Below are positions 1 to 64,000 of a stretch of DNA of 64,000 nucleotides, in pieces. The notes beneath the pieces were generated by a model. That model did not search any database. It was not told the origin of the DNA and saw only the letters and a program-made list of their open reading frames with translations. The stretch comes from Myxococcales bacterium (GTDB taxonomy: Bacteria > Myxococcota_A > Polyangia > Polyangiales > DASUME01): positions 2,464,001 through 2,528,000 of the forward strand of contig JASGJH010000001.1 of assembly GCA_047601445.1 (NCBI GenBank), written 5' to 3'. A program made the position numbers and the translations under genes. Positions within the stretch are counted from its first letter, which is position 1. Every line of letters begins with the position of its first letter.

Positions 1-1542
1 GCGGCGGCGGGGCCCCTCGATTTGCAGGGGTTCGGCGACGAGTCCACGGGCTCTCGCCCCAAGCCCGAGAATGCCGCGCCGGCCGCGGCTCAAGCCAAGC
101 CGCCCGAGCCCAGGGCAGCGCCGCGCGCGCCCGCGCCGCCACCCCTGGCCCGCCCGGCCGGCGTGGCCGCCGCGCCAGGGCCGCTGCCCCACCGTCCGGG
201 CGGCGCCCCGGCGCCGAACACGGGCGCCATCCCGGCGCCGGCCGCCGCGCCCTCGCCTACCGCTCCACTGGCCGCAACGCCTGGAGCCCCAGCGCCCGCT
301 GCACCCTCCCCAGCCCCCGCCCCGAGCGTGCAGGCCGCGCCCGCACCCCCTCCCCGCGTACGGCTGGGCAGCGCGCCCGCCGAGATCTTCGAATCTCTGC
401 TCAAGCTCTCGCGCGAACAGCGCGCCAGCGACCTGCACGTCCTAGGCGACCGCTCGCCGACCCTGCGCATCGCGGGCGATCTGGTGCCCGTGGCCGACCC
501 ACTGTCGGCTTCGGTGGTGGCCGAAATGCTGCTCAACGTCGTGCCCGCCAGCGTGCGCGCCGACCTCGATCAGCACGGCGCCTGCGACTTTCCGCTGCTT
601 CATCCGACCCTCGGCCGGTTCCGCGCCAACGTCACGCGGCAGCGCAGCGGCTACAAGCTCACGGCCCGCCCGATTCGCGACACGGTGCCCACCCTCGAGG
701 AGCTCGGGCTTCCCAAGTCGATCGCCAACGCCACGCACCATCACCAGGGGTTGATCGTGGTCACGGGCCCCACGGGCCACGGCAAGACCACCACGCTGGC
801 CGCCATCGTCGACCTGATCAACCGCGAGCACACGCACCACATCATCAGCGTCGAAGATCCCATCGAGTACGTGCATCCACCGAAGCGCTCGGTGATCTCT
901 CAGCGTCAGGTCGGTGCACACACCAAGACCTTCGCGGCGGCGCTCAAGGGCTCGTTGCGCGAGGACCCGGACGTGATCGTGGTGGGCGAGCTCCGCGACA
1001 CGGAGACGGTGCGCATGGCGCTCTCGGCGAGCGAGACGGGCCACCTGGTGATCAGCACCATGAACACGCCCAGCGCGGCCAAGGCCATCGAGCGCTTGAT
1101 CGACCTGTTTCCCCCCGGAGACCAGCCCCAGGTGCGTATGACCCTCGCGGGCGGCTTGCGCCTCATCATCTCGCAGCGCCTGGTGCCCACCGCCGACCGC
1201 ACGGACCTCGTGGCCGCGGCGGAGCTCTTGCCGGGCAGCTCGCCGCTATGGGCCCTGATCCGCGACAACAAGACGTTCCAGATCCCGAGCCTGCAGCAGC
1301 GCGGCAAGGCCATCGGCATCGTGCGTCTCGACGACTCGCTGGCCGAGCTCGTGCGCACCGGCCGCACCAGCCTCGAGATTGCGCGCGAGTTCGCCGAAGC
1401 CCCCGACCAGTTCGACGCGCTCGTCACGCAGGCCCTCAACCCCGCCGCCGCGAAGCCCGCCCAGTTCGACCCGACGGGAGGCTCGCTGGGCAAGGACCTG
1501 TTCTCGAAGGCTGGCAAAATCTTCGGCAACGACCGCAAGTAG
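1..1542 (+). CDS. pilT: PilT/PilU-family ATPase with long Pro/Ala-rich N-terminal region (5' partial)
   Basis: Walker A GPTGHGKTT, Asp box VEDPIEY, Walker B REDPDVIVVGELRD. Frame is open from base 1, so the true start probably lies upstream of the window. Confidence 0.85.
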   Translation, partial: AAAGPLDLQGFGDESTGSRPKPENAAPAAAQAKPPEPRAAPRAPAPPPLARPAGVAAAPGPLPHRPGGAPAPNTGAIPAPAAAPSPTAPLAATPGAPAPAAPSPAPAPSVQAAPAPPPRVRLGSAPAEIFESLLKLSREQRASDLHVLGDRSPTLRIAGDLVPVADPLSASVVAEMLLNVVPASVRADLDQHGACDFPLLHPTLGRFRANVTRQRSGYKLTARPIRDTVPTLEELGLPKSIANATHHHQGLIVVTGPTGHGKTTTLAAIVDLINREHTHHIISVEDPIEYVHPPKRSVISQRQVGAHTKTFAAALKGSLREDPDVIVVGELRDTETVRMALSASETGHLVISTMNTPSAAKAIERLIDLFPPGDQPQVRMTLAGGLRLIISQRLVPTADRTDLVAAAELLPGSSPLWALIRDNKTFQIPSLQQRGKAIGIVRLDDSLAELVRTGRTSLEIAREFAEAPDQFDALVTQALNPAAAKPAQFDPTGGSLGKDLFSKAGKIFGNDRK

Positions 1543-1551
1543 GAGAACGTC

Positions 1552-2640
1552 GTGGCTCGCATCGATGCTTTGTTCGATCGTCTGATTGAGCTCAAGGGCA
1601 GTGACCTGCACCTCGGAGTCGGCGTGCCGCCCATGGGCCGCGTACGCGGCGAGCTCACCGCGCTCGAGCAGCGCAACCTCACCACCGCAGACATCGAGAC
1701 CTTGCTGTTCGAGATCACCACGCCAGAGCAGAAGAAGATCATCTGCGAGCAGTGGGACCTCGACTTCGCGCACCAGCACGGCACCAAGGCGCGCTTCCGC
1801 GCCAACTACTTCTACAAGCAGACCGGCCTGGCCGCGGTGTTCCGCACCATCCCGAGCAACGTGCTGACGCTGGACGACCTCAAGGTCCCCGAAGCCGTGC
1901 GCAAGCTGGCGGAGCGCCGCAGCGGGCTGGTGTTGGTCACGGGCCCGACGGGCTCGGGTAAGAGCACCACCCTCGCCGGCATGCTCAACCACATCAACCG
2001 CACGCGCGCCGCGCACATCCTCACCATCGAGGATCCCATCGAGTTCGTGCACGAACCGATCCGCTGCCAGATCACCCATCGCGAAGTGGGCCCGCACGCC
2101 TCGAGCTTCGCGAACGCCATTCGCTCGGCGGGCCGCGAGAACCCGGACGTGATCCTGATCGGCGAGCTCCGTACCAACGAGACCATGCGCCTCGCGCTGC
2201 AGCTCGCGAGCTACGGTGTGCTGGTGTTCGGCACAGTCCACACCAACAGCGCGCCTGCCACCATCGAGCGCATCATCAACGCCTTCCCCACGGACGAGCA
2301 GCCGCAGATCCGCGGCATGTTGGCCGAGAGCATGATCGGCATCGTGGCCCAGCAGCTGATCAAGACAGCCGATGGCAAGGGGCGCGTGGCGGCGCTGGAG
2401 ATCCTGATCGGGTCCCATGCGGTGGCCGCGATGATCCGCGAGAACAAGACCTTCCAGCTGGCCAGCATGATGCAAGCCGGCAAGGGCCAGGGCATGCAGA
2501 CCATGGATCTCGCGCTCGAGCGCCTGGCCAGGAACGGCACGGTCACGCCCGCGGCCGCACTCGAGAAGGCAGAGGACAAGGACTCGTTCCGCAAGCTGTT
2601 CCCGGCGCTCGGTAACGCCGAAGCGCCGCACGAGGCCTGA
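1552..2640 (+). CDS. pilT: PilT/PilU-family type IV pilus retraction-type ATPase
   Basis: GSDLHL N-terminus, GPTGSGKSTT, IEDPIEF, RENPDVILIGELR, GMQTMD. AGGAG RBS before GTG. Confidence 0.9.
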   Translation: MARIDALFDRLIELKGSDLHLGVGVPPMGRVRGELTALEQRNLTTADIETLLFEITTPEQKKIICEQWDLDFAHQHGTKARFRANYFYKQTGLAAVFRTIPSNVLTLDDLKVPEAVRKLAERRSGLVLVTGPTGSGKSTTLAGMLNHINRTRAAHILTIEDPIEFVHEPIRCQITHREVGPHASSFANAIRSAGRENPDVILIGELRTNETMRLALQLASYGVLVFGTVHTNSAPATIERIINAFPTDEQPQIRGMLAESMIGIVAQQLIKTADGKGRVAALEILIGSHAVAAMIRENKTFQLASMMQAGKGQGMQTMDLALERLARNGTVTPAAALEKAEDKDSFRKLFPALGNAEAPHEA

Positions 2641-2691
2641 GTCCCGCGCGCGTGGGCTCGCCCCACGAGCAAAGCAGCCTATGCTCTGCCC

Positions 2692-3426
2692 ATGACGCGC
2701 AGCGCCGCCGCTTTGATCATCGGCAACGAGATCCTGTCTGGCAAGGTCCCCGAGCAGAACCTGTTCGTGCTGGCCAAGGAGCTGTTCGCCCTGGGCGTGG
2801 AGCTCAGGCGCGTGGTGGTTTGCCCCGACGAGGTGCCCATCATCGTTCGAGATCTGCGCGAGCTCTCGAGCTCCCACGACGTGGTGATCACCAGCGGTGG
2901 TGTCGGGCCGACCCATGACGACGTCACCATCAAGGCCGTGGCGCAGGCCTTCGACACCGGCATCGTACGGTCACCGATCTACGAGACGCTGCTGCGCCAA
3001 CACTACGGCGAGCGTCTCACCGAGATGCACCTGCGCATGGCCGACGTGCCCCAGGGCTCGCGCCTGATCACCACCGCCGAGCTCAACTGGCCCACCATCG
3101 TGATGGCCAACGTCTACGTGTTCCCGGGCGTGCCGCAAATCTTCAAGCACAAGTTCTCGGTGATGCGAGAGGACCTCAAAGGCACCTCGCCGTTCTTCAG
3201 CCGCGCGGTCTACGTCGCGCTCGACGAACCGGCGTTGGCCGCCCTGCTGGATCGGCTCTCCGAGACCCACAAGGACGTCAGCATCGGGAGCTACCTGCAC
3301 TGGGGCAAGGACACCGACTATCGCACCAAGCTCACCATCGACGGCCGCACGCAAGCCGCCGTGGAGCGCTGCTTCGAGGAGATGGTGGCGGGCATCCCGC
3401 GTGAGAGCCTGGTGCGCAGCGAGTGA
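2692..3426 (+). CDS. CinA-like / molybdopterin-binding-domain protein (COG1058-type, no PncC domain)
   Basis: IIGNEILSG, TSGGVGPTHDDVT and FPGVP motifs. Confidence 0.8.
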   Translation: MTRSAAALIIGNEILSGKVPEQNLFVLAKELFALGVELRRVVVCPDEVPIIVRDLRELSSSHDVVITSGGVGPTHDDVTIKAVAQAFDTGIVRSPIYETLLRQHYGERLTEMHLRMADVPQGSRLITTAELNWPTIVMANVYVFPGVPQIFKHKFSVMREDLKGTSPFFSRAVYVALDEPALAALLDRLSETHKDVSIGSYLHWGKDTDYRTKLTIDGRTQAAVERCFEEMVAGIPRESLVRSE

Positions 3427-3460
3427 GGCGCAAGGCGCTGCCAGCGCGTTCGGATTGTCG

Positions 3461-3769
3461 CTAGGGCGGGACCGGGCGCAGCTTGATCTCCACGGAGGTC
3501 ACACCGGCTGGCAGCTCGAGCTCGAGGTCGTGCGGAAAGTAGTTGGGTGCCTCGACGGTGACGCGATGCTTGCCGGGAGTGACGGTGGCGGGCTGCTTCG
3601 CGAGCACCCGCGCGGCGCCCACGAAATGCTCGTCCACCTGCACGCTGGCGGTGGCCGGCTCGGCCACGATGCGCAGCTGGGCAGGCTTTTCTCGCGGATG
3701 CTGAGCGCCGCCGCAAGCAGCGGCCCACAACAGCCCCGCCAGGGACAGCATCGTGAAGCCGGCGCGCAT
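3461..3769 (-). CDS. Small PEGA-domain lipoprotein
   Basis: Signal ending WAAAC; AEPATASVQVD and TPGKHRVTVEAPNY PEGA-like pattern; ATG overlaps guaA stop (TGATG). Confidence 0.65.
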   Translation of the reverse strand: MRAGFTMLSLAGLLWAAACGGAQHPREKPAQLRIVAEPATASVQVDEHFVGAARVLAKQPATVTPGKHRVTVEAPNYFPHDLELELPAGVTSVEIKLRPVPP

Positions 3770-5316
3770 CACTCCCACTCGATGGTGGCAGGAGGCTTGG
3801 AAGAAATGTCGTAAACGACGCGGTTACAGCCGCGGACCTCGTTGATGATCCGGTTGCTCACGCGGGCCAGGAGCTCGTAGGGCAAGCGCGCCCAGTCCGC
3901 CGTCATGGCGTCCTTGGACTCCACGGCGCGTACGGCAATCGTGTACTCGTAGGTTCGCGCGTCGCCCATGACGCCCACGGAGCGCACGGGCAACAGCACG
4001 CAGAAGCTCTGCCAGAGCGCCTCATACAGGCCCGCTTCGCGCACTTCGTGATCGAGGATGGCGTCCGCTTCGCGCAGGATGCGCAGCTTTTCGGCTGTGA
4101 CCTCACCGAGGCAGCGAATGGCTAGACCCGGACCGGGGAACGGCTGACGCCAGAGCACGTGGCGCGGCATCCCGAGGGTGGCCCCCATCTCGCGGACCTC
4201 GTCCTTGAACAGCTCACGCAGGGGCTCACAGAGCGCCATCTTCATGGTCTCGGGCAAGCCGCCCACGTTGTGGTGGGTCTTGATCACCACGCTCGGGCCT
4301 CCCTTGAAGGAGATGCTCTCGATGACGTCGGGGTACAGCGTGCCTTGCACCAGAAAGCGCACGTCGTCGAGCTTGGCCGCCTCGGCGTCGAACACCTCGA
4401 TGAAGATGCGGCCGATGATCTTGCGCTTCTGTTCCGGGTCCGTGACGCCCTCGAGCGCGCTCAAGAACTGCTTGCCGGCGTCCACGTGGACGAGACGCAG
4501 GTGGAAGTGATCGCGGAACATGCGCACGACCTGCTCGGCCTCGCCCTGCCGCAGTAGCCCGTTGTCCACGAAGATGCAGGTGAGGCGATCCCCGATGGCC
4601 TTGGATACCAGCACGGCGGCCACCGAGGAATCCACGCCGCCGCTGAGGCCGCAGACCGCCTGGCTCTTGCCCACCTGCTCCTTGATCTTCTCGATGGTCT
4701 CTTCGCTGAAGGCGCCCGGCGTCCAGCTCGGGTCGCACGAGGCCACCTTGAACAAGAAGGCTGACAGCATCTCGGCGCCGCGATCCGTGTGCACCACCTC
4801 CGGGTGGAACTGCACACAGGCGATCTTGCGGGTCGCGTCGTAGGCCGCCGCGAACGGCGTGCTACCCGTGACGGCCAGCGTCACGAAGCCCGGAGGCAGC
4901 GCCTTCACGCTGTCGCCGTGGCTCATCCACACATCCACGAATTCGTCGGACTTGAAGCCGTCGAGCAGGCCCTCGCCGAGCTTCACCTGGATGCGGGCCG
5001 GACCGTACTCACGCTTGTCGGCGCGCTCGACCTTGCCACCCAGCAGATGGCAAGTGAGCTGCATGCCGTAGCAGATGCCGAGCATGGGCACGCCGAGCTT
5101 GAAAACACCCGGGTCGACCGTGGGGGCGCCCTCCTCGTACACACTCATCGGCCCGCCGGACAGCACGATCGCCTGGGGGTCCAGCGCTCGAATCTTCTCG
5201 AGCGAGAGGGTGCACGGGTGAATCTCGCAATAGACGCGTTGCTCTCGGATACGGCGCGCGATCAGCTGGGTGTACTGCGCTCCGAAGTCGAGGATCAGGA
5301 CAGGCTTTCGATCCAT
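3769..5316 (-). CDS. guaA: GMP synthase (glutamine-hydrolysing)
   Basis: [37 protein letters not shown]-terminal [10 protein letters not shown]. Start trimmed to MDRKPVL. Confidence 0.97.
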
Positions 5317-5357
5317 GGGCGGCCATGTACTACCGAGGCCAGGCAAACACAACCGAC

Positions 5358-6635
5358 TCAGAGATGATCGAGCAAGTAGAGCCAGGCGAAGTAGGCCACC
5401 GCGGTCAGCGCGCCCACACCCACATAGCGCCACGGAAAGCGGTGCTTGGGTCGTCGGCTTTCGAACGCTTGGGGCTCCCGCCCACGCGCGTCCGCGTGGC
5501 GCGGAGCGGGAGCGCGGCTGTGTTCGGACTGGTGCACGGCCCGGCCCACTGGCTCGCGCACTATTTGGCCTGTGGGAGGTCGATGGCTGCTCGGTCCGGG
5601 CGTCTCGTGCCAGGGCTGTCCGCTGGCGGCTGCGGGGGGCGGGGCGTAGGAGCCGGACGCCGGCGCCGGAGGCGCGTACGAGCTGGAGGAAGGCGCCGGA
5701 GGCGCGTACGAACCTGACGCAGGGGGACGCTGACTGGGGGCAGGAGCCGGCGCGGCCACCGAAGCGGGTGCCACGGGGGTATAGCCCTGCTGGGTCGAGC
5801 GCCGCTCGCGACCTGCGGGTTCGACACTCGGCTCGGGGGCCGACCCACGGGCCTCGGCCTGCTGGTGGGGAAAGCCCTGGATGGTGCGCTGGTCTTCATC
5901 CCCCAGGGAACCGCCGCCGACGCGACGCCCGCCCGGCAAGGCCACGCCGAGGCCCACGCCCATCAAAGTCTGGTTGGGTGGCGGGCCCGACCTGCCAGCC
6001 GGTGCAGGCGTTGACGGCGTCGCGGGGACACTCGGCCGCGGTCGGGCCGATGGGGAACTGGCAGGGGGTGGGGCCTCGGAGATGCCGAGCAGAGTGGCCT
6101 TGTGTGGCCGCTGCCCGCTTTGCTCAGCCTCGTCCTGGTTGACCGATGCCCGCAAGTGGGGCGGCAAGCTCGCGGCGTCGATGGGCGCCACCCCGAGCAG
6201 GGTGGCTTTGGCCGTGGGACGTGCGCTGGGCAGGCGCTCGGAGCTCATGGGCGGGAGTGGGGTGGGATCCTTGCGGTCCTTCCCCTGGGGAGCCGGCTGA
6301 ACGGCGGCTCCGGTCTCCACCACGATGGCGGCTTTCCCGAAGTCGATGCGCACGCGGCCCGTGAGGGCGCGCCACTGAGCGCCAACCAGAATGCCGTCCA
6401 TCCGGACGCCACCGGCACCGTAAACGTCGGCAATGCGTAGGACGCTGCCGTCCCAGTGCAGGGAGAAGTGCACGGGAGCCACGCCGATTTCCCGCACAAT
6501 CCAGTCGCAGCCAGGGCTCTGACCCACTGTCAGCGTGGTGCCACCGGCGGAACCCGTCAGCTCGAGATTCAGAGCCGTGGATTCGCCCTGCGCGAGTCTC
6601 AGTCGCGCCCAGGACTCCGGATCGCCTGCCGACAT
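5358..6635 (-). CDS. FHA-like domain protein with Pro-rich linker and C-terminal transmembrane anchor
   Basis: N-terminal beta-rich FHA-like pattern (TVGQSPGCD...HFSL...RIDFG), SYAPPAP repeats, C-terminal hydrophobic helix. Confidence 0.65.
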
Positions 6636-6815
6636 CCGAACCCTGCCCTCCCCAAGCGCGCGTCGGCGCGCGTACTAACCATAGTCGCGCGTCACCACGC
6701 GAACGACCAGCTGGCCGGTGCTGGGCCCCAGGACCCCGGGCCAGTTCGCGAGGATGATGACATGAGCTGCCCGGTCGAGAAAGTCGCCGAGCACGCGAAA
6801 TCCGCGCGTCCGCGT

Positions 6816-7679
6816 TCAGGAGCGCGGGTCGAGGCGCTTGGGATCGCCCAGGATTCCGCGCTCCACGAAATCCGCGGCGAAGTGCCCGCAGTTGGCCGCC
6901 AGCTGCTCGACCTCGCGATCGTTCAAGCCCTCGGTCTCGATTTGGGGCCCCACGTAGACCTCGAGCGGGTGCGGGCGCACGACCCACTCCCCACGACGCA
7001 GGATTTGCCAAAGGCCGCGCACCGCAATGGGCACCACCGGGATGCCGCTGTCGCGGGCCATGCTGAAGAGCCCGCGCCGGTAAGGGAGCAGGCGGCCGTT
7101 CTGGGTGCGCCGTCCCTCCGGGAACCCGAGGATCGAGATGCCTCGCCGTACGCGGTCCTGAACCTGCGCCTTGACCATGTCGGCCTGGCCCTGTTCACCT
7201 TTGGTGACCCCGATGCCGTTGCCGCGCTTCATCAGCCAGCCGTAGACCGGAACGTTGAAGTGGTGAGCGTGCTGGATGCCGCAGAAGGCATGGGGAATGG
7301 CCCACAACGCCACGTGCGCGTCGAGGATGCTCGTGTGGTTCATGACGAACAGGCTGACGCGGTTCGGATCGAAGTCCTCGTGGTAGCGCAGCGAAGCCCG
7401 GCGCAGGGGGATGATCTGCGGCACCAGTCCCATCAAGGGCTGCGGCAGATGCGGCATGATCTTCTCGAACGGGACGAACAGAGAGAGCGGCACGCTGCTC
7501 ACGAACGCGGCCGTCATCAGCCCCACGGAGATGGGCCACGCACCGAGCACGGACCAGACCTTGTAGAGCGGCTCGAGCGGCGCATCGAGAGACAGCGGCA
7601 GCGGGTCCACCCCAGATTCCGGTGCGACGCCGGACTCGTGCTCTTTGAGTACCGCGATCGGATTCAGTCTCATACGCAA
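6816..7679 (-). CDS. Lysophospholipid / 1-acyl-sn-glycerol-3-phosphate acyltransferase (PlsC family)
   Basis: NHTSILD (HX4D), FPEGRR, IPVVP. Confidence 0.85.
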   Translation of the reverse strand: MRMRLNPIAVLKEHESGVAPESGVDPLPLSLDAPLEPLYKVWSVLGAWPISVGLMTAAFVSSVPLSLFVPFEKIMPHLPQPLMGLVPQIIPLRRASLRYHEDFDPNRVSLFVMNHTSILDAHVALWAIPHAFCGIQHAHHFNVPVYGWLMKRGNGIGVTKGEQGQADMVKAQVQDRVRRGISILGFPEGRRTQNGRLLPYRRGLFSMARDSGIPVVPIAVRGLWQILRRGEWVVRPHPLEVYVGPQIETEGLNDREVEQLAANCGHFAADFVERGILGDPKRLDPRS

Positions 7680-8572
7680 ACCTCGAGTGCCTGGTGCAGA
7701 ACTTCCAGCCGTTCAGGCCACACGGAGATCACCTCTCCATCAATCATAGCGTCCATCGGGCGATCGACCTTGAACACGATGCTGCGGGCCTGGCGGCTCT
7801 CCACAGCGGGGTGCGTCACGTGCGTTCCTTCGAAAATCTTCGGGAAAGTACTCAGAAGCCCGAAGCGGCTCAGCGCACCGACGCTGATCAACTCGGCCAG
7901 TCCGTCGCTGGCGTCCGCGTTGGGGGCCATCATCATCTTGCCGCCGGTGAAGCGGCTGTTGTTGATGGAGATGAAGGTCTTGGGCCGCTCGTCGAAGGAG
8001 CCGCCGTCGAGTGCCACCGGGATGGGGCGCGCCTCGAGGCCGATCAGCTTGGTGACCACGCCGAGCCCGTAGCCCGCCTCGCCGAAGCGCTTGAAGCGCT
8101 GGTTGGCGACCGTGCAAGCATCGGCCACGAAGCCGAAGCTCAAGATGTTGATGTAGAACAAGTCGCCGTCGCGATGCTTGAGCCAGATCACGTCGCAGCG
8201 GCGCCGCTTGCGCTCCATGAGCGCCTTTCGCGAATAGATGGCGCCCTCGGTGGTGAAGTCACGCAGGAAGGAATTGCCGGTGCCGAGCGGCAAGAAGCCC
8301 AGGGTGGGCACTTGCTTGGCGCGGAACGCCTCGGGAAAGAGTCCGTTGACGATCTCGAAGCCGGTGCCGTCGCCCCCCACGGCGATGAAGCGTCGCACGC
8401 CCTCGCTGAATGCTTTGCGCGCGACCTGCGTGGCCTCGCCGGGTGCACCCGTCTTGAAGACCGCGATGTCGAGCCCGGCCTCACGCAAGCTCGCCAGGGC
8501 GTCGTTCGCCTCTTTGCCGCAGCGCCCGCCGCCTGCCGCTGGATTGACGATCGCCAAGAACTGCTCGGCCAC
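7670..8572 (-). CDS. Diacylglycerol-kinase family lipid kinase (YegS/DgkB-like)
   Basis: IVNPAAG, GGDGT, PLGTGNSF, IDGE. Confidence 0.88.
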   Translation of the reverse strand: MAEQFLAIVNPAAGGGRCGKEANDALASLREAGLDIAVFKTGAPGEATQVARKAFSEGVRRFIAVGGDGTGFEIVNGLFPEAFRAKQVPTLGFLPLGTGNSFLRDFTTEGAIYSRKALMERKRRRCDVIWLKHRDGDLFYINILSFGFVADACTVANQRFKRFGEAGYGLGVVTKLIGLEARPIPVALDGGSFDERPKTFISINNSRFTGGKMMMAPNADASDGLAELISVGALSRFGLLSTFPKIFEGTHVTHPAVESRQARSIVFKVDRPMDAMIDGEVISVWPERLEVLHQALEVCV

Positions 8573-8652
8573 AATGCCCCCCTGGTTGGCTCGCGCCCTC
8601 GCGCGCCTCGTTCGGCTCGCGCTACGCGCGTCGCAGGCCGAATGCCCTTCGC

Positions 8653-10365
8653 TTACAGCGAGATCACCGCTTCGTCACGCGCAGTTTGCTTGGCCAGCTG
8701 TTTTGCCAGCTCCTCGCGCTTGATCTTCTGGGACGCGGTGCGCGGGAACTCCTGCCCCCAGACCACCACCCCATGCAAACGCTTGTACTCACTCAGCTTG
8801 GCGTTGAGCTTGCGCACCCGCGCCAGGAACGCCTGATCACAAGCCTTGTCGGGCTTGGGCCGCAGCGCGAGGACCAGCTGCTCGCCCACCAACTTGCCCG
8901 AGGGCCACACGTAGTTCGCCGCGAATACGCAGAACTCTTCTAGATCATCGTCGAGCTCCGCGAAGGCACTCTCGATGTCTTCGGGATAGACGTTCTTGCC
9001 GCCCGAGGTGACGATCATGTTCTTGGCGCGCCCGAACAACTTGAGGTGCCCGGAGGCGTCCATCAGGCCCAGGTCCCCCGTCTTGAGCCAACCGTCCTGG
9101 ATCGTGGCAGCGGTGAGCTCGGGGGCGTCCAGGTAGCCCTTCATCACAGTGGGCCCACGCACCCAAACCTCGCCGACTCCCTCGTCGTTGACGTCACGCA
9201 CCTCCACCTCGGTGCCAGCCACGGGCGGGCCCACGGTGTCGGCTCGGAACGGCTTGAGATCGTTGATCGAGATCACGGTGCCGGCCTCGGTGAGGCCGTA
9301 GCCGATCAGCACCGGCAGACCCAGGCGGTAGAAATACTCGGCGTTCTTGCGCTCCACGAAGGCGCCGCCCGCGAAGATCATGCGGAGCTTGCCGCCGAAC
9401 TTGTCGTGAATGGGCTTGAGCAGATTGCGCGAGAGGGCGTGCTGCGGCTTGCGCTGTGTGGCGAGCTCGTTGAAGTCCGAGAGTCGCTTGATCAGGGTGC
9501 GCTGCCAGTCCTCGCGCTCGTCGAGCTGCTCCTCGATCTTGGTCTCGAGGGCACGCAGGATGCGCGGCACCAGGGCCATGTGGGAGATGCCGTATTCCTT
9601 CATGGTCGGCATCAGGAACTCGGGCCGCAGCGTGCGCTGGTGCACCACGGCCGCGCCGAACAGGAAGGGCACGATGAACCCGCACATGAAGTCCACGGCG
9701 TGGTTCGTCGGCAGGATGGAGAAGTAGCGGTCCTCCTCCAGCATGGGGAACAGGCGCCCCAAGACCTCGGCCTGCGCGAGATAGTTGCCGTGCGTCAGCA
9801 TGCAACCCTTGGGCGTACCACTGGTGCCCGACGAGTACACGATGCACGCCACGTCCTCGCGCGTGCGCAGCCTGAACTCGAACCTGCCCGGCTCGAGCTG
9901 CTCGAAGCGCACGGCCGGCCCGAGATCCGCCTTCTCGGGCGCCTCGGTGACGATGACCTTGGTGCCCTTGATGCGGCCCAGGTCTTCCTTGAGCAGCAAG
10001 CGCCACACCGGGTACTCGGTGAAGAGGACCTGGGGGCGACAGTGCGCGAGCAGGTCGAGCTGCTCCTTCGCGGTGAGCTTGTAGTCGAGGGGCACCAGCG
10101 TGGCGCCGGCCCACAGCGCGCCGAGGCCGCCGATCACCCACTTGGACTGATTGCTCAGCAGCACCGCGCAGCGATCGCCCGCCTGAAAGCCGTTGCTCTC
10201 CAGGTGCGACGCGAAGTGCTCCGCCTTGCGCCGCAGCTCCGTATACGTGAAGCGTTCCTTCTCGCGGTGGCGGTCGGCCTCGATCAGCGCGGTGTTCGTC
10301 TTGTAGGTGAGCACGGCATCGCGCAGTGCTTCTCCGAGGCAAGTTAGGCGAGACAGGTCCAGCAT
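8653..10365 (-). CDS. Long-chain acyl-CoA/acyl-ACP synthetase (AMP-binding)
   Basis: YSSGTSGTPKG, GYGLTE, TGDLG, GKNVYPEDIE, ASQKIKR. Confidence 0.88.
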   Translation of the reverse strand: MLDLSRLTCLGEALRDAVLTYKTNTALIEADRHREKERFTYTELRRKAEHFASHLESNGFQAGDRCAVLLSNQSKWVIGGLGALWAGATLVPLDYKLTAKEQLDLLAHCRPQVLFTEYPVWRLLLKEDLGRIKGTKVIVTEAPEKADLGPAVRFEQLEPGRFEFRLRTREDVACIVYSSGTSGTPKGCMLTHGNYLAQAEVLGRLFPMLEEDRYFSILPTNHAVDFMCGFIVPFLFGAAVVHQRTLRPEFLMPTMKEYGISHMALVPRILRALETKIEEQLDEREDWQRTLIKRLSDFNELATQRKPQHALSRNLLKPIHDKFGGKLRMIFAGGAFVERKNAEYFYRLGLPVLIGYGLTEAGTVISINDLKPFRADTVGPPVAGTEVEVRDVNDEGVGEVWVRGPTVMKGYLDAPELTAATIQDGWLKTGDLGLMDASGHLKLFGRAKNMIVTSGGKNVYPEDIESAFAELDDDLEEFCVFAANYVWPSGKLVGEQLVLALRPKPDKACDQAFLARVRKLNAKLSEYKRLHGVVVWGQEFPRTASQKIKREELAKQLAKQTARDEAVISL

Positions 10366-10370
10366 GGCTC

Positions 10371-10607
10371 TCAGCGTCGGGTGTCGATGACTTCGGCCAA
10401 GCCCTCGAAGGTCTTGACGTCTTGCAGTTCGTAGTCCGGTACTTCCACGTCGAACTCGATCTCGAGTTCGCTCAAGAGCTCCAGCGCCTGCACGCTGTCG
10501 ATGCCGAGCGCGGCGAAGAAGTCGTCGCCCGGCTTGAGGCCGCTGGTGTCGACCTTGAATTTCTTGCCTGCCAGGGTGATCAAACGCTGCAGTGTGTCTT
10601 GGGACAT
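10371..10607 (-). CDS. Acyl carrier protein
   Basis: 78 aa acidic protein with LGIDSV phosphopantetheine site. Confidence 0.9.
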   Translation of the reverse strand: MSQDTLQRLITLAGKKFKVDTSGLKPGDDFFAALGIDSVQALELLSELEIEFDVEVPDYELQDVKTFEGLAEVIDTRR

Positions 10608-10622
10608 GGGGACTCTCGCTGG

Positions 10623-11402
10623 TTACGGGAGATAGGGTCGGAGATCGGTGCTCTCGACGAACTTCTTGAGGGCCACCTCGGCCGGGGGGCGCTGGAGGAG
10701 GCGCTTGAACAGCTGCTTCTCCTGCTCGAGTTCGGCGTAGGGCACGTGCTTCATGAAGGCCTTGCAGGTGGCCGCCGCCTCGGGGTCGAAGCGCGTGGCC
10801 TGCTTGGCCGTGGCACGCGCCACGTCGACGTGCTTGCCCTGGGCCACCATCTGGCTGACGAGACCCAACGTCTGGGCCTTCTTGGCGTTCAAGCTGCGTC
10901 CCGTGAGCAGAAGGTCGCGGACGACCCCGTTACCCACGTCGCGTTTGAGCCGAGGAATGCCACCGAAGCCCGGCACGATGCCGAGGCGCAGCTCGGGAAA
11001 GCAAAAGCGCGCCGTCTTGTCGGCGATCAGCACGTCGCAGGTCAGTGCCAGCTCGAAGCCGCCGCCGAAGCACACCCCATGGATGGCCCCGATGGTGGTC
11101 AAGGGCAGCGCGTCGAGCGTGTTCATCACGGCGTGGATGCGATCGATGAAGTCCCCGATGCGCCGCTCTCGCTCCGCGGGATCCCGGGTCGCAATCAGCC
11201 AGGCGTAAACCGCACGCAAGTCGGCGCCAGCGCAAAAGCCCCCGGGCATGCTCGAATAGATCACGAGCGCTCGGCCCTGGTTCGGGTCGATCTCCGTGAG
11301 CGCCTTCTCCAGCGCCTCCAGCATGCCCTCGCCGATCTCGTTCACCGGCGGTGCGCACAGCTCGAGCTCGTACACGCCCTGATGGAGCCGCAGGTTGATC
11401 AC
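10623..11402 (-). CDS. Enoyl-CoA hydratase/isomerase family protein
   Basis: FCAGADL, GGGFELAL, FPELRLGIVPGFGG (both catalytic Glu present). Confidence 0.88.
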   Translation of the reverse strand: MINLRLHQGVYELELCAPPVNEIGEGMLEALEKALTEIDPNQGRALVIYSSMPGGFCAGADLRAVYAWLIATRDPAERERRIGDFIDRIHAVMNTLDALPLTTIGAIHGVCFGGGFELALTCDVLIADKTARFCFPELRLGIVPGFGGIPRLKRDVGNGVVRDLLLTGRSLNAKKAQTLGLVSQMVAQGKHVDVARATAKQATRFDPEAAATCKAFMKHVPYAELEQEKQLFKRLLQRPPAEVALKKFVESTDLRPYLP

Positions 11403-13027
11403 TCGTACATCCCCTGGATCTCGACCGCGTAGCGCTTTTCCACGGCAGCGCGCTTGAGCTTCTGATTGGCGGTCAACTGACCGTTCTCCACGCTGAAGGG
11501 CTCCGGCGCGATGAAGAAGCGGCGCAGGCGGCGGTAGTGGGGAAGCTCGGCATTGAGCTGATCGATGGCGGTCTGCACCGCGTCGGGCGCCGCGCTGCCG
11601 GTGACGATGGCCGACAGGTACGGCTTGGCGTGACCTACCACCATCACCTGGGCACCGGCCATGAAGTTGGCCAGCTTCTCTTCGAGCGGTCCGGGCGCCA
11701 CGTTGTGTCCGCTCTCGGGCACGAGCAGGTCCTTGAGGCGACCGACGATACGCAGGTAACCGTCACCCGTGACCTCCGCCATATCGCCCGAGTGAAACCA
11801 GCCATCGCGAATGCTGGTGGCCGTGGCGTCCGGACGTTTCCAGTACTCGGGAAAGATGTTCGGCCCGCGGCAGATCAGCTCTCCCTCGTCGGTGACCTGC
11901 ATCTCGACACCGTCGATGACCTTGCCCACGTAACCCGGGCGCGCCTGGTTCTTCTGGTCCATCGTGACGATGGCCGTGGTCTCGGTGAGCCCATAGACCT
12001 GGTACACCGGAATGCCCACCAGGCCGAACCAGCGCTGAGTCTCGTCGCTCAAGGGTGCCGAACCGCAGATCAAAAACTCTAGGTTTTTGCCGATTTGCTC
12101 GCGGATCTTGGGGAACACGATGCGCTTGGCGACTTCACGCGCGAACTTGTCCTTCAAGGTCGCGATGCCACGTGCGCTGCGTTCGTTGCCCTCCACGGCG
12201 TGGCGGTACAGCGAGTAAGCCAGGCCGCCGCGCTCCTTGAGCTTGTTGCTCACGCCGAGCCGAATACGCTCGAGCAGCGCGGGCACGTTCAAGAAGTAGT
12301 GGGGCTGCGCGGTGGCGAGTTCCTTCACCAGGTTGTTGAGGTCGGTGGAGAACATCAGCGGGTTACCCCGCGCGAGCTGCGACCAAAGCTGGATGCGGGA
12401 TCCCGCGAAGCACACGGGCAGGTAGTGGAAGACCCGGTCGGGCCCCTGACGCTCGCCCACCATGCTGCCGATGCCGTCGATGGTGCGCTTGAGCATGAAG
12501 TCGACGTTGTCGACCGTGTAGAGCACGCCCTTGGGCTCTCCACTGGTACCCGAGGTGTAGATCATGGTGACGCGGTCGTTGCCCGAACGCGCCAGCGGCT
12601 TGGTCTCGCCCTTGGCGTGCGAGAACACCTCGTCGAACAGCGCAATCGCGCCCTTCCCGGCCGGCCAAGCCGCGCTCAGGCTCTCCTTGAGCGCAGGCGT
12701 GTCCACCAGGACCAAGCGGGTCTCACAGTTGGTGAGCATGCCAGCCAGTTCGTTGGCTGCCTGACGATCGTACATGGGGACGACGATGCCGCCCGCGCCG
12801 AGGATGGCCAGGTCCGCAGCCGCCCAGCGCGCCGAGTTGTGCGCGATCAGGGCCACACGGTCTCCGGGGGCCACGCCACGGCTGCTCAAGAAGCCTCGGG
12901 CCGCGGCCACCAGGTCCTTGATCTGACGCCCGCTGAACTCGACTAGCTTCTCGCCGTGCACTTCGAGGATCAACGCTTCGTTGGCGCGAGCGTCCAGGCT
13001 CGCGTGCATTTGCTCGATGAACGTCAT
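11399..13027 (-). CDS. Second long-chain acyl-AMP ligase (AMP-dependent synthetase)
   Basis: YTSGTSGEPKG, YGLTET, SGD, LTANQKLKR. Start trimmed to MTFIEQ (ATGA overlap with upstream gene). Confidence 0.87.
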   Translation of the reverse strand: MTFIEQMHASLDARANEALILEVHGEKLVEFSGRQIKDLVAAARGFLSSRGVAPGDRVALIAHNSARWAAADLAILGAGGIVVPMYDRQAANELAGMLTNCETRLVLVDTPALKESLSAAWPAGKGAIALFDEVFSHAKGETKPLARSGNDRVTMIYTSGTSGEPKGVLYTVDNVDFMLKRTIDGIGSMVGERQGPDRVFHYLPVCFAGSRIQLWSQLARGNPLMFSTDLNNLVKELATAQPHYFLNVPALLERIRLGVSNKLKERGGLAYSLYRHAVEGNERSARGIATLKDKFAREVAKRIVFPKIREQIGKNLEFLICGSAPLSDETQRWFGLVGIPVYQVYGLTETTAIVTMDQKNQARPGYVGKVIDGVEMQVTDEGELICRGPNIFPEYWKRPDATATSIRDGWFHSGDMAEVTGDGYLRIVGRLKDLLVPESGHNVAPGPLEEKLANFMAGAQVMVVGHAKPYLSAIVTGSAAPDAVQTAIDQLNAELPHYRRLRRFFIAPEPFSVENGQLTANQKLKRAAVEKRYAVEIQGMYE

Positions 13028-14472
13028 GCCGTCTTCTCCAGAATCGCGCGCACGGCGGCGGGCAAGGAAGGCAGGTTGGCCTCCCAGGTGCGGGGCAGGT
13101 CGGGCCTGGGGAAGCTCGGGTAGACGCGCATCACTTCGTCGCCGAAGTCCACGCCCATCTGGCCCATCAACTTCAGCTGCTTGGGGATGGCTTGCGCGAT
13201 CTCGGCGCGGATGCGATCGCCCTCGCGGTCGAGCTTGCGCAGCATCTGCAGCGTGCGCTCCTCCAGGTTCGGGTCGTCGACCTCGAGGCACAAGTCGTCG
13301 TGGCCACGGTCGTGCATCAGGTTGCGGATGCGCTCGTCCATGGTGATGCCACCCGAGGAAACCAGGCCCGGCATCGACGTGACGACCGCGTGGAAACGCG
13401 ACGTCACCAACATCGAGCAGTTCCGCAGCACGCTGACCAGGTCGTACATGTTGTATTCGTCGCTGACGAACAGGGGCGCGTCCTGGTCGAGCCGCGACTC
13501 CACCTCTTCGCAAGCGATGCGGTCGAGCTGCTCCATGCCGATCAGCACGGGAAACACCCGCTTTTCCTTGCGGAACGCGTTGACGGCGTTGGCGATCGCG
13601 CCGCAGTAAGTGTCGAACTTGGCCTCCACCTCGGACGCGGCGTTGTGGAAGTACACGCTCTTGTAGTGCTCGCGCTTGAACTGGCCGTACACGTGCATGG
13701 CGGCGGTCTTCAGCACATCGGGCTTTACCGGCCACCAGAACGGATTGATCGGCCCCACCGCCAGCACGGGCGTCTCGCCGTCCCAGCCCTGCTCGCGCAG
13801 CAGCTGAGCCCCGCGCGACAGCGGTGCAGGCTCGAAGGTCCAGGCCGTGTCCGCGCCACCCACGTTACGGATGCCCATGTCGTCGAGCACCTTGCGCGAG
13901 GGCACGTTGCGGCAGAGTACGAAGCTGTTCTTGCAGTTCTTCTCCACGAAGCGCTTCATGTGCGGCGTCATGGCGCCTGCCTCGGCGCCGTAGCCCACGC
14001 TGATCTTGTTCTCGGCGGCCGCCATGCCGATGGCTCCCGCCATGAACGTGGTCAGCGCGTCGGCGAACTTGCTCTTGAACATCGAGCCTTCGCACGCGAT
14101 GGCGCCGTGGTGCTTGGGCACCTCGTCGAAGAGGAACTTGGGGAACACCGTGGGCAGCTCCACCTGGCGCACCGTGCGGAAGTAGCCCGCCGTCAACTCG
14201 GGATCGACCGTGGTGAGCGTGAGCTCCAGGTTGTCGTCACCCAGCACGTGGCGGACCTGGCGGATCATCTCCTCCACGCGCACGTCGCCGCCCGTGTTGC
14301 GCGCGCCCGAATAGCCCGCGAACAGCAGCTTGAGCGGCTGGCCTGCCTTGTAGACGCTCGGCGAGCGGTCGAGCGCGTGACGCGTCCCGACGGCTTCGAT
14401 CAAGGCGTCGACAGTCATCATCAGCGCTCGATCGGGATCGAACGCCTTGTTGAACTTATCGAGAAACCCCAT
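13024..14472 (-). CDS. Polysaccharide pyruvyl transferase-family (CsaB/WcaK-like) protein
   Basis: GYSGARNTGGD resembles the GYxGxxNxGD motif; GADTAW; TSRFH. Start trimmed to MGFLDKF. Confidence 0.7.
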   Translation of the reverse strand: MGFLDKFNKAFDPDRALMMTVDALIEAVGTRHALDRSPSVYKAGQPLKLLFAGYSGARNTGGDVRVEEMIRQVRHVLGDDNLELTLTTVDPELTAGYFRTVRQVELPTVFPKFLFDEVPKHHGAIACEGSMFKSKFADALTTFMAGAIGMAAAENKISVGYGAEAGAMTPHMKRFVEKNCKNSFVLCRNVPSRKVLDDMGIRNVGGADTAWTFEPAPLSRGAQLLREQGWDGETPVLAVGPINPFWWPVKPDVLKTAAMHVYGQFKREHYKSVYFHNAASEVEAKFDTYCGAIANAVNAFRKEKRVFPVLIGMEQLDRIACEEVESRLDQDAPLFVSDEYNMYDLVSVLRNCSMLVTSRFHAVVTSMPGLVSSGGITMDERIRNLMHDRGHDDLCLEVDDPNLEERTLQMLRKLDREGDRIRAEIAQAIPKQLKLMGQMGVDFGDEVMRVYPSFPRPDLPRTWEANLPSLPAAVRAILEKTA

Positions 14473-14477
14473 GGGAA

Positions 14478-15677
14478 TCAGGCTCCGGCGTCGAAGCTGG
14501 AAACCCCACCCACGCCGTTGCCATTGCCCTTGCCGGAGCGCTTGGCTGCGCTCGCGACATCCTCGGGCCACGGCTTGTACGGGTACTTGAAGTTGCCTTC
14601 GGTGGCGAACTTGAACAGGTGGAAGCAGTAGTCCGTGAACGGCGTCGGAGCGTGTCCGAGCACCTTCTGGATGCGCGTGTTGTCGAACACCGTGTCGTAG
14701 GTGAGGTACGGCAGGAACACCTTCATCAGCGACGCGCCGCCGGCCACGCCCCACTTCTTGGGGCTGTCCATCAGGCGGTCCACCGCCTTCTCGAAGGTCG
14801 GCACCAAACCGGGCGCAAACAGGTGATGCGTCCCGTGACCCGACTTGCGCATGGCGTCGGTGATCTGGCGGTAGGTCGGCGACGCCAACCCGGTGCTCAG
14901 GTTGTACGCGTCGTGTTCGGGCTTGTCCTGCATGTGCACGGCCACGATGCCGGCCCCCACGTAGTTGGCGGGCACGATGTCCATGCGCCAGGAGGCGTCG
15001 AGCGGCAGCACGGGCAGCTTCGCCAGGAACACGAAGGCGCGCACCATGTCGAACTGGGTGGTGCCAGGGTGCCGACTATCACCGAGCACGGTGCTGGGCC
15101 GGAACACCGTGACGGGAACCTCTGGCAGGAGCTCGTGCACCATGTGCTCGCAGAACTTCTTCGTGCGCGAGTAGGGATCGTAGTCGCTCTTGTCCCAGTT
15201 GATGGCCTCGGCCTCGTGGACGTTCTGGCTCTGCACTTCGCCGCTGACGGCCACCGTGGACACGTCGCTGAAGCGACGCAATCCGTGGTGGTCCTGGGCG
15301 GCGCGCGCGAGCTTCACCACCTCGAGCGTGCCGCGCAGGTTGACGTTGAAGCAGGCCTTGTTCGACTTGCGATTCAGCGAGGCAGCGCAGTGAATGATGC
15401 TGCTCGTGTCGTGAACGAGCTTCTGATAGGTCGCCGCGTCGAGCCCGAAGTTCCTGTCGGTGAGATCGCCCAGGTAGATGTCGATCTTGGTCTGCAAGTG
15501 CTCGTAGAAGGTGGCGAAGTCCATGTGCATCTGCAGCGACTGCCACAGGCGCTTGGCGCCATCCTGCTTGTTCTTGGCGCGCACCAGCAGCGCGAGCTTC
15601 TGACCGTGTTGATTGAGTAGCCCGTGAGCCACGTAGGAGCCGAGGTAACCCGTGGCCCCCGTGAGAAAGATCGTCAT
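14478..15677 (-). CDS. Extended SDR / thioester-reductase-like oxidoreductase
   Basis: TGATGYLGS, IIHCAAS, VSTVAV, YSRTK (YxxxK), FRPSTVLGDS. Confidence 0.82.
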   Translation of the reverse strand: MTIFLTGATGYLGSYVAHGLLNQHGQKLALLVRAKNKQDGAKRLWQSLQMHMDFATFYEHLQTKIDIYLGDLTDRNFGLDAATYQKLVHDTSSIIHCAASLNRKSNKACFNVNLRGTLEVVKLARAAQDHHGLRRFSDVSTVAVSGEVQSQNVHEAEAINWDKSDYDPYSRTKKFCEHMVHELLPEVPVTVFRPSTVLGDSRHPGTTQFDMVRAFVFLAKLPVLPLDASWRMDIVPANYVGAGIVAVHMQDKPEHDAYNLSTGLASPTYRQITDAMRKSGHGTHHLFAPGLVPTFEKAVDRLMDSPKKWGVAGGASLMKVFLPYLTYDTVFDNTRIQKVLGHAPTPFTDYCFHLFKFATEGNFKYPYKPWPEDVASAAKRSGKGNGNGVGGVSSFDAGA

Positions 15678-17437
15678 TCCGCAACCTCTGTAACTTCGGC
15701 AGCCGGCGCGTGACGCCGACCGGAATCGCTGCGCAAGGCCGTGGGTTCGACGCTGACTTCGGGCAGCACCACCGGCACCTTGGGCACGTAGTTCTCGACC
15801 TTGGTGTTCTCGATCAAGGGGAACGACCAGCGTCGCAGCCCCGGGACGTGCTGATTAATCCAATAGCGCCGCCAGTCCAGTCGCTTCGGCTCGTAATGGA
15901 AGAAAGGCTCCTTCACCTCGATGCCGACCAGCTCCTCGCAACAGAAGGTCTGGCGGTTGTCCGAGACGAACGGCTTGTAGGTATCGAACACGCGCTCGGC
16001 CAGACGCAGGCGACGATCGAGGCGATCGGTCTTGCTGCGCAGCTTCTTGAGCTCCTTCTTGGCGAACTCGGGCCAGCTCTCGGGCGTGTCCTTGGCGAAG
16101 TCGGAGACCGCCTGCACCAACTTGCGCAGGTTCTCGACGCGCATGAAGTGGTCGTCTCCCACCACCTTGGCGTCCCAGCGCGAGAGCAGCACGCGTTCCA
16201 CCGCGTCTTCGCCGTGCTCGCGGTAGTGCCTGCGGTGGGCCAAGGACGTCAGCTCCAGACCACGCCCCACCGTGAGCGGATGGCGATCACTGGTGGCGCA
16301 CTGATACACGGGCTTGGCCTTGCCCTCGGCGAGCGCAGCCGAGGCGGCGATCAGGGCGGCGCAGCAGTGGTCCACGGGGACCACGTCGAGCGGCTTGTCC
16401 TTGTTGGCGGACATGTGCCTGAACCAGGTACCCATGAAGTAGACCAGGGGACCCGAGGTGTTGAGGCCCTCGTTCCAGCCCGGCAGCGGAAACGCCTCGG
16501 CGCTCTCGATGATGGCGGGCCTGAAGAAGCTCTTCTCGAGCTTGGGGAAGCGCTCCAGCAGCATGGACTCGGCCATGCTCTTGGTGAACGTGTACACGTT
16601 GGGCCAGCCCCAGTGCCGTGCCCGCTCCTTGCCGGTGTCCACCAGGCGCTCGCTGAGCAAGGCCTTGGACTCGCGGCGCAAGATGCGCTCGATGAGCTGG
16701 TGATTGTTCGGATCGTGGCCCTTCTCGACCACGCTCTTCACGAGATCCACGCGCAGCTTGGCCAGGGCGCTCTCGCTCTCCGTGTCCTCGTGCACCTTGG
16801 CGACGAGCTGCTTCAGGTAGCGATACTCGGCCTCCACGTCGAAGCCGGGGCGGACCGGCGCGTAGTTCGGGGTGGCCACCTCCATGATGCGGCCGTCCCG
16901 GTTGCCCGCCACGAAGCAGGTCGACACCTGCAGGAAGCTCGCGTTGCGCGCGGCTGCCGCGAACTCGGCCGCGTGGATGGTTCCCTCCACGTTGTTCTGC
17001 AACGCATCGCTGAGCTCGGGATCGAAGTCCACCTGCCCTGCACAGTGGATCACCATGTCGAGCTCGCGCTGAATGCGCGTGGCGATCTTGGGATCCACGC
17101 CGAGGCCCGGACGACTCACGTCACCGCTGATCACCTCGATGCGCTCGGCGAGAAACTGGGAGAGTCCATCGCCGTGGCGATCGTGGAGCACCTTGAAGGC
17201 GTAGGTGTCGTTGATCATGCGCTGGAAGCGCTCGCGGGCCCCCTGCTTGCCCTTGCCGCGCAGCAGCACGTAGATGCGACCGACCTGCGGAACCTTGTCC
17301 AGCATCATGGAGAGCCAGACCTTGCCCAAAAAGCCACTCGCTCCGGTGAAGAGGATGTGACGACCCGCAAGTGCTTTCTCGACCGACAACGACATGCTCA
17401 TTGTTCCTCGACTCAAATTCCGTTTCGCGCTCACCAC
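15674..17437 (-). CDS. Fatty acyl-CoA reductase (alcohol-forming, male-sterility/FAR type)
   Basis: TGASGFLGKV, HCAGQVDFD, GWPNVYTFTKSMAE, RPAIIESA, PLPGWNEG, C-terminal DWRRYW...HVPGLR. Start uncertain among several nearby codons. Confidence 0.82.
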   Translation of the reverse strand: MVSAKRNLSRGTMSMSLSVEKALAGRHILFTGASGFLGKVWLSMMLDKVPQVGRIYVLLRGKGKQGARERFQRMINDTYAFKVLHDRHGDGLSQFLAERIEVISGDVSRPGLGVDPKIATRIQRELDMVIHCAGQVDFDPELSDALQNNVEGTIHAAEFAAAARNASFLQVSTCFVAGNRDGRIMEVATPNYAPVRPGFDVEAEYRYLKQLVAKVHEDTESESALAKLRVDLVKSVVEKGHDPNNHQLIERILRRESKALLSERLVDTGKERARHWGWPNVYTFTKSMAESMLLERFPKLEKSFFRPAIIESAEAFPLPGWNEGLNTSGPLVYFMGTWFRHMSANKDKPLDVVPVDHCCAALIAASAALAEGKAKPVYQCATSDRHPLTVGRGLELTSLAHRRHYREHGEDAVERVLLSRWDAKVVGDDHFMRVENLRKLVQAVSDFAKDTPESWPEFAKKELKKLRSKTDRLDRRLRLAERVFDTYKPFVSDNRQTFCCEELVGIEVKEPFFHYEPKRLDWRRYWINQHVPGLRRWSFPLIENTKVENYVPKVPVVLPEVSVEPTALRSDSGRRHAPAAEVTEVAE

Positions 17438-17459
17438 GTGCCGCTCTGCCGGCTGGGTG

Positions 17460-18128
17460 TCAGCGGTATTCGAGAACCGGCCAATCGGCGTCGCGCGCGG
17501 CGGCGCGCAACGCGAAATCAGGATTCACGGCGCAGGGTTTGCCCACGCTCGAAAGCAAGAGGATGTCCGCTCCGTGTGCCGCATAGGCGGGAGACTGCGC
17601 CAGATCCAGGCCGCGCTCGCTCGCGTAGTGCTTGACCCACTTGGAGCTGTCGTGTCCGCCGATGACGGGCTCGAGCAGCTTGCCGGTGGCCTCACCGCGC
17701 ACGAACTCGAGACGGTTGCAGACGTAGTCATCGGCGCCGATCTCGGAGACGAGCTTGCTCACGACCTGCTCGATGCCCTCACTGAGTAGCACCACGCGAT
17801 GGCCGTCCTTGCGCGCCTTCTTAACGAGTTCCTTGCCCTTCTCGTAGATGCGCTCACGCAGGATGTCTTTGAAGTACTCCTCCGCGAGCTCTGCGATGCG
17901 GTCCTCCGACATGTGGCGAAGGGTCACATAAGCGGCGCGTGTGGCAAGCGTGCGATCGTTCTGAGACAGCCAGCCATAGACGGGAGCTCCCAGGGCCAGG
18001 GCGCCCACGCGGAAGGCGCGCTCGGCGAACCCCTGTGCATTGCTTGCGAAGTAGGCAGACGCCGCGAGCGCACCGCGGTCGATGAGGATGCCTTCTACTC
18101 TGAAAAACGCTGTGGTCTGTGGTGCCAA
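17460..18128 (-). CDS. HAD-IB (SerB-like) fold protein lacking catalytic aspartates
   Basis: Overall HAD-IB pattern (GHRVVLLS, NRLEF..GEATG, VGKPCAVNPD..LR..A...WPV), but motif I reads FFRVEGIL. Confidence 0.75.
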   Translation of the reverse strand: MAPQTTAFFRVEGILIDRGALAASAYFASNAQGFAERAFRVGALALGAPVYGWLSQNDRTLATRAAYVTLRHMSEDRIAELAEEYFKDILRERIYEKGKELVKKARKDGHRVVLLSEGIEQVVSKLVSEIGADDYVCNRLEFVRGEATGKLLEPVIGGHDSSKWVKHYASERGLDLAQSPAYAAHGADILLLSSVGKPCAVNPDFALRAAARDADWPVLEYR

Positions 18129-18198
18129 GTCTGGGGGTCTCCGTTACGCCGGGTCGAAACCTAGCGGGCGAAGCGCCCGATGGAAAACGAAAAACTAG

Positions 18199-18212
18199 AC
18201 TGACGTGTCAGT
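18199..18212. promoter_or_regulatory. Palindromic operator-like site ACTGAC-GT-GTCAGT
   Basis: Perfect 6-bp inverted arms about 70 bp upstream of the lipid cluster start, within an AT-rich divergent intergenic region. Confidence 0.45.
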
Positions 18213-18547
18213 TCAGCCCCCTTCCGCCCATGCCGTGCTGCGCGTCGCGCCCAATGTGCGCCAAGGTCGTACGCCTTACTCTCCGAAAAAAGGGCTGTCA
18301 GTCGTTCCGAGACGGCGGCGAATCGTCGAGTTCGCACGGTGAACGGCACGGAAACGCGCTGGGGAGGCCGGCACGGCGCGTCATTTACAGTTTTCTTTAC
18401 TGGAATGACCTTGTTGTTGATCAGAAAAGCACTGCTAGAAATTCCGTCAATCCCGCAGAAATCACTCACTTCTACCGCTTGGAACAAAACAAAAACGGAG
18501 TCAACTTTACCTTGCGTGTGTCTGACGCGATCTGCTAAACGGCAATG

Positions 18548-18587
18548 AGGAAGGGTTGATGTTGATTTGTAAACCCTTCCTTTCTTT
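18548..18587 (+). promoter_or_regulatory. Leader hairpin plus pyrimidine run directly before the thiolase RBS
   Basis: AGGAAGGGTT...AACCCTTCCT 10-bp stem followed by TTCTTT and GGAGG. Confidence 0.4.
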
Positions 18588-18598
18588 GGAGGTGCGGT

Positions 18599-19771
18599 GT
18601 GCGTGACGTGTTCATCGCTGGTTGCGGCGAAACTCCTGTGATGAAGCAGAGCACTGACGACCTACGTCAGCTCGGTGCCACCGCTGTACGCGCTGCCATT
18701 CAAAACAGTGGGATTGAAGCCCCCACCGCCCTCTACGTAGGCAACATGCTTAGCGGCATGCTCTCGGGTCAGCAGCAGCTGGGCGCCCTCATCGCGCACT
18801 CGGCCGGCCTGCACGGGATCGAGGCTGCTACCGTCGAAGCCTCCTGCGGCTCCGGTGGCGCCGCCGCCCGCTGGGGTGTGATGGCCATCCAGAGCGGTGC
18901 CCATGACGTGGTCGTGGTGTGCGGCGTCGAGCGCATGACCCACGCCCCCAAGGATGCGGTGACCCGCTCCTTGGCTGCCGCCTCCGACTGGGAGCAGGAA
19001 GGTGGCCGCGGTGAGACCTTCGTCTCGCTCAACGCCCGCCTGATGCAGGCCTACATGCAGGAGCACCGCGTGGACAACGCGGCCTTCGCCCCCTTCGCGC
19101 TCAACGCCCATCGCAACGCTGCACGCAACCCCCACGCCCTGTTCAAGGGCAAGCAGGTAAGCGAGCAGGCGTACCACGAGTCGCGTCAGGTCGAAGGACC
19201 GCTCAAGCTGTTCGACATCTCACCGATCTGCGACGGCTCGGCCGCCATCGTGCTCGTCTCGGGCGACGTCGCCCAGCGGATGCGCCGCAGCGGTCAGCCC
19301 CTGGTGCGCGTGCGTGCTTCCACGATCGCCACCGACTCCTTGGCCCTCGACGATCGCGAGCGCCTGCTGCGCCTGGCGGCCGTGGAGCGCGGCGCCAAGC
19401 GCGCCTACGAGCAGGCCAAGATCAAGGCCCAGGACATCGACCTCTTCGAGTGTCACGACGCCTACACCGTGATGTCCGTGCTCTCGCTCGAGGCCGCTGG
19501 CTTCGCCGAAGAGGGCAAGGGCTACACGATGGGTCTCGAGGGAGACATCTTCACCGAGGGCAAGCTGCCGATCACCACCATGGGCGGGCTCAAGGGCCGC
19601 GGTCATCCGGTCGGCGCCACCGGCGTGTACCAGCTGTGCGAAGCCTATTCGCAGCTTACGGGCACGGCAGGCGAGAACCAGGTCAAGGGCAACCCCGAGA
19701 TCGCGATGACCCAGAACTTCGGCGGCACCGGCGCCACCGTGGTCACCCACATCCTCGAGCGCGCGGCCTGA
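18599..19771 (+). CDS. Thiolase, SCP2/archaeal type
   Basis: EASCGSG nucleophile, HDAYT, GHPVGATG, C-terminal NFGG instead of CxG. Confidence 0.85.
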   Translation: MRDVFIAGCGETPVMKQSTDDLRQLGATAVRAAIQNSGIEAPTALYVGNMLSGMLSGQQQLGALIAHSAGLHGIEAATVEASCGSGGAAARWGVMAIQSGAHDVVVVCGVERMTHAPKDAVTRSLAAASDWEQEGGRGETFVSLNARLMQAYMQEHRVDNAAFAPFALNAHRNAARNPHALFKGKQVSEQAYHESRQVEGPLKLFDISPICDGSAAIVLVSGDVAQRMRRSGQPLVRVRASTIATDSLALDDRERLLRLAAVERGAKRAYEQAKIKAQDIDLFECHDAYTVMSVLSLEAAGFAEEGKGYTMGLEGDIFTEGKLPITTMGGLKGRGHPVGATGVYQLCEAYSQLTGTAGENQVKGNPEIAMTQNFGGTGATVVTHILERAA

Positions 19772-19793
19772 GCGAGAGCGTGCGTCGCCGCTG

Positions 19794-19828
19794 AGGCCCG
19801 GGTCGAAGGACTCGGGCCTTTGTCGTTT
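19794..19828 (+). terminator. Intrinsic terminator after thiolase
   Basis: AGGCCCGGGTC-GAAG-GACTCGGGCCT stem followed by TTGTCGTTT. Confidence 0.65.
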
Positions 19829-19836
19829 AAGGCGTC

Positions 19837-19871
19837 GATTCTCGCTCGCGCGCTCCAGGGCGCGCGTCGAC
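19837..19871 (+). repeat. REP-like palindromic element, copy 1
   Basis: GATTCTCGCTCGCGCGCTCCAGGGCGCGCGTCGAC matches the copies at 34435-34505 and 61321-61423. Confidence 0.55.
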
Positions 19872-19893
19872 GCGTGCCACACTCGGCCCCGAG

Positions 19894-20583
19894 ATGAGTG
19901 CGTACGATCCGGTGGCGGTACTCTACGACCGCGCCTTCGAGGACATCCGGGTGCGGCGGGCCGAGTGGCGCTGGGTTCAGCGGCGGCTTCAGGCCTTCCA
20001 GGCTCCCCCACGGGCCCTGGAGATCGGCTGCGGCACCGGTGCCTTGCTGCGGGCACTGACGCCCAGTCTCTCCTGCGGGGTGGGATTGGATGTGTCCGGG
20101 CCGATGCTGGAGCAAGCCCGGCAGCGGGCGCGCCATCTGCCCACGCTTTCGTTCGTACAGATCGAGGGGCCCGCGCTGCCGGTGCCGGACGCCTCGCACG
20201 ATCTCGTGATCTCGTTCCTGTCCTTCCGGTACCTGGACTGGCCCGCGATCTGGCCCGAGATCCGGCGGGTACTCGCTCCAGGTGGGCGCTTCTGGATGGT
20301 GGACATGGTGGCGAGCAAGCCAGCCCCCGGCGATCTGCCTCTCTTGGCCCGGGCGGGGGTTCGCAAAGTGCTCGCCCCACTGCGCACCCCGCGTCTGGCC
20401 CGCGATCTCAAGGCCCTCACCAGGCACCCGGAATGGCAGACGATGCTGGCGCAGCACCCCGCCCGGCCGCTCTCCGAGTACCAGGCGTTCTTCAGTCGTA
20501 CCCTACCCGGGCGATCGCTGCGTACCCTGGACGTGAGCCCGAGCCGGCGCGTCATCGCGATCGACAGCGGTGCACTTCGATGA
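19894..20583 (+). CDS. Class I SAM-dependent methyltransferase
   Basis: LEIGCGTG, GLDVSGPML, LPVPDASHDLV, RVLAPGG. Confidence 0.85.
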   Translation: MSAYDPVAVLYDRAFEDIRVRRAEWRWVQRRLQAFQAPPRALEIGCGTGALLRALTPSLSCGVGLDVSGPMLEQARQRARHLPTLSFVQIEGPALPVPDASHDLVISFLSFRYLDWPAIWPEIRRVLAPGGRFWMVDMVASKPAPGDLPLLARAGVRKVLAPLRTPRLARDLKALTRHPEWQTMLAQHPARPLSEYQAFFSRTLPGRSLRTLDVSPSRRVIAIDSGALR

Positions 20584-21332
20584 GCTGCGTGGGGATGTTG
20601 GACTGGGGGATCGGCGGGATCGGGTGCTACCGGCTGCTCAAGCGCGAACTCCCGCGAGTGCCCGTGATCTACTGGTCGGACACGGGTGCGGTGCCCTACG
20701 GCAAGCTGCCGCGGCGGGAACTCACGCGGCGCGTGGAACGCGTGCTCGAAGCGCTCCGCCGGTTGGGCGCCTCACATTTGGTGGTCGCCTGCAACGCGGC
20801 GTCCACCGTGTTGGATGCGATCGCCTCGCCGCTCCCCACCGTGGGCGTGATCGAGGTCGCGCAGTTCGCGGTGCCGAGCGACCTGCGCGGGACGTTGGCC
20901 GTGATCGGGGGCGGACGTACGGTGCGCTCGGGACTGCACCGACGATCGTTGGCGCGCCGTGGCCTGCGCGTGGTGTCGCGCGTGGCGCAGCCGCTCTCGG
21001 GGCACATCGAGGGCGGTCGCGTGGGGAGCGCCGCATATCGGGCCGATCTGGCGCGCATCATGGCGCCGATCACACAGGCCGACGCCGTGCTCCTGGCATG
21101 CACGCACTACCCGGCGATCGCTGAGGACATTCAGGCCGAGCTCGCGCGCGACGTGCCCCTGCTCGATCCCGCCCAGGCCTTGATCGCGCAGGCGGTGGAG
21201 CGTTTTGGGCTCCAGTCGCAGCGCGGGGCCGATCGCTTCGTGACCACGGGCGCGCCGCGCGAGATGCGAGCGGCGGCCCGACGCGCCTGGGGCGTTACTC
21301 TGCCGCGTTGTGAGCGAGTAGCGCTGCGCTAG
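20580..21332 (+). CDS. Glutamate/aspartate racemase family protein (MurI-like, divergent)
   Basis: DWGIGG, PYG, VACNAAS, LACTHYP. ATGA overlap with the methyltransferase. Confidence 0.8.
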   Translation: MSCVGMLDWGIGGIGCYRLLKRELPRVPVIYWSDTGAVPYGKLPRRELTRRVERVLEALRRLGASHLVVACNAASTVLDAIASPLPTVGVIEVAQFAVPSDLRGTLAVIGGGRTVRSGLHRRSLARRGLRVVSRVAQPLSGHIEGGRVGSAAYRADLARIMAPITQADAVLLACTHYPAIAEDIQAELARDVPLLDPAQALIAQAVERFGLQSQRGADRFVTTGAPREMRAAARRAWGVTLPRCERVALR

Positions 21333-23043
21333 CCGTGCTGGCTGCGGGCGCGAACGCGGGCGGACTCGCCTTGGCGACCGTGGGCGTGGTGACCTCCTCC
21401 AGGTGATGCGCGCCGGCCTTGCATACGTAGGCCTTGTACAGGCTCTCGCCGGGCATGTTGGGCATCTTGATGGTGTTGACGAAGTACCACTCCGCCTGCA
21501 CCTGCGCGGGCGTCACGTCGACCAGCACATAGCCCTTGCGGGTGACCTCCGAGAACTTCACCTGCGGATTGGCGTCGCTCACGAGCGTCGGAACGATGTC
21601 GGCTGTCGGATCGCCCTCCAGGGCCAGCGACGTGATGGAGGGGCCCACGAGCTCCACGCCGAACCCACCCATGCCGGTCGCCGGGTCGTATTTGGCGGGA
21701 TCCCAGGGATCCTGCGCCAAATCGATGGCCCACGAGGTGTGGATGTCACCCGTCATGAAGACCATGTTGTCGATGCCGTCGTCGACGATTTGCTGGAAGA
21801 TGCGCGTGCGCTCGGCGCGATAGCCCTCCCAGAAGTCCGCGAAGGTGGCGGCGCGCATGAGCGGGTCGTGGACCGGCGAGATGATCACCTGGTTGCCGAT
21901 CAGGCGCCAGATGGTGTTGCGCGCCCGTGAGTCCTTGAGCTGCGCGATGAACCACTGCTCCTGTTCGTCGCCGAGGATGGTGCGCGACGGATCGTCCCAC
22001 TCGGGCGGATCCTGGCCGGGCACGCTGGAGACCTCGACCTGCTGACTGCGGGCGAGCTGACGGGTGTCGAGCATGATCAGATCGAACAGGCCTCCGAACT
22101 CGAAGGAGCGATAAATCTTGTCGATGGTGGTGCCCTTCATGGAGCGCGTGGGGACCCACTCGAGGTAGGCCTGTGTGCCCGCCTCTTGACGCGTGGGCCA
22201 GTCCCCCTCGGTGGCGGGCATGTGATTTTCGGCGCCGCCCATCCAGGCGTTGTTGGCGGTCTCGTGGTCGTCCCAGACCGAGATGATCGGGATCTGCCGG
22301 TGGATCTCCTGCAGGTCCTTGTCGGTACGATACTGGGCGTGCCGCGTGCGGTAGTCCTCGAGTGTGATGCACTCCTTGGTGGGCACGTAGGCGCGGTCGG
22401 TGAGCGATGGGTCGCCGTAGCTGTTGTCGGGCTCCGCCTTGGCGTCGGCGTACTCGTAGATGTAGTCGCCCAGGTGAACCCAGACGTCGATATCCTGGCG
22501 GTTGGCGATGGCGCGATAGGCGTTGAAGTAGCCGTTGTTGAAGTTGGCGCAGGAGGTGAACACGATGCGCAGATGGTCGATGCCGGCGGCCGGCAGCGTG
22601 CGCGTGCGGCCGGTGACCGAACGTCCGTCGGCAACTCCGAACGCGTAGTAATAAGTGGTGCCGGGCTGCAGCTTGTCGGCGTCCACTTTGACCGTGTAGT
22701 CGGTCAACGCGTCGGTCATGGCGGTGCCCTTGTTCACCACCTGAGTCAACTCCGGATCGCTGGTGATCACCCAGCTGACTTCGACGGCATCTTCGCCTTC
22801 CATGCTGACGCGCGTCCAGAGCAGTACTCGGTCGCTCAACGGATCCGCGCTCGCCACGCCGTGCGCGAAGGTTTGCGTGTCGACCGCCGCCGAAGCGAGC
22901 ATGGAGCCATCGATGGGCATCCCGTCGCCGTGGTCGCCTCCGCCATCGCCGCCGTTGCTGTCCGCGCAACCGCTGCCGATCAAGCTGCTGACCGCTCCCG
23001 CTCCGACACTGCCGATGATGAATTTGCGACGACCGAATGTCAT
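21295..23043 (-). CDS. phoD: Alkaline phosphatase D, Tat-exported lipoprotein
   Basis: GRRKF twin-arginine signal and GSGC lipobox; HGVASADP, HLGDYIYE, WDDHE, LDTR, TGDIH. Confidence 0.9.
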   Translation of the reverse strand: MTFGRRKFIIGSVGAGAVSSLIGSGCADSNGGDGGGDHGDGMPIDGSMLASAAVDTQTFAHGVASADPLSDRVLLWTRVSMEGEDAVEVSWVITSDPELTQVVNKGTAMTDALTDYTVKVDADKLQPGTTYYYAFGVADGRSVTGRTRTLPAAGIDHLRIVFTSCANFNNGYFNAYRAIANRQDIDVWVHLGDYIYEYADAKAEPDNSYGDPSLTDRAYVPTKECITLEDYRTRHAQYRTDKDLQEIHRQIPIISVWDDHETANNAWMGGAENHMPATEGDWPTRQEAGTQAYLEWVPTRSMKGTTIDKIYRSFEFGGLFDLIMLDTRQLARSQQVEVSSVPGQDPPEWDDPSRTILGDEQEQWFIAQLKDSRARNTIWRLIGNQVIISPVHDPLMRAATFADFWEGYRAERTRIFQQIVDDGIDNMVFMTGDIHTSWAIDLAQDPWDPAKYDPATGMGGFGVELVGPSITSLALEGDPTADIVPTLVSDANPQVKFSEVTRKGYVLVDVTPAQVQAEWYFVNTIKMPNMPGESLYKAYVCKAGAHHLEEVTTPTVAKASPPAFAPAASTASAALLAHNAAE

Positions 23044-23204
23044 TGGATGGTTCCCCCAAGGTCCATGCGCGCCTGGCGCACGCGAAAGGACGCCCATCAT
23101 GCACCAGTCCGGCGATGGGGAAAGCAACGATTTGGCGCGCAAAGCGGGCCGGGAAGCACGGACCACATTGCCAAAACGTGCCTAGCGGCTAACACGAACC
23201 GGCC

Positions 23205-26200
23205 GTGCCCCCAGCGTTTCCCAGGGATCCGTTCGTCCTCGAAGCGGGACTCGTGCGTGCCAACAGCAGCGTGCCCCAGGCCGCCGCCCGCTTTCGCACA
23301 GCCGAGCGGCTGGACCTCTCGGGCTTGCCCGGCGGGGGCTTGGCGTTTCTGCTCACGGAGGCCGCCAGGGCGTCCGCGCCGCCCATGCTGGTGATTACGG
23401 CCGATCAGGACAGCGCCTTCGCCACTGCCCAGGACCTGCGGTTTTTTGGGGTGGCAGGCCGGGGAGGCGATGACGCGCTGCCGGTACTGCGCTTCCCAGG
23501 CATGGACACTTCACCCTTCCTGCAGGTGGCCTCGGACCGCAAGTCGGCGATGGAGCGCGTCGCCGCGCTCTGCCACTTGGCCCACGGGCTGCCCTGGCAG
23601 TTCCTGGTGGCCCCGGTGGGCGCGCTACTGCGGCGCGTGGCCCCCCAGGACGCGCTGCGCAGCCGGGCCAAGCGCATCCAGGTCGCCGACCTGGTGGACC
23701 GTGAAGAGCTGGTATCGCTGCTGAGCGAGTGCGGCTACTTGCGCGTACCGGTGGTGGAGGATCCAGGCAGCTTCGCTGTGCGCGGTGGACTCGTCGACGT
23801 ATTCCCGCCCCACGCCGACGCGCCTGCGCGCCTCGAGCTGGATGACGAGCTCGTGGTCTCCATCAAGCGCTTCGATCCGGATTCACAACGGACCCTGGAC
23901 GCGGTGGATCACCTCTTCGTGCACCCGGCCCGGCAGACGTTGAGCGACGCCGGCACCAAGAAGCGCGTGCGCGAGCGTGTCAGCGATTTGTGCGACGCCG
24001 AGAATCTGCCCTCGCGCAAGCGCAACGAGCTCCTGGACGAGCTCGAGACGGGACGAGCGAGCCTCGGCGTGGACGCGCTGCTGCCGGCCTTCTACGACCA
24101 TCTGGAGACCCTGTTCGACTATCTGCCCAAGGACCTGCGCTGCGTGATCGTGGACCCCACCGCGGTGACCCAGGCCGCGAGCGAAGAGCTCGACCGGGCG
24201 CACAAAGACCGCGCGGCGCGCGTGGAGAACACGCCGGCCTATGCCGTGAAGCAGCTGTATCTCTCGGTGCACGAGCTGCGCGAATGTCTCGAGCGTCACC
24301 CGGTGGCCTCGGTACACGAACTGGCGGTGGCGGGCGCACCGGAGGATGAGGAGTCGCCGCTCTCGGTATTCGAGGCCGAGGATCCGGAGCACGTGGTGGC
24401 CCTGGGCGGCGATTCCCACGAGGGACTGCTGAACCAGCTGAAACAACAGCGCAAGGAGGGCGGCAATCTCGACGCGCTGTCACCGTTCGCGGCGCGCCTC
24501 GGGAGCTGGCTCGAGAGTGGTCTGCGGGTGCTGGTCACCGCGCGCACGCGGACCCAGGCCGACCGCATGGTGGGGTTGCTGAAGAGCTACGGATTGCCGG
24601 TGGACACGCGCACCGAAGCGTTCGCGCCAGAGCGCCTGAGCGGCCCCATCAGCGGGCGCGCGGAAGTGGTGCTGGGCGAGCTGTCGCGGGGCTTCGTGCT
24701 GGCCACCGCTGGTCTCGCGTGCATCACCGAGACCGAGGTCTTCGGCGCAAAGCAGACGCGTAGCGCGCAGCGCAAGACGCGCCGGGCCAAGACCGAGGCC
24801 TTCCTCGACGACCTGAGCGCACTCTCGGTGGGCGACTTCATCGTCCACGTGGAGCACGGTATCGGACGCTACCTAGGGCTCGAAAAGAAGCAGATGCCAC
24901 TGTCGCGCCACGAAGAGCTGCTCGGCATGAAGGCCGTGAGCGTCGAGGTGTTGGTGGTGGAGTACCTGGGCGGGAAGCTCTACCTCCCGGTCACGCGGCT
25001 CAACCAGATCCAGAAGTACGCTAGCGCCGAGGGCAAGGCGCCCAAGCTCGACAAGCTCGGCGGTCAGACCTTCTCCAAGACCAAGGCGCGCGTCCGCGAC
25101 GAGGTCAAGAAGCTGGCTGACGACCTGCTCAAGGTCTACGCACAGCGCGCGGCGATGACACGCCCCCCTTTGCCGGCCGTGGATCGCACCTACGCCGAGT
25201 TCGAGGCCAGCTTCCCCTACGACGAGACGCCCGATCAGACACGGGCCATCGAAGACGTCTTGTCGGATCTCGAGTCGCCACGCGCGATGGATCGCGTGGT
25301 GTGCGGCGACGTCGGCTTCGGCAAGACCGAGGTGGCCATGCGCGCGGCCTTCCGCGTGGCGATGACCGGACGTCAGGTGGCCATCCTGTGTCCGACCACG
25401 GTGCTCGCGCAGCAGCACACCAATACCTTTCGCGAGCGCATGGCCGGCTATCCGCTGCGTATCGGTCAGTTGTCCCGCTTCGTGACCAAGGAGGAACAGG
25501 CGGCGACGTTGGCGGCATTGAAGGACGGCCAAATCGACATCGTGATCGGCACCCACCGCGTGCTGTCGAAGGACGTGCACTTCAAGCAGCTCGGGCTCCT
25601 GGTGGTCGACGAAGAACAGCGCTTCGGCGTGACCCACAAGGAGCGCATCAAGGTGCTGCGTGCCCAGGTGGACGTGCTCACGTTGAGCGCTACCCCCATC
25701 CCGCGCACGCTGCAGATGGCGGTCTCGGGGCTGCGCGACCTCTCGCTGATCACCACCGCGCCGCTCGACCGGCGCGCAGTGCGCACCTTCGTGACGCGCT
25801 GGGAGCCGCACGTGCTGCGTGAGGCGGTGAAGCGGGAGCTCGCGCGCGGTGGCCAGGCCTTCGTGGTTCACAATCGCATCGAGTCGCTGGCCGAGCGCGG
25901 CGCGCGCATCCAGGAGTTGGTGCCCGAGGCGCGCGTGGTGATGGCGCACGGGCAGATGAACGAGGCCACCCTGGAGAAGGTGATGGCTGACTTCGTCGAC
26001 GGTCGCTACGACGTGCTGTGCTCCACGGCGATCATCGAAAGCGGCCTCGATATCCCGCGCGCCAACACCATGATCATCGACCGCGCGGACACCTACGGGC
26101 TGGCCCAGCTCTATCAGTTGCGCGGCCGCGTGGGCCGCTCGCGCGAGCGCGCCTACTGCTACCTGGTCGCGCCGCCTCCCAACGCCATGAGCGAGGAGGC

Positions 26201-26858
26201 CCGCATGCGCATCGCGGCGCTCGAGCGCTTCACGGAACTCGGCTCTGGCTTCAAGGTTGCATCGCTCGATCTCGAGCTACGCGGCTCGGGCGACGTGCTG
26301 GGCGCCGAACAGAGCGGCACGGTGAGCGCCGTGGGCTTCGACCTGTTCTTGAAGATGCTCGAGGAGGCGGTCTCGGAGCTGCGCGGTGACGTGGTGGCCC
26401 ACGAGGTGGACACCGAGCTCAACCTCGACAGCCCGCTGCTCTTGCCCGACGAGTACATCGAGGACATCGGCGTGCGGCTCTCGTTCTACAAGCGCTTTGC
26501 GGGGGCGGACAGCGGAGCTCACGTGGAGGAGATCGCCGAGGAGATGGAGGACCGCTTCGGACCAGCGCCCGACGCGGCACGTACCTTCGTGCGCGCCATG
26601 GGTGTGAAGCCTGAGCTGCGCCAGCTCCGGGTGCTCGGCTGCGAGGCCAGCAAGACGCGCGTCACCCTGCACCTTTCCAATGACGCCCCGCTCGACGTGG
26701 CCCGTCTGGTGGTCCTGGTCGCAGAATCCAAGGGACGCCTCAAGCTCACGCCCGACCGCAAGCTGAGCGCCCGCTTCGAGGACACCCCCGGAAGCGACGC
26801 AATTGGCCACATTCAGTCGCTCCTGCGCGAGCTCGGGCCAGCGGTCCTGCGCAGCTGA
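23205..26858 (+). CDS. mfd: Transcription-repair coupling factor
   Basis: UvrB-like N-terminus (RGGLVDVFP), VHVEHGIGRY, GDVGFGKT, DEEQRFG, SATPIPRT, QLRGRVGR, DLELRGSG. Confidence 0.96.
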   Translation: MPPAFPRDPFVLEAGLVRANSSVPQAAARFRTAERLDLSGLPGGGLAFLLTEAARASAPPMLVITADQDSAFATAQDLRFFGVAGRGGDDALPVLRFPGMDTSPFLQVASDRKSAMERVAALCHLAHGLPWQFLVAPVGALLRRVAPQDALRSRAKRIQVADLVDREELVSLLSECGYLRVPVVEDPGSFAVRGGLVDVFPPHADAPARLELDDELVVSIKRFDPDSQRTLDAVDHLFVHPARQTLSDAGTKKRVRERVSDLCDAENLPSRKRNELLDELETGRASLGVDALLPAFYDHLETLFDYLPKDLRCVIVDPTAVTQAASEELDRAHKDRAARVENTPAYAVKQLYLSVHELRECLERHPVASVHELAVAGAPEDEESPLSVFEAEDPEHVVALGGDSHEGLLNQLKQQRKEGGNLDALSPFAARLGSWLESGLRVLVTARTRTQADRMVGLLKSYGLPVDTRTEAFAPERLSGPISGRAEVVLGELSRGFVLATAGLACITETEVFGAKQTRSAQRKTRRAKTEAFLDDLSALSVGDFIVHVEHGIGRYLGLEKKQMPLSRHEELLGMKAVSVEVLVVEYLGGKLYLPVTRLNQIQKYASAEGKAPKLDKLGGQTFSKTKARVRDEVKKLADDLLKVYAQRAAMTRPPLPAVDRTYAEFEASFPYDETPDQTRAIEDVLSDLESPRAMDRVVCGDVGFGKTEVAMRAAFRVAMTGRQVAILCPTTVLAQQHTNTFRERMAGYPLRIGQLSRFVTKEEQAATLAALKDGQIDIVIGTHRVLSKDVHFKQLGLLVVDEEQRFGVTHKERIKVLRAQVDVLTLSATPIPRTLQMAVSGLRDLSLITTAPLDRRAVRTFVTRWEPHVLREAVKRELARGGQAFVVHNRIESLAERGARIQELVPEARVVMAHGQMNEATLEKVMADFVDGRYDVLCSTAIIESGLDIPRANTMIIDRADTYGLAQLYQLRGRVGRSRERAYCYLVAPPPNAMSEEARMRIAALERFTELGSGFKVASLDLELRGSGDVLGAEQSGTVSAVGFDLFLKMLEEAVSELRGDVVAHEVDTELNLDSPLLLPDEYIEDIGVRLSFYKRFAGADSGAHVEEIAEEMEDRFGPAPDAARTFVRAMGVKPELRQLRVLGCEASKTRVTLHLSNDAPLDVARLVVLVAESKGRLKLTPDRKLSARFEDTPGSDAIGHIQSLLRELGPAVLRS

Positions 26859-26957
26859 GCCGGACGCCCCCGAAAAGCCGCACGATTTCTGGGGATACCG
26901 GCGTAAGATGACGGCCGTGCGCCATGTTCGGCGCCTCACGTCTTGGCTTGACCCACC

Positions 26958-27959
26958 ATGAAAACGACCGAGTCCAGCGCTTCCACAAGCAGCCCCAAAG
27001 TCCCCGGCACGGCGCTCGCGCCCCTGCGCAACATCCCCGACGACCTGGCGCTCTTTCCGCCCGGCACCACGGTGCATGAGGACAAACTGCGCTGCGGCAT
27101 CACGATGCGCTGGTACGAGCGCGGCCCCAAGGATGCGCCCACCGCCATCCTGCTCCACGGCTATCCGGAGATCGGCGCCAGCTGGAAGCACCAGGTGCGC
27201 GCGCTCTCGGATCGCTATCGCGTCGTGGCCCCGGACATGCGCGGCTGCGGCGCCAGCGAAGGGCCGTTTTGGTTTTGGCACTACACGCTGGGACGCCTGG
27301 CCACGGACACCATCGACTTGATGGAAGTCCTCGGCGTGAAGAAGGTTCACCTGGTCGGCCACGATTGGGGCGCAGCGGTGGCCTGGGAGTCGGCGGCGCG
27401 CTTTCCCGAGAGCTTCACCAGCCTATCCATCATCAACTGTCCGCCCCTGCCCTTCCTGTACCGCAACACGCACCTGCAGGCCGTGCGCTCGTCCTATTCG
27501 CTGCGCTTCATGGTGCCGTTCTGGTGGAACGAGCACTGCAAGCGCAACGCGTACAAGATCCTCGAAGGCACCTTCCACGTGGACGAGGAGCACAAGCGCA
27601 TGTTCACGCCGGAGGTCATCCAGCACTACGCGGCCCACGGCACGCGCGCTGGGGTGCCGCACATGAACTACTATCGCGCCGGCATCCTCTTGCCGCCGCT
27701 CAGGTTGCGGCGCGTGGAGGTGCCCACGCGGCTGATCTGGGGCTTGAGCGATCCCTGGATGAACCCCTTCTTCGGGCAGCCCGAGAACTACCTGCACTTC
27801 GTGAGCGCCATCGAGGCCGTACACCTCGACGGCATCAGCCACTTCGCGCAGCAGCAGTCGCCGGACGCCGTGAGCGAGGCCATGCGCGAGCACTGGCAGC
27901 AGACCGAGGCCGGCAAGCCGGTCCAGCACGGCAAAGTCGTGCGGGTGGTCAAGCGTTAG
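26958..27959 (+). CDS. Alpha/beta hydrolase, epoxide-hydrolase-like
   Basis: LLHGYPE, GHDWGA nucleophile elbow, NYYRA, terminal His (GISHF). Confidence 0.82.
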   Translation: MKTTESSASTSSPKVPGTALAPLRNIPDDLALFPPGTTVHEDKLRCGITMRWYERGPKDAPTAILLHGYPEIGASWKHQVRALSDRYRVVAPDMRGCGASEGPFWFWHYTLGRLATDTIDLMEVLGVKKVHLVGHDWGAAVAWESAARFPESFTSLSIINCPPLPFLYRNTHLQAVRSSYSLRFMVPFWWNEHCKRNAYKILEGTFHVDEEHKRMFTPEVIQHYAAHGTRAGVPHMNYYRAGILLPPLRLRRVEVPTRLIWGLSDPWMNPFFGQPENYLHFVSAIEAVHLDGISHFAQQQSPDAVSEAMREHWQQTEAGKPVQHGKVVRVVKR

Positions 27960-28034
27960 ACAAGCGCGACGCCTCCACTCCACGAACGTGGAACGGAGGC
28001 GCAGCTCAGGCTTGCTTGGCGTTCCTGGATCGGA

Positions 28035-28763
28035 TCAGCTGCCACCATCGCCCGCGCCGGCATCACCGCCGCTGACCGCCTCGCCCGTGGCGGGATTGCA
28101 CACGGCCTTGGCCTTCACCTGCTCGAGGCCCGCAGCGCCGGCATCGCCAGCAGTGAACGCGTTCTTGAAGTCGTCGAGAGGCAAGCAACCGAAGTTGACC
28201 GCGGCGCCCAGGATCGTGTCGGCCGCGAAGCCGCACTCGCCCTTGCCGGCCGAGACCTCACGACAGCAGCCGTTGAAGCTGATGGTCTGGGTGGCGACCT
28301 TCACGGTGAAGCCGTTGGTGGCGGTGCCCGCGGCCTCCGGTGCGTCGAGCTGCTCCCAGAAGCCGGTGCAGAAGTTCGACACCTTGTGGTCGGCAGGCGC
28401 GTAGGGCTGGTTGCGCTCGAGGCAGCCAGGCGGGAACAGGCCCTGCGTCAGCGCGCTCACCGTGGTCATGTCGAGACCACACGCGTCGCCGGGATCGCTG
28501 CAGCACGCCGCGAGCTTGGCGGCGCCGCCGAGCACGTCGACGCCCTCGCAGGCCACCTTGGGCTCGCCGCACATGACGGCAGCCGTGCCGGAGTCGAGGG
28601 GCGTACCGCTGTCACCGTCGCCGCCGCCGCCGGCATCACCATCCCCGTCGCCATCGCCCGACGGGTTGTTGTTGTCGTTGTTGTCGCTGCCGCACGCATA
28701 GACGGCCAGAGCTGCGAGTGCGACGGCACTCACGAGTCCCACGCGCTGAAACTTTGCCAACAT
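28035..28763 (-). CDS. Cys-rich hypothetical lipoprotein with GDGDGD linker
   Basis: Lipobox VYAC, Asn/Asp/Gly-rich linker, paired CC motifs. Confidence 0.7.
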   Translation of the reverse strand: MLAKFQRVGLVSAVALAALAVYACGSDNNDNNNPSGDGDGDGDAGGGGDGDSGTPLDSGTAAVMCGEPKVACEGVDVLGGAAKLAACCSDPGDACGLDMTTVSALTQGLFPPGCLERNQPYAPADHKVSNFCTGFWEQLDAPEAAGTATNGFTVKVATQTISFNGCCREVSAGKGECGFAADTILGAAVNFGCLPLDDFKNAFTAGDAGAAGLEQVKAKAVCNPATGEAVSGGDAGAGDGGS

Positions 28764-29089
28764 TTCTTCCACCTCTTCCGGCTCGCAACAGCGGCCGATT
28801 CAGAGCGTATTCCATCAGCAATTACGCGTATTTGTGCGACATGGAGCGAGCTCGTTCGAAAGCCATCCAAGCACGTGACGGAGCTTTCTGATCCGCGAAT
28901 TCCCGGCGCTCGGACGCAACGACCGTTGCGTAAGCTGGTTTATCCCAGCGATTTTGCAGGCAGCGCCCAGTAGCGCGCGGTCAGTGCCCTGCCGCGTCGA
29001 TCCGAGGTATGGTCCGCAGCGCTCTTTTTTTTCGAGAGCCGAATTTTTTTTAGCCGTCTGACCTGCTTCGACATGAGGAACAACGACCC

Positions 29090-30715
29090 ATGCAGCAATC
29101 CAAAGTTCACGCCGTGAATCCCAACAGCGGCAAGTCCCAGCACAGCGCGGGCGAGACGGTCAGCCACGATCCCGCCACGCTCGAGGAGATCGGTCGCGTC
29201 GCCAATACCGATCTCGAATCGATGCCCGAAATCTTCGCGCGCGCTCGCGCGGCCCAGAAGCGTTGGGCGGCCCTGTCGTTCGCCGAGCGCAAGACGCACG
29301 TCCTGCGGATGCGCGACTACGTGGTGGACCACGCGGAAGATCTCGCCGCCATCGTGAGCCGCGACAACGGCAAGACCCGCACCGACGCCCTGACCACCGA
29401 GGTCATCCCCTCGGCGCTGGCGGCTGACTGGTACGCCAACAACGCGGCCGAGCTCCTGGCCCCCAAGAAACTCCCGATGGGGTCCATCCTGTTTGCGAAC
29501 AAGCGCAACGAGCTGCATCGCGTACCGCTCGGCGTGGTGGGCATCATCAGCCCGTGGAACTATCCGCTCTCCATTCCCTTCGGCGAGGTCGTGATGGGGT
29601 TGATGGCGGGTAACGCCATCCTCCTCAAGGTCGCGGCGGCGACCATCATGGTGGGCGAGGCCATCGAGCGCATCGTGGCCGCAGGCGAGCTGCCGAGCGG
29701 GCTGTTCCAGCACGTGGTGGGCTCCGGCTCCCGCGTCTCGCGCGCGTTCTTCGAGAACGGCATCAACAAGATCTTCTTCACCGGCTCGGTGCCCACGGGC
29801 AAGCAGCTGATGGCCGAGGCCGCCAAGACCTTGACCCCCGTGTCGCTCGAGCTGGGTGGCAAGGATCCGATGATCGTGCTGGCCGACGCGGACCTCGAGC
29901 GCGCCGCCAACGGTGCCTGCTGGGCCGGCTACCAGAACGCGGGCCAGAGCTGCGGCGGCGTCGAGCGCGTCTACGTGCATGAGTCCGTGTACCCGCAATT
30001 CGTGGAGCTGATGGTCCAGAAGACCAAGGCCATGCGCCACGGCGCCGACCGCGACTTCAACGTGGACATGGGTTCGATGACCACCGAGGAGCAACTCAAG
30101 ACCGTCGACCGTCAGGTGAAGGCGGCCGTGGCTGGCGGCGCGCGCATCCTCGCGCAGTCCAAGCCCGTGAATCCGTCCGACAAGGGCTACTTCTACCCGG
30201 CGACGCTGATGGTCGACGTGGATCACTCCATGGAATTGATGCGCGAAGAGACCTTCGGACCCGTGGTGCCCGTGATGAAGTTCTCGACCATCGAGGAGGC
30301 CATCGCGCTCGCCAACGACTCGAGCATGGCGCTCACCTCGTCGGTGTGGACCAAGGACACCGCACTGGGGCGACGCATCGCCCTGCAGCTCGAGTCGGGG
30401 GCGACCACCGTGAACGACCACCTCTACACGCACGGCCAGAGCGAGACGCCCTGGGGCGGCTGGAAGGAGTCGGGTCTCGGTCGCACGCACTCGGTGATCG
30501 GCCTCGAGGAAATGACGCAGCCGAAGCTGGTGAACTGGGACATGGTGTCGCCCAAGCGCAACATCTGGTGGTACCCATTCGACCGCGACACCTACGAGGG
30601 CATGTTCGCGGCTTTGAAGGCCAACTACCCGAAGTCCCCGGCCGAGCTGAGCCAGAGCATGGCGGCGCTCTCCAAGCTCGCGCTGAAGAAGATGTTCACC
30701 GCCTGGAAGCCCTGA
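29090..30715 (+). CDS. Aldehyde dehydrogenase
   Basis: ISPWNYP, FTGS, LELGGKDP, GQSC catalytic Cys, EETFGP. Confidence 0.92.
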   Translation: MQQSKVHAVNPNSGKSQHSAGETVSHDPATLEEIGRVANTDLESMPEIFARARAAQKRWAALSFAERKTHVLRMRDYVVDHAEDLAAIVSRDNGKTRTDALTTEVIPSALAADWYANNAAELLAPKKLPMGSILFANKRNELHRVPLGVVGIISPWNYPLSIPFGEVVMGLMAGNAILLKVAAATIMVGEAIERIVAAGELPSGLFQHVVGSGSRVSRAFFENGINKIFFTGSVPTGKQLMAEAAKTLTPVSLELGGKDPMIVLADADLERAANGACWAGYQNAGQSCGGVERVYVHESVYPQFVELMVQKTKAMRHGADRDFNVDMGSMTTEEQLKTVDRQVKAAVAGGARILAQSKPVNPSDKGYFYPATLMVDVDHSMELMREETFGPVVPVMKFSTIEEAIALANDSSMALTSSVWTKDTALGRRIALQLESGATTVNDHLYTHGQSETPWGGWKESGLGRTHSVIGLEEMTQPKLVNWDMVSPKRNIWWYPFDRDTYEGMFAALKANYPKSPAELSQSMAALSKLALKKMFTAWKP

Positions 30716-30727
30716 GCTCTCGCCAGC

Positions 30728-31648
30728 TCAGCGCACCACCAGGAAGTAGCCGGCCCAGAAGAGCGCGATGAGCCCTGCTCCGATGGCGCCGGCTTTCCAG
30801 AGCAGACGCTCCGCGGTTCGGGTCAGCTGGGCCTGGACCGTGGCCAGCGCGCGCGCGGGGTCCAGTTGCATTAACCTGGCTGTGGCGTCGTCCAGCACCT
30901 CGAGCACGCCCACCCGCGCTTGCAGGCGGATGATGAAGGGAACCCGCGGGGCCAGGAACATGGCGCGCTCGCCGAGCAGGAGCGCCTGATCGGCACGCGC
31001 GGTCACGGACTTCACCCGCGCGGAGAGCCCGGACTCTGCGCCAATGCGGTGCGCGTCGCGGGCGAGGGAGGAAAACTCGGTGAAGCGGACGCCCTCGACT
31101 CGAGACTGCTCGGGATGGGCGCGTTGCCAGCGCTCGATGAGCTCTTTCAGCTGCTCTTCTTGCTGTGGGTCCAGAAGCTTGCGTACGAGGGCCCAGATCT
31201 CCTGGCTTGCCGTGTTCAACACGTCGAGCAAGCCCTCAGCCTCGTCTCCTGCCACGTGGGTCCACTGCGAAGCACAGGCGTCGCGACACAGCGTGACGAA
31301 CACCACCATGTCGAGCAGGCTCACCTCCGGGTCCGAGCCGGCTGCGATGTCGAGCGCTGCCGAGCTGCAATAGAGGGCACGCCGCAAGGCCAGCTCGTGC
31401 AACGGTGAGCGCCGATCTTGGGTCCACGCATCCGTTACCTGAGTGATCCGCTCGATGAACGAGGTCGCGAAGCGCTGCAGATCCTCCTGCACCTCGACCT
31501 GCGCGAGCTGGCCGTTGGGTGACGACGCTTCGCGCGCAGAGGAGAAGCTACGCGCCAGAAATCCACCGCCACGCTGGCGCCAGCGCTGTAGGGGCCTCGA
31601 AGACGGTCCGTCCGACATGCGGATTGCGCTCCTCTCGTTCGTTCGCAT
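30728..31648 (-). CDS. Hypothetical helical protein with C-terminal TM (paralogue of 38581-39786)
   Basis: Shares ALDIAxGxxPEVxLLDMxVF, WQxxHP and ALLLGERAxFL blocks with 38581-39786. Confidence 0.7.
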   Translation of the reverse strand: MRTNERSAIRMSDGPSSRPLQRWRQRGGGFLARSFSSAREASSPNGQLAQVEVQEDLQRFATSFIERITQVTDAWTQDRRSPLHELALRRALYCSSAALDIAAGSDPEVSLLDMVVFVTLCRDACASQWTHVAGDEAEGLLDVLNTASQEIWALVRKLLDPQQEEQLKELIERWQRAHPEQSRVEGVRFTEFSSLARDAHRIGAESGLSARVKSVTARADQALLLGERAMFLAPRVPFIIRLQARVGVLEVLDDATARLMQLDPARALATVQAQLTRTAERLLWKAGAIGAGLIALFWAGYFLVVR

Positions 31649-31663
31649 CCCAGGTGCGTGTGC

Positions 31664-32242
31664 TCAAGTCCTGACCGGGCGCGTGAGGCCGGTCTCCGCG
31701 AAGAAGCCGAGCAACGCCGCACCGAAGGCGATGCCATAGACGCCAAGCAAGAGCATCTTCACGCGCACATCGATCGCCGACTCTGCAAACAAGCCCACGC
31801 CCACGGCCAGCGACGCGAGCCCCGCCATCCAAGCGCAGAAGCTCGAGGTCCGGCCCGTCTCGCGGCAGAGCTGCCTCCCGCCCACCACCTCCGCCACGCC
31901 GATCGCGATGCAGCGCAGCGCGAGCACCAGGAAGACGAGCCCCACGTAGCGCGAGCCCACCAGGGCCAGTACGCCGGTGCCGATGCTGATCACACCCTCC
32001 GCGACGTAGCTCGTGAAGGGCCGGGAGGAGTGCACCATGCGTTGCAGCCCTTCGAACACGGCCATGCCGCCGTCGGCCACCAGGTAAAGGCCGACCACCA
32101 ACAATACGTTCTCGCTCGATTCCATGGGCACGCTGAGCGCGAAGATGCCGAACATGGCCGCCAGAGCGCCACGTGCGAAGGACATCCAGCGCACGCCTGG
32201 CAACCACGGGATGCTGCTCGGTCCGAAGGCGCGCTCTTGCAT
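31664..32242 (-). CDS. HdeD/DUF308 family membrane protein
   Basis: RGALAAMFGIFAL, YLVADG, GVAEV; six hydrophobic segments. Confidence 0.7.
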   Translation of the reverse strand: MQERAFGPSSIPWLPGVRWMSFARGALAAMFGIFALSVPMESSENVLLVVGLYLVADGGMAVFEGLQRMVHSSRPFTSYVAEGVISIGTGVLALVGSRYVGLVFLVLALRCIAIGVAEVVGGRQLCRETGRTSSFCAWMAGLASLAVGVGLFAESAIDVRVKMLLLGVYGIAFGAALLGFFAETGLTRPVRT

Positions 32243-32324
32243 ACTTTGAACTTACCTTGGACTAGCCGTCCTCGCATTGGTGACGAGATCCTAGAAACCG
32301 ATCCGAAGAGGGGACGAACACATC

Positions 32325-33162
32325 ATGACGACGTCAACGATCAGCTCTCGCGCGCCGAATCGAACCCGTCGCGCGCAGCCGCGCACTCCGACGCACGAAG
32401 CTGCAACGCCGCTGAACGTGCGCTCCTCGGGGGTGCCGCTGAGCGACAGTACCAAGGCCTGGATCCAGGCACGCAGCAACCGCCAATTCGGGAAGTTCCA
32501 GGGGCGCATCCAGCGGGTCACGCTGCGCTTCAAGGACGTCAACGGTCCACGCGGTGGCACCGACATGCTGTGCAGAGCGAAGGTCATGCTGCGAGGACTG
32601 CCCACGGTGGTGGTCGAGCAGCGTGCCAAGACGGCGCGCAAAGCGTTCGATTCTCGTTGCCCCGTCGGCGGGGCGAGCCGTCGCCAAGGCGATGGAGCGC
32701 GCACCACGGGAGCCTGTTGCGACTGCTACGCCACGCCCCAAGCGCACGACTCGCAGTGTGCAGACCGCGGTGCGGATGACCACGCGGCCGCCGCGCAACC
32801 CCAAAGGCAGCTTGATCGGTCGACGCGTGGGCCAGGGCGCGACCAACCTGGCGCGGGCCGCAGACCGACCGGAGAAGCGTCGGCGCGACGTGCCGGTCGA
32901 CACGTCGTTGCCCGGTGTGAGCGCGTCGCACCGCAAGGTGGGCGCGGAGTCCACCGCCACACGCAACACCAAGGTGAATCGCCGCGGCATGACCGCCGCG
33001 CTCGAGGATTCGGCCACCGGCAGTCCATCTCGGAAGAGCACGCGCCGCAGCCAGAACCGGGCCAAGTCCGGATCCAAGCAGGGGCGCCGAGAGACCCAGC
33101 GTCTCAAGAGCCCGCAGGCACGAGCACGCCGGGCCTCCGCACGCAGCGCGCGCACGCGCTGA
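32325..33162 (+). pseudogene. HPF/RaiA-like protein with long basic C-terminal tail, split by a +1 frameshift near 32652 (or sequencing error)
   Basis: IQRVTLRFKDVNGPRGGTDMLC...VVVEQ HPF-like domain. After AFD the natural continuation LVAPSAGRAVAKAMER lies in the +1 frame and runs to TGA at 33162. Confidence 0.65.
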
Positions 33163-33275
33163 ACTCGCTCGCCTCCACTCCCCTTTTCTCAGCCCCTGGC
33201 GGTTGGCTGGCGCGCTTGCACTCGGTGGGGCGCGCCAGCAGCCTCGCTGCATGCACGTCGGCATCCCCTGCGTGC

Positions 33276-34427
33276 TTAGCCGACCCAACCGCCCGTGAAC
33301 AGACTCAGCAGTTGGAGCCAGTCCTCCTTGGGCACGCGCGTGACCATGACCGGCACCAGCGGCAACAGAGTCGCTACCAGCAGCTTGATCATGTCTCTCT
33401 TGTCGAACATCACCACGCGCATTTTCTCCACGGTCTCTCGATAGCTGCTCACCGTGGCCGCGAGCCCCTGCACTTCCAAACCGAACGCGCGACTGCCGCA
33501 GCCTCGCCCTTCGATCCAGCGCCGATGGAAGCGTCGCCCTGCCTCGGCGGCCATTCCAGACACTTCGATCAGCCCTTCTCGCCGCGCCTTGTAGAGCAGT
33601 GGGCTGAACAGCAAGAGCGGACCGAAGGCCACCAACGTGGCCAGCGTGCCGAACAGCGCCAGCAGCGGCTTGAAGCTGGACAGGGAGCCGCCGAGGTCGA
33701 TGCGCGAGCCCCACTCGGTGCACAGCACGCTGGTGGCCGCGAACAAGAGCATCGCGCAGTAGTCCACGGAGGGCAGGCGAAGAAACGCGATGCCTCCGCA
33801 GCGATCCGGGTGCGTGGGGACCAGCGCGAGCTTGAGCCGCGACAAGCTCACCAGCACCCGCATCCAGACCAGCCAGCGCCAGAGAGAGCGCCAGAGCAGG
33901 AACTGAAACAGCGGCACGTCGACCAGCGCATACCAAGTTTGGGCAGGCGTCAGCGGAGCGTGCAGCACGAAGCCGTTCACTGGAATGTGGCCGAGCAGGG
34001 AGAACACGCCGACCGTCGCTCCGAGCAGCGCGAGCAGCACTTCGGGCAGCATGGAGTCGGTCAGCCGTACAGCGGCCCGCAACGCGCACTCGAAGCGTGG
34101 CTGCGACTCGGGTGGGACGAAGCCGTGCTGCATCAGGAGCTCGAGCACGTGGCGACACACCTTGGGAAACACATGGTCGAGTACCAACAGCATCGGCACC
34201 GCAACCAGCAGGCGCACGTGCATCGCGGCGTGGTAGAAGAGCGGCTCACGCTGACCGGTGGCGAACTCGCGGGCCACGCTGAGCAGGCTGATTGGGACCC
34301 ACGTGAGCATGAACGCCCACACGAGCTGGGAGCGCGTCTGGGTTAGCCGGCAGACCGCCTCCACGCGACGCAGGAGACCGCCCTCGCCCAACCGGTACTC
34401 CAACACGAGGATGACGTCGGACGGCAC
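33276..34427 (-). CDS. Hypothetical multi-pass membrane protein
   Basis: 383 aa ORF with many hydrophobic helices and an HPDRCGGIAFL loop. Confidence 0.7.
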   Translation of the reverse strand: MPSDVILVLEYRLGEGGLLRRVEAVCRLTQTRSQLVWAFMLTWVPISLLSVAREFATGQREPLFYHAAMHVRLLVAVPMLLVLDHVFPKVCRHVLELLMQHGFVPPESQPRFECALRAAVRLTDSMLPEVLLALLGATVGVFSLLGHIPVNGFVLHAPLTPAQTWYALVDVPLFQFLLWRSLWRWLVWMRVLVSLSRLKLALVPTHPDRCGGIAFLRLPSVDYCAMLLFAATSVLCTEWGSRIDLGGSLSSFKPLLALFGTLATLVAFGPLLLFSPLLYKARREGLIEVSGMAAEAGRRFHRRWIEGRGCGSRAFGLEVQGLAATVSSYRETVEKMRVVMFDKRDMIKLLVATLLPLVPVMVTRVPKEDWLQLLSLFTGGWVG

Positions 34428-34434
34428 GCTCGCC

Positions 34435-34505
34435 TTTCTCCGCTCGCGCGCCCGAGGGTGCGCTTTGCTGCGACCCGCTCGCGCGCCCCGAAGGCGCGCT
34501 TCGAC
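34435..34505 (+). repeat. REP-like palindromic element, two copies
   Basis: TTTCTCCGCTCGCGCGCCCGAGGGTGCGC and CGCTCGCGCGCCCCGAAGGCGCGCTTCGAC. Confidence 0.6.
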
Positions 34506-34518
34506 CCACCGTGCGGGC

Positions 34519-35121
34519 TCAACCTCGGGCGTGCGTCAGCGGCGGATGCATGGCCCCGCTCGGCATCTTGAGTGCCGAGCCGAACAGCGCGATACCGAAC
34601 ACCAACCCGTAGATACCGAGCAGCCACACCAGGGCGAGCAGACCGCCCGTGGGGTTCAGCAACAGCAGGATGCCGAACGCGAGCGAGGCACCACCCGCGA
34701 TCCAGAAAGGCCACTCGGCGGCCCCGGTCTCGCGGCTAAACATGCGACCGGCGGCGATCTCGGCGACTCCGGTCCCCAGGCAACGCACGGCGAGCAAGAA
34801 CAGCGCGCCCACGGCGAATGCGGCCGGCTTGCCGAGCGCGAGCACACCGACGGCGACGCTCAGGACTCCGTCGAACAGATAGGGCCAGGCGCTCTCGTTC
34901 TTTTTGAACAGGTGGATCACCGCGGTAATCAGCGCGAACGCACCGTCGACCAACAAGTACGCCCCCACGAAGGCGATCACCGTGCCGAGTGTCTTACTCG
35001 GGAACGCCAGCGCCAGAAGCCCCAGGATGGCCGCCAGGATCCCGCGCAGCACCAGCATGGGCCGCGAGCGGCGGTGCCCTTCGATCTCCCGGGCGGTGAA
35101 GCGATACTCGATCACATCCAT
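34519..35121 (-). CDS. HdeD/DUF308 family membrane protein (second copy)
   Basis: LRGILAAILGLLAL, YLLVDG, GVAEIAAG, LGIYGLVFG. Confidence 0.78.
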   Translation of the reverse strand: MDVIEYRFTAREIEGHRRSRPMLVLRGILAAILGLLALAFPSKTLGTVIAFVGAYLLVDGAFALITAVIHLFKKNESAWPYLFDGVLSVAVGVLALGKPAAFAVGALFLLAVRCLGTGVAEIAAGRMFSRETGAAEWPFWIAGGASLAFGILLLLNPTGGLLALVWLLGIYGLVFGIALFGSALKMPSGAMHPPLTHARG

Positions 35122-35267
35122 GCTCTACTCCGTTCTGCAGAGACCGGCGGGCGCAGCAGCCCGATACCGTGTCCGTAGTTGTCCCCGCAGGTCGCGCTCG
35201 CTAGTCCGGGACGGTGACCCGGCTGCCAGTTAGCGGAAGGCACGACCATCGGTCAGTTTGAAGTCAA

Positions 35268-35930
35268 ATGCCCACTTCGAGCCTGCACTCACACGAGCCG
35301 CGCTCGTCCCTCGTGCTGCGGAGCCCCGCTCTGGCACTGACGGCTGTCGCAGCGCTATTGGTCCTGGCCTGGCTAATCTGGAACGGCGACGCGGTGACGG
35401 CCTTCAAGCAGGAGGCCGGCCCCGTCACGTTCTTCGCGACCATGACGATTCTCCCGGCGCTGGGCTTTCCCATCACTCCGTTCTTCGTGATGGCAGGCGC
35501 GGCCTTCGGCTCTCGGGTCGGTCTCGTGGGATCGGCTGTGGCTTTGAGCCTGAATCTGGCGCTCTGCTACTGGATTGCACGCAGCGGTCTGCGGCGCGTC
35601 ATCGTCGCGCTCTTGGAGCGCTTCGACTATCGGATTCCGGACTTCGAGCGGGAGTCGCGTGGCGCGTTGCGCTTCGTGATGTTGACCAAGCTGACACCTG
35701 GGCTGCCAGCATTCATGAAGAGCTACCTGCTCGGCTTGGTGGGCGTGCCATTCTGGACTTTCTTCGCGGCGTCGCTCCTCCTTACCGGCGCTTACGCGCT
35801 GCTCCTCGTGTACGTGGGCGATACGCTGCGCGAGCACGAGCTCAACCATTTGATCGTGCTCGCCATCGTGCTGGTGCTGCTCGCCGTGGGACTGCACGTA
35901 TGGCGCAAACGACGAGCACGCCTCGCCTAA
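35268..35930 (+). CDS. VTT/DedA (TVP38/TMEM64) family membrane protein
   Basis: AGAAFG..VG, YWIAR, KLTPGLP, SYLLG, TFFAAS. Confidence 0.75.
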   Translation: MPTSSLHSHEPRSSLVLRSPALALTAVAALLVLAWLIWNGDAVTAFKQEAGPVTFFATMTILPALGFPITPFFVMAGAAFGSRVGLVGSAVALSLNLALCYWIARSGLRRVIVALLERFDYRIPDFERESRGALRFVMLTKLTPGLPAFMKSYLLGLVGVPFWTFFAASLLLTGAYALLLVYVGDTLREHELNHLIVLAIVLVLLAVGLHVWRKRRARLA

Positions 35931-35985
35931 AAGCCACGACCGTTTACGCGTGCGCGCTGCGGTTTCCGGGGCCAGGGTGGAAGAC

Positions 35986-37485
35986 ATGGACGTGCAAATC
36001 GTGCAAGGCGGGGCCGCGGCAGTACGCACGGGCCTCTTGGTTCTGGGCATCTACTCGGAGGGCGCCCCACCGACGGCCGCGCAGGAGGTCGAGCAGGCTA
36101 CCCGCGGCAAGCTGTCGGCGCTGCTCAAGCGCGGCGACCTGGCCGAAAAGGCGGGCTCGACCTTGCTGCTGATGGACGTCCCCGAGATTGCTGCCGAGCG
36201 CGTGTTGCTGGTAAGCCTCGGCAAGCGCAGCGTCTTCGACGACAGAGCTTACCTGAGTGCGCTGCGCGAGACGGGCCGTGCACTCTCCACGACAGCCTCC
36301 TCGAGCGCGGCGGTCGCGCTGGCCGACGTGGACCTGCCGGATCGCTCGCTAACCTGGCGCGTGCAGCAGGCTGCGCTGCTGTTGTCGGACGGACTGTACC
36401 GCTTCGACGCACCGCGGAGGGTCCCTGGCGGCAACGCACGTGGCGTGCAGGAGATCAGCTTGCTGGTCAGCGAAGAAGTCGACGACGCCGTGAGGCGCGC
36501 TGCGGAGCGAGGCGCGGCGATCGCCAAGGGCATGGCCCTGACCAAAGACCTCGGCAATCTGCCCGGCAACGTGTGCAACCCGAGCTACCTCGCGGACACC
36601 GCCAAGTCGCTCGGCAAGGAGCTCAGGTTCGATGTGGAGATCCTGGAGCGCTCCGACATGGAGCGGCTGGGCATGGCCTCGGCGCTGTCGGTGGGTCGCG
36701 CCTCGGCGCAGCCCTGCAAGTTCATCGTGATGAACTATCAAGGCGCCAACAAGGAAAAGCCGGTCGTGCTGGTGGGCAAGGGCGTGACCTTCGACACGGG
36801 GGGCGTGTCGCTCAAGCCAGGCGCCAACATGGACGAAATGAAATACGACATGTGCGGTGCTGCGGCGGTCTTCGGTGCGATGAAGACGGCGGCGAGCCTG
36901 CAGTTGCCCATCAACCTGATCGCCATCGTGCCGGCGGTCGAGAACATGCCTGGTGGCGACGCGACCCGTCCCGGCGATGTGGTCAAGTCGATGTCCGGGC
37001 TCACCATCGAGATTCTCGATACGGACGCCGAAGGTCGCTTGATCTTGTGCGACGCGCTGACCTATGCCGAGCGCTTCAAGCCCGGCTGCGTGGTAGACGT
37101 GGCGACCTTGACCGGAGCCTGCGTGATCGCGCTGGGCAACGTGACGAGCGGGCTGTTCGCCAACGACGACGGCTTGGCCGAAGAACTCTTCGACTGTGGA
37201 CAGGACATCGGGGACAAGGCTTGGCGCCTTCCGCTCTACGACGAGTACCTGGAGCAGCTCAGCAGCAATTTCGCCGACACGAGCAACCTCGGTGGGAACG
37301 CCGCTGGCGCCGTGACCGCGGCCTGCTTCCTCGGACGCTTCACCAAGAACTACAAATGGGCTCACCTGGACATCGCCGGCACCAGCGCGATCTCCGGGCC
37401 CGAGAAGGGCGCCACCGGTCGTCCCGTGCCGCTGCTTTCGGAGTTCCTGTTCCGACGCGCCGATGGGTCCCGCGCCTACGCCTGA
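35986..37485 (+). CDS. pepA: Leucyl aminopeptidase (M17)
   Basis: GKGVTFDTGG, MKYDMCG, DTDAEGRL, WAHLDIAG, RPVPLL. Confidence 0.92.
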   Translation: MDVQIVQGGAAAVRTGLLVLGIYSEGAPPTAAQEVEQATRGKLSALLKRGDLAEKAGSTLLLMDVPEIAAERVLLVSLGKRSVFDDRAYLSALRETGRALSTTASSSAAVALADVDLPDRSLTWRVQQAALLLSDGLYRFDAPRRVPGGNARGVQEISLLVSEEVDDAVRRAAERGAAIAKGMALTKDLGNLPGNVCNPSYLADTAKSLGKELRFDVEILERSDMERLGMASALSVGRASAQPCKFIVMNYQGANKEKPVVLVGKGVTFDTGGVSLKPGANMDEMKYDMCGAAAVFGAMKTAASLQLPINLIAIVPAVENMPGGDATRPGDVVKSMSGLTIEILDTDAEGRLILCDALTYAERFKPGCVVDVATLTGACVIALGNVTSGLFANDDGLAEELFDCGQDIGDKAWRLPLYDEYLEQLSSNFADTSNLGGNAAGAVTAACFLGRFTKNYKWAHLDIAGTSAISGPEKGATGRPVPLLSEFLFRRADGSRAYA

Positions 37486-37524
37486 GCTGCCCGGGCTGCC
37501 CGCGCCTCACCTGAACGGTCCACC

Positions 37525-38520
37525 ATGCTCATGCAAACGCAAGAAGACCAGGGTCCTTCACCGATCTCGACGGGCCGACTTCCGCCGTCCGATCAGGTGC
37601 AGGCCTTGATCGACGAGGCCTATCGGCGCTTCCGACTCGATCGCGAAGGCGCCGTGTCGCAGACCTACCCTGCGCTGGCGGAGGTCCCGCCAGACCTGTT
37701 CGGCCTGTGCCTGGTGTCGACCCACGGCGAGGTCTTCGGGGCGGGAGACTTCGAGCGCGAGTTCGTGATCATGAGCGTGTCCAAACCCTTCGTGTTCGCG
37801 CTGATGTGCCAGCAGCTCGGGGCGCGCGTCGTGAGAGAGCTGATCGGCGTGAACGGCACGGGTCTGCCGTTCAACTCACTGGCGGCCGTGGAGTACTCGC
37901 CCGACGGACGCACCAACCCGATGGTGAACGCGGGAGCCATCGCCACCACGGCGCTCGCACCGGGAGGCTCCCGTGAAGCGCGCTGGGAGTTCTTGCGAGA
38001 AGGCTTGTCGCGCTTCGCGGGCCGGGAACTCGGGCTCAATCAGGGGATTCTGACGTGTGCCTTGCAGTCCAACGACCGCAACCACGGACTGGCACGACTG
38101 CTGAACAGCCTGGGGCGGTTGCAGGGGGACCCCACCGAGGCGGTGGAGCTCTACACGAGTCAATGTTCGCTCGACGTGAGCGCCCGGGATCTCGCCGTGA
38201 TGGGTGCCACACTGGCCGACGGCGGCGTCAACCCACTGACGAAGCGACGCGTCCTGGATCAGGAGGTTTGCCACTACACCCTGGCCGTGATGACCATCGC
38301 GGGACTCTACGAGACATCGGGCGATTGGCTCTACGACGTGGGAGTCCCGGGCAAGAGCGGCATCGGCGGAGGGCTGGTGACGTCCGTGCCAGGCAAGGGC
38401 GGCCTCGGCAGCTTTGGCCCGCGTCTCGACGCGGCGGGCAACAGCGTCAAGGGCGGGCTCTCCGCAAGGTTCCTCTCGCAGCGGCTCGCACTAGATCTCT
38501 TTGCTTCCAAACCCGAGTAG
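37525..38520 (+). CDS. glsA: Glutaminase A
   Basis: SVSK catalytic SxxK, NPMVNAGA, YTSQCS, GLYETSG, PGKSGIGG, GNSVKG. Confidence 0.92.
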   Translation: MLMQTQEDQGPSPISTGRLPPSDQVQALIDEAYRRFRLDREGAVSQTYPALAEVPPDLFGLCLVSTHGEVFGAGDFEREFVIMSVSKPFVFALMCQQLGARVVRELIGVNGTGLPFNSLAAVEYSPDGRTNPMVNAGAIATTALAPGGSREARWEFLREGLSRFAGRELGLNQGILTCALQSNDRNHGLARLLNSLGRLQGDPTEAVELYTSQCSLDVSARDLAVMGATLADGGVNPLTKRRVLDQEVCHYTLAVMTIAGLYETSGDWLYDVGVPGKSGIGGGLVTSVPGKGGLGSFGPRLDAAGNSVKGGLSARFLSQRLALDLFASKPE

Positions 38521-38580
38521 CCGAAACACGACATCGGCACTTTCTTTCGGATCCATCACGACGACGAACGCGAGGGCCTC

Positions 38581-39786
38581 ATGTGGAAGAACTCAGGAGC
38601 TGCCTTCGCTCTCTTGCTCATGTGGGGCGCCTGCGCGCACGTCGTGCCCGAGCGCGCCCGCGAGGCCAACGTGGGCGGCAGGCCCACCGGGATCACCCGA
38701 GCCGAACTCCAGCAGTCCCTCCAGCGCCTCACAGGAACGATGTCTCAACGCCTGGCGCAGGCCTCGGAGCCGTTCCACACGTCCGACGACCCGCGCGTGA
38801 CCGAGCAGGCCCTGCGTCGGACACTCCTCTACAATGCCTCGGCCCTGGACATCGCGAGTGGCCCCAAGCCCGAGGTCAACCTGCTCGACATGTTGGTGTT
38901 CGCCTCGCTGACGCGGCAGGCCTTCCAGAACTACTGGATGCCCGAGGTTTTCGGCCCCGAAGGCGAGCCCATGTTGCGGGCGCTGGCCGGCTCCGAGGCC
39001 GAGGTCTGGGGTCTGGCGGACAACCTGCTCAGCGCCGAGCAGCGGGCCGATGTGCGCGAGTACATCCGGGAATGGCAAGCCTCGCACCCCGACCAGGTGC
39101 AGGTGGAAGCCGTGCGCCTTTCGGAGTTCGCCAAGCAGGCCGGTAAGAGCGCCCAGGCTCGCAAGACACGCGGTCTGTTGCGCAGTGTCCAACTCGCCGC
39201 CAAGACCGGGGACGACGCGGTGCTGCTCGGCGAGCGCGCGCTGTTCTTGGGCCAGCGCGTGCCGTTCTTGCTGCGTAGCCAGGCACGCCTGGGGGCGATG
39301 GAAGTACTGGGGGACAGCCTGGGTCAGATCGAGCGCGTGGAGACGCTGTTGAATCGCAGCGAGGCGCTGCTCGGGCAGGTCAATGAGCTGAAGCCGACGC
39401 TGGCCGAGGCGAGCGCACTCACGGAGCGCACCGAGAGAGCGTTGAGCGAGGCGCGCGAGTTGGTGACGAGCATTCAGCCGGTGCTGCAAACCTTGACGCC
39501 TCTGCTGCAAAAGCGCGGCGAGCTCACTTCCGAAGAGATCACGCGCGCAGAATGGCTCGCCGAGAACTCTCGGCGTATCTCGGATAATGCTGTGGTCGCC
39601 GTGCGCGAGCTGCGCGAGCTCGCCGCGATCGGCGGGGCGCCCTGGGACGAGGCCCAGCGTCGACTCGATGGCAGCGTGCTGCGCTGGCTGGCAGGACTCG
39701 CGGTGGTGGGTGTGATTCGGATCGTGACGCTCTGTGCAGGCTACGTGACCGTCAAGCGCGCGCTCGCCAGGCGGGGCCCGCCGTGA
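38581..39786 (+). CDS. Hypothetical lipoprotein-like protein with coiled region and C-terminal TM
   Basis: Signal ending WGAC; paralogous to 30728-31648 with an extra helical insert. Confidence 0.7.
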   Translation: MWKNSGAAFALLLMWGACAHVVPERAREANVGGRPTGITRAELQQSLQRLTGTMSQRLAQASEPFHTSDDPRVTEQALRRTLLYNASALDIASGPKPEVNLLDMLVFASLTRQAFQNYWMPEVFGPEGEPMLRALAGSEAEVWGLADNLLSAEQRADVREYIREWQASHPDQVQVEAVRLSEFAKQAGKSAQARKTRGLLRSVQLAAKTGDDAVLLGERALFLGQRVPFLLRSQARLGAMEVLGDSLGQIERVETLLNRSEALLGQVNELKPTLAEASALTERTERALSEARELVTSIQPVLQTLTPLLQKRGELTSEEITRAEWLAENSRRISDNAVVAVRELRELAAIGGAPWDEAQRRLDGSVLRWLAGLAVVGVIRIVTLCAGYVTVKRALARRGPP

Positions 39787-39810
39787 GCTCGACGAAACGG
39801 CGTGGAGCGC

Positions 39811-40815
39811 TCACCACACGTAGTTGATGACCGGGCTGAAGAGCAGCGCGGACTCGGAGCTACCGAGATCACAGCGTACCGACAGCCCCAGGTCGAACCC
39901 CGGCCGACCCGAGTAGTAGAGAGCGAGCTCGAGTTGCCCACGACTGGTCCCGCTCGGCTGCAACGCGGCCACGAAAGGCGGCGTCTGGCTAAGGTCGTGC
40001 ATCAAGCGCCCGCCCACCAGAATGCTGACTGGAACACGAACCTGATTGAGATCGAAGGAGCCTCCCAGCGCCACATCGAGCGTGGTGTAGGTCTGGGCGC
40101 CAGTGCGTTCGCGCGTCTGCGTGTCGACGCTCAGGGCCAGGCTGGTTTGCAGGCCGAACCAGCGCGCGACGCCGACGGCCAGGTTGAGGGACGGCCGAAC
40201 ACGATACAGGCGACCGCTGTCCACGATGCGGGACGTGTGAAAGGGCAGCCGAGTGAGAGAGATGCGCACGTCCTGCAGGGCGCGCCGCGGCACGATGGTC
40301 TGAAAGCGCTGTTCCTCGCCGTCGACGCGCGCCGAGAAATAGAATGCGCCGCGCTCGAGCAAGCGCGTCACCAGCCCGATCCTGCCGCCGTAGGCATAGC
40401 TGGCGCCGGTCCCGAGGATGCCGTCGAGGTCGGTTGCCGATGCGGTGCTACCGAGCAGATTGCCTTCGATGCCGAGCCAACGCAGGAGTGCCCACTCGAA
40501 CAGAAAGTTCTCTTGCAGCGTGACCAGGGTCTCGCTGTTGCCAGCGTCGCGCTGCACCCACAGTGCGCCTGCCGAGGTGACCGCTGCGAACCGCGTGGTG
40601 ACGAGCGGCCAGGTCACCACCTGAAAGGGGATGAAGCGGTGCCCATTCAGCATCCGCGCAGGGGCAACACGGGCCGCCTCACAGACCTCCGGGCATTCAG
40701 GACTGCCCGGTGCGCGCTCGGCTCCTTCATCGGCCTGCGCCGGCTGCTCCGCGCAAAGGAGCGGGAGGATGACGGCGAGGCACGAAAGCCACGCGGCGAG
40801 TGGCCGAGTCCCCAT
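39811..40815 (-). CDS. Hypothetical secreted protein, probable outer-membrane beta-barrel
   Basis: Signal peptide, amphipathic beta-strand pattern, terminal INYVW aromatic signature. Confidence 0.55.
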   Translation of the reverse strand: MGTRPLAAWLSCLAVILPLLCAEQPAQADEGAERAPGSPECPEVCEAARVAPARMLNGHRFIPFQVVTWPLVTTRFAAVTSAGALWVQRDAGNSETLVTLQENFLFEWALLRWLGIEGNLLGSTASATDLDGILGTGASYAYGGRIGLVTRLLERGAFYFSARVDGEEQRFQTIVPRRALQDVRISLTRLPFHTSRIVDSGRLYRVRPSLNLAVGVARWFGLQTSLALSVDTQTRERTGAQTYTTLDVALGGSFDLNQVRVPVSILVGGRLMHDLSQTPPFVAALQPSGTSRGQLELALYYSGRPGFDLGLSVRCDLGSSESALLFSPVINYVW

Positions 40816-40976
40816 GTATCCGCTCCGCAGAAGCCTCTAGGAAGCTGTGCTGAGCCGGGCGAACCTGCAAGGCCGAAGAGAACTTGCTCCCAGGCCGCGG
40901 ACGGTCCCGCGTCGTCGGGCAGGGACTTGCTGGATGGCTGGCGCGCGTGCAACGAAGCGCGCCCACCCCACAACCG

Positions 40977-41544
40977 TCAGAGGATGGGCGACTCGGCGAC
41001 CTGGCCGCAGGTGTTGGCCTTCTGCGAGCACACGCTGGCGGCTTGCTGATTCTTGGCGCGCTTCCCGCATCGCGCCCTCGTCGCCCGCACGGCGACAGGA
41101 GAGGCGATCGAGGATGTCGTACACGAAGTTGAGGTTCACGTTCACGCAGCCCTCGAGCTCGACCACGCTGCTCTCGCAGGTATTGAGGCTCGCCACGCAC
41201 GCAGCCTCGTTTTGAACGCGGGCGCTCACGTTGCCCGTGACGATGAAGTTCTCGGTGCAGTCCGCGAGGTACGCCTCACAACTCTGCTCGGTGGTGCCGC
41301 CCAGCAGTAGCGACGTGGGCAGACACACCGCCCGAGCCACCTGGTTCAGGTCCAGATAGGCGTCCACATGGGCCCCGTAGGTCTCGCAGATCTTGTGCTT
41401 GTCTTCGGTCGACAGCTCGGACACCGGGGCGTCGGACTTCACGCCGCTCTTGTAGGGCGGTGGGTCGCGATCGTCGTCGCCGCAGGCCGCGGCAGCAAGG
41501 ACCAGGAGTCCGATCGAGGAGGCGTAGGCAAGGGAGGTCTTCAT
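40977..41544 (-). pseudogene. Cys-rich lipoprotein with apparent +1 frameshift near 41058 (or sequencing error)
   Basis: Lipobox LAAAC. After MREA the Cys-containing continuation AKNQQAASVCSQKANTCGQVAESPIL* is in another frame. Confidence 0.55.
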
Positions 41545-41620
41545 CGGGGCGACCTTCTCCCATCTCGGGCCGCCGCGCAACCTGGCGGGTCCCCCGGGTC
41601 ATGCTTGGAGGCCTCCGGAA

Positions 41621-41950
41621 TCAGTTCAGGAGCGGCCCTACTACGCGAAAATACAGCGTGAGGGGCGAACCACAGTCCCGGCAGATCAGGTGCACCGCGC
41701 GCACCAGCTGGCTCTCGCGCCGGCCCGCCGTGTGCTCCTCGGCGCGCAAGGGGCCGTCGCAATCCGGACAGCGAAACGACTCCGCGCGCGGCTCGACCAC
41801 CGCCGCCGAGTCGACCTCGATGGGTCGCTCCGGCGAGCCCCCGCGCTCGAGCGCCACGAGCTTGCGGCGCGACCCGGCCAGCTTGTCCTGGCTACGCTCC
41901 AGGGTGCGGCGCAAGGTGCGCGTGCGCTGTGGGCGCTTCTTCTTGGTCAC
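41621..41950 (-). CDS. Small hypothetical Zn-ribbon protein
   Basis: CPDC...CRDC pair, basic N-terminus; GTG start inferred. Confidence 0.6.
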   Translation of the reverse strand: MTKKKRPQRTRTLRRTLERSQDKLAGSRRKLVALERGGSPERPIEVDSAAVVEPRAESFRCPDCDGPLRAEEHTAGRRESQLVRAVHLICRDCGSPLTLYFRVVGPLLN

Positions 41951-42061
41951 GGGCGGGAGCCTAGCATCGCCGCGCGAGCCGCCCCAAAACGCGAGCGGGG
42001 AGCGACGAATCCTCGTCACTCCCCGCGCACGTCCTGGCAAGTCGGCTAGCGCCGAGTCAGG

Positions 42062-43051
42062 TCAGCGCGTGCCCGGCATGTTCTTGGGCATGGTGGGCGA
42101 GTTCGGCGTGCTGGGCATCGAGGGCTTCACGGGCTGCGGCGGCGTGAGGTTCGAGCCAGGCGAGGTACGCGGCATGTTGTTCGGCGAGTTCATGCTGCCC
42201 TGCGGGCCCGTGGGGGCCTCCGGGTTTTGCACGACGATCTCGACGCGGCGGTTGTTGGCGCGGCCCTCGGGGCTGCTGTTGTCCGCGATGGGATGCGAGA
42301 AGCCAAAACCCTGAGCCTCGATCTGGTCCTTGGGGATTCCCTTCGAGACCAGGAAGCTGCGGACGGATTCGGCGCGCTTGAGCGAGAGCGCGTCGTTGAG
42401 CTGCGCCGAGCCCGTGGAGTCCGTGTGACCCTCCACCAGGAGCTGAGCCTGCGGATCGTTATGGAGCACCGCGTCGGCCACTTCCTTGAGGCGACGTTTG
42501 GCGGCCGGCAAGAGGCTGCTCTTGCCGCTCGCGAACAGGAGCGAACCGGAGAGCGAGATCACGGTGCCGCGCTGGTCCGCCGACACCTTGCCGAACTTGG
42601 CCAGGCTATCGTAGGCCTCCTGGGCCCTGCGCTCGGCGTCCTCACGACGCGTACGCTCGGTAGCCAACTCTTCCTTGGCCTTGCTGGCCTCGTTGCGCGC
42701 GCGAGCGATCATGCGGGCTTCGGAGACCTCCGCCTGATGACGCCACTGCGCGGACTCCTTGTCCGCCTGCAGAATGCGCGCCTGCACCTCGGCGAGCTGA
42801 GCCTTGCGCATCGCCACGTAGGAGCGGTCGCGCGCGCGGAACGAGTTGCCCTCGTCTTCGTAGGTCTGTTCGGCCAGCACCAGAGTCTGCTTGGCCACGT
42901 GGAGCTGCGCCGGATTCACCTCGGCGGCGGGACCCGAAGCGGCCCGGTTGTAGGCGGCGCGCGCGTCGGACAGCTCCTTGGGCGGCGTGCCTGCGCAGCC
43001 GATGAGCGTGAGTCCCGCCAGCGTCAAAATCGATGTTGCTTTGAGTTTCAT
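42062..43051 (-). CDS. DUF4398-OmpA family peptidoglycan-binding lipoprotein
   Basis: Lipobox LIGC, LFASGKS, EGHTDSTG, LSLKRA, NRRVEI, Pro-rich tail. Confidence 0.88.
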   Translation of the reverse strand: MKLKATSILTLAGLTLIGCAGTPPKELSDARAAYNRAASGPAAEVNPAQLHVAKQTLVLAEQTYEDEGNSFRARDRSYVAMRKAQLAEVQARILQADKESAQWRHQAEVSEARMIARARNEASKAKEELATERTRREDAERRAQEAYDSLAKFGKVSADQRGTVISLSGSLLFASGKSSLLPAAKRRLKEVADAVLHNDPQAQLLVEGHTDSTGSAQLNDALSLKRAESVRSFLVSKGIPKDQIEAQGFGFSHPIADNSSPEGRANNRRVEIVVQNPEAPTGPQGSMNSPNNMPRTSPGSNLTPPQPVKPSMPSTPNSPTMPKNMPGTR

Positions 43052-43083
43052 ACGACTGGTTCCTATCTTCGCGGTTTGACGCT

Positions 43084-43461
43084 TCACTGGGACAGATTCT
43101 GTTGGGCCACGCTCTCGCGCTCACGCTCTGCAGCGAGGCGCGCCAGCTCGGCGGACTGTTGGGCACGGCGACGTGCGGCTTCCTCGCGGGTCAGCGCGAG
43201 CGAGAGCGCGGCGTCGTTGTAGGCACGCAACGTCATGTAGTCGGCGTGCTCGTTGTTGCCCTTCGCCATCATCTTCTTGGCAGTGGTGATCTGCTCTTCC
43301 GACATCTTCAGCTGCAGCGCCGCCTCGGGCACTTGGGTGGCGCCAGCCTCCTGGGCGCCTCGTGCAGCCGCGACGGAGCTCGCGAGGTGCTCAGTCGGAG
43401 CCGGGTAACTCGCGCAAGCAGCCGTAGTCAGCGCAAGCGCACACAGAAGTTTGGTTTTCAT
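43084..43461 (-). CDS. DUF4398-like helical lipoprotein
   Basis: Lipobox TAAC, AARGAQEAGA...A.LQL pattern; typical partner upstream of OmpA lipoproteins. Confidence 0.7.
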   Translation of the reverse strand: MKTKLLCALALTTAACASYPAPTEHLASSVAAARGAQEAGATQVPEAALQLKMSEEQITTAKKMMAKGNNEHADYMTLRAYNDAALSLALTREEAARRRAQQSAELARLAAERERESVAQQNLSQ

Positions 43462-43511
43462 TTGAAGGCCCCCCTCCTAACAAATCAGTTCGGTCTTCCG
43501 CAGCTCGACTC

Positions 43512-43528
43512 AGCGAACTTCATGCCAA
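43512..43528 (-). promoter_or_regulatory. Sigma54-type -24/-12 promoter for the DUF4398-OmpA genes
   Basis: Minus strand TTGGCATGAAGTTCGCT (GG-N10-GC), about 50 bp upstream of the ATG. Confidence 0.5.
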
Positions 43529-43729
43529 GCGCTTACACTCAGAAAAAGCGCAAAAACGCGCGCTTCATCGGGGCAAAGCGACGCAGCCCCCGCGACCGCG
43601 CCTCACCTCAACCCCTGGAAACAGCACGCTTTCGCGCATGTGCTGATGTGAGCGCTCGAAGCTGCGACGGGAAGCACTGTCCCTGGAAGATCCGCATCGA
43701 ATGCCTCGAGACGCGCGGCCGGGCCCAGC

Positions 43730-43746
43730 TTGGCAAGCAGCTTGCA
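43730..43746 (+). promoter_or_regulatory. Sigma54-type -24/-12 promoter for the 43801 gene
   Basis: TTGGCAAGCAGCTTGCA (GG-N10-GC with TTGC), about 55 bp upstream of the ATG. Confidence 0.6.
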
Positions 43747-43800
43747 CAGCGCCTCTTACGCAGGCCTCACCTGATGAACGGCCAGCATTGGAGAAAGCAC

Positions 43801-44466
43801 ATGCGTCAGTCTCTTCGTTTCGTTGTGAGCCTGTCGGCTGTTGCGACCGTCTGGGGCGCGGGCCTTTCCCTCGCCAGCGCGCAGGAGTCGAGTCCGCAAG
43901 CCAACACGCCCAGCCCTGGTCCGGTCTTGCCGGCGTCGCCCGATACCAGCGGCGTCGACACCACGGCCGGCACCGTGGGTTCGCAGGGAGGGTCCTTGCC
44001 GGGCTACGAGCCGGCGTCCCCATACATGACCACGACGGAGACCCCGGCCTTCACGATTTCGGACCCGAATGAGCCGGTGATCGACGCGAAGACCACGCGC
44101 ACACGTCGCCCGAATCTGCCGCTCCTCGGTACCAGCAGCTTGCTGTTCTTGGGCAGCTACATCCCCACGATCGCGTATCAGGGGGCCAAGGATCGGAATG
44201 ACAACCTCTTCGTCCCCATCGCGGGTCCCTGGATGGACCTCTCCCAGGGCCACCACAGCACCTCGGAGAAGACTCTGCTCTCGCTGTCTGGTGTCATGCA
44301 GGGCTTGGGTGCGCTCGGCGTAGTCAGCAGCTTCTTCGTGCCCGAGCGCCGGACGCGCAACTGGTCGCTGGTGGGCATGCGCCACGACGGGCGCCGCGCG
44401 TCCATCGTGGTGGAACCCCGCATGGCGAAGGGTCAGTACGGGTTTGGCGCAGGCGGCCGCTTCTGA
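43801..44466 (+). CDS. Hypothetical exported/membrane protein
   Basis: Signal peptide (ASAQ), Pro/Thr linker, LFVPIAGPW motif, terminal GGRF; GGAG RBS. Confidence 0.65.
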   Translation: MRQSLRFVVSLSAVATVWGAGLSLASAQESSPQANTPSPGPVLPASPDTSGVDTTAGTVGSQGGSLPGYEPASPYMTTTETPAFTISDPNEPVIDAKTTRTRRPNLPLLGTSSLLFLGSYIPTIAYQGAKDRNDNLFVPIAGPWMDLSQGHHSTSEKTLLSLSGVMQGLGALGVVSSFFVPERRTRNWSLVGMRHDGRRASIVVEPRMAKGQYGFGAGGRF

Positions 44467-44534
44467 GGCAGCCCGGCCGCGTACTGGCGGCTTTTCGATA
44501 GCGCACGGCCGCAAGGCTTGGCATATGAGCGCCA

Positions 44535-45182
44535 ATGAGTGCTCAGCCCAACGCCAAGGCGCTATTGGACCAACTTTTTGAGGCAGATCGACGGGTACGC
44601 GAGGCCGAAGCTTCGCTGCTCGCGTCTGCGTCTGGGGGCACCGACCTCGAGCGCGCCCTCGAGCGCGCTGCCGACGAGGCGGCCGGACTCAAGGACAGCG
44701 CAGAGGGAGTCGCTCGGCTGGTTCGCCTGAGTGATCTGTGTGCTCAGGTACAGGGTCCGCGCATGGCGGATACCCTGCTCGGTATCCTGAATCACGAAGA
44801 GCCCCAGGTGCGCGTGGCTGCCGGGGAGGCCCTGCGCGACTTCGCCTACGACCGCTATGCGGAAGTGGCGCGTGCCGTGGAGCGTCTGCTCGAGCGCGAC
44901 GCGCAGGGTCCAGCACTCTCCGAGGTGCCCTGGATCCTGGCCGAGATCGCGGAGCCCAGTGCGGTGCCGCTGATCTCGCGCTGCCTCAAGCATCGCGACC
45001 CCGAAGTGGTGGCCTCGGCCATCGAGGCGTTGGCGGAGGTGGGCGATCCCGAGGCCATTCCGCTGCTGGAGCCACTCACCAAGGACAAGCGCGTGGTCGA
45101 TCTCGACGAAGGCGAGACCGCCTTCTCCACCACGCTCGGAGAGCTCGCGCGCGAGGCCATCGAAGAGCTCGACGCCCGATGA
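44535..45182 (+). CDS. HEAT-repeat protein
   Basis: PQVRVAAGEAL, PEVVASAIEALAEVGDPEAIPLL repeats. Confidence 0.75.
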   Translation: MSAQPNAKALLDQLFEADRRVREAEASLLASASGGTDLERALERAADEAAGLKDSAEGVARLVRLSDLCAQVQGPRMADTLLGILNHEEPQVRVAAGEALRDFAYDRYAEVARAVERLLERDAQGPALSEVPWILAEIAEPSAVPLISRCLKHRDPEVVASAIEALAEVGDPEAIPLLEPLTKDKRVVDLDEGETAFSTTLGELAREAIEELDAR

Positions 45183-45961
45183 AATCCATCAAGCACACCT
45201 GGCTCATCACGGGTGCGGCCAGCGGCATCGGTCGCGAGCTGGCCAATCAGCTGGCCCGGAAGGGCGAACGCCTGGTGCTGTGGGATCGCGACGCGGAGAA
45301 CCTCGAGCGCGCCGCGAGCCTGCTCGGCCCGGCGGTGCGTCACGCCCACACGGTGGACATCGTGAGCTCCGAGGCCACGCGCGAAGCCGCACAGCGCTCG
45401 GTGGACGCGGCAGGTCCTATCACTCGCGCCATTCACTGCGCCGGCATCTTGCGCGTCGGCTCGGCCCTGACGATGTCCGCCACCGACTACCGGGCCATGA
45501 TGGAGGTGAACTTCCTCGGCACCGTGCACGTGGCCCGCGCCCTGGTCCCGGTGCTGATCGACGCGGGCAAGCGCATGGGCGGCTCCAAGCTCGTGTTCAT
45601 CTCCAGCATCGCGGGACTGCGCGGTATCCCCACCTTGGCGGGCTACTCGGCCAGCAAGTACGCGGTCATCGGCTTCGCCCAAGCGCTACGCGACGAGCTC
45701 TACGACGAGCCGCTCGACATCCGTGTCGTGTGTCCGCCACCCGTGGACACGCCCATGGTCAACAATCTCCCGGAAATTCCGGCCGTCTATCGGCTCTCGC
45801 CGCCTCAACCGGTAGACCTCGTGGCCGGTCGCCTGCTGGAGTCGCTGGAGCGCGACGAATGGATTGCCACATTGGATGCGCCCACCAAGATCCTGTGGCG
45901 CATGCAGCGTGCCCTGCCGAGCGGCCTCGATTGGGCGCTGCGCAAGGCGAGCCGCCGCTGA
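45179..45961 (+). CDS. Short-chain dehydrogenase/reductase
   Basis: TGAASGIG, HCAG, YSASK; ATGA overlap with the HEAT gene. Confidence 0.85.
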   Translation: MKSIKHTWLITGAASGIGRELANQLARKGERLVLWDRDAENLERAASLLGPAVRHAHTVDIVSSEATREAAQRSVDAAGPITRAIHCAGILRVGSALTMSATDYRAMMEVNFLGTVHVARALVPVLIDAGKRMGGSKLVFISSIAGLRGIPTLAGYSASKYAVIGFAQALRDELYDEPLDIRVVCPPPVDTPMVNNLPEIPAVYRLSPPQPVDLVAGRLLESLERDEWIATLDAPTKILWRMQRALPSGLDWALRKASRR

Positions 45962-46093
45962 ACCCGTCAAGTCACGGGGAGGGCACGCGCCCTCCCCGCC
46001 CGTCGCGGCAAAGCCGCGCTCGGACCCACCCCACCGCGAGGTTCGCTGCCCCGACGAGCTAGGCCATGCCGAACCGAAGGGCGCGCTTCGACC

Positions 46094-47152
46094 TCAACGT
46101 CGAGGGCGTGCCCGGGCGCGGAGTTTGGCGCGCGTGGCGCGGGCCTTGTCGCTCGGCAAGAGCGCCATGTAGTCGAGCGGCGTATCCACGGTGGGCGGTT
46201 CGGCATCCCCCTCGGGCGCCTGCGAGCGCAGCGCGTCTCCCAGTGCGGCCATCGCCTCCGCCCCCTCCACCGAGGCGGGCTTGAAGCCCGTGACCGCCGC
46301 CAGCAGTGCGCCGTGCGTGCGTGCACCGACCATCTTGCGCCGCGCCAGGTCCGCGTAGCTGGCGGCCAGCGCTTCCGGGCTGAACGAGTGGGAGCGCACC
46401 AGCTCTAGCCCGACCCGCATCACCACGTCCGCGTCGACCAGACCGTCCTCCAGCAGCACCACCGCGGGCTGGAAGTAGTTGTGGAACGCGCACACGCGCC
46501 GCCCGAAATCGGCGAATACCGTGCTCGGCTCCACCCGCTCCAGGTGGATGAAGATGCGACGCGCGATGTCTTGCTTGGGCACGGAGCGCGCCAACTCCAG
46601 CAACGCGGCCGCGTCGTCGTCGTAGGCGCGCGATGCCTCGAGGATGCTCGCCAGCACGTTGAGCCCGACGGCACCGGAACACAGGTCGGCGTAGAGCGAG
46701 TACACGAAGGCGTCGGCCTCCGCGTCGTCACCGAACATCACTTCGTCGCACTCCTCGCCCACCGCAATACGCGAGCTCAGCAGCGCGTGCAGCTTGTAGC
46801 TCACCTGGTCCCGCAAAAAGCGGAAGCGTCCGCGCAGGAGCTTGTTGAGCGAGGGCTTGAGCACGAGGCCGTCGTAGCTGATGCCATCGAGGGCGAGCTT
46901 TTCGACGATCACCTTGCGCATCTGCTGCGGACTGCCCGACAGGATGTACAAGCCCTTGGGATTGGTGGCACAGAGCTCCCGCAGCAGGACTTGAGCCCCC
47001 GGGAACGTGCGCTTGTCCGCCGCCTTTTCGAAGGCCGCTCGCACCAGTCCTTTGAAGGAGTCGAAGTCGGTGCTCAGGTAGGTCTTGTCGAGATCCCAAC
47101 GATAGACCGTGCCGTTCGCCCTGAGCTGTCGCGCCGTTGCCTCAGCCGTCAC
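46094..47152 (-). CDS. App1/DUF2183-like HAD phosphatase-domain protein
   Basis: WDLDKT, LSGSP, YK, FGDDAEAD motifs. Confidence 0.65.
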   Translation of the reverse strand: MTAEATARQLRANGTVYRWDLDKTYLSTDFDSFKGLVRAAFEKAADKRTFPGAQVLLRELCATNPKGLYILSGSPQQMRKVIVEKLALDGISYDGLVLKPSLNKLLRGRFRFLRDQVSYKLHALLSSRIAVGEECDEVMFGDDAEADAFVYSLYADLCSGAVGLNVLASILEASRAYDDDAAALLELARSVPKQDIARRIFIHLERVEPSTVFADFGRRVCAFHNYFQPAVVLLEDGLVDADVVMRVGLELVRSHSFSPEALAASYADLARRKMVGARTHGALLAAVTGFKPASVEGAEAMAALGDALRSQAPEGDAEPPTVDTPLDYMALLPSDKARATRAKLRARARPRR

Positions 47153-47263
47153 CTCGCGAGGCTACCGCGGGAGGGCTTTCGGGGCCAAGCTACGCGAGTA
47201 GAATGCGTTCGGCTCGCCGCCGCGTAGGTCACGCGGGCGGACGAGGGTCTAGAGGTCCGGTCG

Positions 47264-47980
47264 ATGCGTCCATCCCAGGGAATCCCTCAGTCGTCTCCCG
47301 ACGTGCTCGTGCTCGCGGCACACGCGCCCGAGTTCGTGGGCCTGCGTCCTCATCTCGGTGATCAACTCAGCGGCCAGCTGCGCGGGCTGCACGTGGTGGC
47401 CAAGACCATCGGCGTGGGCATGGCGGTCTCGGGCGCGGGCACGGCGAATCGCCTCATGCAGCTGAATCCGCGCGCCGTCATCTTGCTCGGCAGCTGCGGC
47501 ATCTATCCGAGCCCGGGTGACTACCGTCCCCTGGATATGGTGGTCCCACGCAGCTGCCACCTGTTCGACCCATCCGTGGCAGCGGGCAAGGCCGAGTTTC
47601 CGGACCCGATGCAGACCGTGCTCGACACCCACCCCGCGCTGAGCGCCGGGCTGTTGGCCGCGGCCGGGCCACGCTCCCATGCCTCCCGGGTCGCCAACAC
47701 CCTGGCCATTACCACCGACGACGGGGTCGCCCGGGCGGTCCATCCCGCCACCGGGCTCGACGCCGAGAACCTGGAAATCTTTCCGGTGGCCGTGGCCTGC
47801 AAGGCCGCCGATATCCCCTTCGCCGCCGTGCTCGGGGTGACCAATATGGTTGGGTCCACCGGGCGCGTAGACTGGCGGCAGTTTCAGCGAGATGCGGCCG
47901 TAGGCGCAGCGGAGGTCTTCGTGAACTGGGCTTTTAGTGGCGCTTCCGGGCTACCCAACGCCCCACCCCGAGGCCCATGA
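47264..47980 (+). CDS. Nucleoside phosphorylase / MTAN-MqnB-like protein
   Basis: VLAAH..E, GVG, LLGSCG, AENLE, VLGVTN.VG. Confidence 0.65.
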   Translation: MRPSQGIPQSSPDVLVLAAHAPEFVGLRPHLGDQLSGQLRGLHVVAKTIGVGMAVSGAGTANRLMQLNPRAVILLGSCGIYPSPGDYRPLDMVVPRSCHLFDPSVAAGKAEFPDPMQTVLDTHPALSAGLLAAAGPRSHASRVANTLAITTDDGVARAVHPATGLDAENLEIFPVAVACKAADIPFAAVLGVTNMVGSTGRVDWRQFQRDAAVGAAEVFVNWAFSGASGLPNAPPRGP

Positions 47981-48106
47981 GCCGAGTTGACACTGCTCAT
48001 ACGACCAGCAACGATGGGAACATCGCTTTCGGGAGCTGTCGTACATAGGAAGCATCCGGTTGTGGAGTCGCAGGACGCGCTCGTGTTATCAAAAAGGGAC
48101 TTGGCA

Positions 48107-48889
48107 ATGCCAGAGACGCCGTTCCCGCATATCGAAGATCTCGAGCATCTGGGGGCAAACCCCGATTCACGGATCCGTCGTCGGCCCAGCATGCCGGGCC
48201 GCTCGGTCTCGGCCTTCGCTCCGGTGCCCGCCAAATCCGATCCCCCTGTGTCCGCGTCCGCAACTGCGCCGATGATCGAGAGCTCCCCTCCCTTGTCGCC
48301 CGACGACTTCAGCTACGCGAGCACCCTGCGTCTCGCGGGCATCGTCTCGGAGCTACATGGCGCGGAGATCACGCGCATCGCGCGTCACGTGGTCAGCAGC
48401 GACAAGCGCGCCCGCCACCTCGACCTGTTGTTCGCCTACTACGCCGCCGGGGGCGATGCCCTGGTGAGCCGTCGGCGCATGGTCACGGACCGTTGGTTCA
48501 TCTACTCGGCCAAGCAGTCGCTGACGCTGGGCCAGGTGCTCGGCCGCCTGCTCGGCGTACTGCCCGAGATTTCCGCGGCGCGCCTGGAGCGCGTCGGAGG
48601 CCCCGAGGGCACCCTCGTGGTTCGCTGTGGCGATCACGTATGCGCGCTCGAGGACGAGATTGAAGAGAGCCCGGATTGTCCCACCGTGAGCGTGGCCGGC
48701 CTGGTGCGCGCGCTCAATGTGCTGCTGGATCGTCAGGGCGTGCGCGCCCGCTTGATCGGCCTGTTCGGCGACGGCACGCGCGAGGCGTACGTGGGCATCG
48801 CTTCGCTGGCGTCGGCGGTCCCGCTGGCCCAGGCGGACTTTCTGAGCGTCACCGACGCCGAAAGCCTGATGGAGCAGACCGGCTGGTGA
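48107..48889 (+). CDS. Hypothetical protein
   Basis: GC3-biased ORF in its 3' two-thirds; start uncertain. Confidence 0.55.
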   Translation: MPETPFPHIEDLEHLGANPDSRIRRRPSMPGRSVSAFAPVPAKSDPPVSASATAPMIESSPPLSPDDFSYASTLRLAGIVSELHGAEITRIARHVVSSDKRARHLDLLFAYYAAGGDALVSRRRMVTDRWFIYSAKQSLTLGQVLGRLLGVLPEISAARLERVGGPEGTLVVRCGDHVCALEDEIEESPDCPTVSVAGLVRALNVLLDRQGVRARLIGLFGDGTREAYVGIASLASAVPLAQADFLSVTDAESLMEQTGW

Positions 48890-49015
48890 AGCGGTAGCCG
48901 GCGCCACAGTAGGCGCTGCTGCCGTCTATCCCCAAGGCTCGCATCCGCAGTCCCATCGCGGGACGTGGCGCGACGGACTCGCATCCGCGAGCGGCTGCAG
49001 TATTTTCAGGCCCCT

Positions 49016-50221
49016 ATGAGCAGCAGCGACAGCAGCGACGATAGCCAGCGCAAGCGCAAGCGTATCCCTCGCAACAAAGATCAAGACTACAGCAAGGCCC
49101 AGGCCGCGGAGCGCCGCGAATTCGCGCGCAACGAAACCGGAGCCTCCCTCGAGCACGTGGGCAGCTTCTCGCTCGATCCCGCCACGCTGCCGGGCAACAT
49201 CGAGAACTTCACGGGCGTCGCCCAGGTGCCCATCGGCCTCGCGGGTCCCTTGCGCGTGAACGGAGAGCACGCGCAGGGCGACTTCTTCATTCCGATGGCC
49301 ACCACGGAGGGCACGCTGGTGGCGAGCTACAACCGCGGCATGCGGGTGCTCTCGGAGTGCGGCGGCGTCACCTGCACCGTCGTCGAGCAATCCATGCAGC
49401 GCGCCCCGGTGTTCATGTTCGACAACGCCCGTCAGGCCCGCGACTTCGGGCTGTGGCTCGAGGAAAACCTGAGCGCAGTGCGCGAGGTGGCCCAGGCGAC
49501 CACGCGCGTCGGCAAGCTGATCAACGTCGGACAGTACGCGGTGGGCTGCCTGCGCTATTTGCGCTTCAACTACACCACCGGCGACGCGGCGGGCCAAAAC
49601 ATGACGGGCAAGGCCACCTACGCCGCCTGCGAGTGGATCAAGGCCAACTACCCCAAGCCCTGCAACTACATCCTCTCGGGCAGCATCGACACGGACAAGA
49701 AGCACTCGCGCATCAACGTGCTCGCCACGCGCGGCCGCAGGGTGGTGGCCGAGGCCGTGCTCAAGCGCGACGTACTCAAGCAGATCACGGGCGCCGACAC
49801 CAAGGACCTCTTCTACGCGCGCCAGATCCACAATACGGGAGCAGTGCTCGCGGGGTCGGCCTACAACGGTGCGCACGCGGCCAACGGGCTGGCGGCGCTC
49901 TTCATCGCCACCGGACAGGACGTCGCCAACGTGTCGGAGTCCCACGCAGGCGTCGTCTATACCCAGCTCCTGGACAACGGTGACTACTATTGGTCCACCA
50001 CTCTGCCCGCCCTGATCGTAGGCACCTACGGCGGGGGCACGGGCCTGGCGACCCAGCGCGAATGTCTGGAGGTGCTCGGGTGCTACGGGCAGGGCAAGGC
50101 CGACAAGCTGGCGGAGATTTGCGCGGGTGTGGTGCTGGCCGGCGACATCTCCCTGACAGCCGCCATCATCCACGGGGACTGGGTCTCGAGCCACGACCAG
50201 TACGGACGCAACCGTCCCTGA
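49016..50221 (+). CDS. hmgA: Hydroxymethylglutaryl-CoA reductase, class I type
   Basis: IENFTG, PMATTEGTLVAS, TGDAAGQNM, DKK, ATGQD, VGTYGGGT, C-terminal His. Confidence 0.85.
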   Translation: MSSSDSSDDSQRKRKRIPRNKDQDYSKAQAAERREFARNETGASLEHVGSFSLDPATLPGNIENFTGVAQVPIGLAGPLRVNGEHAQGDFFIPMATTEGTLVASYNRGMRVLSECGGVTCTVVEQSMQRAPVFMFDNARQARDFGLWLEENLSAVREVAQATTRVGKLINVGQYAVGCLRYLRFNYTTGDAAGQNMTGKATYAACEWIKANYPKPCNYILSGSIDTDKKHSRINVLATRGRRVVAEAVLKRDVLKQITGADTKDLFYARQIHNTGAVLAGSAYNGAHAANGLAALFIATGQDVANVSESHAGVVYTQLLDNGDYYWSTTLPALIVGTYGGGTGLATQRECLEVLGCYGQGKADKLAEICAGVVLAGDISLTAAIIHGDWVSSHDQYGRNRP

Positions 50222-50336
50222 AGCCCGGAGGGGCCGGCGGCGTGGGAACCGTTTGCCCGCCAAGTCCACCCGTTCGCCACAGACGGGTCGACGCGGCAGG
50301 CCTCTAGGGTTAATTCCTCGCGTCGTTGAGGGCGAG

Positions 50337-52382
50337 ATGGACGAGCAGGAAAAACTGAACGAGTTCGGGGCCAGTACCTACGAGGAGTGGTTGAAGCTCG
50401 TAGACCGTGACCTGGCAGGGGCGCCTTTCGAGAAGAAGCTGGTGAAGCGCGTGGCCGGGGTGGACATCCGGCCCCTCTACACCCGCCAAGACCGGGAGCC
50501 CGAGCAGAGTTTGCCGGGCTTCGCGCCGTTTCGGCGCGGTGGCTATGCCCTGGGTGCGGTCGAGATGGGCTGGGAAGTGCGCCACGAAGTCGCGCGCTCT
50601 CACCCGGAAGCCGCGGCCGAGGCGGCCCTGGATGCCCTGAACGGTGGCGTGCGCGGGCTCAGTTTGCGCTTCGACCGCGCCACTCGCTGCGGCAGCACAG
50701 AACACGGGGTGGACGGCCTGGGAGCCAACAACCTGGCCGAGTTCGAGCGCGCTCTGGGTGAGACCCGGCTCGACTGGGTGCCCCTGCATCTCAAGGCGGG
50801 TGCGAGCGCCCTGCCCGTGGCAGCGGCCCTGCTCGCCCTGGCCCAGAAGCGCAGCCTCAAGCTGGACGCCCTGAGCGGGAGCTTCGGCGCCGATCCCCTG
50901 GCGGTGCTGGCCAGCACGGGCTCCTTGCCCGGCTCGGTCGAGAGCGCCCTCGAGGAAACCGCCGAGCTCGCCCGCTTCAGCAGTGAACATACCCCGCGCG
51001 TTCGGAGCGTCAGCGTCGACAGCTCGCCCTATCACAATGCGGGAGCCGACGCCGCCACCGAGATCGCCATCGCGCTCGCCACGGGCGTGACCTACCTGCG
51101 CGCGCTGACCGGCGCGGGCCTGTCGATCGACGCCGCGGCCAACCAACTGACCTTCGACTTCAGCATCGGCCGCGATGTGTTCGTGGAGATCGCCAAGCTG
51201 CGCGCGGCGCGGCTCGCCTGGTCCAAGGTGGTCGCGGCCTGCGGCGGAAGTCCCGCCAGCCAGGTGATGGTGCTGCACGCCAGCACATCGGTACGCACCA
51301 AGACCCAGCGCGATCCATGGGTGAACCTGCTGCGCGGCACGGGCGAGAGCTTTGCGGCGGCGGTGGGCGGCGCGGACGCCATCACCACCCTGCCCTTCGA
51401 CGCGTTGCTCGGCGAAGGCGACGAGTTCGGCGCACGCATGGCACGCAACACGCAGGAGCTGCTGCGCCACGAGTCGAGCCTGAATCGGGTGGTCGATCCC
51501 GCGGGCGGCAGCTGGTACGTCGAGGAGATCACCGACGGCCTCGCGCGCCGCGCCTGGGAGAAGTTCGCGGCGATCGAGAAGGCGGGCGGCCTGGTGGAGG
51601 TGCTCAAGCAGGGCACGCTGCAGAAGGAGCTCGCCCAGGTGCTGGAGAGCGAGCGCAAGGCCGTGGAGACGCGCAAGCTCGCCATCACCGGGGTCAACGA
51701 GTTCCCCCACGTGAAGGAAGAACCGGTCGCACGCGAGCGCCCCAACACCGAGCAGGCCCGAGCGCGCGCGCAGGTGGCCGACAAGCAGGCCGGTAACGCA
51801 GCGCTGCAGTTCAGCGGGGAATCGCGCGTCCAGCAGGTCATCTCGGCCGTCGCCAAGGGCGAGAGTTTCGCGCGCCTACGGGCAGCCCTCGCACAGGGCA
51901 CCCCCGCCAAGGTCAGCGCGTTGAGCGTCGAGCGTCTGGCGCAACCTTTCGAGGCTTTGCGCGACGCGGCCGATCGCCATGCCGAACGCACCGGCAAGCG
52001 CCCCGCGGCGTTCCTGGTGAACCTCGGTCCCATTCCGGAGCACAAGGCCCGCGCGGGCTTCGCGCAGAACTACCTCGAGGCGGGCGGCTTCCTCACCATC
52101 GGCAATGATGGGTTCGCCGACGCCGAAGCGGCCGCGCAAGCCTTCGCCAAGAGCGGCGCCCCGGTGGCGGTGCTCTGTTCGAGCGATGGAGTGTACGCCG
52201 AGCTCGCCGTGAAGACGGCCCAGGCCCTGAGCACCAAGGGCGCCAAGGTGATCGCTCTGGCCGGCAGCCCGGGTGAGCAAGAAGCCACCTACCGCGCCGC
52301 CGGCATCACGGACTTCGTCTTCATGGGTGCCAATGTCGTTCAGTCTCTGCGCTCGCTGCTCGAGCGCGTGGGAGCCGTCTGA
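50337..52382 (+). CDS. mutA: Methylmalonyl-CoA mutase small subunit
   Basis: [30 protein letters not shown]; lacks DxHxxG. Confidence 0.9.
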
Positions 52383-54580
52383 TGTCCAAGATTCCCAGCT
52401 TCGCCGACGTTCCCTTCGATAGCGCCGCCCCCAGCCAAGCCTCGCTCGAGGATTGGCGCGCGCAGGTGCAGCAAGAGACCGGTCGCAGCGTCGACTCGCT
52501 CACCTGGCAGACGCCGGAGCAGCTGCCGGTGAAGCCGCTCTACACGGCCGACGACCTGGCGCCCCTCGATCACCTCGACAGCATGCCCGGCATCGCGCCC
52601 TACGTGCGCGGCCCGTACGCCACGATGTACGCGCTCAAGCCCTGGACCATCCGTCAGTACGCGGGCTTCTCCACGGCCGAAGCATCGAACGCGTTCTATC
52701 GCCGCAACCTCGCGGCCGGTCAGATGGGCCTCTCCATCGCCTTCGATCTCGCCACGCATCGCGGCTACGACAGCGACCATCCGCGCGTGCTCGGCGATGT
52801 CGGCATGGCCGGCGTGGCCATCGACTCCATCGCAGACATGCGGATCCTGTTCGACGGCATCCCGCTCGACCAGATGAGCGTCTCGATGACCATGAACGGC
52901 GCGGTGCTGCCCATCATGGCGCTCTACATCCTGGCTGCCGAAGAACAGGGCGTGAAGCCCGAGAAGCTCAGCGGAACCATCCAGAACGACATCCTCAAGG
53001 AGTTCATGGTCCGCAACACGTACATCTATCCGCCCGATCCCTCGATGCGCATCATCGGCGACATCTTCTCGTACACCGCGAAGAACATGCCGAAGTTCAA
53101 CAGCATCTCGATCAGCGGCTACCACATGCAGGAAGCCGGCGCGACGGCGGACATCGAGCTCGCGTACACGCTCGCCGACGGTGTGGAGTACGTGCGCACC
53201 GGCCTGAACAGCGGCTTGACCATCGACAAGTTCGCCCCGCGCCTCTCGTTCTTCTGGGCCATCGGCATGAACTTCTTCATGGAAGTGGCCAAGATGCGCG
53301 CCGGTCGCCTGCTCTGGTCCAAGCTCATCAAGCAGTTCAACCCCAAGGATGTCCGCAGCCTCTCGCTGCGTACGCACTGCCAAACTTCAGGCTGGAGCCT
53401 CACCGCACAGGACCCGTTCAACAACGCAGCCCGCACCTGCATCGAAGCCATGGCGGCCACGCAGGGACACACCCAGAGCCTGCACACCAACGCACTCGAC
53501 GAGGCGCTCGCGCTGCCCACGGACTTCAGCGCACGCATCGCACGCAACACGCAGCTCTATCTGCAGCAGGAGAGCGGCACCACCCGCGTGATCGATCCCT
53601 GGGCTGGCAGCTACTACGTGGAGCGCCTTACCTACGATCTGGCCCAGCGCGCCTGGCAGCACATCCAGGAGGTCGAAGAGCTCGGCGGCATGGCCAAGGC
53701 CATCGCCACGGGCCTTCCCAAGATGCGCATCGAAGAGTGCGCCGCGCGTACCCAGGCCCGCATCGACTCGGGGCAGCAGGTCATCGTGGGCGTGAACCGC
53801 TTCAAGGTGGCGAAGGAGAAGCCCATCGACGTGCTCAAGGTCGACAACAAGGCCGTGCGCGAGGCGCAGATCAGGCGCCTGCAAGAGCTGCGCAAGAACC
53901 GTAATGAAGCCGACACTCAGGCCGCCCTCGAGGCGCTCACCAAGGCGGCAGCCGGTGAGATCCAGGCGAACTTGCTGGAGCTGGCGGTGGACGCGGGACG
54001 CAAGCGCGCGAGCGTGGGCGAGATCAGCTACGCTCTGGAGAAGGTCTGGGGCCGCCACGTGGCCCAAATCCGCTCCATCAAGGGCGTGTACAAGGACACC
54101 GTGGGAGACGCGACCAACGACATCACCGAGGTTCAGGCCCTGTCCGACGCCTTCGAGCAGAAGGAAGGTCGCAGGCCGCGCATCCTGGTCGCCAAGATGG
54201 GCCAAGACGGCCACGACCGCGGCGCCAAGGTGATCGCCACCGCGTTCGCCGACCTGGGCTTCGACGTGGACGTGGGTCCGCTGTTCCAGACGCCCGAAGA
54301 GACGGCGCGCCAGGCCGTCGAGAACGACGTGCACATCATCGGTGCGAGCTCGTTGGCGGCTGGTCACCTCACGCTGGTGCCGGCGCTCAAGGGCGAGCTG
54401 AGCAAGCTCGGACGCGAAGACATCATGATCGTGGTCGGCGGCGTGATCCCACCCCAGGACTACGATCAGCTCTACAAGGACGGCGCGAGCGCCGTGTTCG
54501 GACCGGGCACGGTGATCAGCAAGGCCGCCAAGGACTTGATGGCGGAGCTCAATCGACGCCTCGGCTATGCCGCCGAGTGA
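52382..54580 (+). CDS. mutB: Methylmalonyl-CoA mutase large (B12-binding) subunit
   Basis: [33 protein letters not shown]. Confidence 0.96.
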
Positions 54581-55619
54581 GCCCGCCGCGCCGGCGTCGC
54601 CAGCTTCACCGGCATCGCCAGCTTCGCCGAGACGCCGTGAGCTTTCACTCGAAGACTACGTGCAGGGAGTGCTCGCAGGGGACCGAGCGGTCCTCGGTCG
54701 TGCCATCTCGCTCGTGGAGAGCAATGCGCAGGCTCACCAGCAGCTCGCCCAACAAGTCCTGACGCAGCTCTTGCCCCACGCGGGCAAGGCGCGCCGCGTG
54801 GGCATCAGCGGCGTGCCCGGAGTCGGCAAGAGCACCTTCATCGAGGCGCTCGGCCAGAACCTCACCAAGCACGGCCACAAGGTGGCTGTGCTCGCGGTGG
54901 ACCCGACCAGCGAGCGCACCAAGGGCAGCATCCTCGGCGACAAGACCCGCATGGTGCACCTGTCCCAGGATCCCAACGCCTTCATCCGACCGTCGCCGAG
55001 TAGCGGATCCCTCGGCGGTGTCGGACGCAAGACGCGCGAGACCATGCTGCTGTGTGAAGCCGCGGGCTTCGACGTGGTGTTGGTGGAGACCGTGGGCGTG
55101 GGCCAGAGCGAGACGATGGTGGCCGACATGGTGGACTTCTACCTGGTGCTGATGCTGGCAGGCGCAGGCGACGAACTGCAGGGCATCAAGCGCGGCATCC
55201 TCGAGCTCGCCGACATGATCGCGGTCAACAAGGCCGACAGCGGCAACGAGAAGGCTGCCGAGCGCGCGCGCCGGGAGTACGAGGGCGCCCTCGAGCTGAT
55301 GCACAGCCGGACCGACGGCTGGAAGGTCCCCGTGGTGAAGTGCTCGGGGATGAGCAACCAGGGCCTCGACGAGCTCTGGGCCCACATCGAGCGTCACCGC
55401 GAAGAGCTCACGCGCACGGGCAAGCTCGAGGAGCTGCGCAACAAGCAGCTCCTGCATTGGATGTGGCAGATGGTGCACGGCGAGCTCATCGATCGGCTGC
55501 ACCAAAACCCGGGTGTGAAGGCTCTGGCTCCCGAGCTCGAGGCGCGTGTCCACGGTGGGCAGCTCACGGCCACTCTTGCGGCTCAGCAGATTCTCGAGGC
55601 CTTCTCTCGCTCCTCCTAG
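54567..55619 (+). CDS. meaB: Methylmalonyl-CoA mutase-associated GTPase
   Basis: [35 protein letters not shown]. Confidence 0.94.
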
Positions 55620-55648
55620 TCTCCAGAGCGCTCCCTGCGTTGGTGCGG

Positions 55649-55860
55649 CCGCTGCGGGACGGCGGGGCGTTGGAGCGGGGCGCTGCGCGCCTATCGCGCC
55701 GATGAGTGCGTTGGTGGAGTCTGGTCGGTGGCGCTTCGATGGCCGGCGCACCTGTGAGGACGCGAGTTGCGATGGGCGCGGCTCGCGCCCCGCTCCAACC
55801 CCCCGCCGCCCCTTCGCGGTTCCCCCAGTTCGCAGGAACGAACTGGGGCCGAGGCGGCGG
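55649..55860. repeat. Long imperfect inverted repeat plus nested hairpin between convergent genes
   Basis: Arms 55649-55697 and 55769-55819 are reverse complements over about 50 nt; CCCCAGTTCG-CAGGAA-CGAACTGGGG at 55823-55848. Confidence 0.65.
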
Positions 55861-56138
55861 TGAAAAGAGCCTCGAGGTCATGTTGAGCGAACGCAAAGAG
55901 TGGGCGAGAGCTGAACCGTGGACGCGGTGCATCTGGTCCTGTGCTCGAGCGTTCCAAAGTCCATCCGGGTCTTGTCTGGCCTCAGTTTTGACTCGACGCT
56001 CCCAAGTGTTCCCGGTCTCTAGAGCTCCGGTGTGCTCTCGAGAGCTTTCGCGAGCCTTCTCCGAGCTCTCGAGCCCCAACAATCCCGCCACCGAAGCGCC
56101 GGCCACGACCCGGAGTGCACCAGAGGAAGAAGAGCGAG

Positions 56139-57164
56139 TTACTCGTCAGCTTTGATGACGATCATGCGGGAGGTCAGGACGTCTTTCATGGGGCCCGGCG
56201 TGGGTGGCGGGCGGATGCTGCGCGCTGGTAGACCGTTGGCGACGCGCGCGTCCATCACGGCTTGACCGAGCTCGCGTGGACTCACAGGCGCCACACCGAG
56301 TACGCGCAGGAGCACGTGGCTCATGTCGTCGGCGCTCTCGAAGCGCTGCTCGGGATCGTGGTCCAATGCCCGGTCGACCACTGCCACCAGCTCCGCCGGC
56401 AGGTCTGCACGCTTGTCGCGCAGCGGCGGGACCTCGCCTTCGCGCACCTTGCGGATGCGCTCGGCGTCCGTGTCCGCCCAGTAGAGTCGCTCTCCCGTAA
56501 GAGCCTCCCAGAGCACGATGCCCACGGCGTAGAGGTCGCTGCGCTCATTCGCGGGTCTGCCGCGCGCCAGCTCGGGCGCGAGGTAGCTGAGCTTGCCCTT
56601 CACCACGTCGGGGCTCGTCATGCGCGCGCGATCCACGGCCCGCGCCAGGCCGAAGTCCGTCAGCTTCGCCACGCCCGAGACGCTGATCATGATGTTGTGG
56701 GGCGTGACGTCGCGATGGATGATCGGCGCCAGGTTGCCGCTCGCGTCCACGCGCTCGTGGGCCGCTGCGAGGCCCGACAGCACCTGCGCCATGATCGCCG
56801 CGACCTGACGCCAGGGCGTGGGCACGCCCCGGTCGGTGAAGCTCTTCACGTACTGGCCGAGGTGGACTCCGTCCACCCACTCCATCACCAGGTAATAGCC
56901 GCTATTGTCGACGCCGAAGTCGTGCACCTGCACCACGTTGGCGTGGTCGAGCTCCGAGCACACGCGCGCCTCTTCGATGAACATGCGCACGAACTCGGTG
57001 TTGTTCGCGAGGTGATCGTGGACGCGCTTGAGGGCGACTGGACGCTGGAAGCCGGCCGCGCCTCGGGTGACCGCGCGATACACCTGCGCCATGCCACCGT
57101 CGCCTGCCAGTTCCAAGAGCTCATAGCGCCCGTGTACGAGGCGGCCGCTCTCATCTGACGCCAT
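56139..57164 (-). CDS. Hanks-type Ser/Thr protein kinase, cytoplasmic
   Basis: GDGGMAQVY, VALK, HRDVTPHN, DFG, YLAPE, SDLYAVG. Confidence 0.92.
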   Translation of the reverse strand: MASDESGRLVHGRYELLELAGDGGMAQVYRAVTRGAAGFQRPVALKRVHDHLANNTEFVRMFIEEARVCSELDHANVVQVHDFGVDNSGYYLVMEWVDGVHLGQYVKSFTDRGVPTPWRQVAAIMAQVLSGLAAAHERVDASGNLAPIIHRDVTPHNIMISVSGVAKLTDFGLARAVDRARMTSPDVVKGKLSYLAPELARGRPANERSDLYAVGIVLWEALTGERLYWADTDAERIRKVREGEVPPLRDKRADLPAELVAVVDRALDHDPEQRFESADDMSHVLLRVLGVAPVSPRELGQAVMDARVANGLPARSIRPPPTPGPMKDVLTSRMIVIKADE

Positions 57165-57192
57165 TGCTCTTATCCCTCTGGTCCGATCTTAC

Positions 57193-57930
57193 TCAAATTC
57201 CAGCGCGAGCCACGCGAACCAAGGAAGGCGTCGGCGCGATCGAATCCAGCCGGCGAGGGAGCGCGAGCGGCGCCCGCAGCGCCGTGTTGAAGCTCTTCAA
57301 GTGGGAAGCAACCCCTGGCAGCACCAGGCCCGAGGCGAAGCTCTGCCAGTCGGGATGATCGGAGTGGAAGCTTTCGAGTCGGTATGTGGCCAACTGCGCC
57401 CGAGCCTTACCCTGCGCCTGAAAGCACAGCACGCGTCCGGCCGTGTTCTGCAGGCTCGCGATGGTGGTGGGCGAAGGGAAGGTCAGGCCCCGCGGGGTCC
57501 ATGAGAAGGCTAGCTGTGTCCCGTCCTCGGCATCAATCTCGATGCGGTTCCCGCGGCGGGCGAAGTGAGCAAAGCCCTTGGGCAAATGCCAGTCGCGCCG
57601 CTCCATGACGCCGGAGTCCTCGGTGCTGGACTGGACGTGGTCGCTATAGGAGCGGGCCACGAAGTACATGGGGCCCATGCGGGGAACGTCGTCATAGGCC
57701 GGGTCGGAGCTGCGCACGATGGCGCTGAGCCAGAGCAGCTCCCGGCGCGTGACCGCATCGCTGCCGACGAACTCCAGGTACAGCAACATTCCCAACGTAT
57801 GGCCGGCCGTCTGCAGGACGCGAAACTCATCGGGAACGCTGACGTTGCGCGCGGAGACGATGCACGGGATGGCGAGGCCGCTCCCCTCACTCCGCCAGGG
57901 TGCTGCTGGTTTTGAATGCAATTCCGACAA
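57193..57930 (-). CDS. Acetoacetate-decarboxylase-fold-like hypothetical protein
   Basis: WHLPK resembles the ADC-family WGxPK; TTG start after GGGAGG inferred. Confidence 0.45.
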   Translation of the reverse strand: MSELHSKPAAPWRSEGSGLAIPCIVSARNVSVPDEFRVLQTAGHTLGMLLYLEFVGSDAVTRRELLWLSAIVRSSDPAYDDVPRMGPMYFVARSYSDHVQSSTEDSGVMERRDWHLPKGFAHFARRGNRIEIDAEDGTQLAFSWTPRGLTFPSPTTIASLQNTAGRVLCFQAQGKARAQLATYRLESFHSDHPDWQSFASGLVLPGVASHLKSFNTALRAPLALPRRLDSIAPTPSLVRVARAGI

Positions 57931-58107
57931 GCTCCCTCCCCTAGATGGCGAGCTTAGCGGAAAACACACCCGCGGGCAGCACGTGGGATACGACCAGAAG
58001 CCACCGTTTACCTGTCCCTCCGGTCAATCCCAGCGCCGCTTCGGTCAACACCCGCCTATCAAAACGTGCTTTTATGTGGGCCATTGGTTGGACAGGTGGA
58101 GGTTTGC

Positions 58108-58989
58108 TTGAAGTACGCACAGCTTGGCCTTGGAATCGCGATGTTTACCGTTGCTGGCGCCTGGGCGGCCTGTGGCAGCGACCCGCCCGCCAGTCTCGCC
58201 CCTGTCGGTGATGGGGACGGAGACGGCGATGGGGACGGCGACGGCGACTCGAAAGGCGAATGCGAAGTCGACGACACCGAGGACTGCAGCAGCAAATGCG
58301 ACGGACTCGACGGTACCCGCGTCTGCATCCAGGACGATGCGGACAGTGCGCCGCGCTGGTCGACCTGCGAGTGCGAGCCCCCCAAGAATATCGATACCAA
58401 CCCCAACGACGCGCCCTGCAAGGCCGGTTACTACACCGGTGACTTCATGGGTGAGTACTGGTCGGGCATCTTCGACATCGGCTTCGGCTCCCTGGCCAGC
58501 GTGCCGGTCGTCGCCAAGGGCGGCGCAAACGGCCAGGGCCTCAACTTGACGCTGGTGCAGACCGGCGAGCCCCCGCAGCCCGGCCAGGAGTTCGCGCCGG
58601 AGCTGGGCGTGAAGGACGGCTGCGTGGTGGGCATCGCGGACGCCCTCGGCACCGAACACCCCTTCGTCGGCACCATCACGGGCGAGCTCGACTGCGACAC
58701 CGGCAAGTTCACCGGGACCCTCAAGGGCTACTACAAGCTGTTTGGCAGCGACATTACCTATCCGTTCGTGGGCCCGGTTACGGCGCAGTTCAACACCACC
58801 AACCAGAAGCTCGAGAAGGGCACCTGGAAGGTCGTCGAACACATGATGACCATGAACCCCCCGGGTGGCTCTGGCTCCTGGAACGCTGCGTGGGACGCGG
58901 ACACCAATCCGAACCCCATTCCGCCCGAGTGCAAGGCGCTGCTCGATGAGGCCGCGAACGGCGGCGGCGGCGCTGACGCCGGGACCTGA
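58108..58989 (+). CDS. Cys-rich lipoprotein with GD linker (tandem paralogue 1)
   Basis: GGAGG-TTG start, WAAC lipobox, (GD)n, CKAGYYTG, HPFVGT, LDCDTG. Confidence 0.75.
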   Translation: MKYAQLGLGIAMFTVAGAWAACGSDPPASLAPVGDGDGDGDGDGDGDSKGECEVDDTEDCSSKCDGLDGTRVCIQDDADSAPRWSTCECEPPKNIDTNPNDAPCKAGYYTGDFMGEYWSGIFDIGFGSLASVPVVAKGGANGQGLNLTLVQTGEPPQPGQEFAPELGVKDGCVVGIADALGTEHPFVGTITGELDCDTGKFTGTLKGYYKLFGSDITYPFVGPVTAQFNTTNQKLEKGTWKVVEHMMTMNPPGGSGSWNAAWDADTNPNPIPPECKALLDEAANGGGGADAGT

Positions 58990-59027
58990 GCCTTCTCACC
59001 GTACCTCCGAGATTGACTGATCACACC

Positions 59028-59069
59028 TGACCCGCGCGTTCTCGGTCACACCGGGAATGACGTGGGTCA
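59028..59069 (+). other. Intergenic RNA hairpin between tandem paralogues
   Basis: About 19-bp stem with three G-U pairs and one bulge. Confidence 0.45.
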
Positions 59070-59124
59070 AGCCTGTGCGCGGGCCACGTGCTTAGATGCC
59101 CCCCGGTTGCTCCCGGAGGTTGCC

Positions 59125-59994
59125 TTGCGCTCTCGATTCCTTGTTCTTGCCCTACCCCTTGTCCTCGCTGCCTGCCCAAGCGATCCAGCTCCCACCACGG
59201 CGCCCAACAGCGGCGACGGGGATGGCGATGGGGACGGCGACGGGGACGGCGATGGCGACGACGCCGGCACCGTCGAGTGCGATGACGGCCCCACGCGCAC
59301 CTGCAAATGCGACGACGGCACCAAGGGCGTCCAGTACTGCAACGACGCCTTTGGCGACTACAGCGACTGCGACTGTGCAGGGGGCCCGCAGAACCTCAAG
59401 TGCAAAGCCGGTTACTACACCGGGACCTTCAAGGGCAAGTGGCGCACGGGCGCGCTCGATTTGGGTGGCGGCGTGGTGTTGTCGAACGCGGACATCGAGG
59501 CCAAGGGCACCAACGGCGCGCCTGGACTCGCACTGACGCTGGTGGAGATGGCCGATACAGGCGGTGAGTTCCCAACCTACGAGGTGAAGAACGGCTGCGT
59601 GTACGGCACCGCGAGCGCCTTCGGGGCCGACAATCATCCCTTCGTGGGCACCTTGAGTGGCTCGCTCGACTGCGAGACCGGCGCCTTCACCGGCATCATG
59701 GACGGCAAGTACAAGTTCTTCGACTCGGACGTGACCTTCTTCTTCTCTGGCCCCATGGTCGCGTCCTTCGATTCGGCGGGCTCCAAGCTCGACCAGGGAA
59801 CTTGGCGCATGAAGGAGAAGAACGCCAAGCCGACTGACAATCCGTGGGCAGGCGGTGAAGGCACCTGGGACGCCGTATGGAAGTCCACCGACTCACCCGA
59901 CGTGCCGAAAGAATGCCAAACCTTCATCGATATGGGAGGCGGCGCGAGCGACGGCGGCGTGTGGGATGGCGGCGGACCGCCGCTGAAGATTTAG
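59125..59994 (+). CDS. Cys-rich lipoprotein with GD linker (tandem paralogue 2)
   Basis: GGAGG-TTG start, LAAC lipobox, (GD)n, CKAGYYTG, HPFVGT, LDCETG. Confidence 0.75.
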   Translation: MRSRFLVLALPLVLAACPSDPAPTTAPNSGDGDGDGDGDGDGDGDDAGTVECDDGPTRTCKCDDGTKGVQYCNDAFGDYSDCDCAGGPQNLKCKAGYYTGTFKGKWRTGALDLGGGVVLSNADIEAKGTNGAPGLALTLVEMADTGGEFPTYEVKNGCVYGTASAFGADNHPFVGTLSGSLDCETGAFTGIMDGKYKFFDSDVTFFFSGPMVASFDSAGSKLDQGTWRMKEKNAKPTDNPWAGGEGTWDAVWKSTDSPDVPKECQTFIDMGGGASDGGVWDGGGPPLKI

Positions 59995-60223
59995 GCAACT
60001 GAGCGCGCGCAGCGCGTCTCCCTCAGACACGCTGCTCGGAGCCCTTCAACAGCTTGCCATTCCTGCGCGACCCCCGTCGAAGTGCGCGCATAGGTACTCG
60101 AACAGCTCGTAGTGCCCGACAAAGTAGACGCGTCCTAGCAGGATCTCGCGGCCATCGTGGAGCCGGAAGGTCAGCGAGGCGTCCATGTCGCCTCCCGTCC
60201 AAACTGAGAGTTCCTGGACGCGT

Positions 60224-60501
60224 TCAGGTCGACCTCCCGTGGCCCCTCAACGGGACGCCGTGCCAGACCCAGTGAACCTTCGAGCCGCGACAGATGACCT
60301 CGAAGATCACTTTGGCGTTCTCGTAGCTGCGCACGGTCCACCTGTAGAAAACACGGTGCTGGCGAGCGCCCCCACCAGCCACACGAGGCCGAGCCAGATG
60401 TTCGGGGCGGTGAACACCAGGACAGCTCCAATGATGCCCAGGCAGAACAGACCGATCATCGCAGCCGAGCTCGTTTGGCGTTGAACGAAGACACGGTCCA
60501 T
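60224..60501 (-). pseudogene. Possible small two-TM protein, frameshifted at a T4 run
   Basis: Two hydrophobic helices; plausible continuation FYRWTVRSYENAK in another frame at 60348-60351. Confidence 0.3.
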
Positions 60502-60542
60502 GTTGCCGAGCGCTGCCTCTCACCGGTGGGATTGCGAGCCGC

Positions 60543-61298
60543 CTATGCGGCGTCGTGCCCCAGCGCCCTGAGCAGCTCCTGGATCGACGTCCGCGTCCCC
60601 ACCTCGAGCGCGCGGCAGATCTGCGCGTGCCCGATGCTCACCTCGAGCAGCCCGGGTAGCTCACGCAACAGGGCGAGGTTGTGTCGGTCGAGATCGTGTC
60701 CCGCGTTGACCCCCAGCCCCACTTCGCGGGCCGCCTCCGCGCTCGCGTAGACCTCGGCCGTGCGTGCGGCCTGCTCCGACTTGCCGAACGCCCAAGCGAA
60801 GGGCCCCGTGTAGAGCTCCACGCGATCGGCCCCCGTGGCCTTCAGCGCACGCACCGACTCCGGATCGCAATCGACGAACAAGCTCACGCGGATACCCTTC
60901 TCGTGCAGCGCGCGCACGAAGGGCACCAGCGCGGGCACGTCGCGGGCCTCGAAGCCGTGATCGGAGGTGACCTCACCGGGTCGCACGGGCACTAGCGTGC
61001 ACTGGGCCGGCACCACGCGGGTCACCAACTCCAGGAGCTGCACCGAAGGTTCGCACTCGATGTTGTACTCGATGCCTGGCCAGCGCTGACGCATGTGCTC
61101 GGCCACCGCGGGCACGTCGTCGAAGCGGATGTGTCGCTGATCGGAGCGAGGATGCACCGTGATGCCGTGGGCGCCGGCCTCGAGGCAGACATCGACCATG
61201 TGAAGCAGGTTCGGTGCATCGTGGCCGCGCGAGTTGCGCACCAGCGCGTACTTGTTGATGTTCACCGAAAGCTTGGTCAACGGCCGTTCGATCGCCAT
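60543..61298 (-). CDS. pdxJ: Pyridoxine 5'-phosphate synthase
   Basis: LSVNIN, RNSR, ITVHPRSDQRHI, VSLFVD, ELYTG, NAGHDL, EVSIGHA. Confidence 0.95.
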   Translation of the reverse strand: MAIERPLTKLSVNINKYALVRNSRGHDAPNLLHMVDVCLEAGAHGITVHPRSDQRHIRFDDVPAVAEHMRQRWPGIEYNIECEPSVQLLELVTRVVPAQCTLVPVRPGEVTSDHGFEARDVPALVPFVRALHEKGIRVSLFVDCDPESVRALKATGADRVELYTGPFAWAFGKSEQAARTAEVYASAEAAREVGLGVNAGHDLDRHNLALLRELPGLLEVSIGHAQICRALEVGTRTSIQELLRALGHDAA

Positions 61299-61328
61299 GA
61301 AGGAACAGCATAGCGCGCGAGTCGAAGC

Positions 61329-61423
61329 GCGCCCTCGGGCGCGCGAGCAGAGAAATCACGCGCCCTCGGGCGCGCGAGCAGAGAAATCACGCGCCCTCGG
61401 GCGCGCGAGCAGAGAAATCACGC
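61329..61423. repeat. Three perfect tandem 31-bp units of the REP-like palindrome
   Basis: GCGCCCTCGGGCGCGCGAGCAGAGAAATCAC at 61329, 61360 and 61391, with no spacers. Confidence 0.9.
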
Positions 61424-61459
61424 ACGGGGCGATGCCCGCTCACGCCGCGCAATCCAGGC

Positions 61460-62227
61460 TCACTTGGGCGCCATGCGCAGGGCACCGTCGAGACGGATGC
61501 ACTCGCCGTTCAAGTAGTTGTTGTCGATGATGTGCAGCGCCAGCTGAGCGTATTCGCGTGGCATGCCCAGACGGCTCGGGAATGGGATGGCCGCGGCCAA
61601 GTTGACCCGCGCAGCCTCCGGCAACGAAGCCAGCATGGGCGTATCCACCGTGCCCGGACAGATGGTGCACACGCGAATGCCCTGCTTCGCCAGATCGCGC
61701 GCCACCGGCAGGGTCATGCCCACCACACCACCCTTCGATGCGCTGTAGGCGGCTTGCCCGATCTGCCCATCGAAGGCGGCCACCGAGGCCGTGTTGATGA
61801 TGACGCCACGGTGGTGGTCCGCATCGGCCTGATTCTTCGCCATTTGGGCCGCTGCCAAGCGCAGCACGTTGAAGGTGCCCACCAGGTTCACCGCGATGGT
61901 CTTCTCGAAGATCGCGAGCGGATGAGGCTCACCCGCCTTGTCGAGCACGCGCACCGCGAGCCCGATGCCGGCGCAGTTGATCACCGCACGCAGCTCTCCG
62001 AACTCGGCGGCCTCCTCGATGGCGGCCTTCACTTGATCCTCCCTGGACACGTCGGTCGCCATGAACAGAGCAGAGGCTCCGAGCTCCGCAGCCAGGGTTT
62101 CCCCGCGCTCGCGGTTCATGTCTGCGATCACGACCTTGGCCCCGCGCTCCACCAACGCGCGCACGGTGGCTTCACCGAGGCCGGAGGCGCCCCCCGAGAC
62201 CACTGCTGCCTTCCCCTGGATCTCCAT
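61460..62227 (-). CDS. 3-hydroxyacyl-CoA dehydrogenase type II-like SDR
   Basis: [43 protein letters not shown]. Confidence 0.9.
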
Positions 62228-62343
62228 CGCGATGTGCTCCTTGCTTGCGCACGCTCGACGCGCCACGCGCCGCCTCGCGAAAGCCTGCCATTCGACGCTG
62301 CGGACTCAAGGCTCCGCGTCGGACGCGGAGAGCGCTCGCAGTC

Positions 62344-63411
62344 CTACAGGGCTTGCGGCACGAGCTCGGCGGGTACGAGCTTGTCGAAGTCGGAAATCTT
62401 GGGGCACTTCTTGAGATCGGTCTTCTTGAAGACCACGACGTTGGCGCCGAACGTGGTTTGCGGATTGCTGCCGCCGGTGCCCATGCAGTCCGACTGCTTC
62501 GAGGACGGATCTGCCTTGGCTGCCAGGATCGAGGTTTTCGTGGTCTCGCCTGCGGAACCGAAGGACGTCTGGAACGTGCCGCGAGCCCCGTCCAGTTTGA
62601 AGCTGCCATCCTGCTGGGCGGTGTAAGCCGTCCAATTCATGCGGAGCTGCTGCACGATGTTGACCTGACAGGTCAGCCCCGAGTCGATGCCGAACGCCGA
62701 CACCTTGAGCTGCAACTGCGTGTAGAGACCTTCCTGACCAGCGCCTGAACCCGGCCAGATGCGCGGGTCGCTCAGGGAGGTGGGCAGCGCATGGTCGGTT
62801 TCGGTGCCGTCGTACCCCAGATACGTGCTGGCGGCCGGAGCATTGAGCGGTCCCGTATCCTTGTCCTTCACGAGATCCAGGGTGCGCGTGATGGGCAGCG
62901 AAGATGGAATCTTGGCCGCAGCCGAGGGGAAGAGGCTCGTGCTGGCCGTGCAGTTCTGCTCGCAGGTGCTGGCCACGGTCTGCCCGCACATATGCTCGGT
63001 GGACTTGAGCTTTCCGCTTTCGTCCTCGTTGACGAGAATCAGGAAGTAGCGACTCGTCACGCTCTTCACGAGCAACGTGCCGACGGGATCGCCTACGTAG
63101 GTCGAGCTCGTCTGTGGCTCGTCGAAGCGCGCCAGGTAGAACCCGAGCAAGCCCGCGTGACTGTCGTCCTTCGGCATCTCCGTCACGGACGCGTCCTTGA
63201 ACGTGTCCGGGGTGTTGTCGACCGTCCCCTGCTGATCGTCACCAGCGTCGGGAAAGTCATCGAGTGGCGCCGCGTCCGGATACATGGGGTTGTAGGCACC
63301 CTCGGGCCGCGAAAGCTCGCAACCGCTAAGGACCCCGCACAGGCACGATGCCAGGCCCAAGCCGGCCAGCTGTACCCGCGATCTCCGCGCGCTTCTCGTT
63401 CGAACACTCAT
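62344..63411 (-). CDS. Hypothetical lipoprotein
   Basis: Basic N-terminus, LSGC lipobox, Thr/Gly/Cys-rich beta domain. Confidence 0.7.
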   Translation of the reverse strand: MSVRTRSARRSRVQLAGLGLASCLCGVLSGCELSRPEGAYNPMYPDAAPLDDFPDAGDDQQGTVDNTPDTFKDASVTEMPKDDSHAGLLGFYLARFDEPQTSSTYVGDPVGTLLVKSVTSRYFLILVNEDESGKLKSTEHMCGQTVASTCEQNCTASTSLFPSAAAKIPSSLPITRTLDLVKDKDTGPLNAPAASTYLGYDGTETDHALPTSLSDPRIWPGSGAGQEGLYTQLQLKVSAFGIDSGLTCQVNIVQQLRMNWTAYTAQQDGSFKLDGARGTFQTSFGSAGETTKTSILAAKADPSSKQSDCMGTGGSNPQTTFGANVVVFKKTDLKKCPKISDFDKLVPAELVPQAL

Positions 63412-63564
63412 GACGGCACCTGGAAGCTAAGACTTGCACGACATGCCCGGGCGGCACACAGGCCCGCGACACGCAGTAGCAGCAGCTTTCGTACCACGAT
63501 CGAGGCCAGTACGAGAAGGTCCGAGCGAGCGAGCCACCCTGCGGGAGGCCCGCCCTCGCCTACC

Positions 63565-64000
63565 TCAGCCTACCCGCCAGGTCTCACCGGCGTTCAGAAG
63601 CGTTTGCACGCTTACACGCTTCGGCTTGGCCGCTTCGACCTGAGCGTTGAGCATGGCGTCGTAGCTCTCGAGCTGCACCTTGCGGATGACGCCGAGGGGC
63701 GTGGGGAACTGCGGCGCGCGCATGCGGCTGATCACGAAGGGAATCGTGTCGCTGGTCTCGTCGTGGATGAGCAGCTTGTCCTCGCCCACCTCGGCCACGT
63801 CGACCACCTGGGGACGCCCCTGGCTGTCGAGCATGATGCCCTTCTCGTTCTTCTCACCGAAGCGCATGGGCTTGCCGTGCTCGAGCATCAGCGCGTTGGC
63901 GGGACGGCTCTTCTTATCCTGCAGCTGCACGAAGGCGCCGTCGTTGAAGATGTTGCAGTTCTGGTAGACCTCGATGAACGCCGTGCCCTTGTGGGTGGCG
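63565..64000 (-). CDS. korB: 2-oxoacid:ferredoxin oxidoreductase beta subunit, C-terminal part (5' outside window)
   Basis: HKGTAFIEVYQNCNIFNDGAF, PTPLGVIR, ETWRV. Confidence 0.85.
   Translation of the reverse strand, partial: ATHKGTAFIEVYQNCNIFNDGAFVQLQDKKSRPANALMLEHGKPMRFGEKNEKGIMLDSQGRPQVVDVAEVGEDKLLIHDETSDTIPFVISRMRAPQFPTPLGVIRKVQLESYDAMLNAQVEAAKPKRVSVQTLLNAGETWRVG

Follow-up and report, generated by a model that had tools for sequence, protein, structure and literature searches.

A Divergent Pyruvyl-Transferase-Like Enzyme in a Conserved Bacterial Lipid Operon Related to the elb Genes: A Candidate for PEP-Dependent Ether Lipid Formation

Introduction

Aerobic bacteria form lipids with non-isoprenoid ether bonds, and ether lipids of this kind underlie the brGDGT proxies used in palaeoclimate studies. 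In Myxococcus xanthus, an ether-lipid operon, elbA–E, includes the multidomain enzyme ElbD (Lorenzen et al. 2014, as summarised in PMC9131029), whose role in the pathway is described in that summary as partly defined. Solibacter is reported to make mono- and diethers without ElbD (PMC10087280). Alkyl-DHAP synthase (AGPS) and the ester reduction carried out by PlsAR/Ger provide other routes to ether lipids in bacteria and eukaryotes, and in these two sources both are presented as building on a glycerol or DHAP backbone that already exists.

The glycan ketal-pyruvyl transferases include Pvg1p of S. pombe (PDB 5ax7), CsaB of Paenibacillus alvei, and WcaK-like proteins. They belong to one superfamily and have a two-domain, GT-B-like fold. 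The two members described in PMC10435577 form ketals on sugars. In the reactions of MurA and EPSP synthase, PEP is attacked at C2 by an alcohol and loses its phosphate to give an enol ether, as is set out for MurA in the same source, which also reports only low sequence identity to the ketal-pyruvyl transferases. The acceptors of these two enzymes are a sugar nucleotide and shikimate-3-phosphate.

Here, we describe a relative of the ketal-pyruvyl transferases, referred to as PT, that is encoded at 13024–14472 on the minus strand of a 64,000-nucleotide stretch of DNA from a Myxococcales bacterium. This whole stretch is referred to as the window. An earlier reading of the sequence (the original prediction) had proposed that the enzyme lies in a lipid cluster and may act on a lipid instead of a sugar.

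The PT Operon

PT is part of a ten-gene operon on the minus strand (6816–18128), which carries all of the genes named in this section. The operon begins with a HAD-IB-like homologue of ElbB (17460–18128; Pfam HAD, 72 bits), likely a pseudo-phosphatase, in which FRVEG replaces the DxDGT nucleophile motif; the same was seen in 11 of 11 aligned PT-type loci. Two reductases follow. FAR587 (15674–17437; NAD_binding_4, 180.8 bits) is a fatty acyl reductase whose counterpart by homology in ElbD is the N-terminal reductase domain, and FAR399 (14478–15677; NAD_binding_4, 152.5 bits; TIGR01746, 135 bits) is a stand-alone thioester reductase of the NRPS R-domain type. Downstream of PT lie FACS542, a FadD11-like acyl-CoA ligase (11399–13027; AMP-binding, 192.9 bits), and a crotonase-type enoyl-CoA hydratase (10623–11402; ECH_1, 135.8 bits) with GGGFELAL and FPELRLG in its sequence. 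They are followed by a 78-residue ACP (10371–10607; PP-binding, 50.2 bits; LGIDS motif) and by FACS570, a long-chain acyl-AMP ligase with homology to the ElbD ligase domain (8653–10365; AMP-binding, 244.4 bits). The last two genes encode a lipid kinase of the YegS/DAGK type (7670–8572; DAGK_cat, 84.6 bits; YegS_C, 102.9 bits; TIGR00147, 127.7 bits, above its cut-off) and a PlsC/AGPAT-type acyltransferase (6816–7679; Pfam Acyltransferase, 81.6 bits), which overlaps the kinase stop. The ACP and the acyltransferase had been missed in the original prediction.

The genes around PT are tightly packed. The stop codon of FAR399 lies 5 nt before the ATG of PT, which is preceded by GGAG. The stop codon of PT overlaps the start of FACS542 as ATGA at 13024–13027, as the coupling proposed earlier between PT and an acyl-AMP ligase had implied. 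PT is translationally coupled on both sides. The crotonase start overlaps the FACS542 stop, and this ligase–crotonase junction is translationally coupled as well. The earlier remark that sugar genes are lacking also held: the ORFs scanned between 1 and 30 kb of the window contained no glycosyltransferase, flippase, or nucleotide-sugar family, and three of them (5358–6635, 20570–21124, and 28940–30490) gave no Pfam match. Within the operon, Pfam detected neither an acyl-CoA dehydrogenase nor a homologue of AGPS or PlsAR.

Family Membership and Fold of PT

The PT reading frame runs from an ATG at 14472 to a TGA at 13024–13026 and encodes 482 residues. The two motifs quoted in the original prediction, LLFAGYSGARNTGGDVRVEEM and MLVTSRFHAVVTSMPG, are both found in the translated frame. 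The Pfam search returned PF04230 (PS_pyruv_trans) as the sole match, with 29.2 bits and E 1.1e-6 against a cut-off of 25.3, although the match is partial and covers only profile positions 110–267 of 280; no glycosyltransferase family model matched at E 0.01 or better. The NCBIfam model of CsaB, TIGR03609, gave 47.7 bits (E 1.3e-12), far under its equivalog cut-off of 213.1, and PT is therefore not a CsaB orthologue. The relationship was clearer when profiles were compared. An alignment of 32 PT sequences and one of five canonical members from related genomes (87–146 bits on PF04230) were matched by hhalign with a probability of 97.4% and E 1.5e-11 over 349 aligned columns, corresponding to query residues 45–434. 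A sequence search of the PDB, with PT alone and with the 32-sequence profile, returned nothing at E 10 or better.

These profile searches assign PT to the PF04230 superfamily, and PT is, from its sequence, a distant but real relative of the ketal-pyruvyl transferases. Both share the motifs V/C-R-D/N, T-A-D-P/T-D-T-A, and R-x-H, and the N-x-G-D/E motif has a candidate counterpart in PT. Database names label PT as WcaK-like. The source genome encodes a paralogue that is 55% identical to PT, scores 37.0 bits on PF04230, and sits outside any lipid operon; the search of this genome returned only this paralogue and no canonical PF04230 gene. A more distant family member (26% identical) adjoins a TPP enzyme instead of lipid genes.

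The AF2 model of PT (pLDDT 86.5) has a GT-B fold, as had been predicted. When the model was compared with known structures using Foldseek and VIA-align, no pyruvyl transferase ranked first. Pvg1p (5ax7_B) was the 33rd match, with Z 15.9 and an rmsd of 3.7 over 256 aligned residues, and the best matches were PimA (Z 20.4), UDP-GlcNAc 2-epimerases (Z about 19–20), and MGD1 (Z 17.8). Since these nucleotide-sugar GT-B enzymes score higher than Pvg1p, the two-Rossmann-domain fold is common to both groups and is not specific, and with Pvg1p ranking only 33rd, the fold search cannot settle the donor of PT.

In a transitive alignment through the canonical members and 5ax7, which rests on alignment and not on a bound ligand, R188, R359, and H361 of PT correspond to R217, R337, and H339 of Pvg1p; an offset of +53 in the 5ax7 chain numbering reproduces the published residue numbers. 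These three Pvg1p residues are given in PMC10435577 as modelled or docked PEP contacts. A fourth residue, R381, lies 20 residues past H361, which is the same spacing as that between H308 and K328 of CsaB, whose basic residues R148, H308, and K328 were used for the comparison. All four PT residues are invariant in the 32 PT sequences from at least six phyla, so the Arg/His set expected for PEP binding appears to be retained. The N-x-G-D region of PT reads N59-T-G61-[GA]-D63, and in the hhalign alignment D63 falls one position beyond the acceptor-side Asp of the canonical members (D106 of Pvg1p). PT also carries two features that are absent from the canonical members: a helical N-terminal extension of 45 residues and a conserved aromatic insert of about 50 residues at 241–290, PINPFWWPVKPD...EHYKSVYFH, located at the place of the flexible “loop 1” of CsaB and Pvg1p.

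Conservation of the Operon Across Phyla

At least one operon partner was found at 76 of the 80 closest PT loci from other genomes, leaving four without any partner. The loci come from Myxococcota, Planctomycetota, Bdellovibrionota, Acidobacteriota, Acidimicrobiia, and one cyanobacterium. The closest homologues of PT are thus found mainly beside lipid genes and not in polysaccharide loci, and the proposed co-occurrence with FAR genes is borne out by a FAR-type reductase at 44 of 47 PT loci with at least 9 kb of upstream sequence. FAR399 directly adjoins PT upstream in 57 of the 71 loci whose flanks are long enough. On the other side, FACS542 adjoins PT in 47 of 73 loci and is missing next to it in seven, and a crotonase lies within 4 kb downstream in 48 of 66. 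Where at least 8.5 kb of downstream sequence was present, 30 of 55 loci had the acyltransferase after the kinase. The HAD, FAR587, FAR399, PT, crotonase, FACS570, and kinase genes all lie on one strand in 27 of the 45 loci that have sufficient sequence to either side of PT.

Glycan genes do not accompany these operons. The Acidobacteriota versions carry an additional FabH and ACP and a HAD fused to the FAR, with no sugar genes seen. Pfam scans of extra or flanking genes at six PT loci found no nucleotide-sugar gene, and no glycosyltransferase, flippase, or polymerase was found among the scanned extra genes of eleven loci. At two of the four loci that lack partners, the scanned neighbours likewise included no polysaccharide genes. 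The literature searched on pyruvyl transferases, fatty alcohols, and ether lipids yielded no published description of the operon.

Relation to the elb Operon

By sequence, the PT operon is related to the elb operon of Myxococcus but is split. Both contain homologues of the FAR, ligase, ACP, and acyltransferase domains of ElbD and of ElbB (HAD), in the same general order, but the parts that are joined in ElbD (FAR–ligase–ACP–acyltransferase) are four separate genes in the PT operon. In the phylum sample, FAR587 is 29–37% identical over residues ~16–544 to 45 open frames of at least 1,500 residues, and the ElbD-type domain content was confirmed by Pfam in one such frame. In the elb-type loci, identities reached 32–35% for the FAR, 30–33% for FACS570 against the ligase regions of six ElbD-type frames, and 28% for the acyltransferase (two of six loci). 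The HAD is 34–42% identical over its full length to that of four elb-type loci; it has lost the DxD nucleophile, whereas DVDGT is kept in all four. FAR399 weakly resembles the gene in the ElbE position (24% identity, E 5e-9).

The two operons also differ in gene content. The PT operon lacks the LarA-like gene of the elbC position and has PT, a second ligase, a crotonase, and a lipid kinase instead. By tblastn, a LarA-like gene was present at five of six elb-type loci (Lar_N, 124 bits, in one of them), at none of the 80 PT loci, and nowhere in the window, while PT was absent from all six elb-type loci. The possibility that PT itself is ElbC was rejected, as the protein in the elbC position is LarA-like and its hhalign probability against PT is 0.2%. 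Among 151 genomes of the phylum sample, PT occurs in 17, ElbD-type frames in 45, and both in one. No fused ElbD-type gene was found in the source genome with FAR587 (E <= 1e-10, besides its own 616-residue frame) or PF07993.

According to a preprint (PMC12224551), the elb (VEPE) cluster is not conserved in Nannocystis, and Sandaracinus amylolyticus lacks it. The PT operon is held by Nannocystis and by MAGs labelled Sandaracinus and Sandaracinaceae. The literature searched contained no ether-lipid data for Nannocystis, and a homologue search begun with a Blastocatellia-type PT yielded no operon-bearing strain of known ether-lipid phenotype.

A Possible Route from PEP to Ether Lipids

A lipid-pathway acceptor for PT, as the original prediction had it, is well supported by the genomic context: the closest homologues share the same lipid operon, the fold is GT-B, and the candidate PEP-contact residues are invariant. 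The chemistry suggested for it can be stated only conditionally. PT is a divergent GT-B enzyme of the pyruvyl transferase superfamily, fixed in a conserved lipid operon. We tentatively favour the reading, at somewhat less than even odds, that its acceptor for the enolpyruvyl group of PEP is a fatty alcohol and not a sugar. Such an enzyme would differ from the glycan ketal-pyruvyl transferases in its lipid operon without glycan genes and in its predicted acceptor, a lipid alcohol. The chemistry would be that of MurA and EPSP synthase, with a fatty alcohol as the predicted acceptor in place of theirs. The folds and families of these two enzymes are unrelated to those of PT, so the likeness lies in mechanism only.

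In the proposed scheme, a fatty acid would be activated by FACS570 and the ACP and reduced by FAR587 to a fatty alcohol, which PT would join with PEP to give a 2-O-alkyl enolpyruvate and phosphate. FACS542 would then convert this product into its CoA thioester, 2-alkoxyacryloyl-CoA. The crotonase may add water at C3, giving 2-O-alkylglyceroyl-CoA; the hydration of methacrylyl-CoA is a precedent for such a reaction on a 2-substituted acryloyl-CoA. Reduction of the thioester by FAR399 would yield an alkylglycerol, to be phosphorylated by the YegS-type kinase and acylated by the PlsC-type enzyme to an ether analogue of phosphatidic acid. Every catalytic gene would have one role, and the pseudo-HAD would have none. 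The end product class, an alkyl-glycerol phospholipid, would match that of AGPS and PlsAR/Ger, but the C3 unit would derive from PEP. It is possible, though doubtful, that at least six phyla make the glycerol backbone of ether phospholipids from scratch in this way, with PT etherifying a fatty alcohol with PEP, the ligase, crotonase, and thioester reductase forming the alkylglycerol, and the kinase and acyltransferase finishing the lipid.

Several points weigh against this scheme. We know of no member of the pyruvyl transferase family that stops at the enol ether, and the ketals formed on sugars by the two studied members count against the favoured reading. Moreover, since PEP is attacked at C2, a 2-O-alkyl glycerol is predicted, which is at odds with the 1-O-alkyl monoethers reported for Solibacter and Myxococcus (PMC10087280, PMC9131029). 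The offset Asp of the N-x-G-D region, the closer fold match to nucleotide-sugar enzymes, the seven loci without FACS542 beside PT, the four partner-less loci, the paralogue away from lipid genes, the family member next to a TPP enzyme, and the pseudo-HAD also count against it.

Ketal formation leads directly to another explanation, a rather unlikely one in our estimate, in which PT uses PEP on a different acceptor of the lipid pathway and forms a pyruvate ketal on a lipid diol or acts on a hydroxyacyl intermediate. The diol could be a long-chain 1,3-diol, or it could be provided by the two free hydroxyls of a monoalkyl- or monoacyl-glycerol, and the pathway would yield an anionic pyruvylated lipid instead of a new glycerol backbone. 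The ketalpyruvyltransferases described in PMC10435577 make 4,6-ketals and thus act on a 1,3-diol, which the crotonase and reductases of the operon could produce; the lipid context and the conserved residues aligned to modelled PEP contacts agree equally with this idea. However, no obvious substrate would then remain for the second ligase, the lipid kinase, and the PlsC-type acyltransferase, and the operon has no acyl-CoA dehydrogenase to supply the enoyl-CoA. The order PT–ligase–crotonase, with its overlapping stops and starts, also fits a ligase and a crotonase that act after PT.

The donor may also be something other than PEP. PT could have kept the GT-B fold while glycosylating the lipid product with a nucleotide sugar supplied from elsewhere or transferring from another phospho-donor, as could be suggested by the higher structural rank of lipid- and sugar-acting enzymes and the marginal, partial PF04230 match. 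We consider this improbable given the strong, near full-length profile match to canonical pyruvyl transferases, the invariant R...RxH...R residues, and the searches that returned no glycosyltransferase family for PT and no nucleotide-sugar gene in the six scanned loci or the scanned window ORFs. The reading of PT as an ordinary polysaccharide pyruvyl transferase lying among lipid genes by chance, to which the WcaK-like names would point, is close to refuted by context. The synteny with lipid genes extends across at least six phyla, coupling is seen on both sides of PT, the CsaB score is far too low, the N-terminal extension and aromatic insert have no counterpart in canonical members, and polysaccharide genes are missing even among the neighbours scanned at two of the four loci that lack partners.

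Significance for Bacterial Ether Lipids

The PT operon is widespread, strongly conserved, and related to elb, and it contains a PEP-type transferase. It offers a concrete and testable lead to a missing ether lipid route. If the proposed scheme is true, ether lipids could be made by a third route, independent of oxygen and of both AGPS and PlsAR. Its products would be alkyl ethers of the sn-2 type, and it could account for ether lipids in aerobes that lack ElbD. Should the chemistry prove wrong, the operon would still point to a conserved lipid pathway that is so far uncharacterised. If it holds, the pyruvyl transferase family would reach from glycans to lipids, and the glycerol backbone of these lipids would be derived from PEP.

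Operon Organization

The pyruvyl-transferase-like protein (PT, 482 aa) is encoded at 13024–14472 as the fourth gene of a ten-gene minus-strand operon spanning 18128 to 6816. All ten genes share this strand. The operon opens with a HAD-IB-like protein (17460–18128), followed by the reductases FAR587 (NAD_binding_4) and FAR399 (thioester reductase type), PT, the acyl-CoA ligase FACS542, a crotonase, an ACP (78 aa), the acyl-AMP ligase FACS570, a YegS/DAGK-type lipid kinase, and a PlsC-type acyltransferase, which ends at 6816. PT starts with an ATG at 14472, preceded by GGAG and located 5 bases past the stop of the upstream reductase. Its TGA overlaps the ATG of FACS542 as ATGA, and the crotonase overlaps the FACS542 stop. 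The motifs GYSGARNTGGD and TSRFH, which the original prediction placed in a gene coupled to a ligase, are both present in the product of this reading frame.

The operon is flanked by two T2SSE ATPases, a CinA-like gene, GuaA, a thiolase, a methyltransferase, PhoD, and Mfd. As had been claimed, sugar genes are missing from the ORFs scanned in the operon and its flanks (window positions 1–30 kb): none was recognized as a glycosyltransferase, flippase, or nucleotide-sugar gene. The ~1.4 kb between GuaA and the last operon gene (5434–6815) hold no confident gene; an ORF at 5358–6635 on the minus strand is without a Pfam match, and its codon-position GC contrast is weak.

Family Assignment and Predicted Fold

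PT scores 29.2 bits against the Pfam family PS_pyruv_trans (PF04230; gathering score 25.3, E 1.1e-6, profile positions 110–267 of 280) and 47.7 bits against TIGR03609 (E 1.3e-12, cut-off 213 bits), the model of CsaB, the ketal-pyruvyl transferase of Paenibacillus alvei. Since it lies narrowly above the former cut-off and far below the latter, PT is a pyruvyl transferase relative, as foreseen, and a CsaB orthologue is ruled out. PDB sequence searches with PT alone or with a 32-sequence profile gave no match, so profiles were compared with those of five canonical PF04230 genes from related genomes (87–146 bits). In hhalign, the 32-sequence PT alignment matched this set with 97.4% probability (E 1.5e-11) over 349 columns (residues 45–434).

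An alignment-based AlphaFold2 model of PT (pLDDT 86.5, pTM 0.84) has the anticipated GT-B fold according to both Foldseek and VIA-align. Its structural matches include PimA (Z 20.4) and UDP-GlcNAc 2-epimerases (Z ~19–20), while Pvg1p, the pyruvyl transferase of S. pombe (PDB 5ax7), ranks 33rd (Z 15.9, rmsd 3.7 over 256 residues). The modelled fold agrees with the pyruvyl-transferase family but does not set PT apart from nucleotide-sugar enzymes; it is on sequence evidence that PT is separated from those GT-B proteins. Canonical members lack the helical N-terminal extension of PT (residues 1–44) and its insert at ~241–290, which is rich in invariant aromatics (PINPFWWPVK, EHYKSVYFH) and modelled in part with low confidence. 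The insert is placed where CsaB and Pvg1p carry “loop 1”, described as a flexible loop covering the active site (PMC10435577), and it may bind a hydrophobic acceptor.

The canonical profile aligns weakly with Pvg1p (5ax7) at “tRDRQS” and “DRLHAHI”, positions that a +53 chain offset maps to Pvg1p R217 and R337-L338-H339. These residues are described as interacting with PEP in a modelled and docked complex, and CsaB R148, H308, and K328 are named alongside them (PMC10435577). By this transitive alignment, with its weak 5ax7 link, the PEP-contact places would be occupied in PT by R188 (CRN), R359, and H361 (SRFH); R381 follows H361 by 20 residues, a spacing identical to that from H308 to K328 in CsaB. 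All four PT residues are invariant across the 32 sequences, which come from Myxococcota, Planctomycetota, Bdellovibrionota, Acidobacteriota, Acidimicrobiia, one cyanobacterium, and Clostridia-labelled MAGs. In hhalign, PT is one position out of register at the Asp of N-x-G-D (Pvg1p D106; G62/D63 in PT).

Conservation of the Gene Neighbourhood

The PT protein family is large and tight. E 0.001 is passed by 7,389 of 8,000 scored candidates, the best 120 at 62–92% identity; of the representatives at 50% identity, 687 pass E 0.001 and 198 pass 1e-30. Species-representative genomes were scanned and yielded 474 PT relatives; the 80 best loci, at 50% identity or more, were retained. As these are the closest relatives, the partner counts (tblastn with window proteins; denominators are loci with enough flank) hold for this subfamily only.

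At least one operon partner was found in 76 of these best 80 loci. FAR genes, whose co-occurrence was to be checked, are common partners: FAR399 lies directly upstream of PT in 57 of 71 loci and FAR587 within 3.8 kb upstream in 50 of 62, with the HAD within 4.5 kb upstream in 45 of 57. Directly downstream, FACS542 or the crotonase follows in 54/73 loci; further matches are the crotonase within 4 kb (48/66), FACS570 within 6 kb (39/60), the kinase within 7.5 kb (36/57), and the acyltransferase within 8.5 kb (30/55). A seven-gene set on one strand occurs in 27 of 45 loci. Four loci are partner-less (L046, L055, L062, and L066); in L046 and L055, the scan of neighbouring genes gave SecDF, RecJ, MiaB, a small acyltransferase, PilZ, a SIR2-like protein, and PFK, none of them a glycan gene.

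Acidobacteriota operons have the HAD fused to FAR587 (L090:5695–8055) and add a FabH-type KAS III, a family-less ~200-aa ORF (209 aa), and a free ACP; the extra genes lie between the crotonase and the second ligase (L090:14181–15807 and 16566–16808; L076:8538–10152). In some loci of Myxococcota or unclassified MAGs, the operon is split by a SIR2_2-domain protein between FAR399 and PT or just upstream of PT (L052:6053–7621, L058:7159–8766, L055:3886–5454), in L052 together with an OprB porin.

Family members also occur outside the operon. The source genome carries a second, 55% identical gene (G000:C1:6258386–6259813, plus strand; L091:12375–13823) between a 223-aa family-less ORF and an alpha/beta hydrolase (Hydrolase_4), outside any lipid operon. 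A 26% identical member, P0242 (L103:5747–7183), adjoins a TPP-dependent enzyme, an AurF-like diiron oxygenase, and an HTTM-domain protein, a different and likewise non-glycan context.

Relation to the elb Operon

The elb operon of Myxococcus xanthus comprises elbA and elbE (NAD-epimerases), elbB (HAD), elbC (unknown function), and elbD (FAR-ligase-ACP-acyltransferase); a review describes ElbD and possibly ElbE as needed for ether lipids and the ether-forming step as unassigned (PMC9131029). A sample of 151 genomes from the phylum contains 45 open frames of at least 1,500 aa that align with almost all of FAR587 at 29–37% identity. In all six elb-type loci fetched, FAR587 and FACS570 homology falls in one frame; four have a HAD ~1.9 kb upstream of it, and two an acyltransferase match by tblastn. 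One such frame contains NAD_binding_4, AMP-binding, PP-binding, and Acyltransferase domains (Pfam), and an epimerase gene comes next. The gene that separates the HAD from the ElbD-type frame, at the elbC position, is LarA-like (Lar_N, 124 bits; L092:11452–13098, minus strand); it is present in five of the six loci (L092, L093, L094, L095, and L097) and found in neither the 80 PT loci nor the window. PT was not found in any of the six elb-type loci and is ruled out as a homologue of the LarA-like gene (hhalign probability 0.2%). Given the shared FAR, ligase, and HAD homology and the exchange of PT and LarA, the window operon is related to elb but split, and the place of the LarA-like gene is taken by PT, the second ligase, the crotonase, and the kinase. 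A LarA-like protein at the elbC position suggests that the classical Elb pathway may include an alpha-hydroxy-acid step.

PT occurs in 17 of the 151 genomes, ElbD-type frames in 45, and both in one (G102), counts that are descriptive only because kin are not independent. A preprint describes the elb (VEPE) cluster as absent from Sandaracinus amylolyticus and Enhygromyxa salina; in Nannocystis, Polyangium, and Sorangium it is reported not to be conserved (PMC12224551). The PT operon is held by five Nannocystis species, Paraliomyxa, and Sandaracinus-labelled MAGs. The HAD-like proteins also differ: the catalytic DVDGT is present in ElbB of all four elb-type loci aligned (L092, L094, L095, and L097), whereas FRVEG stands in the window and F-R-V/A-E-G in 11 of 11 PT-type loci aligned (window, L011, L017, L025, L048, L053, L064, L072, L076, L088, and L090). 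As all of these have lost the nucleophile Asp, the HAD-like protein of PT-type operons is probably a pseudo-phosphatase.

Proposed Mechanism

An ether-forming pathway with a PEP-built backbone can be put forward as a coherent, though tentative, proposal. FACS570 and ACP would activate a fatty acid, which FAR587 would reduce to the alcohol, and PT would move enolpyruvyl from PEP onto it. This transfer corresponds to the half-reaction with which a ketal-forming enzyme would be expected to start, and a mono-alcohol could not complete the ketal. FACS542 would then form a CoA thioester, 2-alkoxyacryloyl-CoA, to which the crotonase would add water at C3, analogous to methacrylyl-CoA hydration. The crotonase contains GGGFELAL and FPELRLG, which we take to be the two catalytic glutamate positions. 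FAR399 would reduce the thioester to an alkylglycerol, and the kinase and acyltransferase would complete an ether analogue of phosphatidic acid, each catalytic gene being used once. The stop/start overlaps of PT with FACS542 and of FACS542 with the crotonase fit a three-enzyme module. The scheme predicts a 2-O-alkyl product; sn-2 ethers occur in anammox ladderanes. Against it, Solibacter and Myxococcus monoethers are described as 1-O-alkyl (PMC10087280, PMC9131029), the HAD-like protein without a nucleophile has no role, FACS542 is absent from seven PT loci, and both the 55% paralogue and the 26% member lie apart from the operon.

Topic-directed literature searches found no description of the PT operon. 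While the specific chemistry stands as a proposal, a lipid-pathway acceptor, in the direction of the original prediction, is well supported by context, namely the recurring lipid-pathway partners and a scan of window positions 1–30 kb free of glycan genes: PT likely acts on a lipid-pathway intermediate rather than on a glycan.
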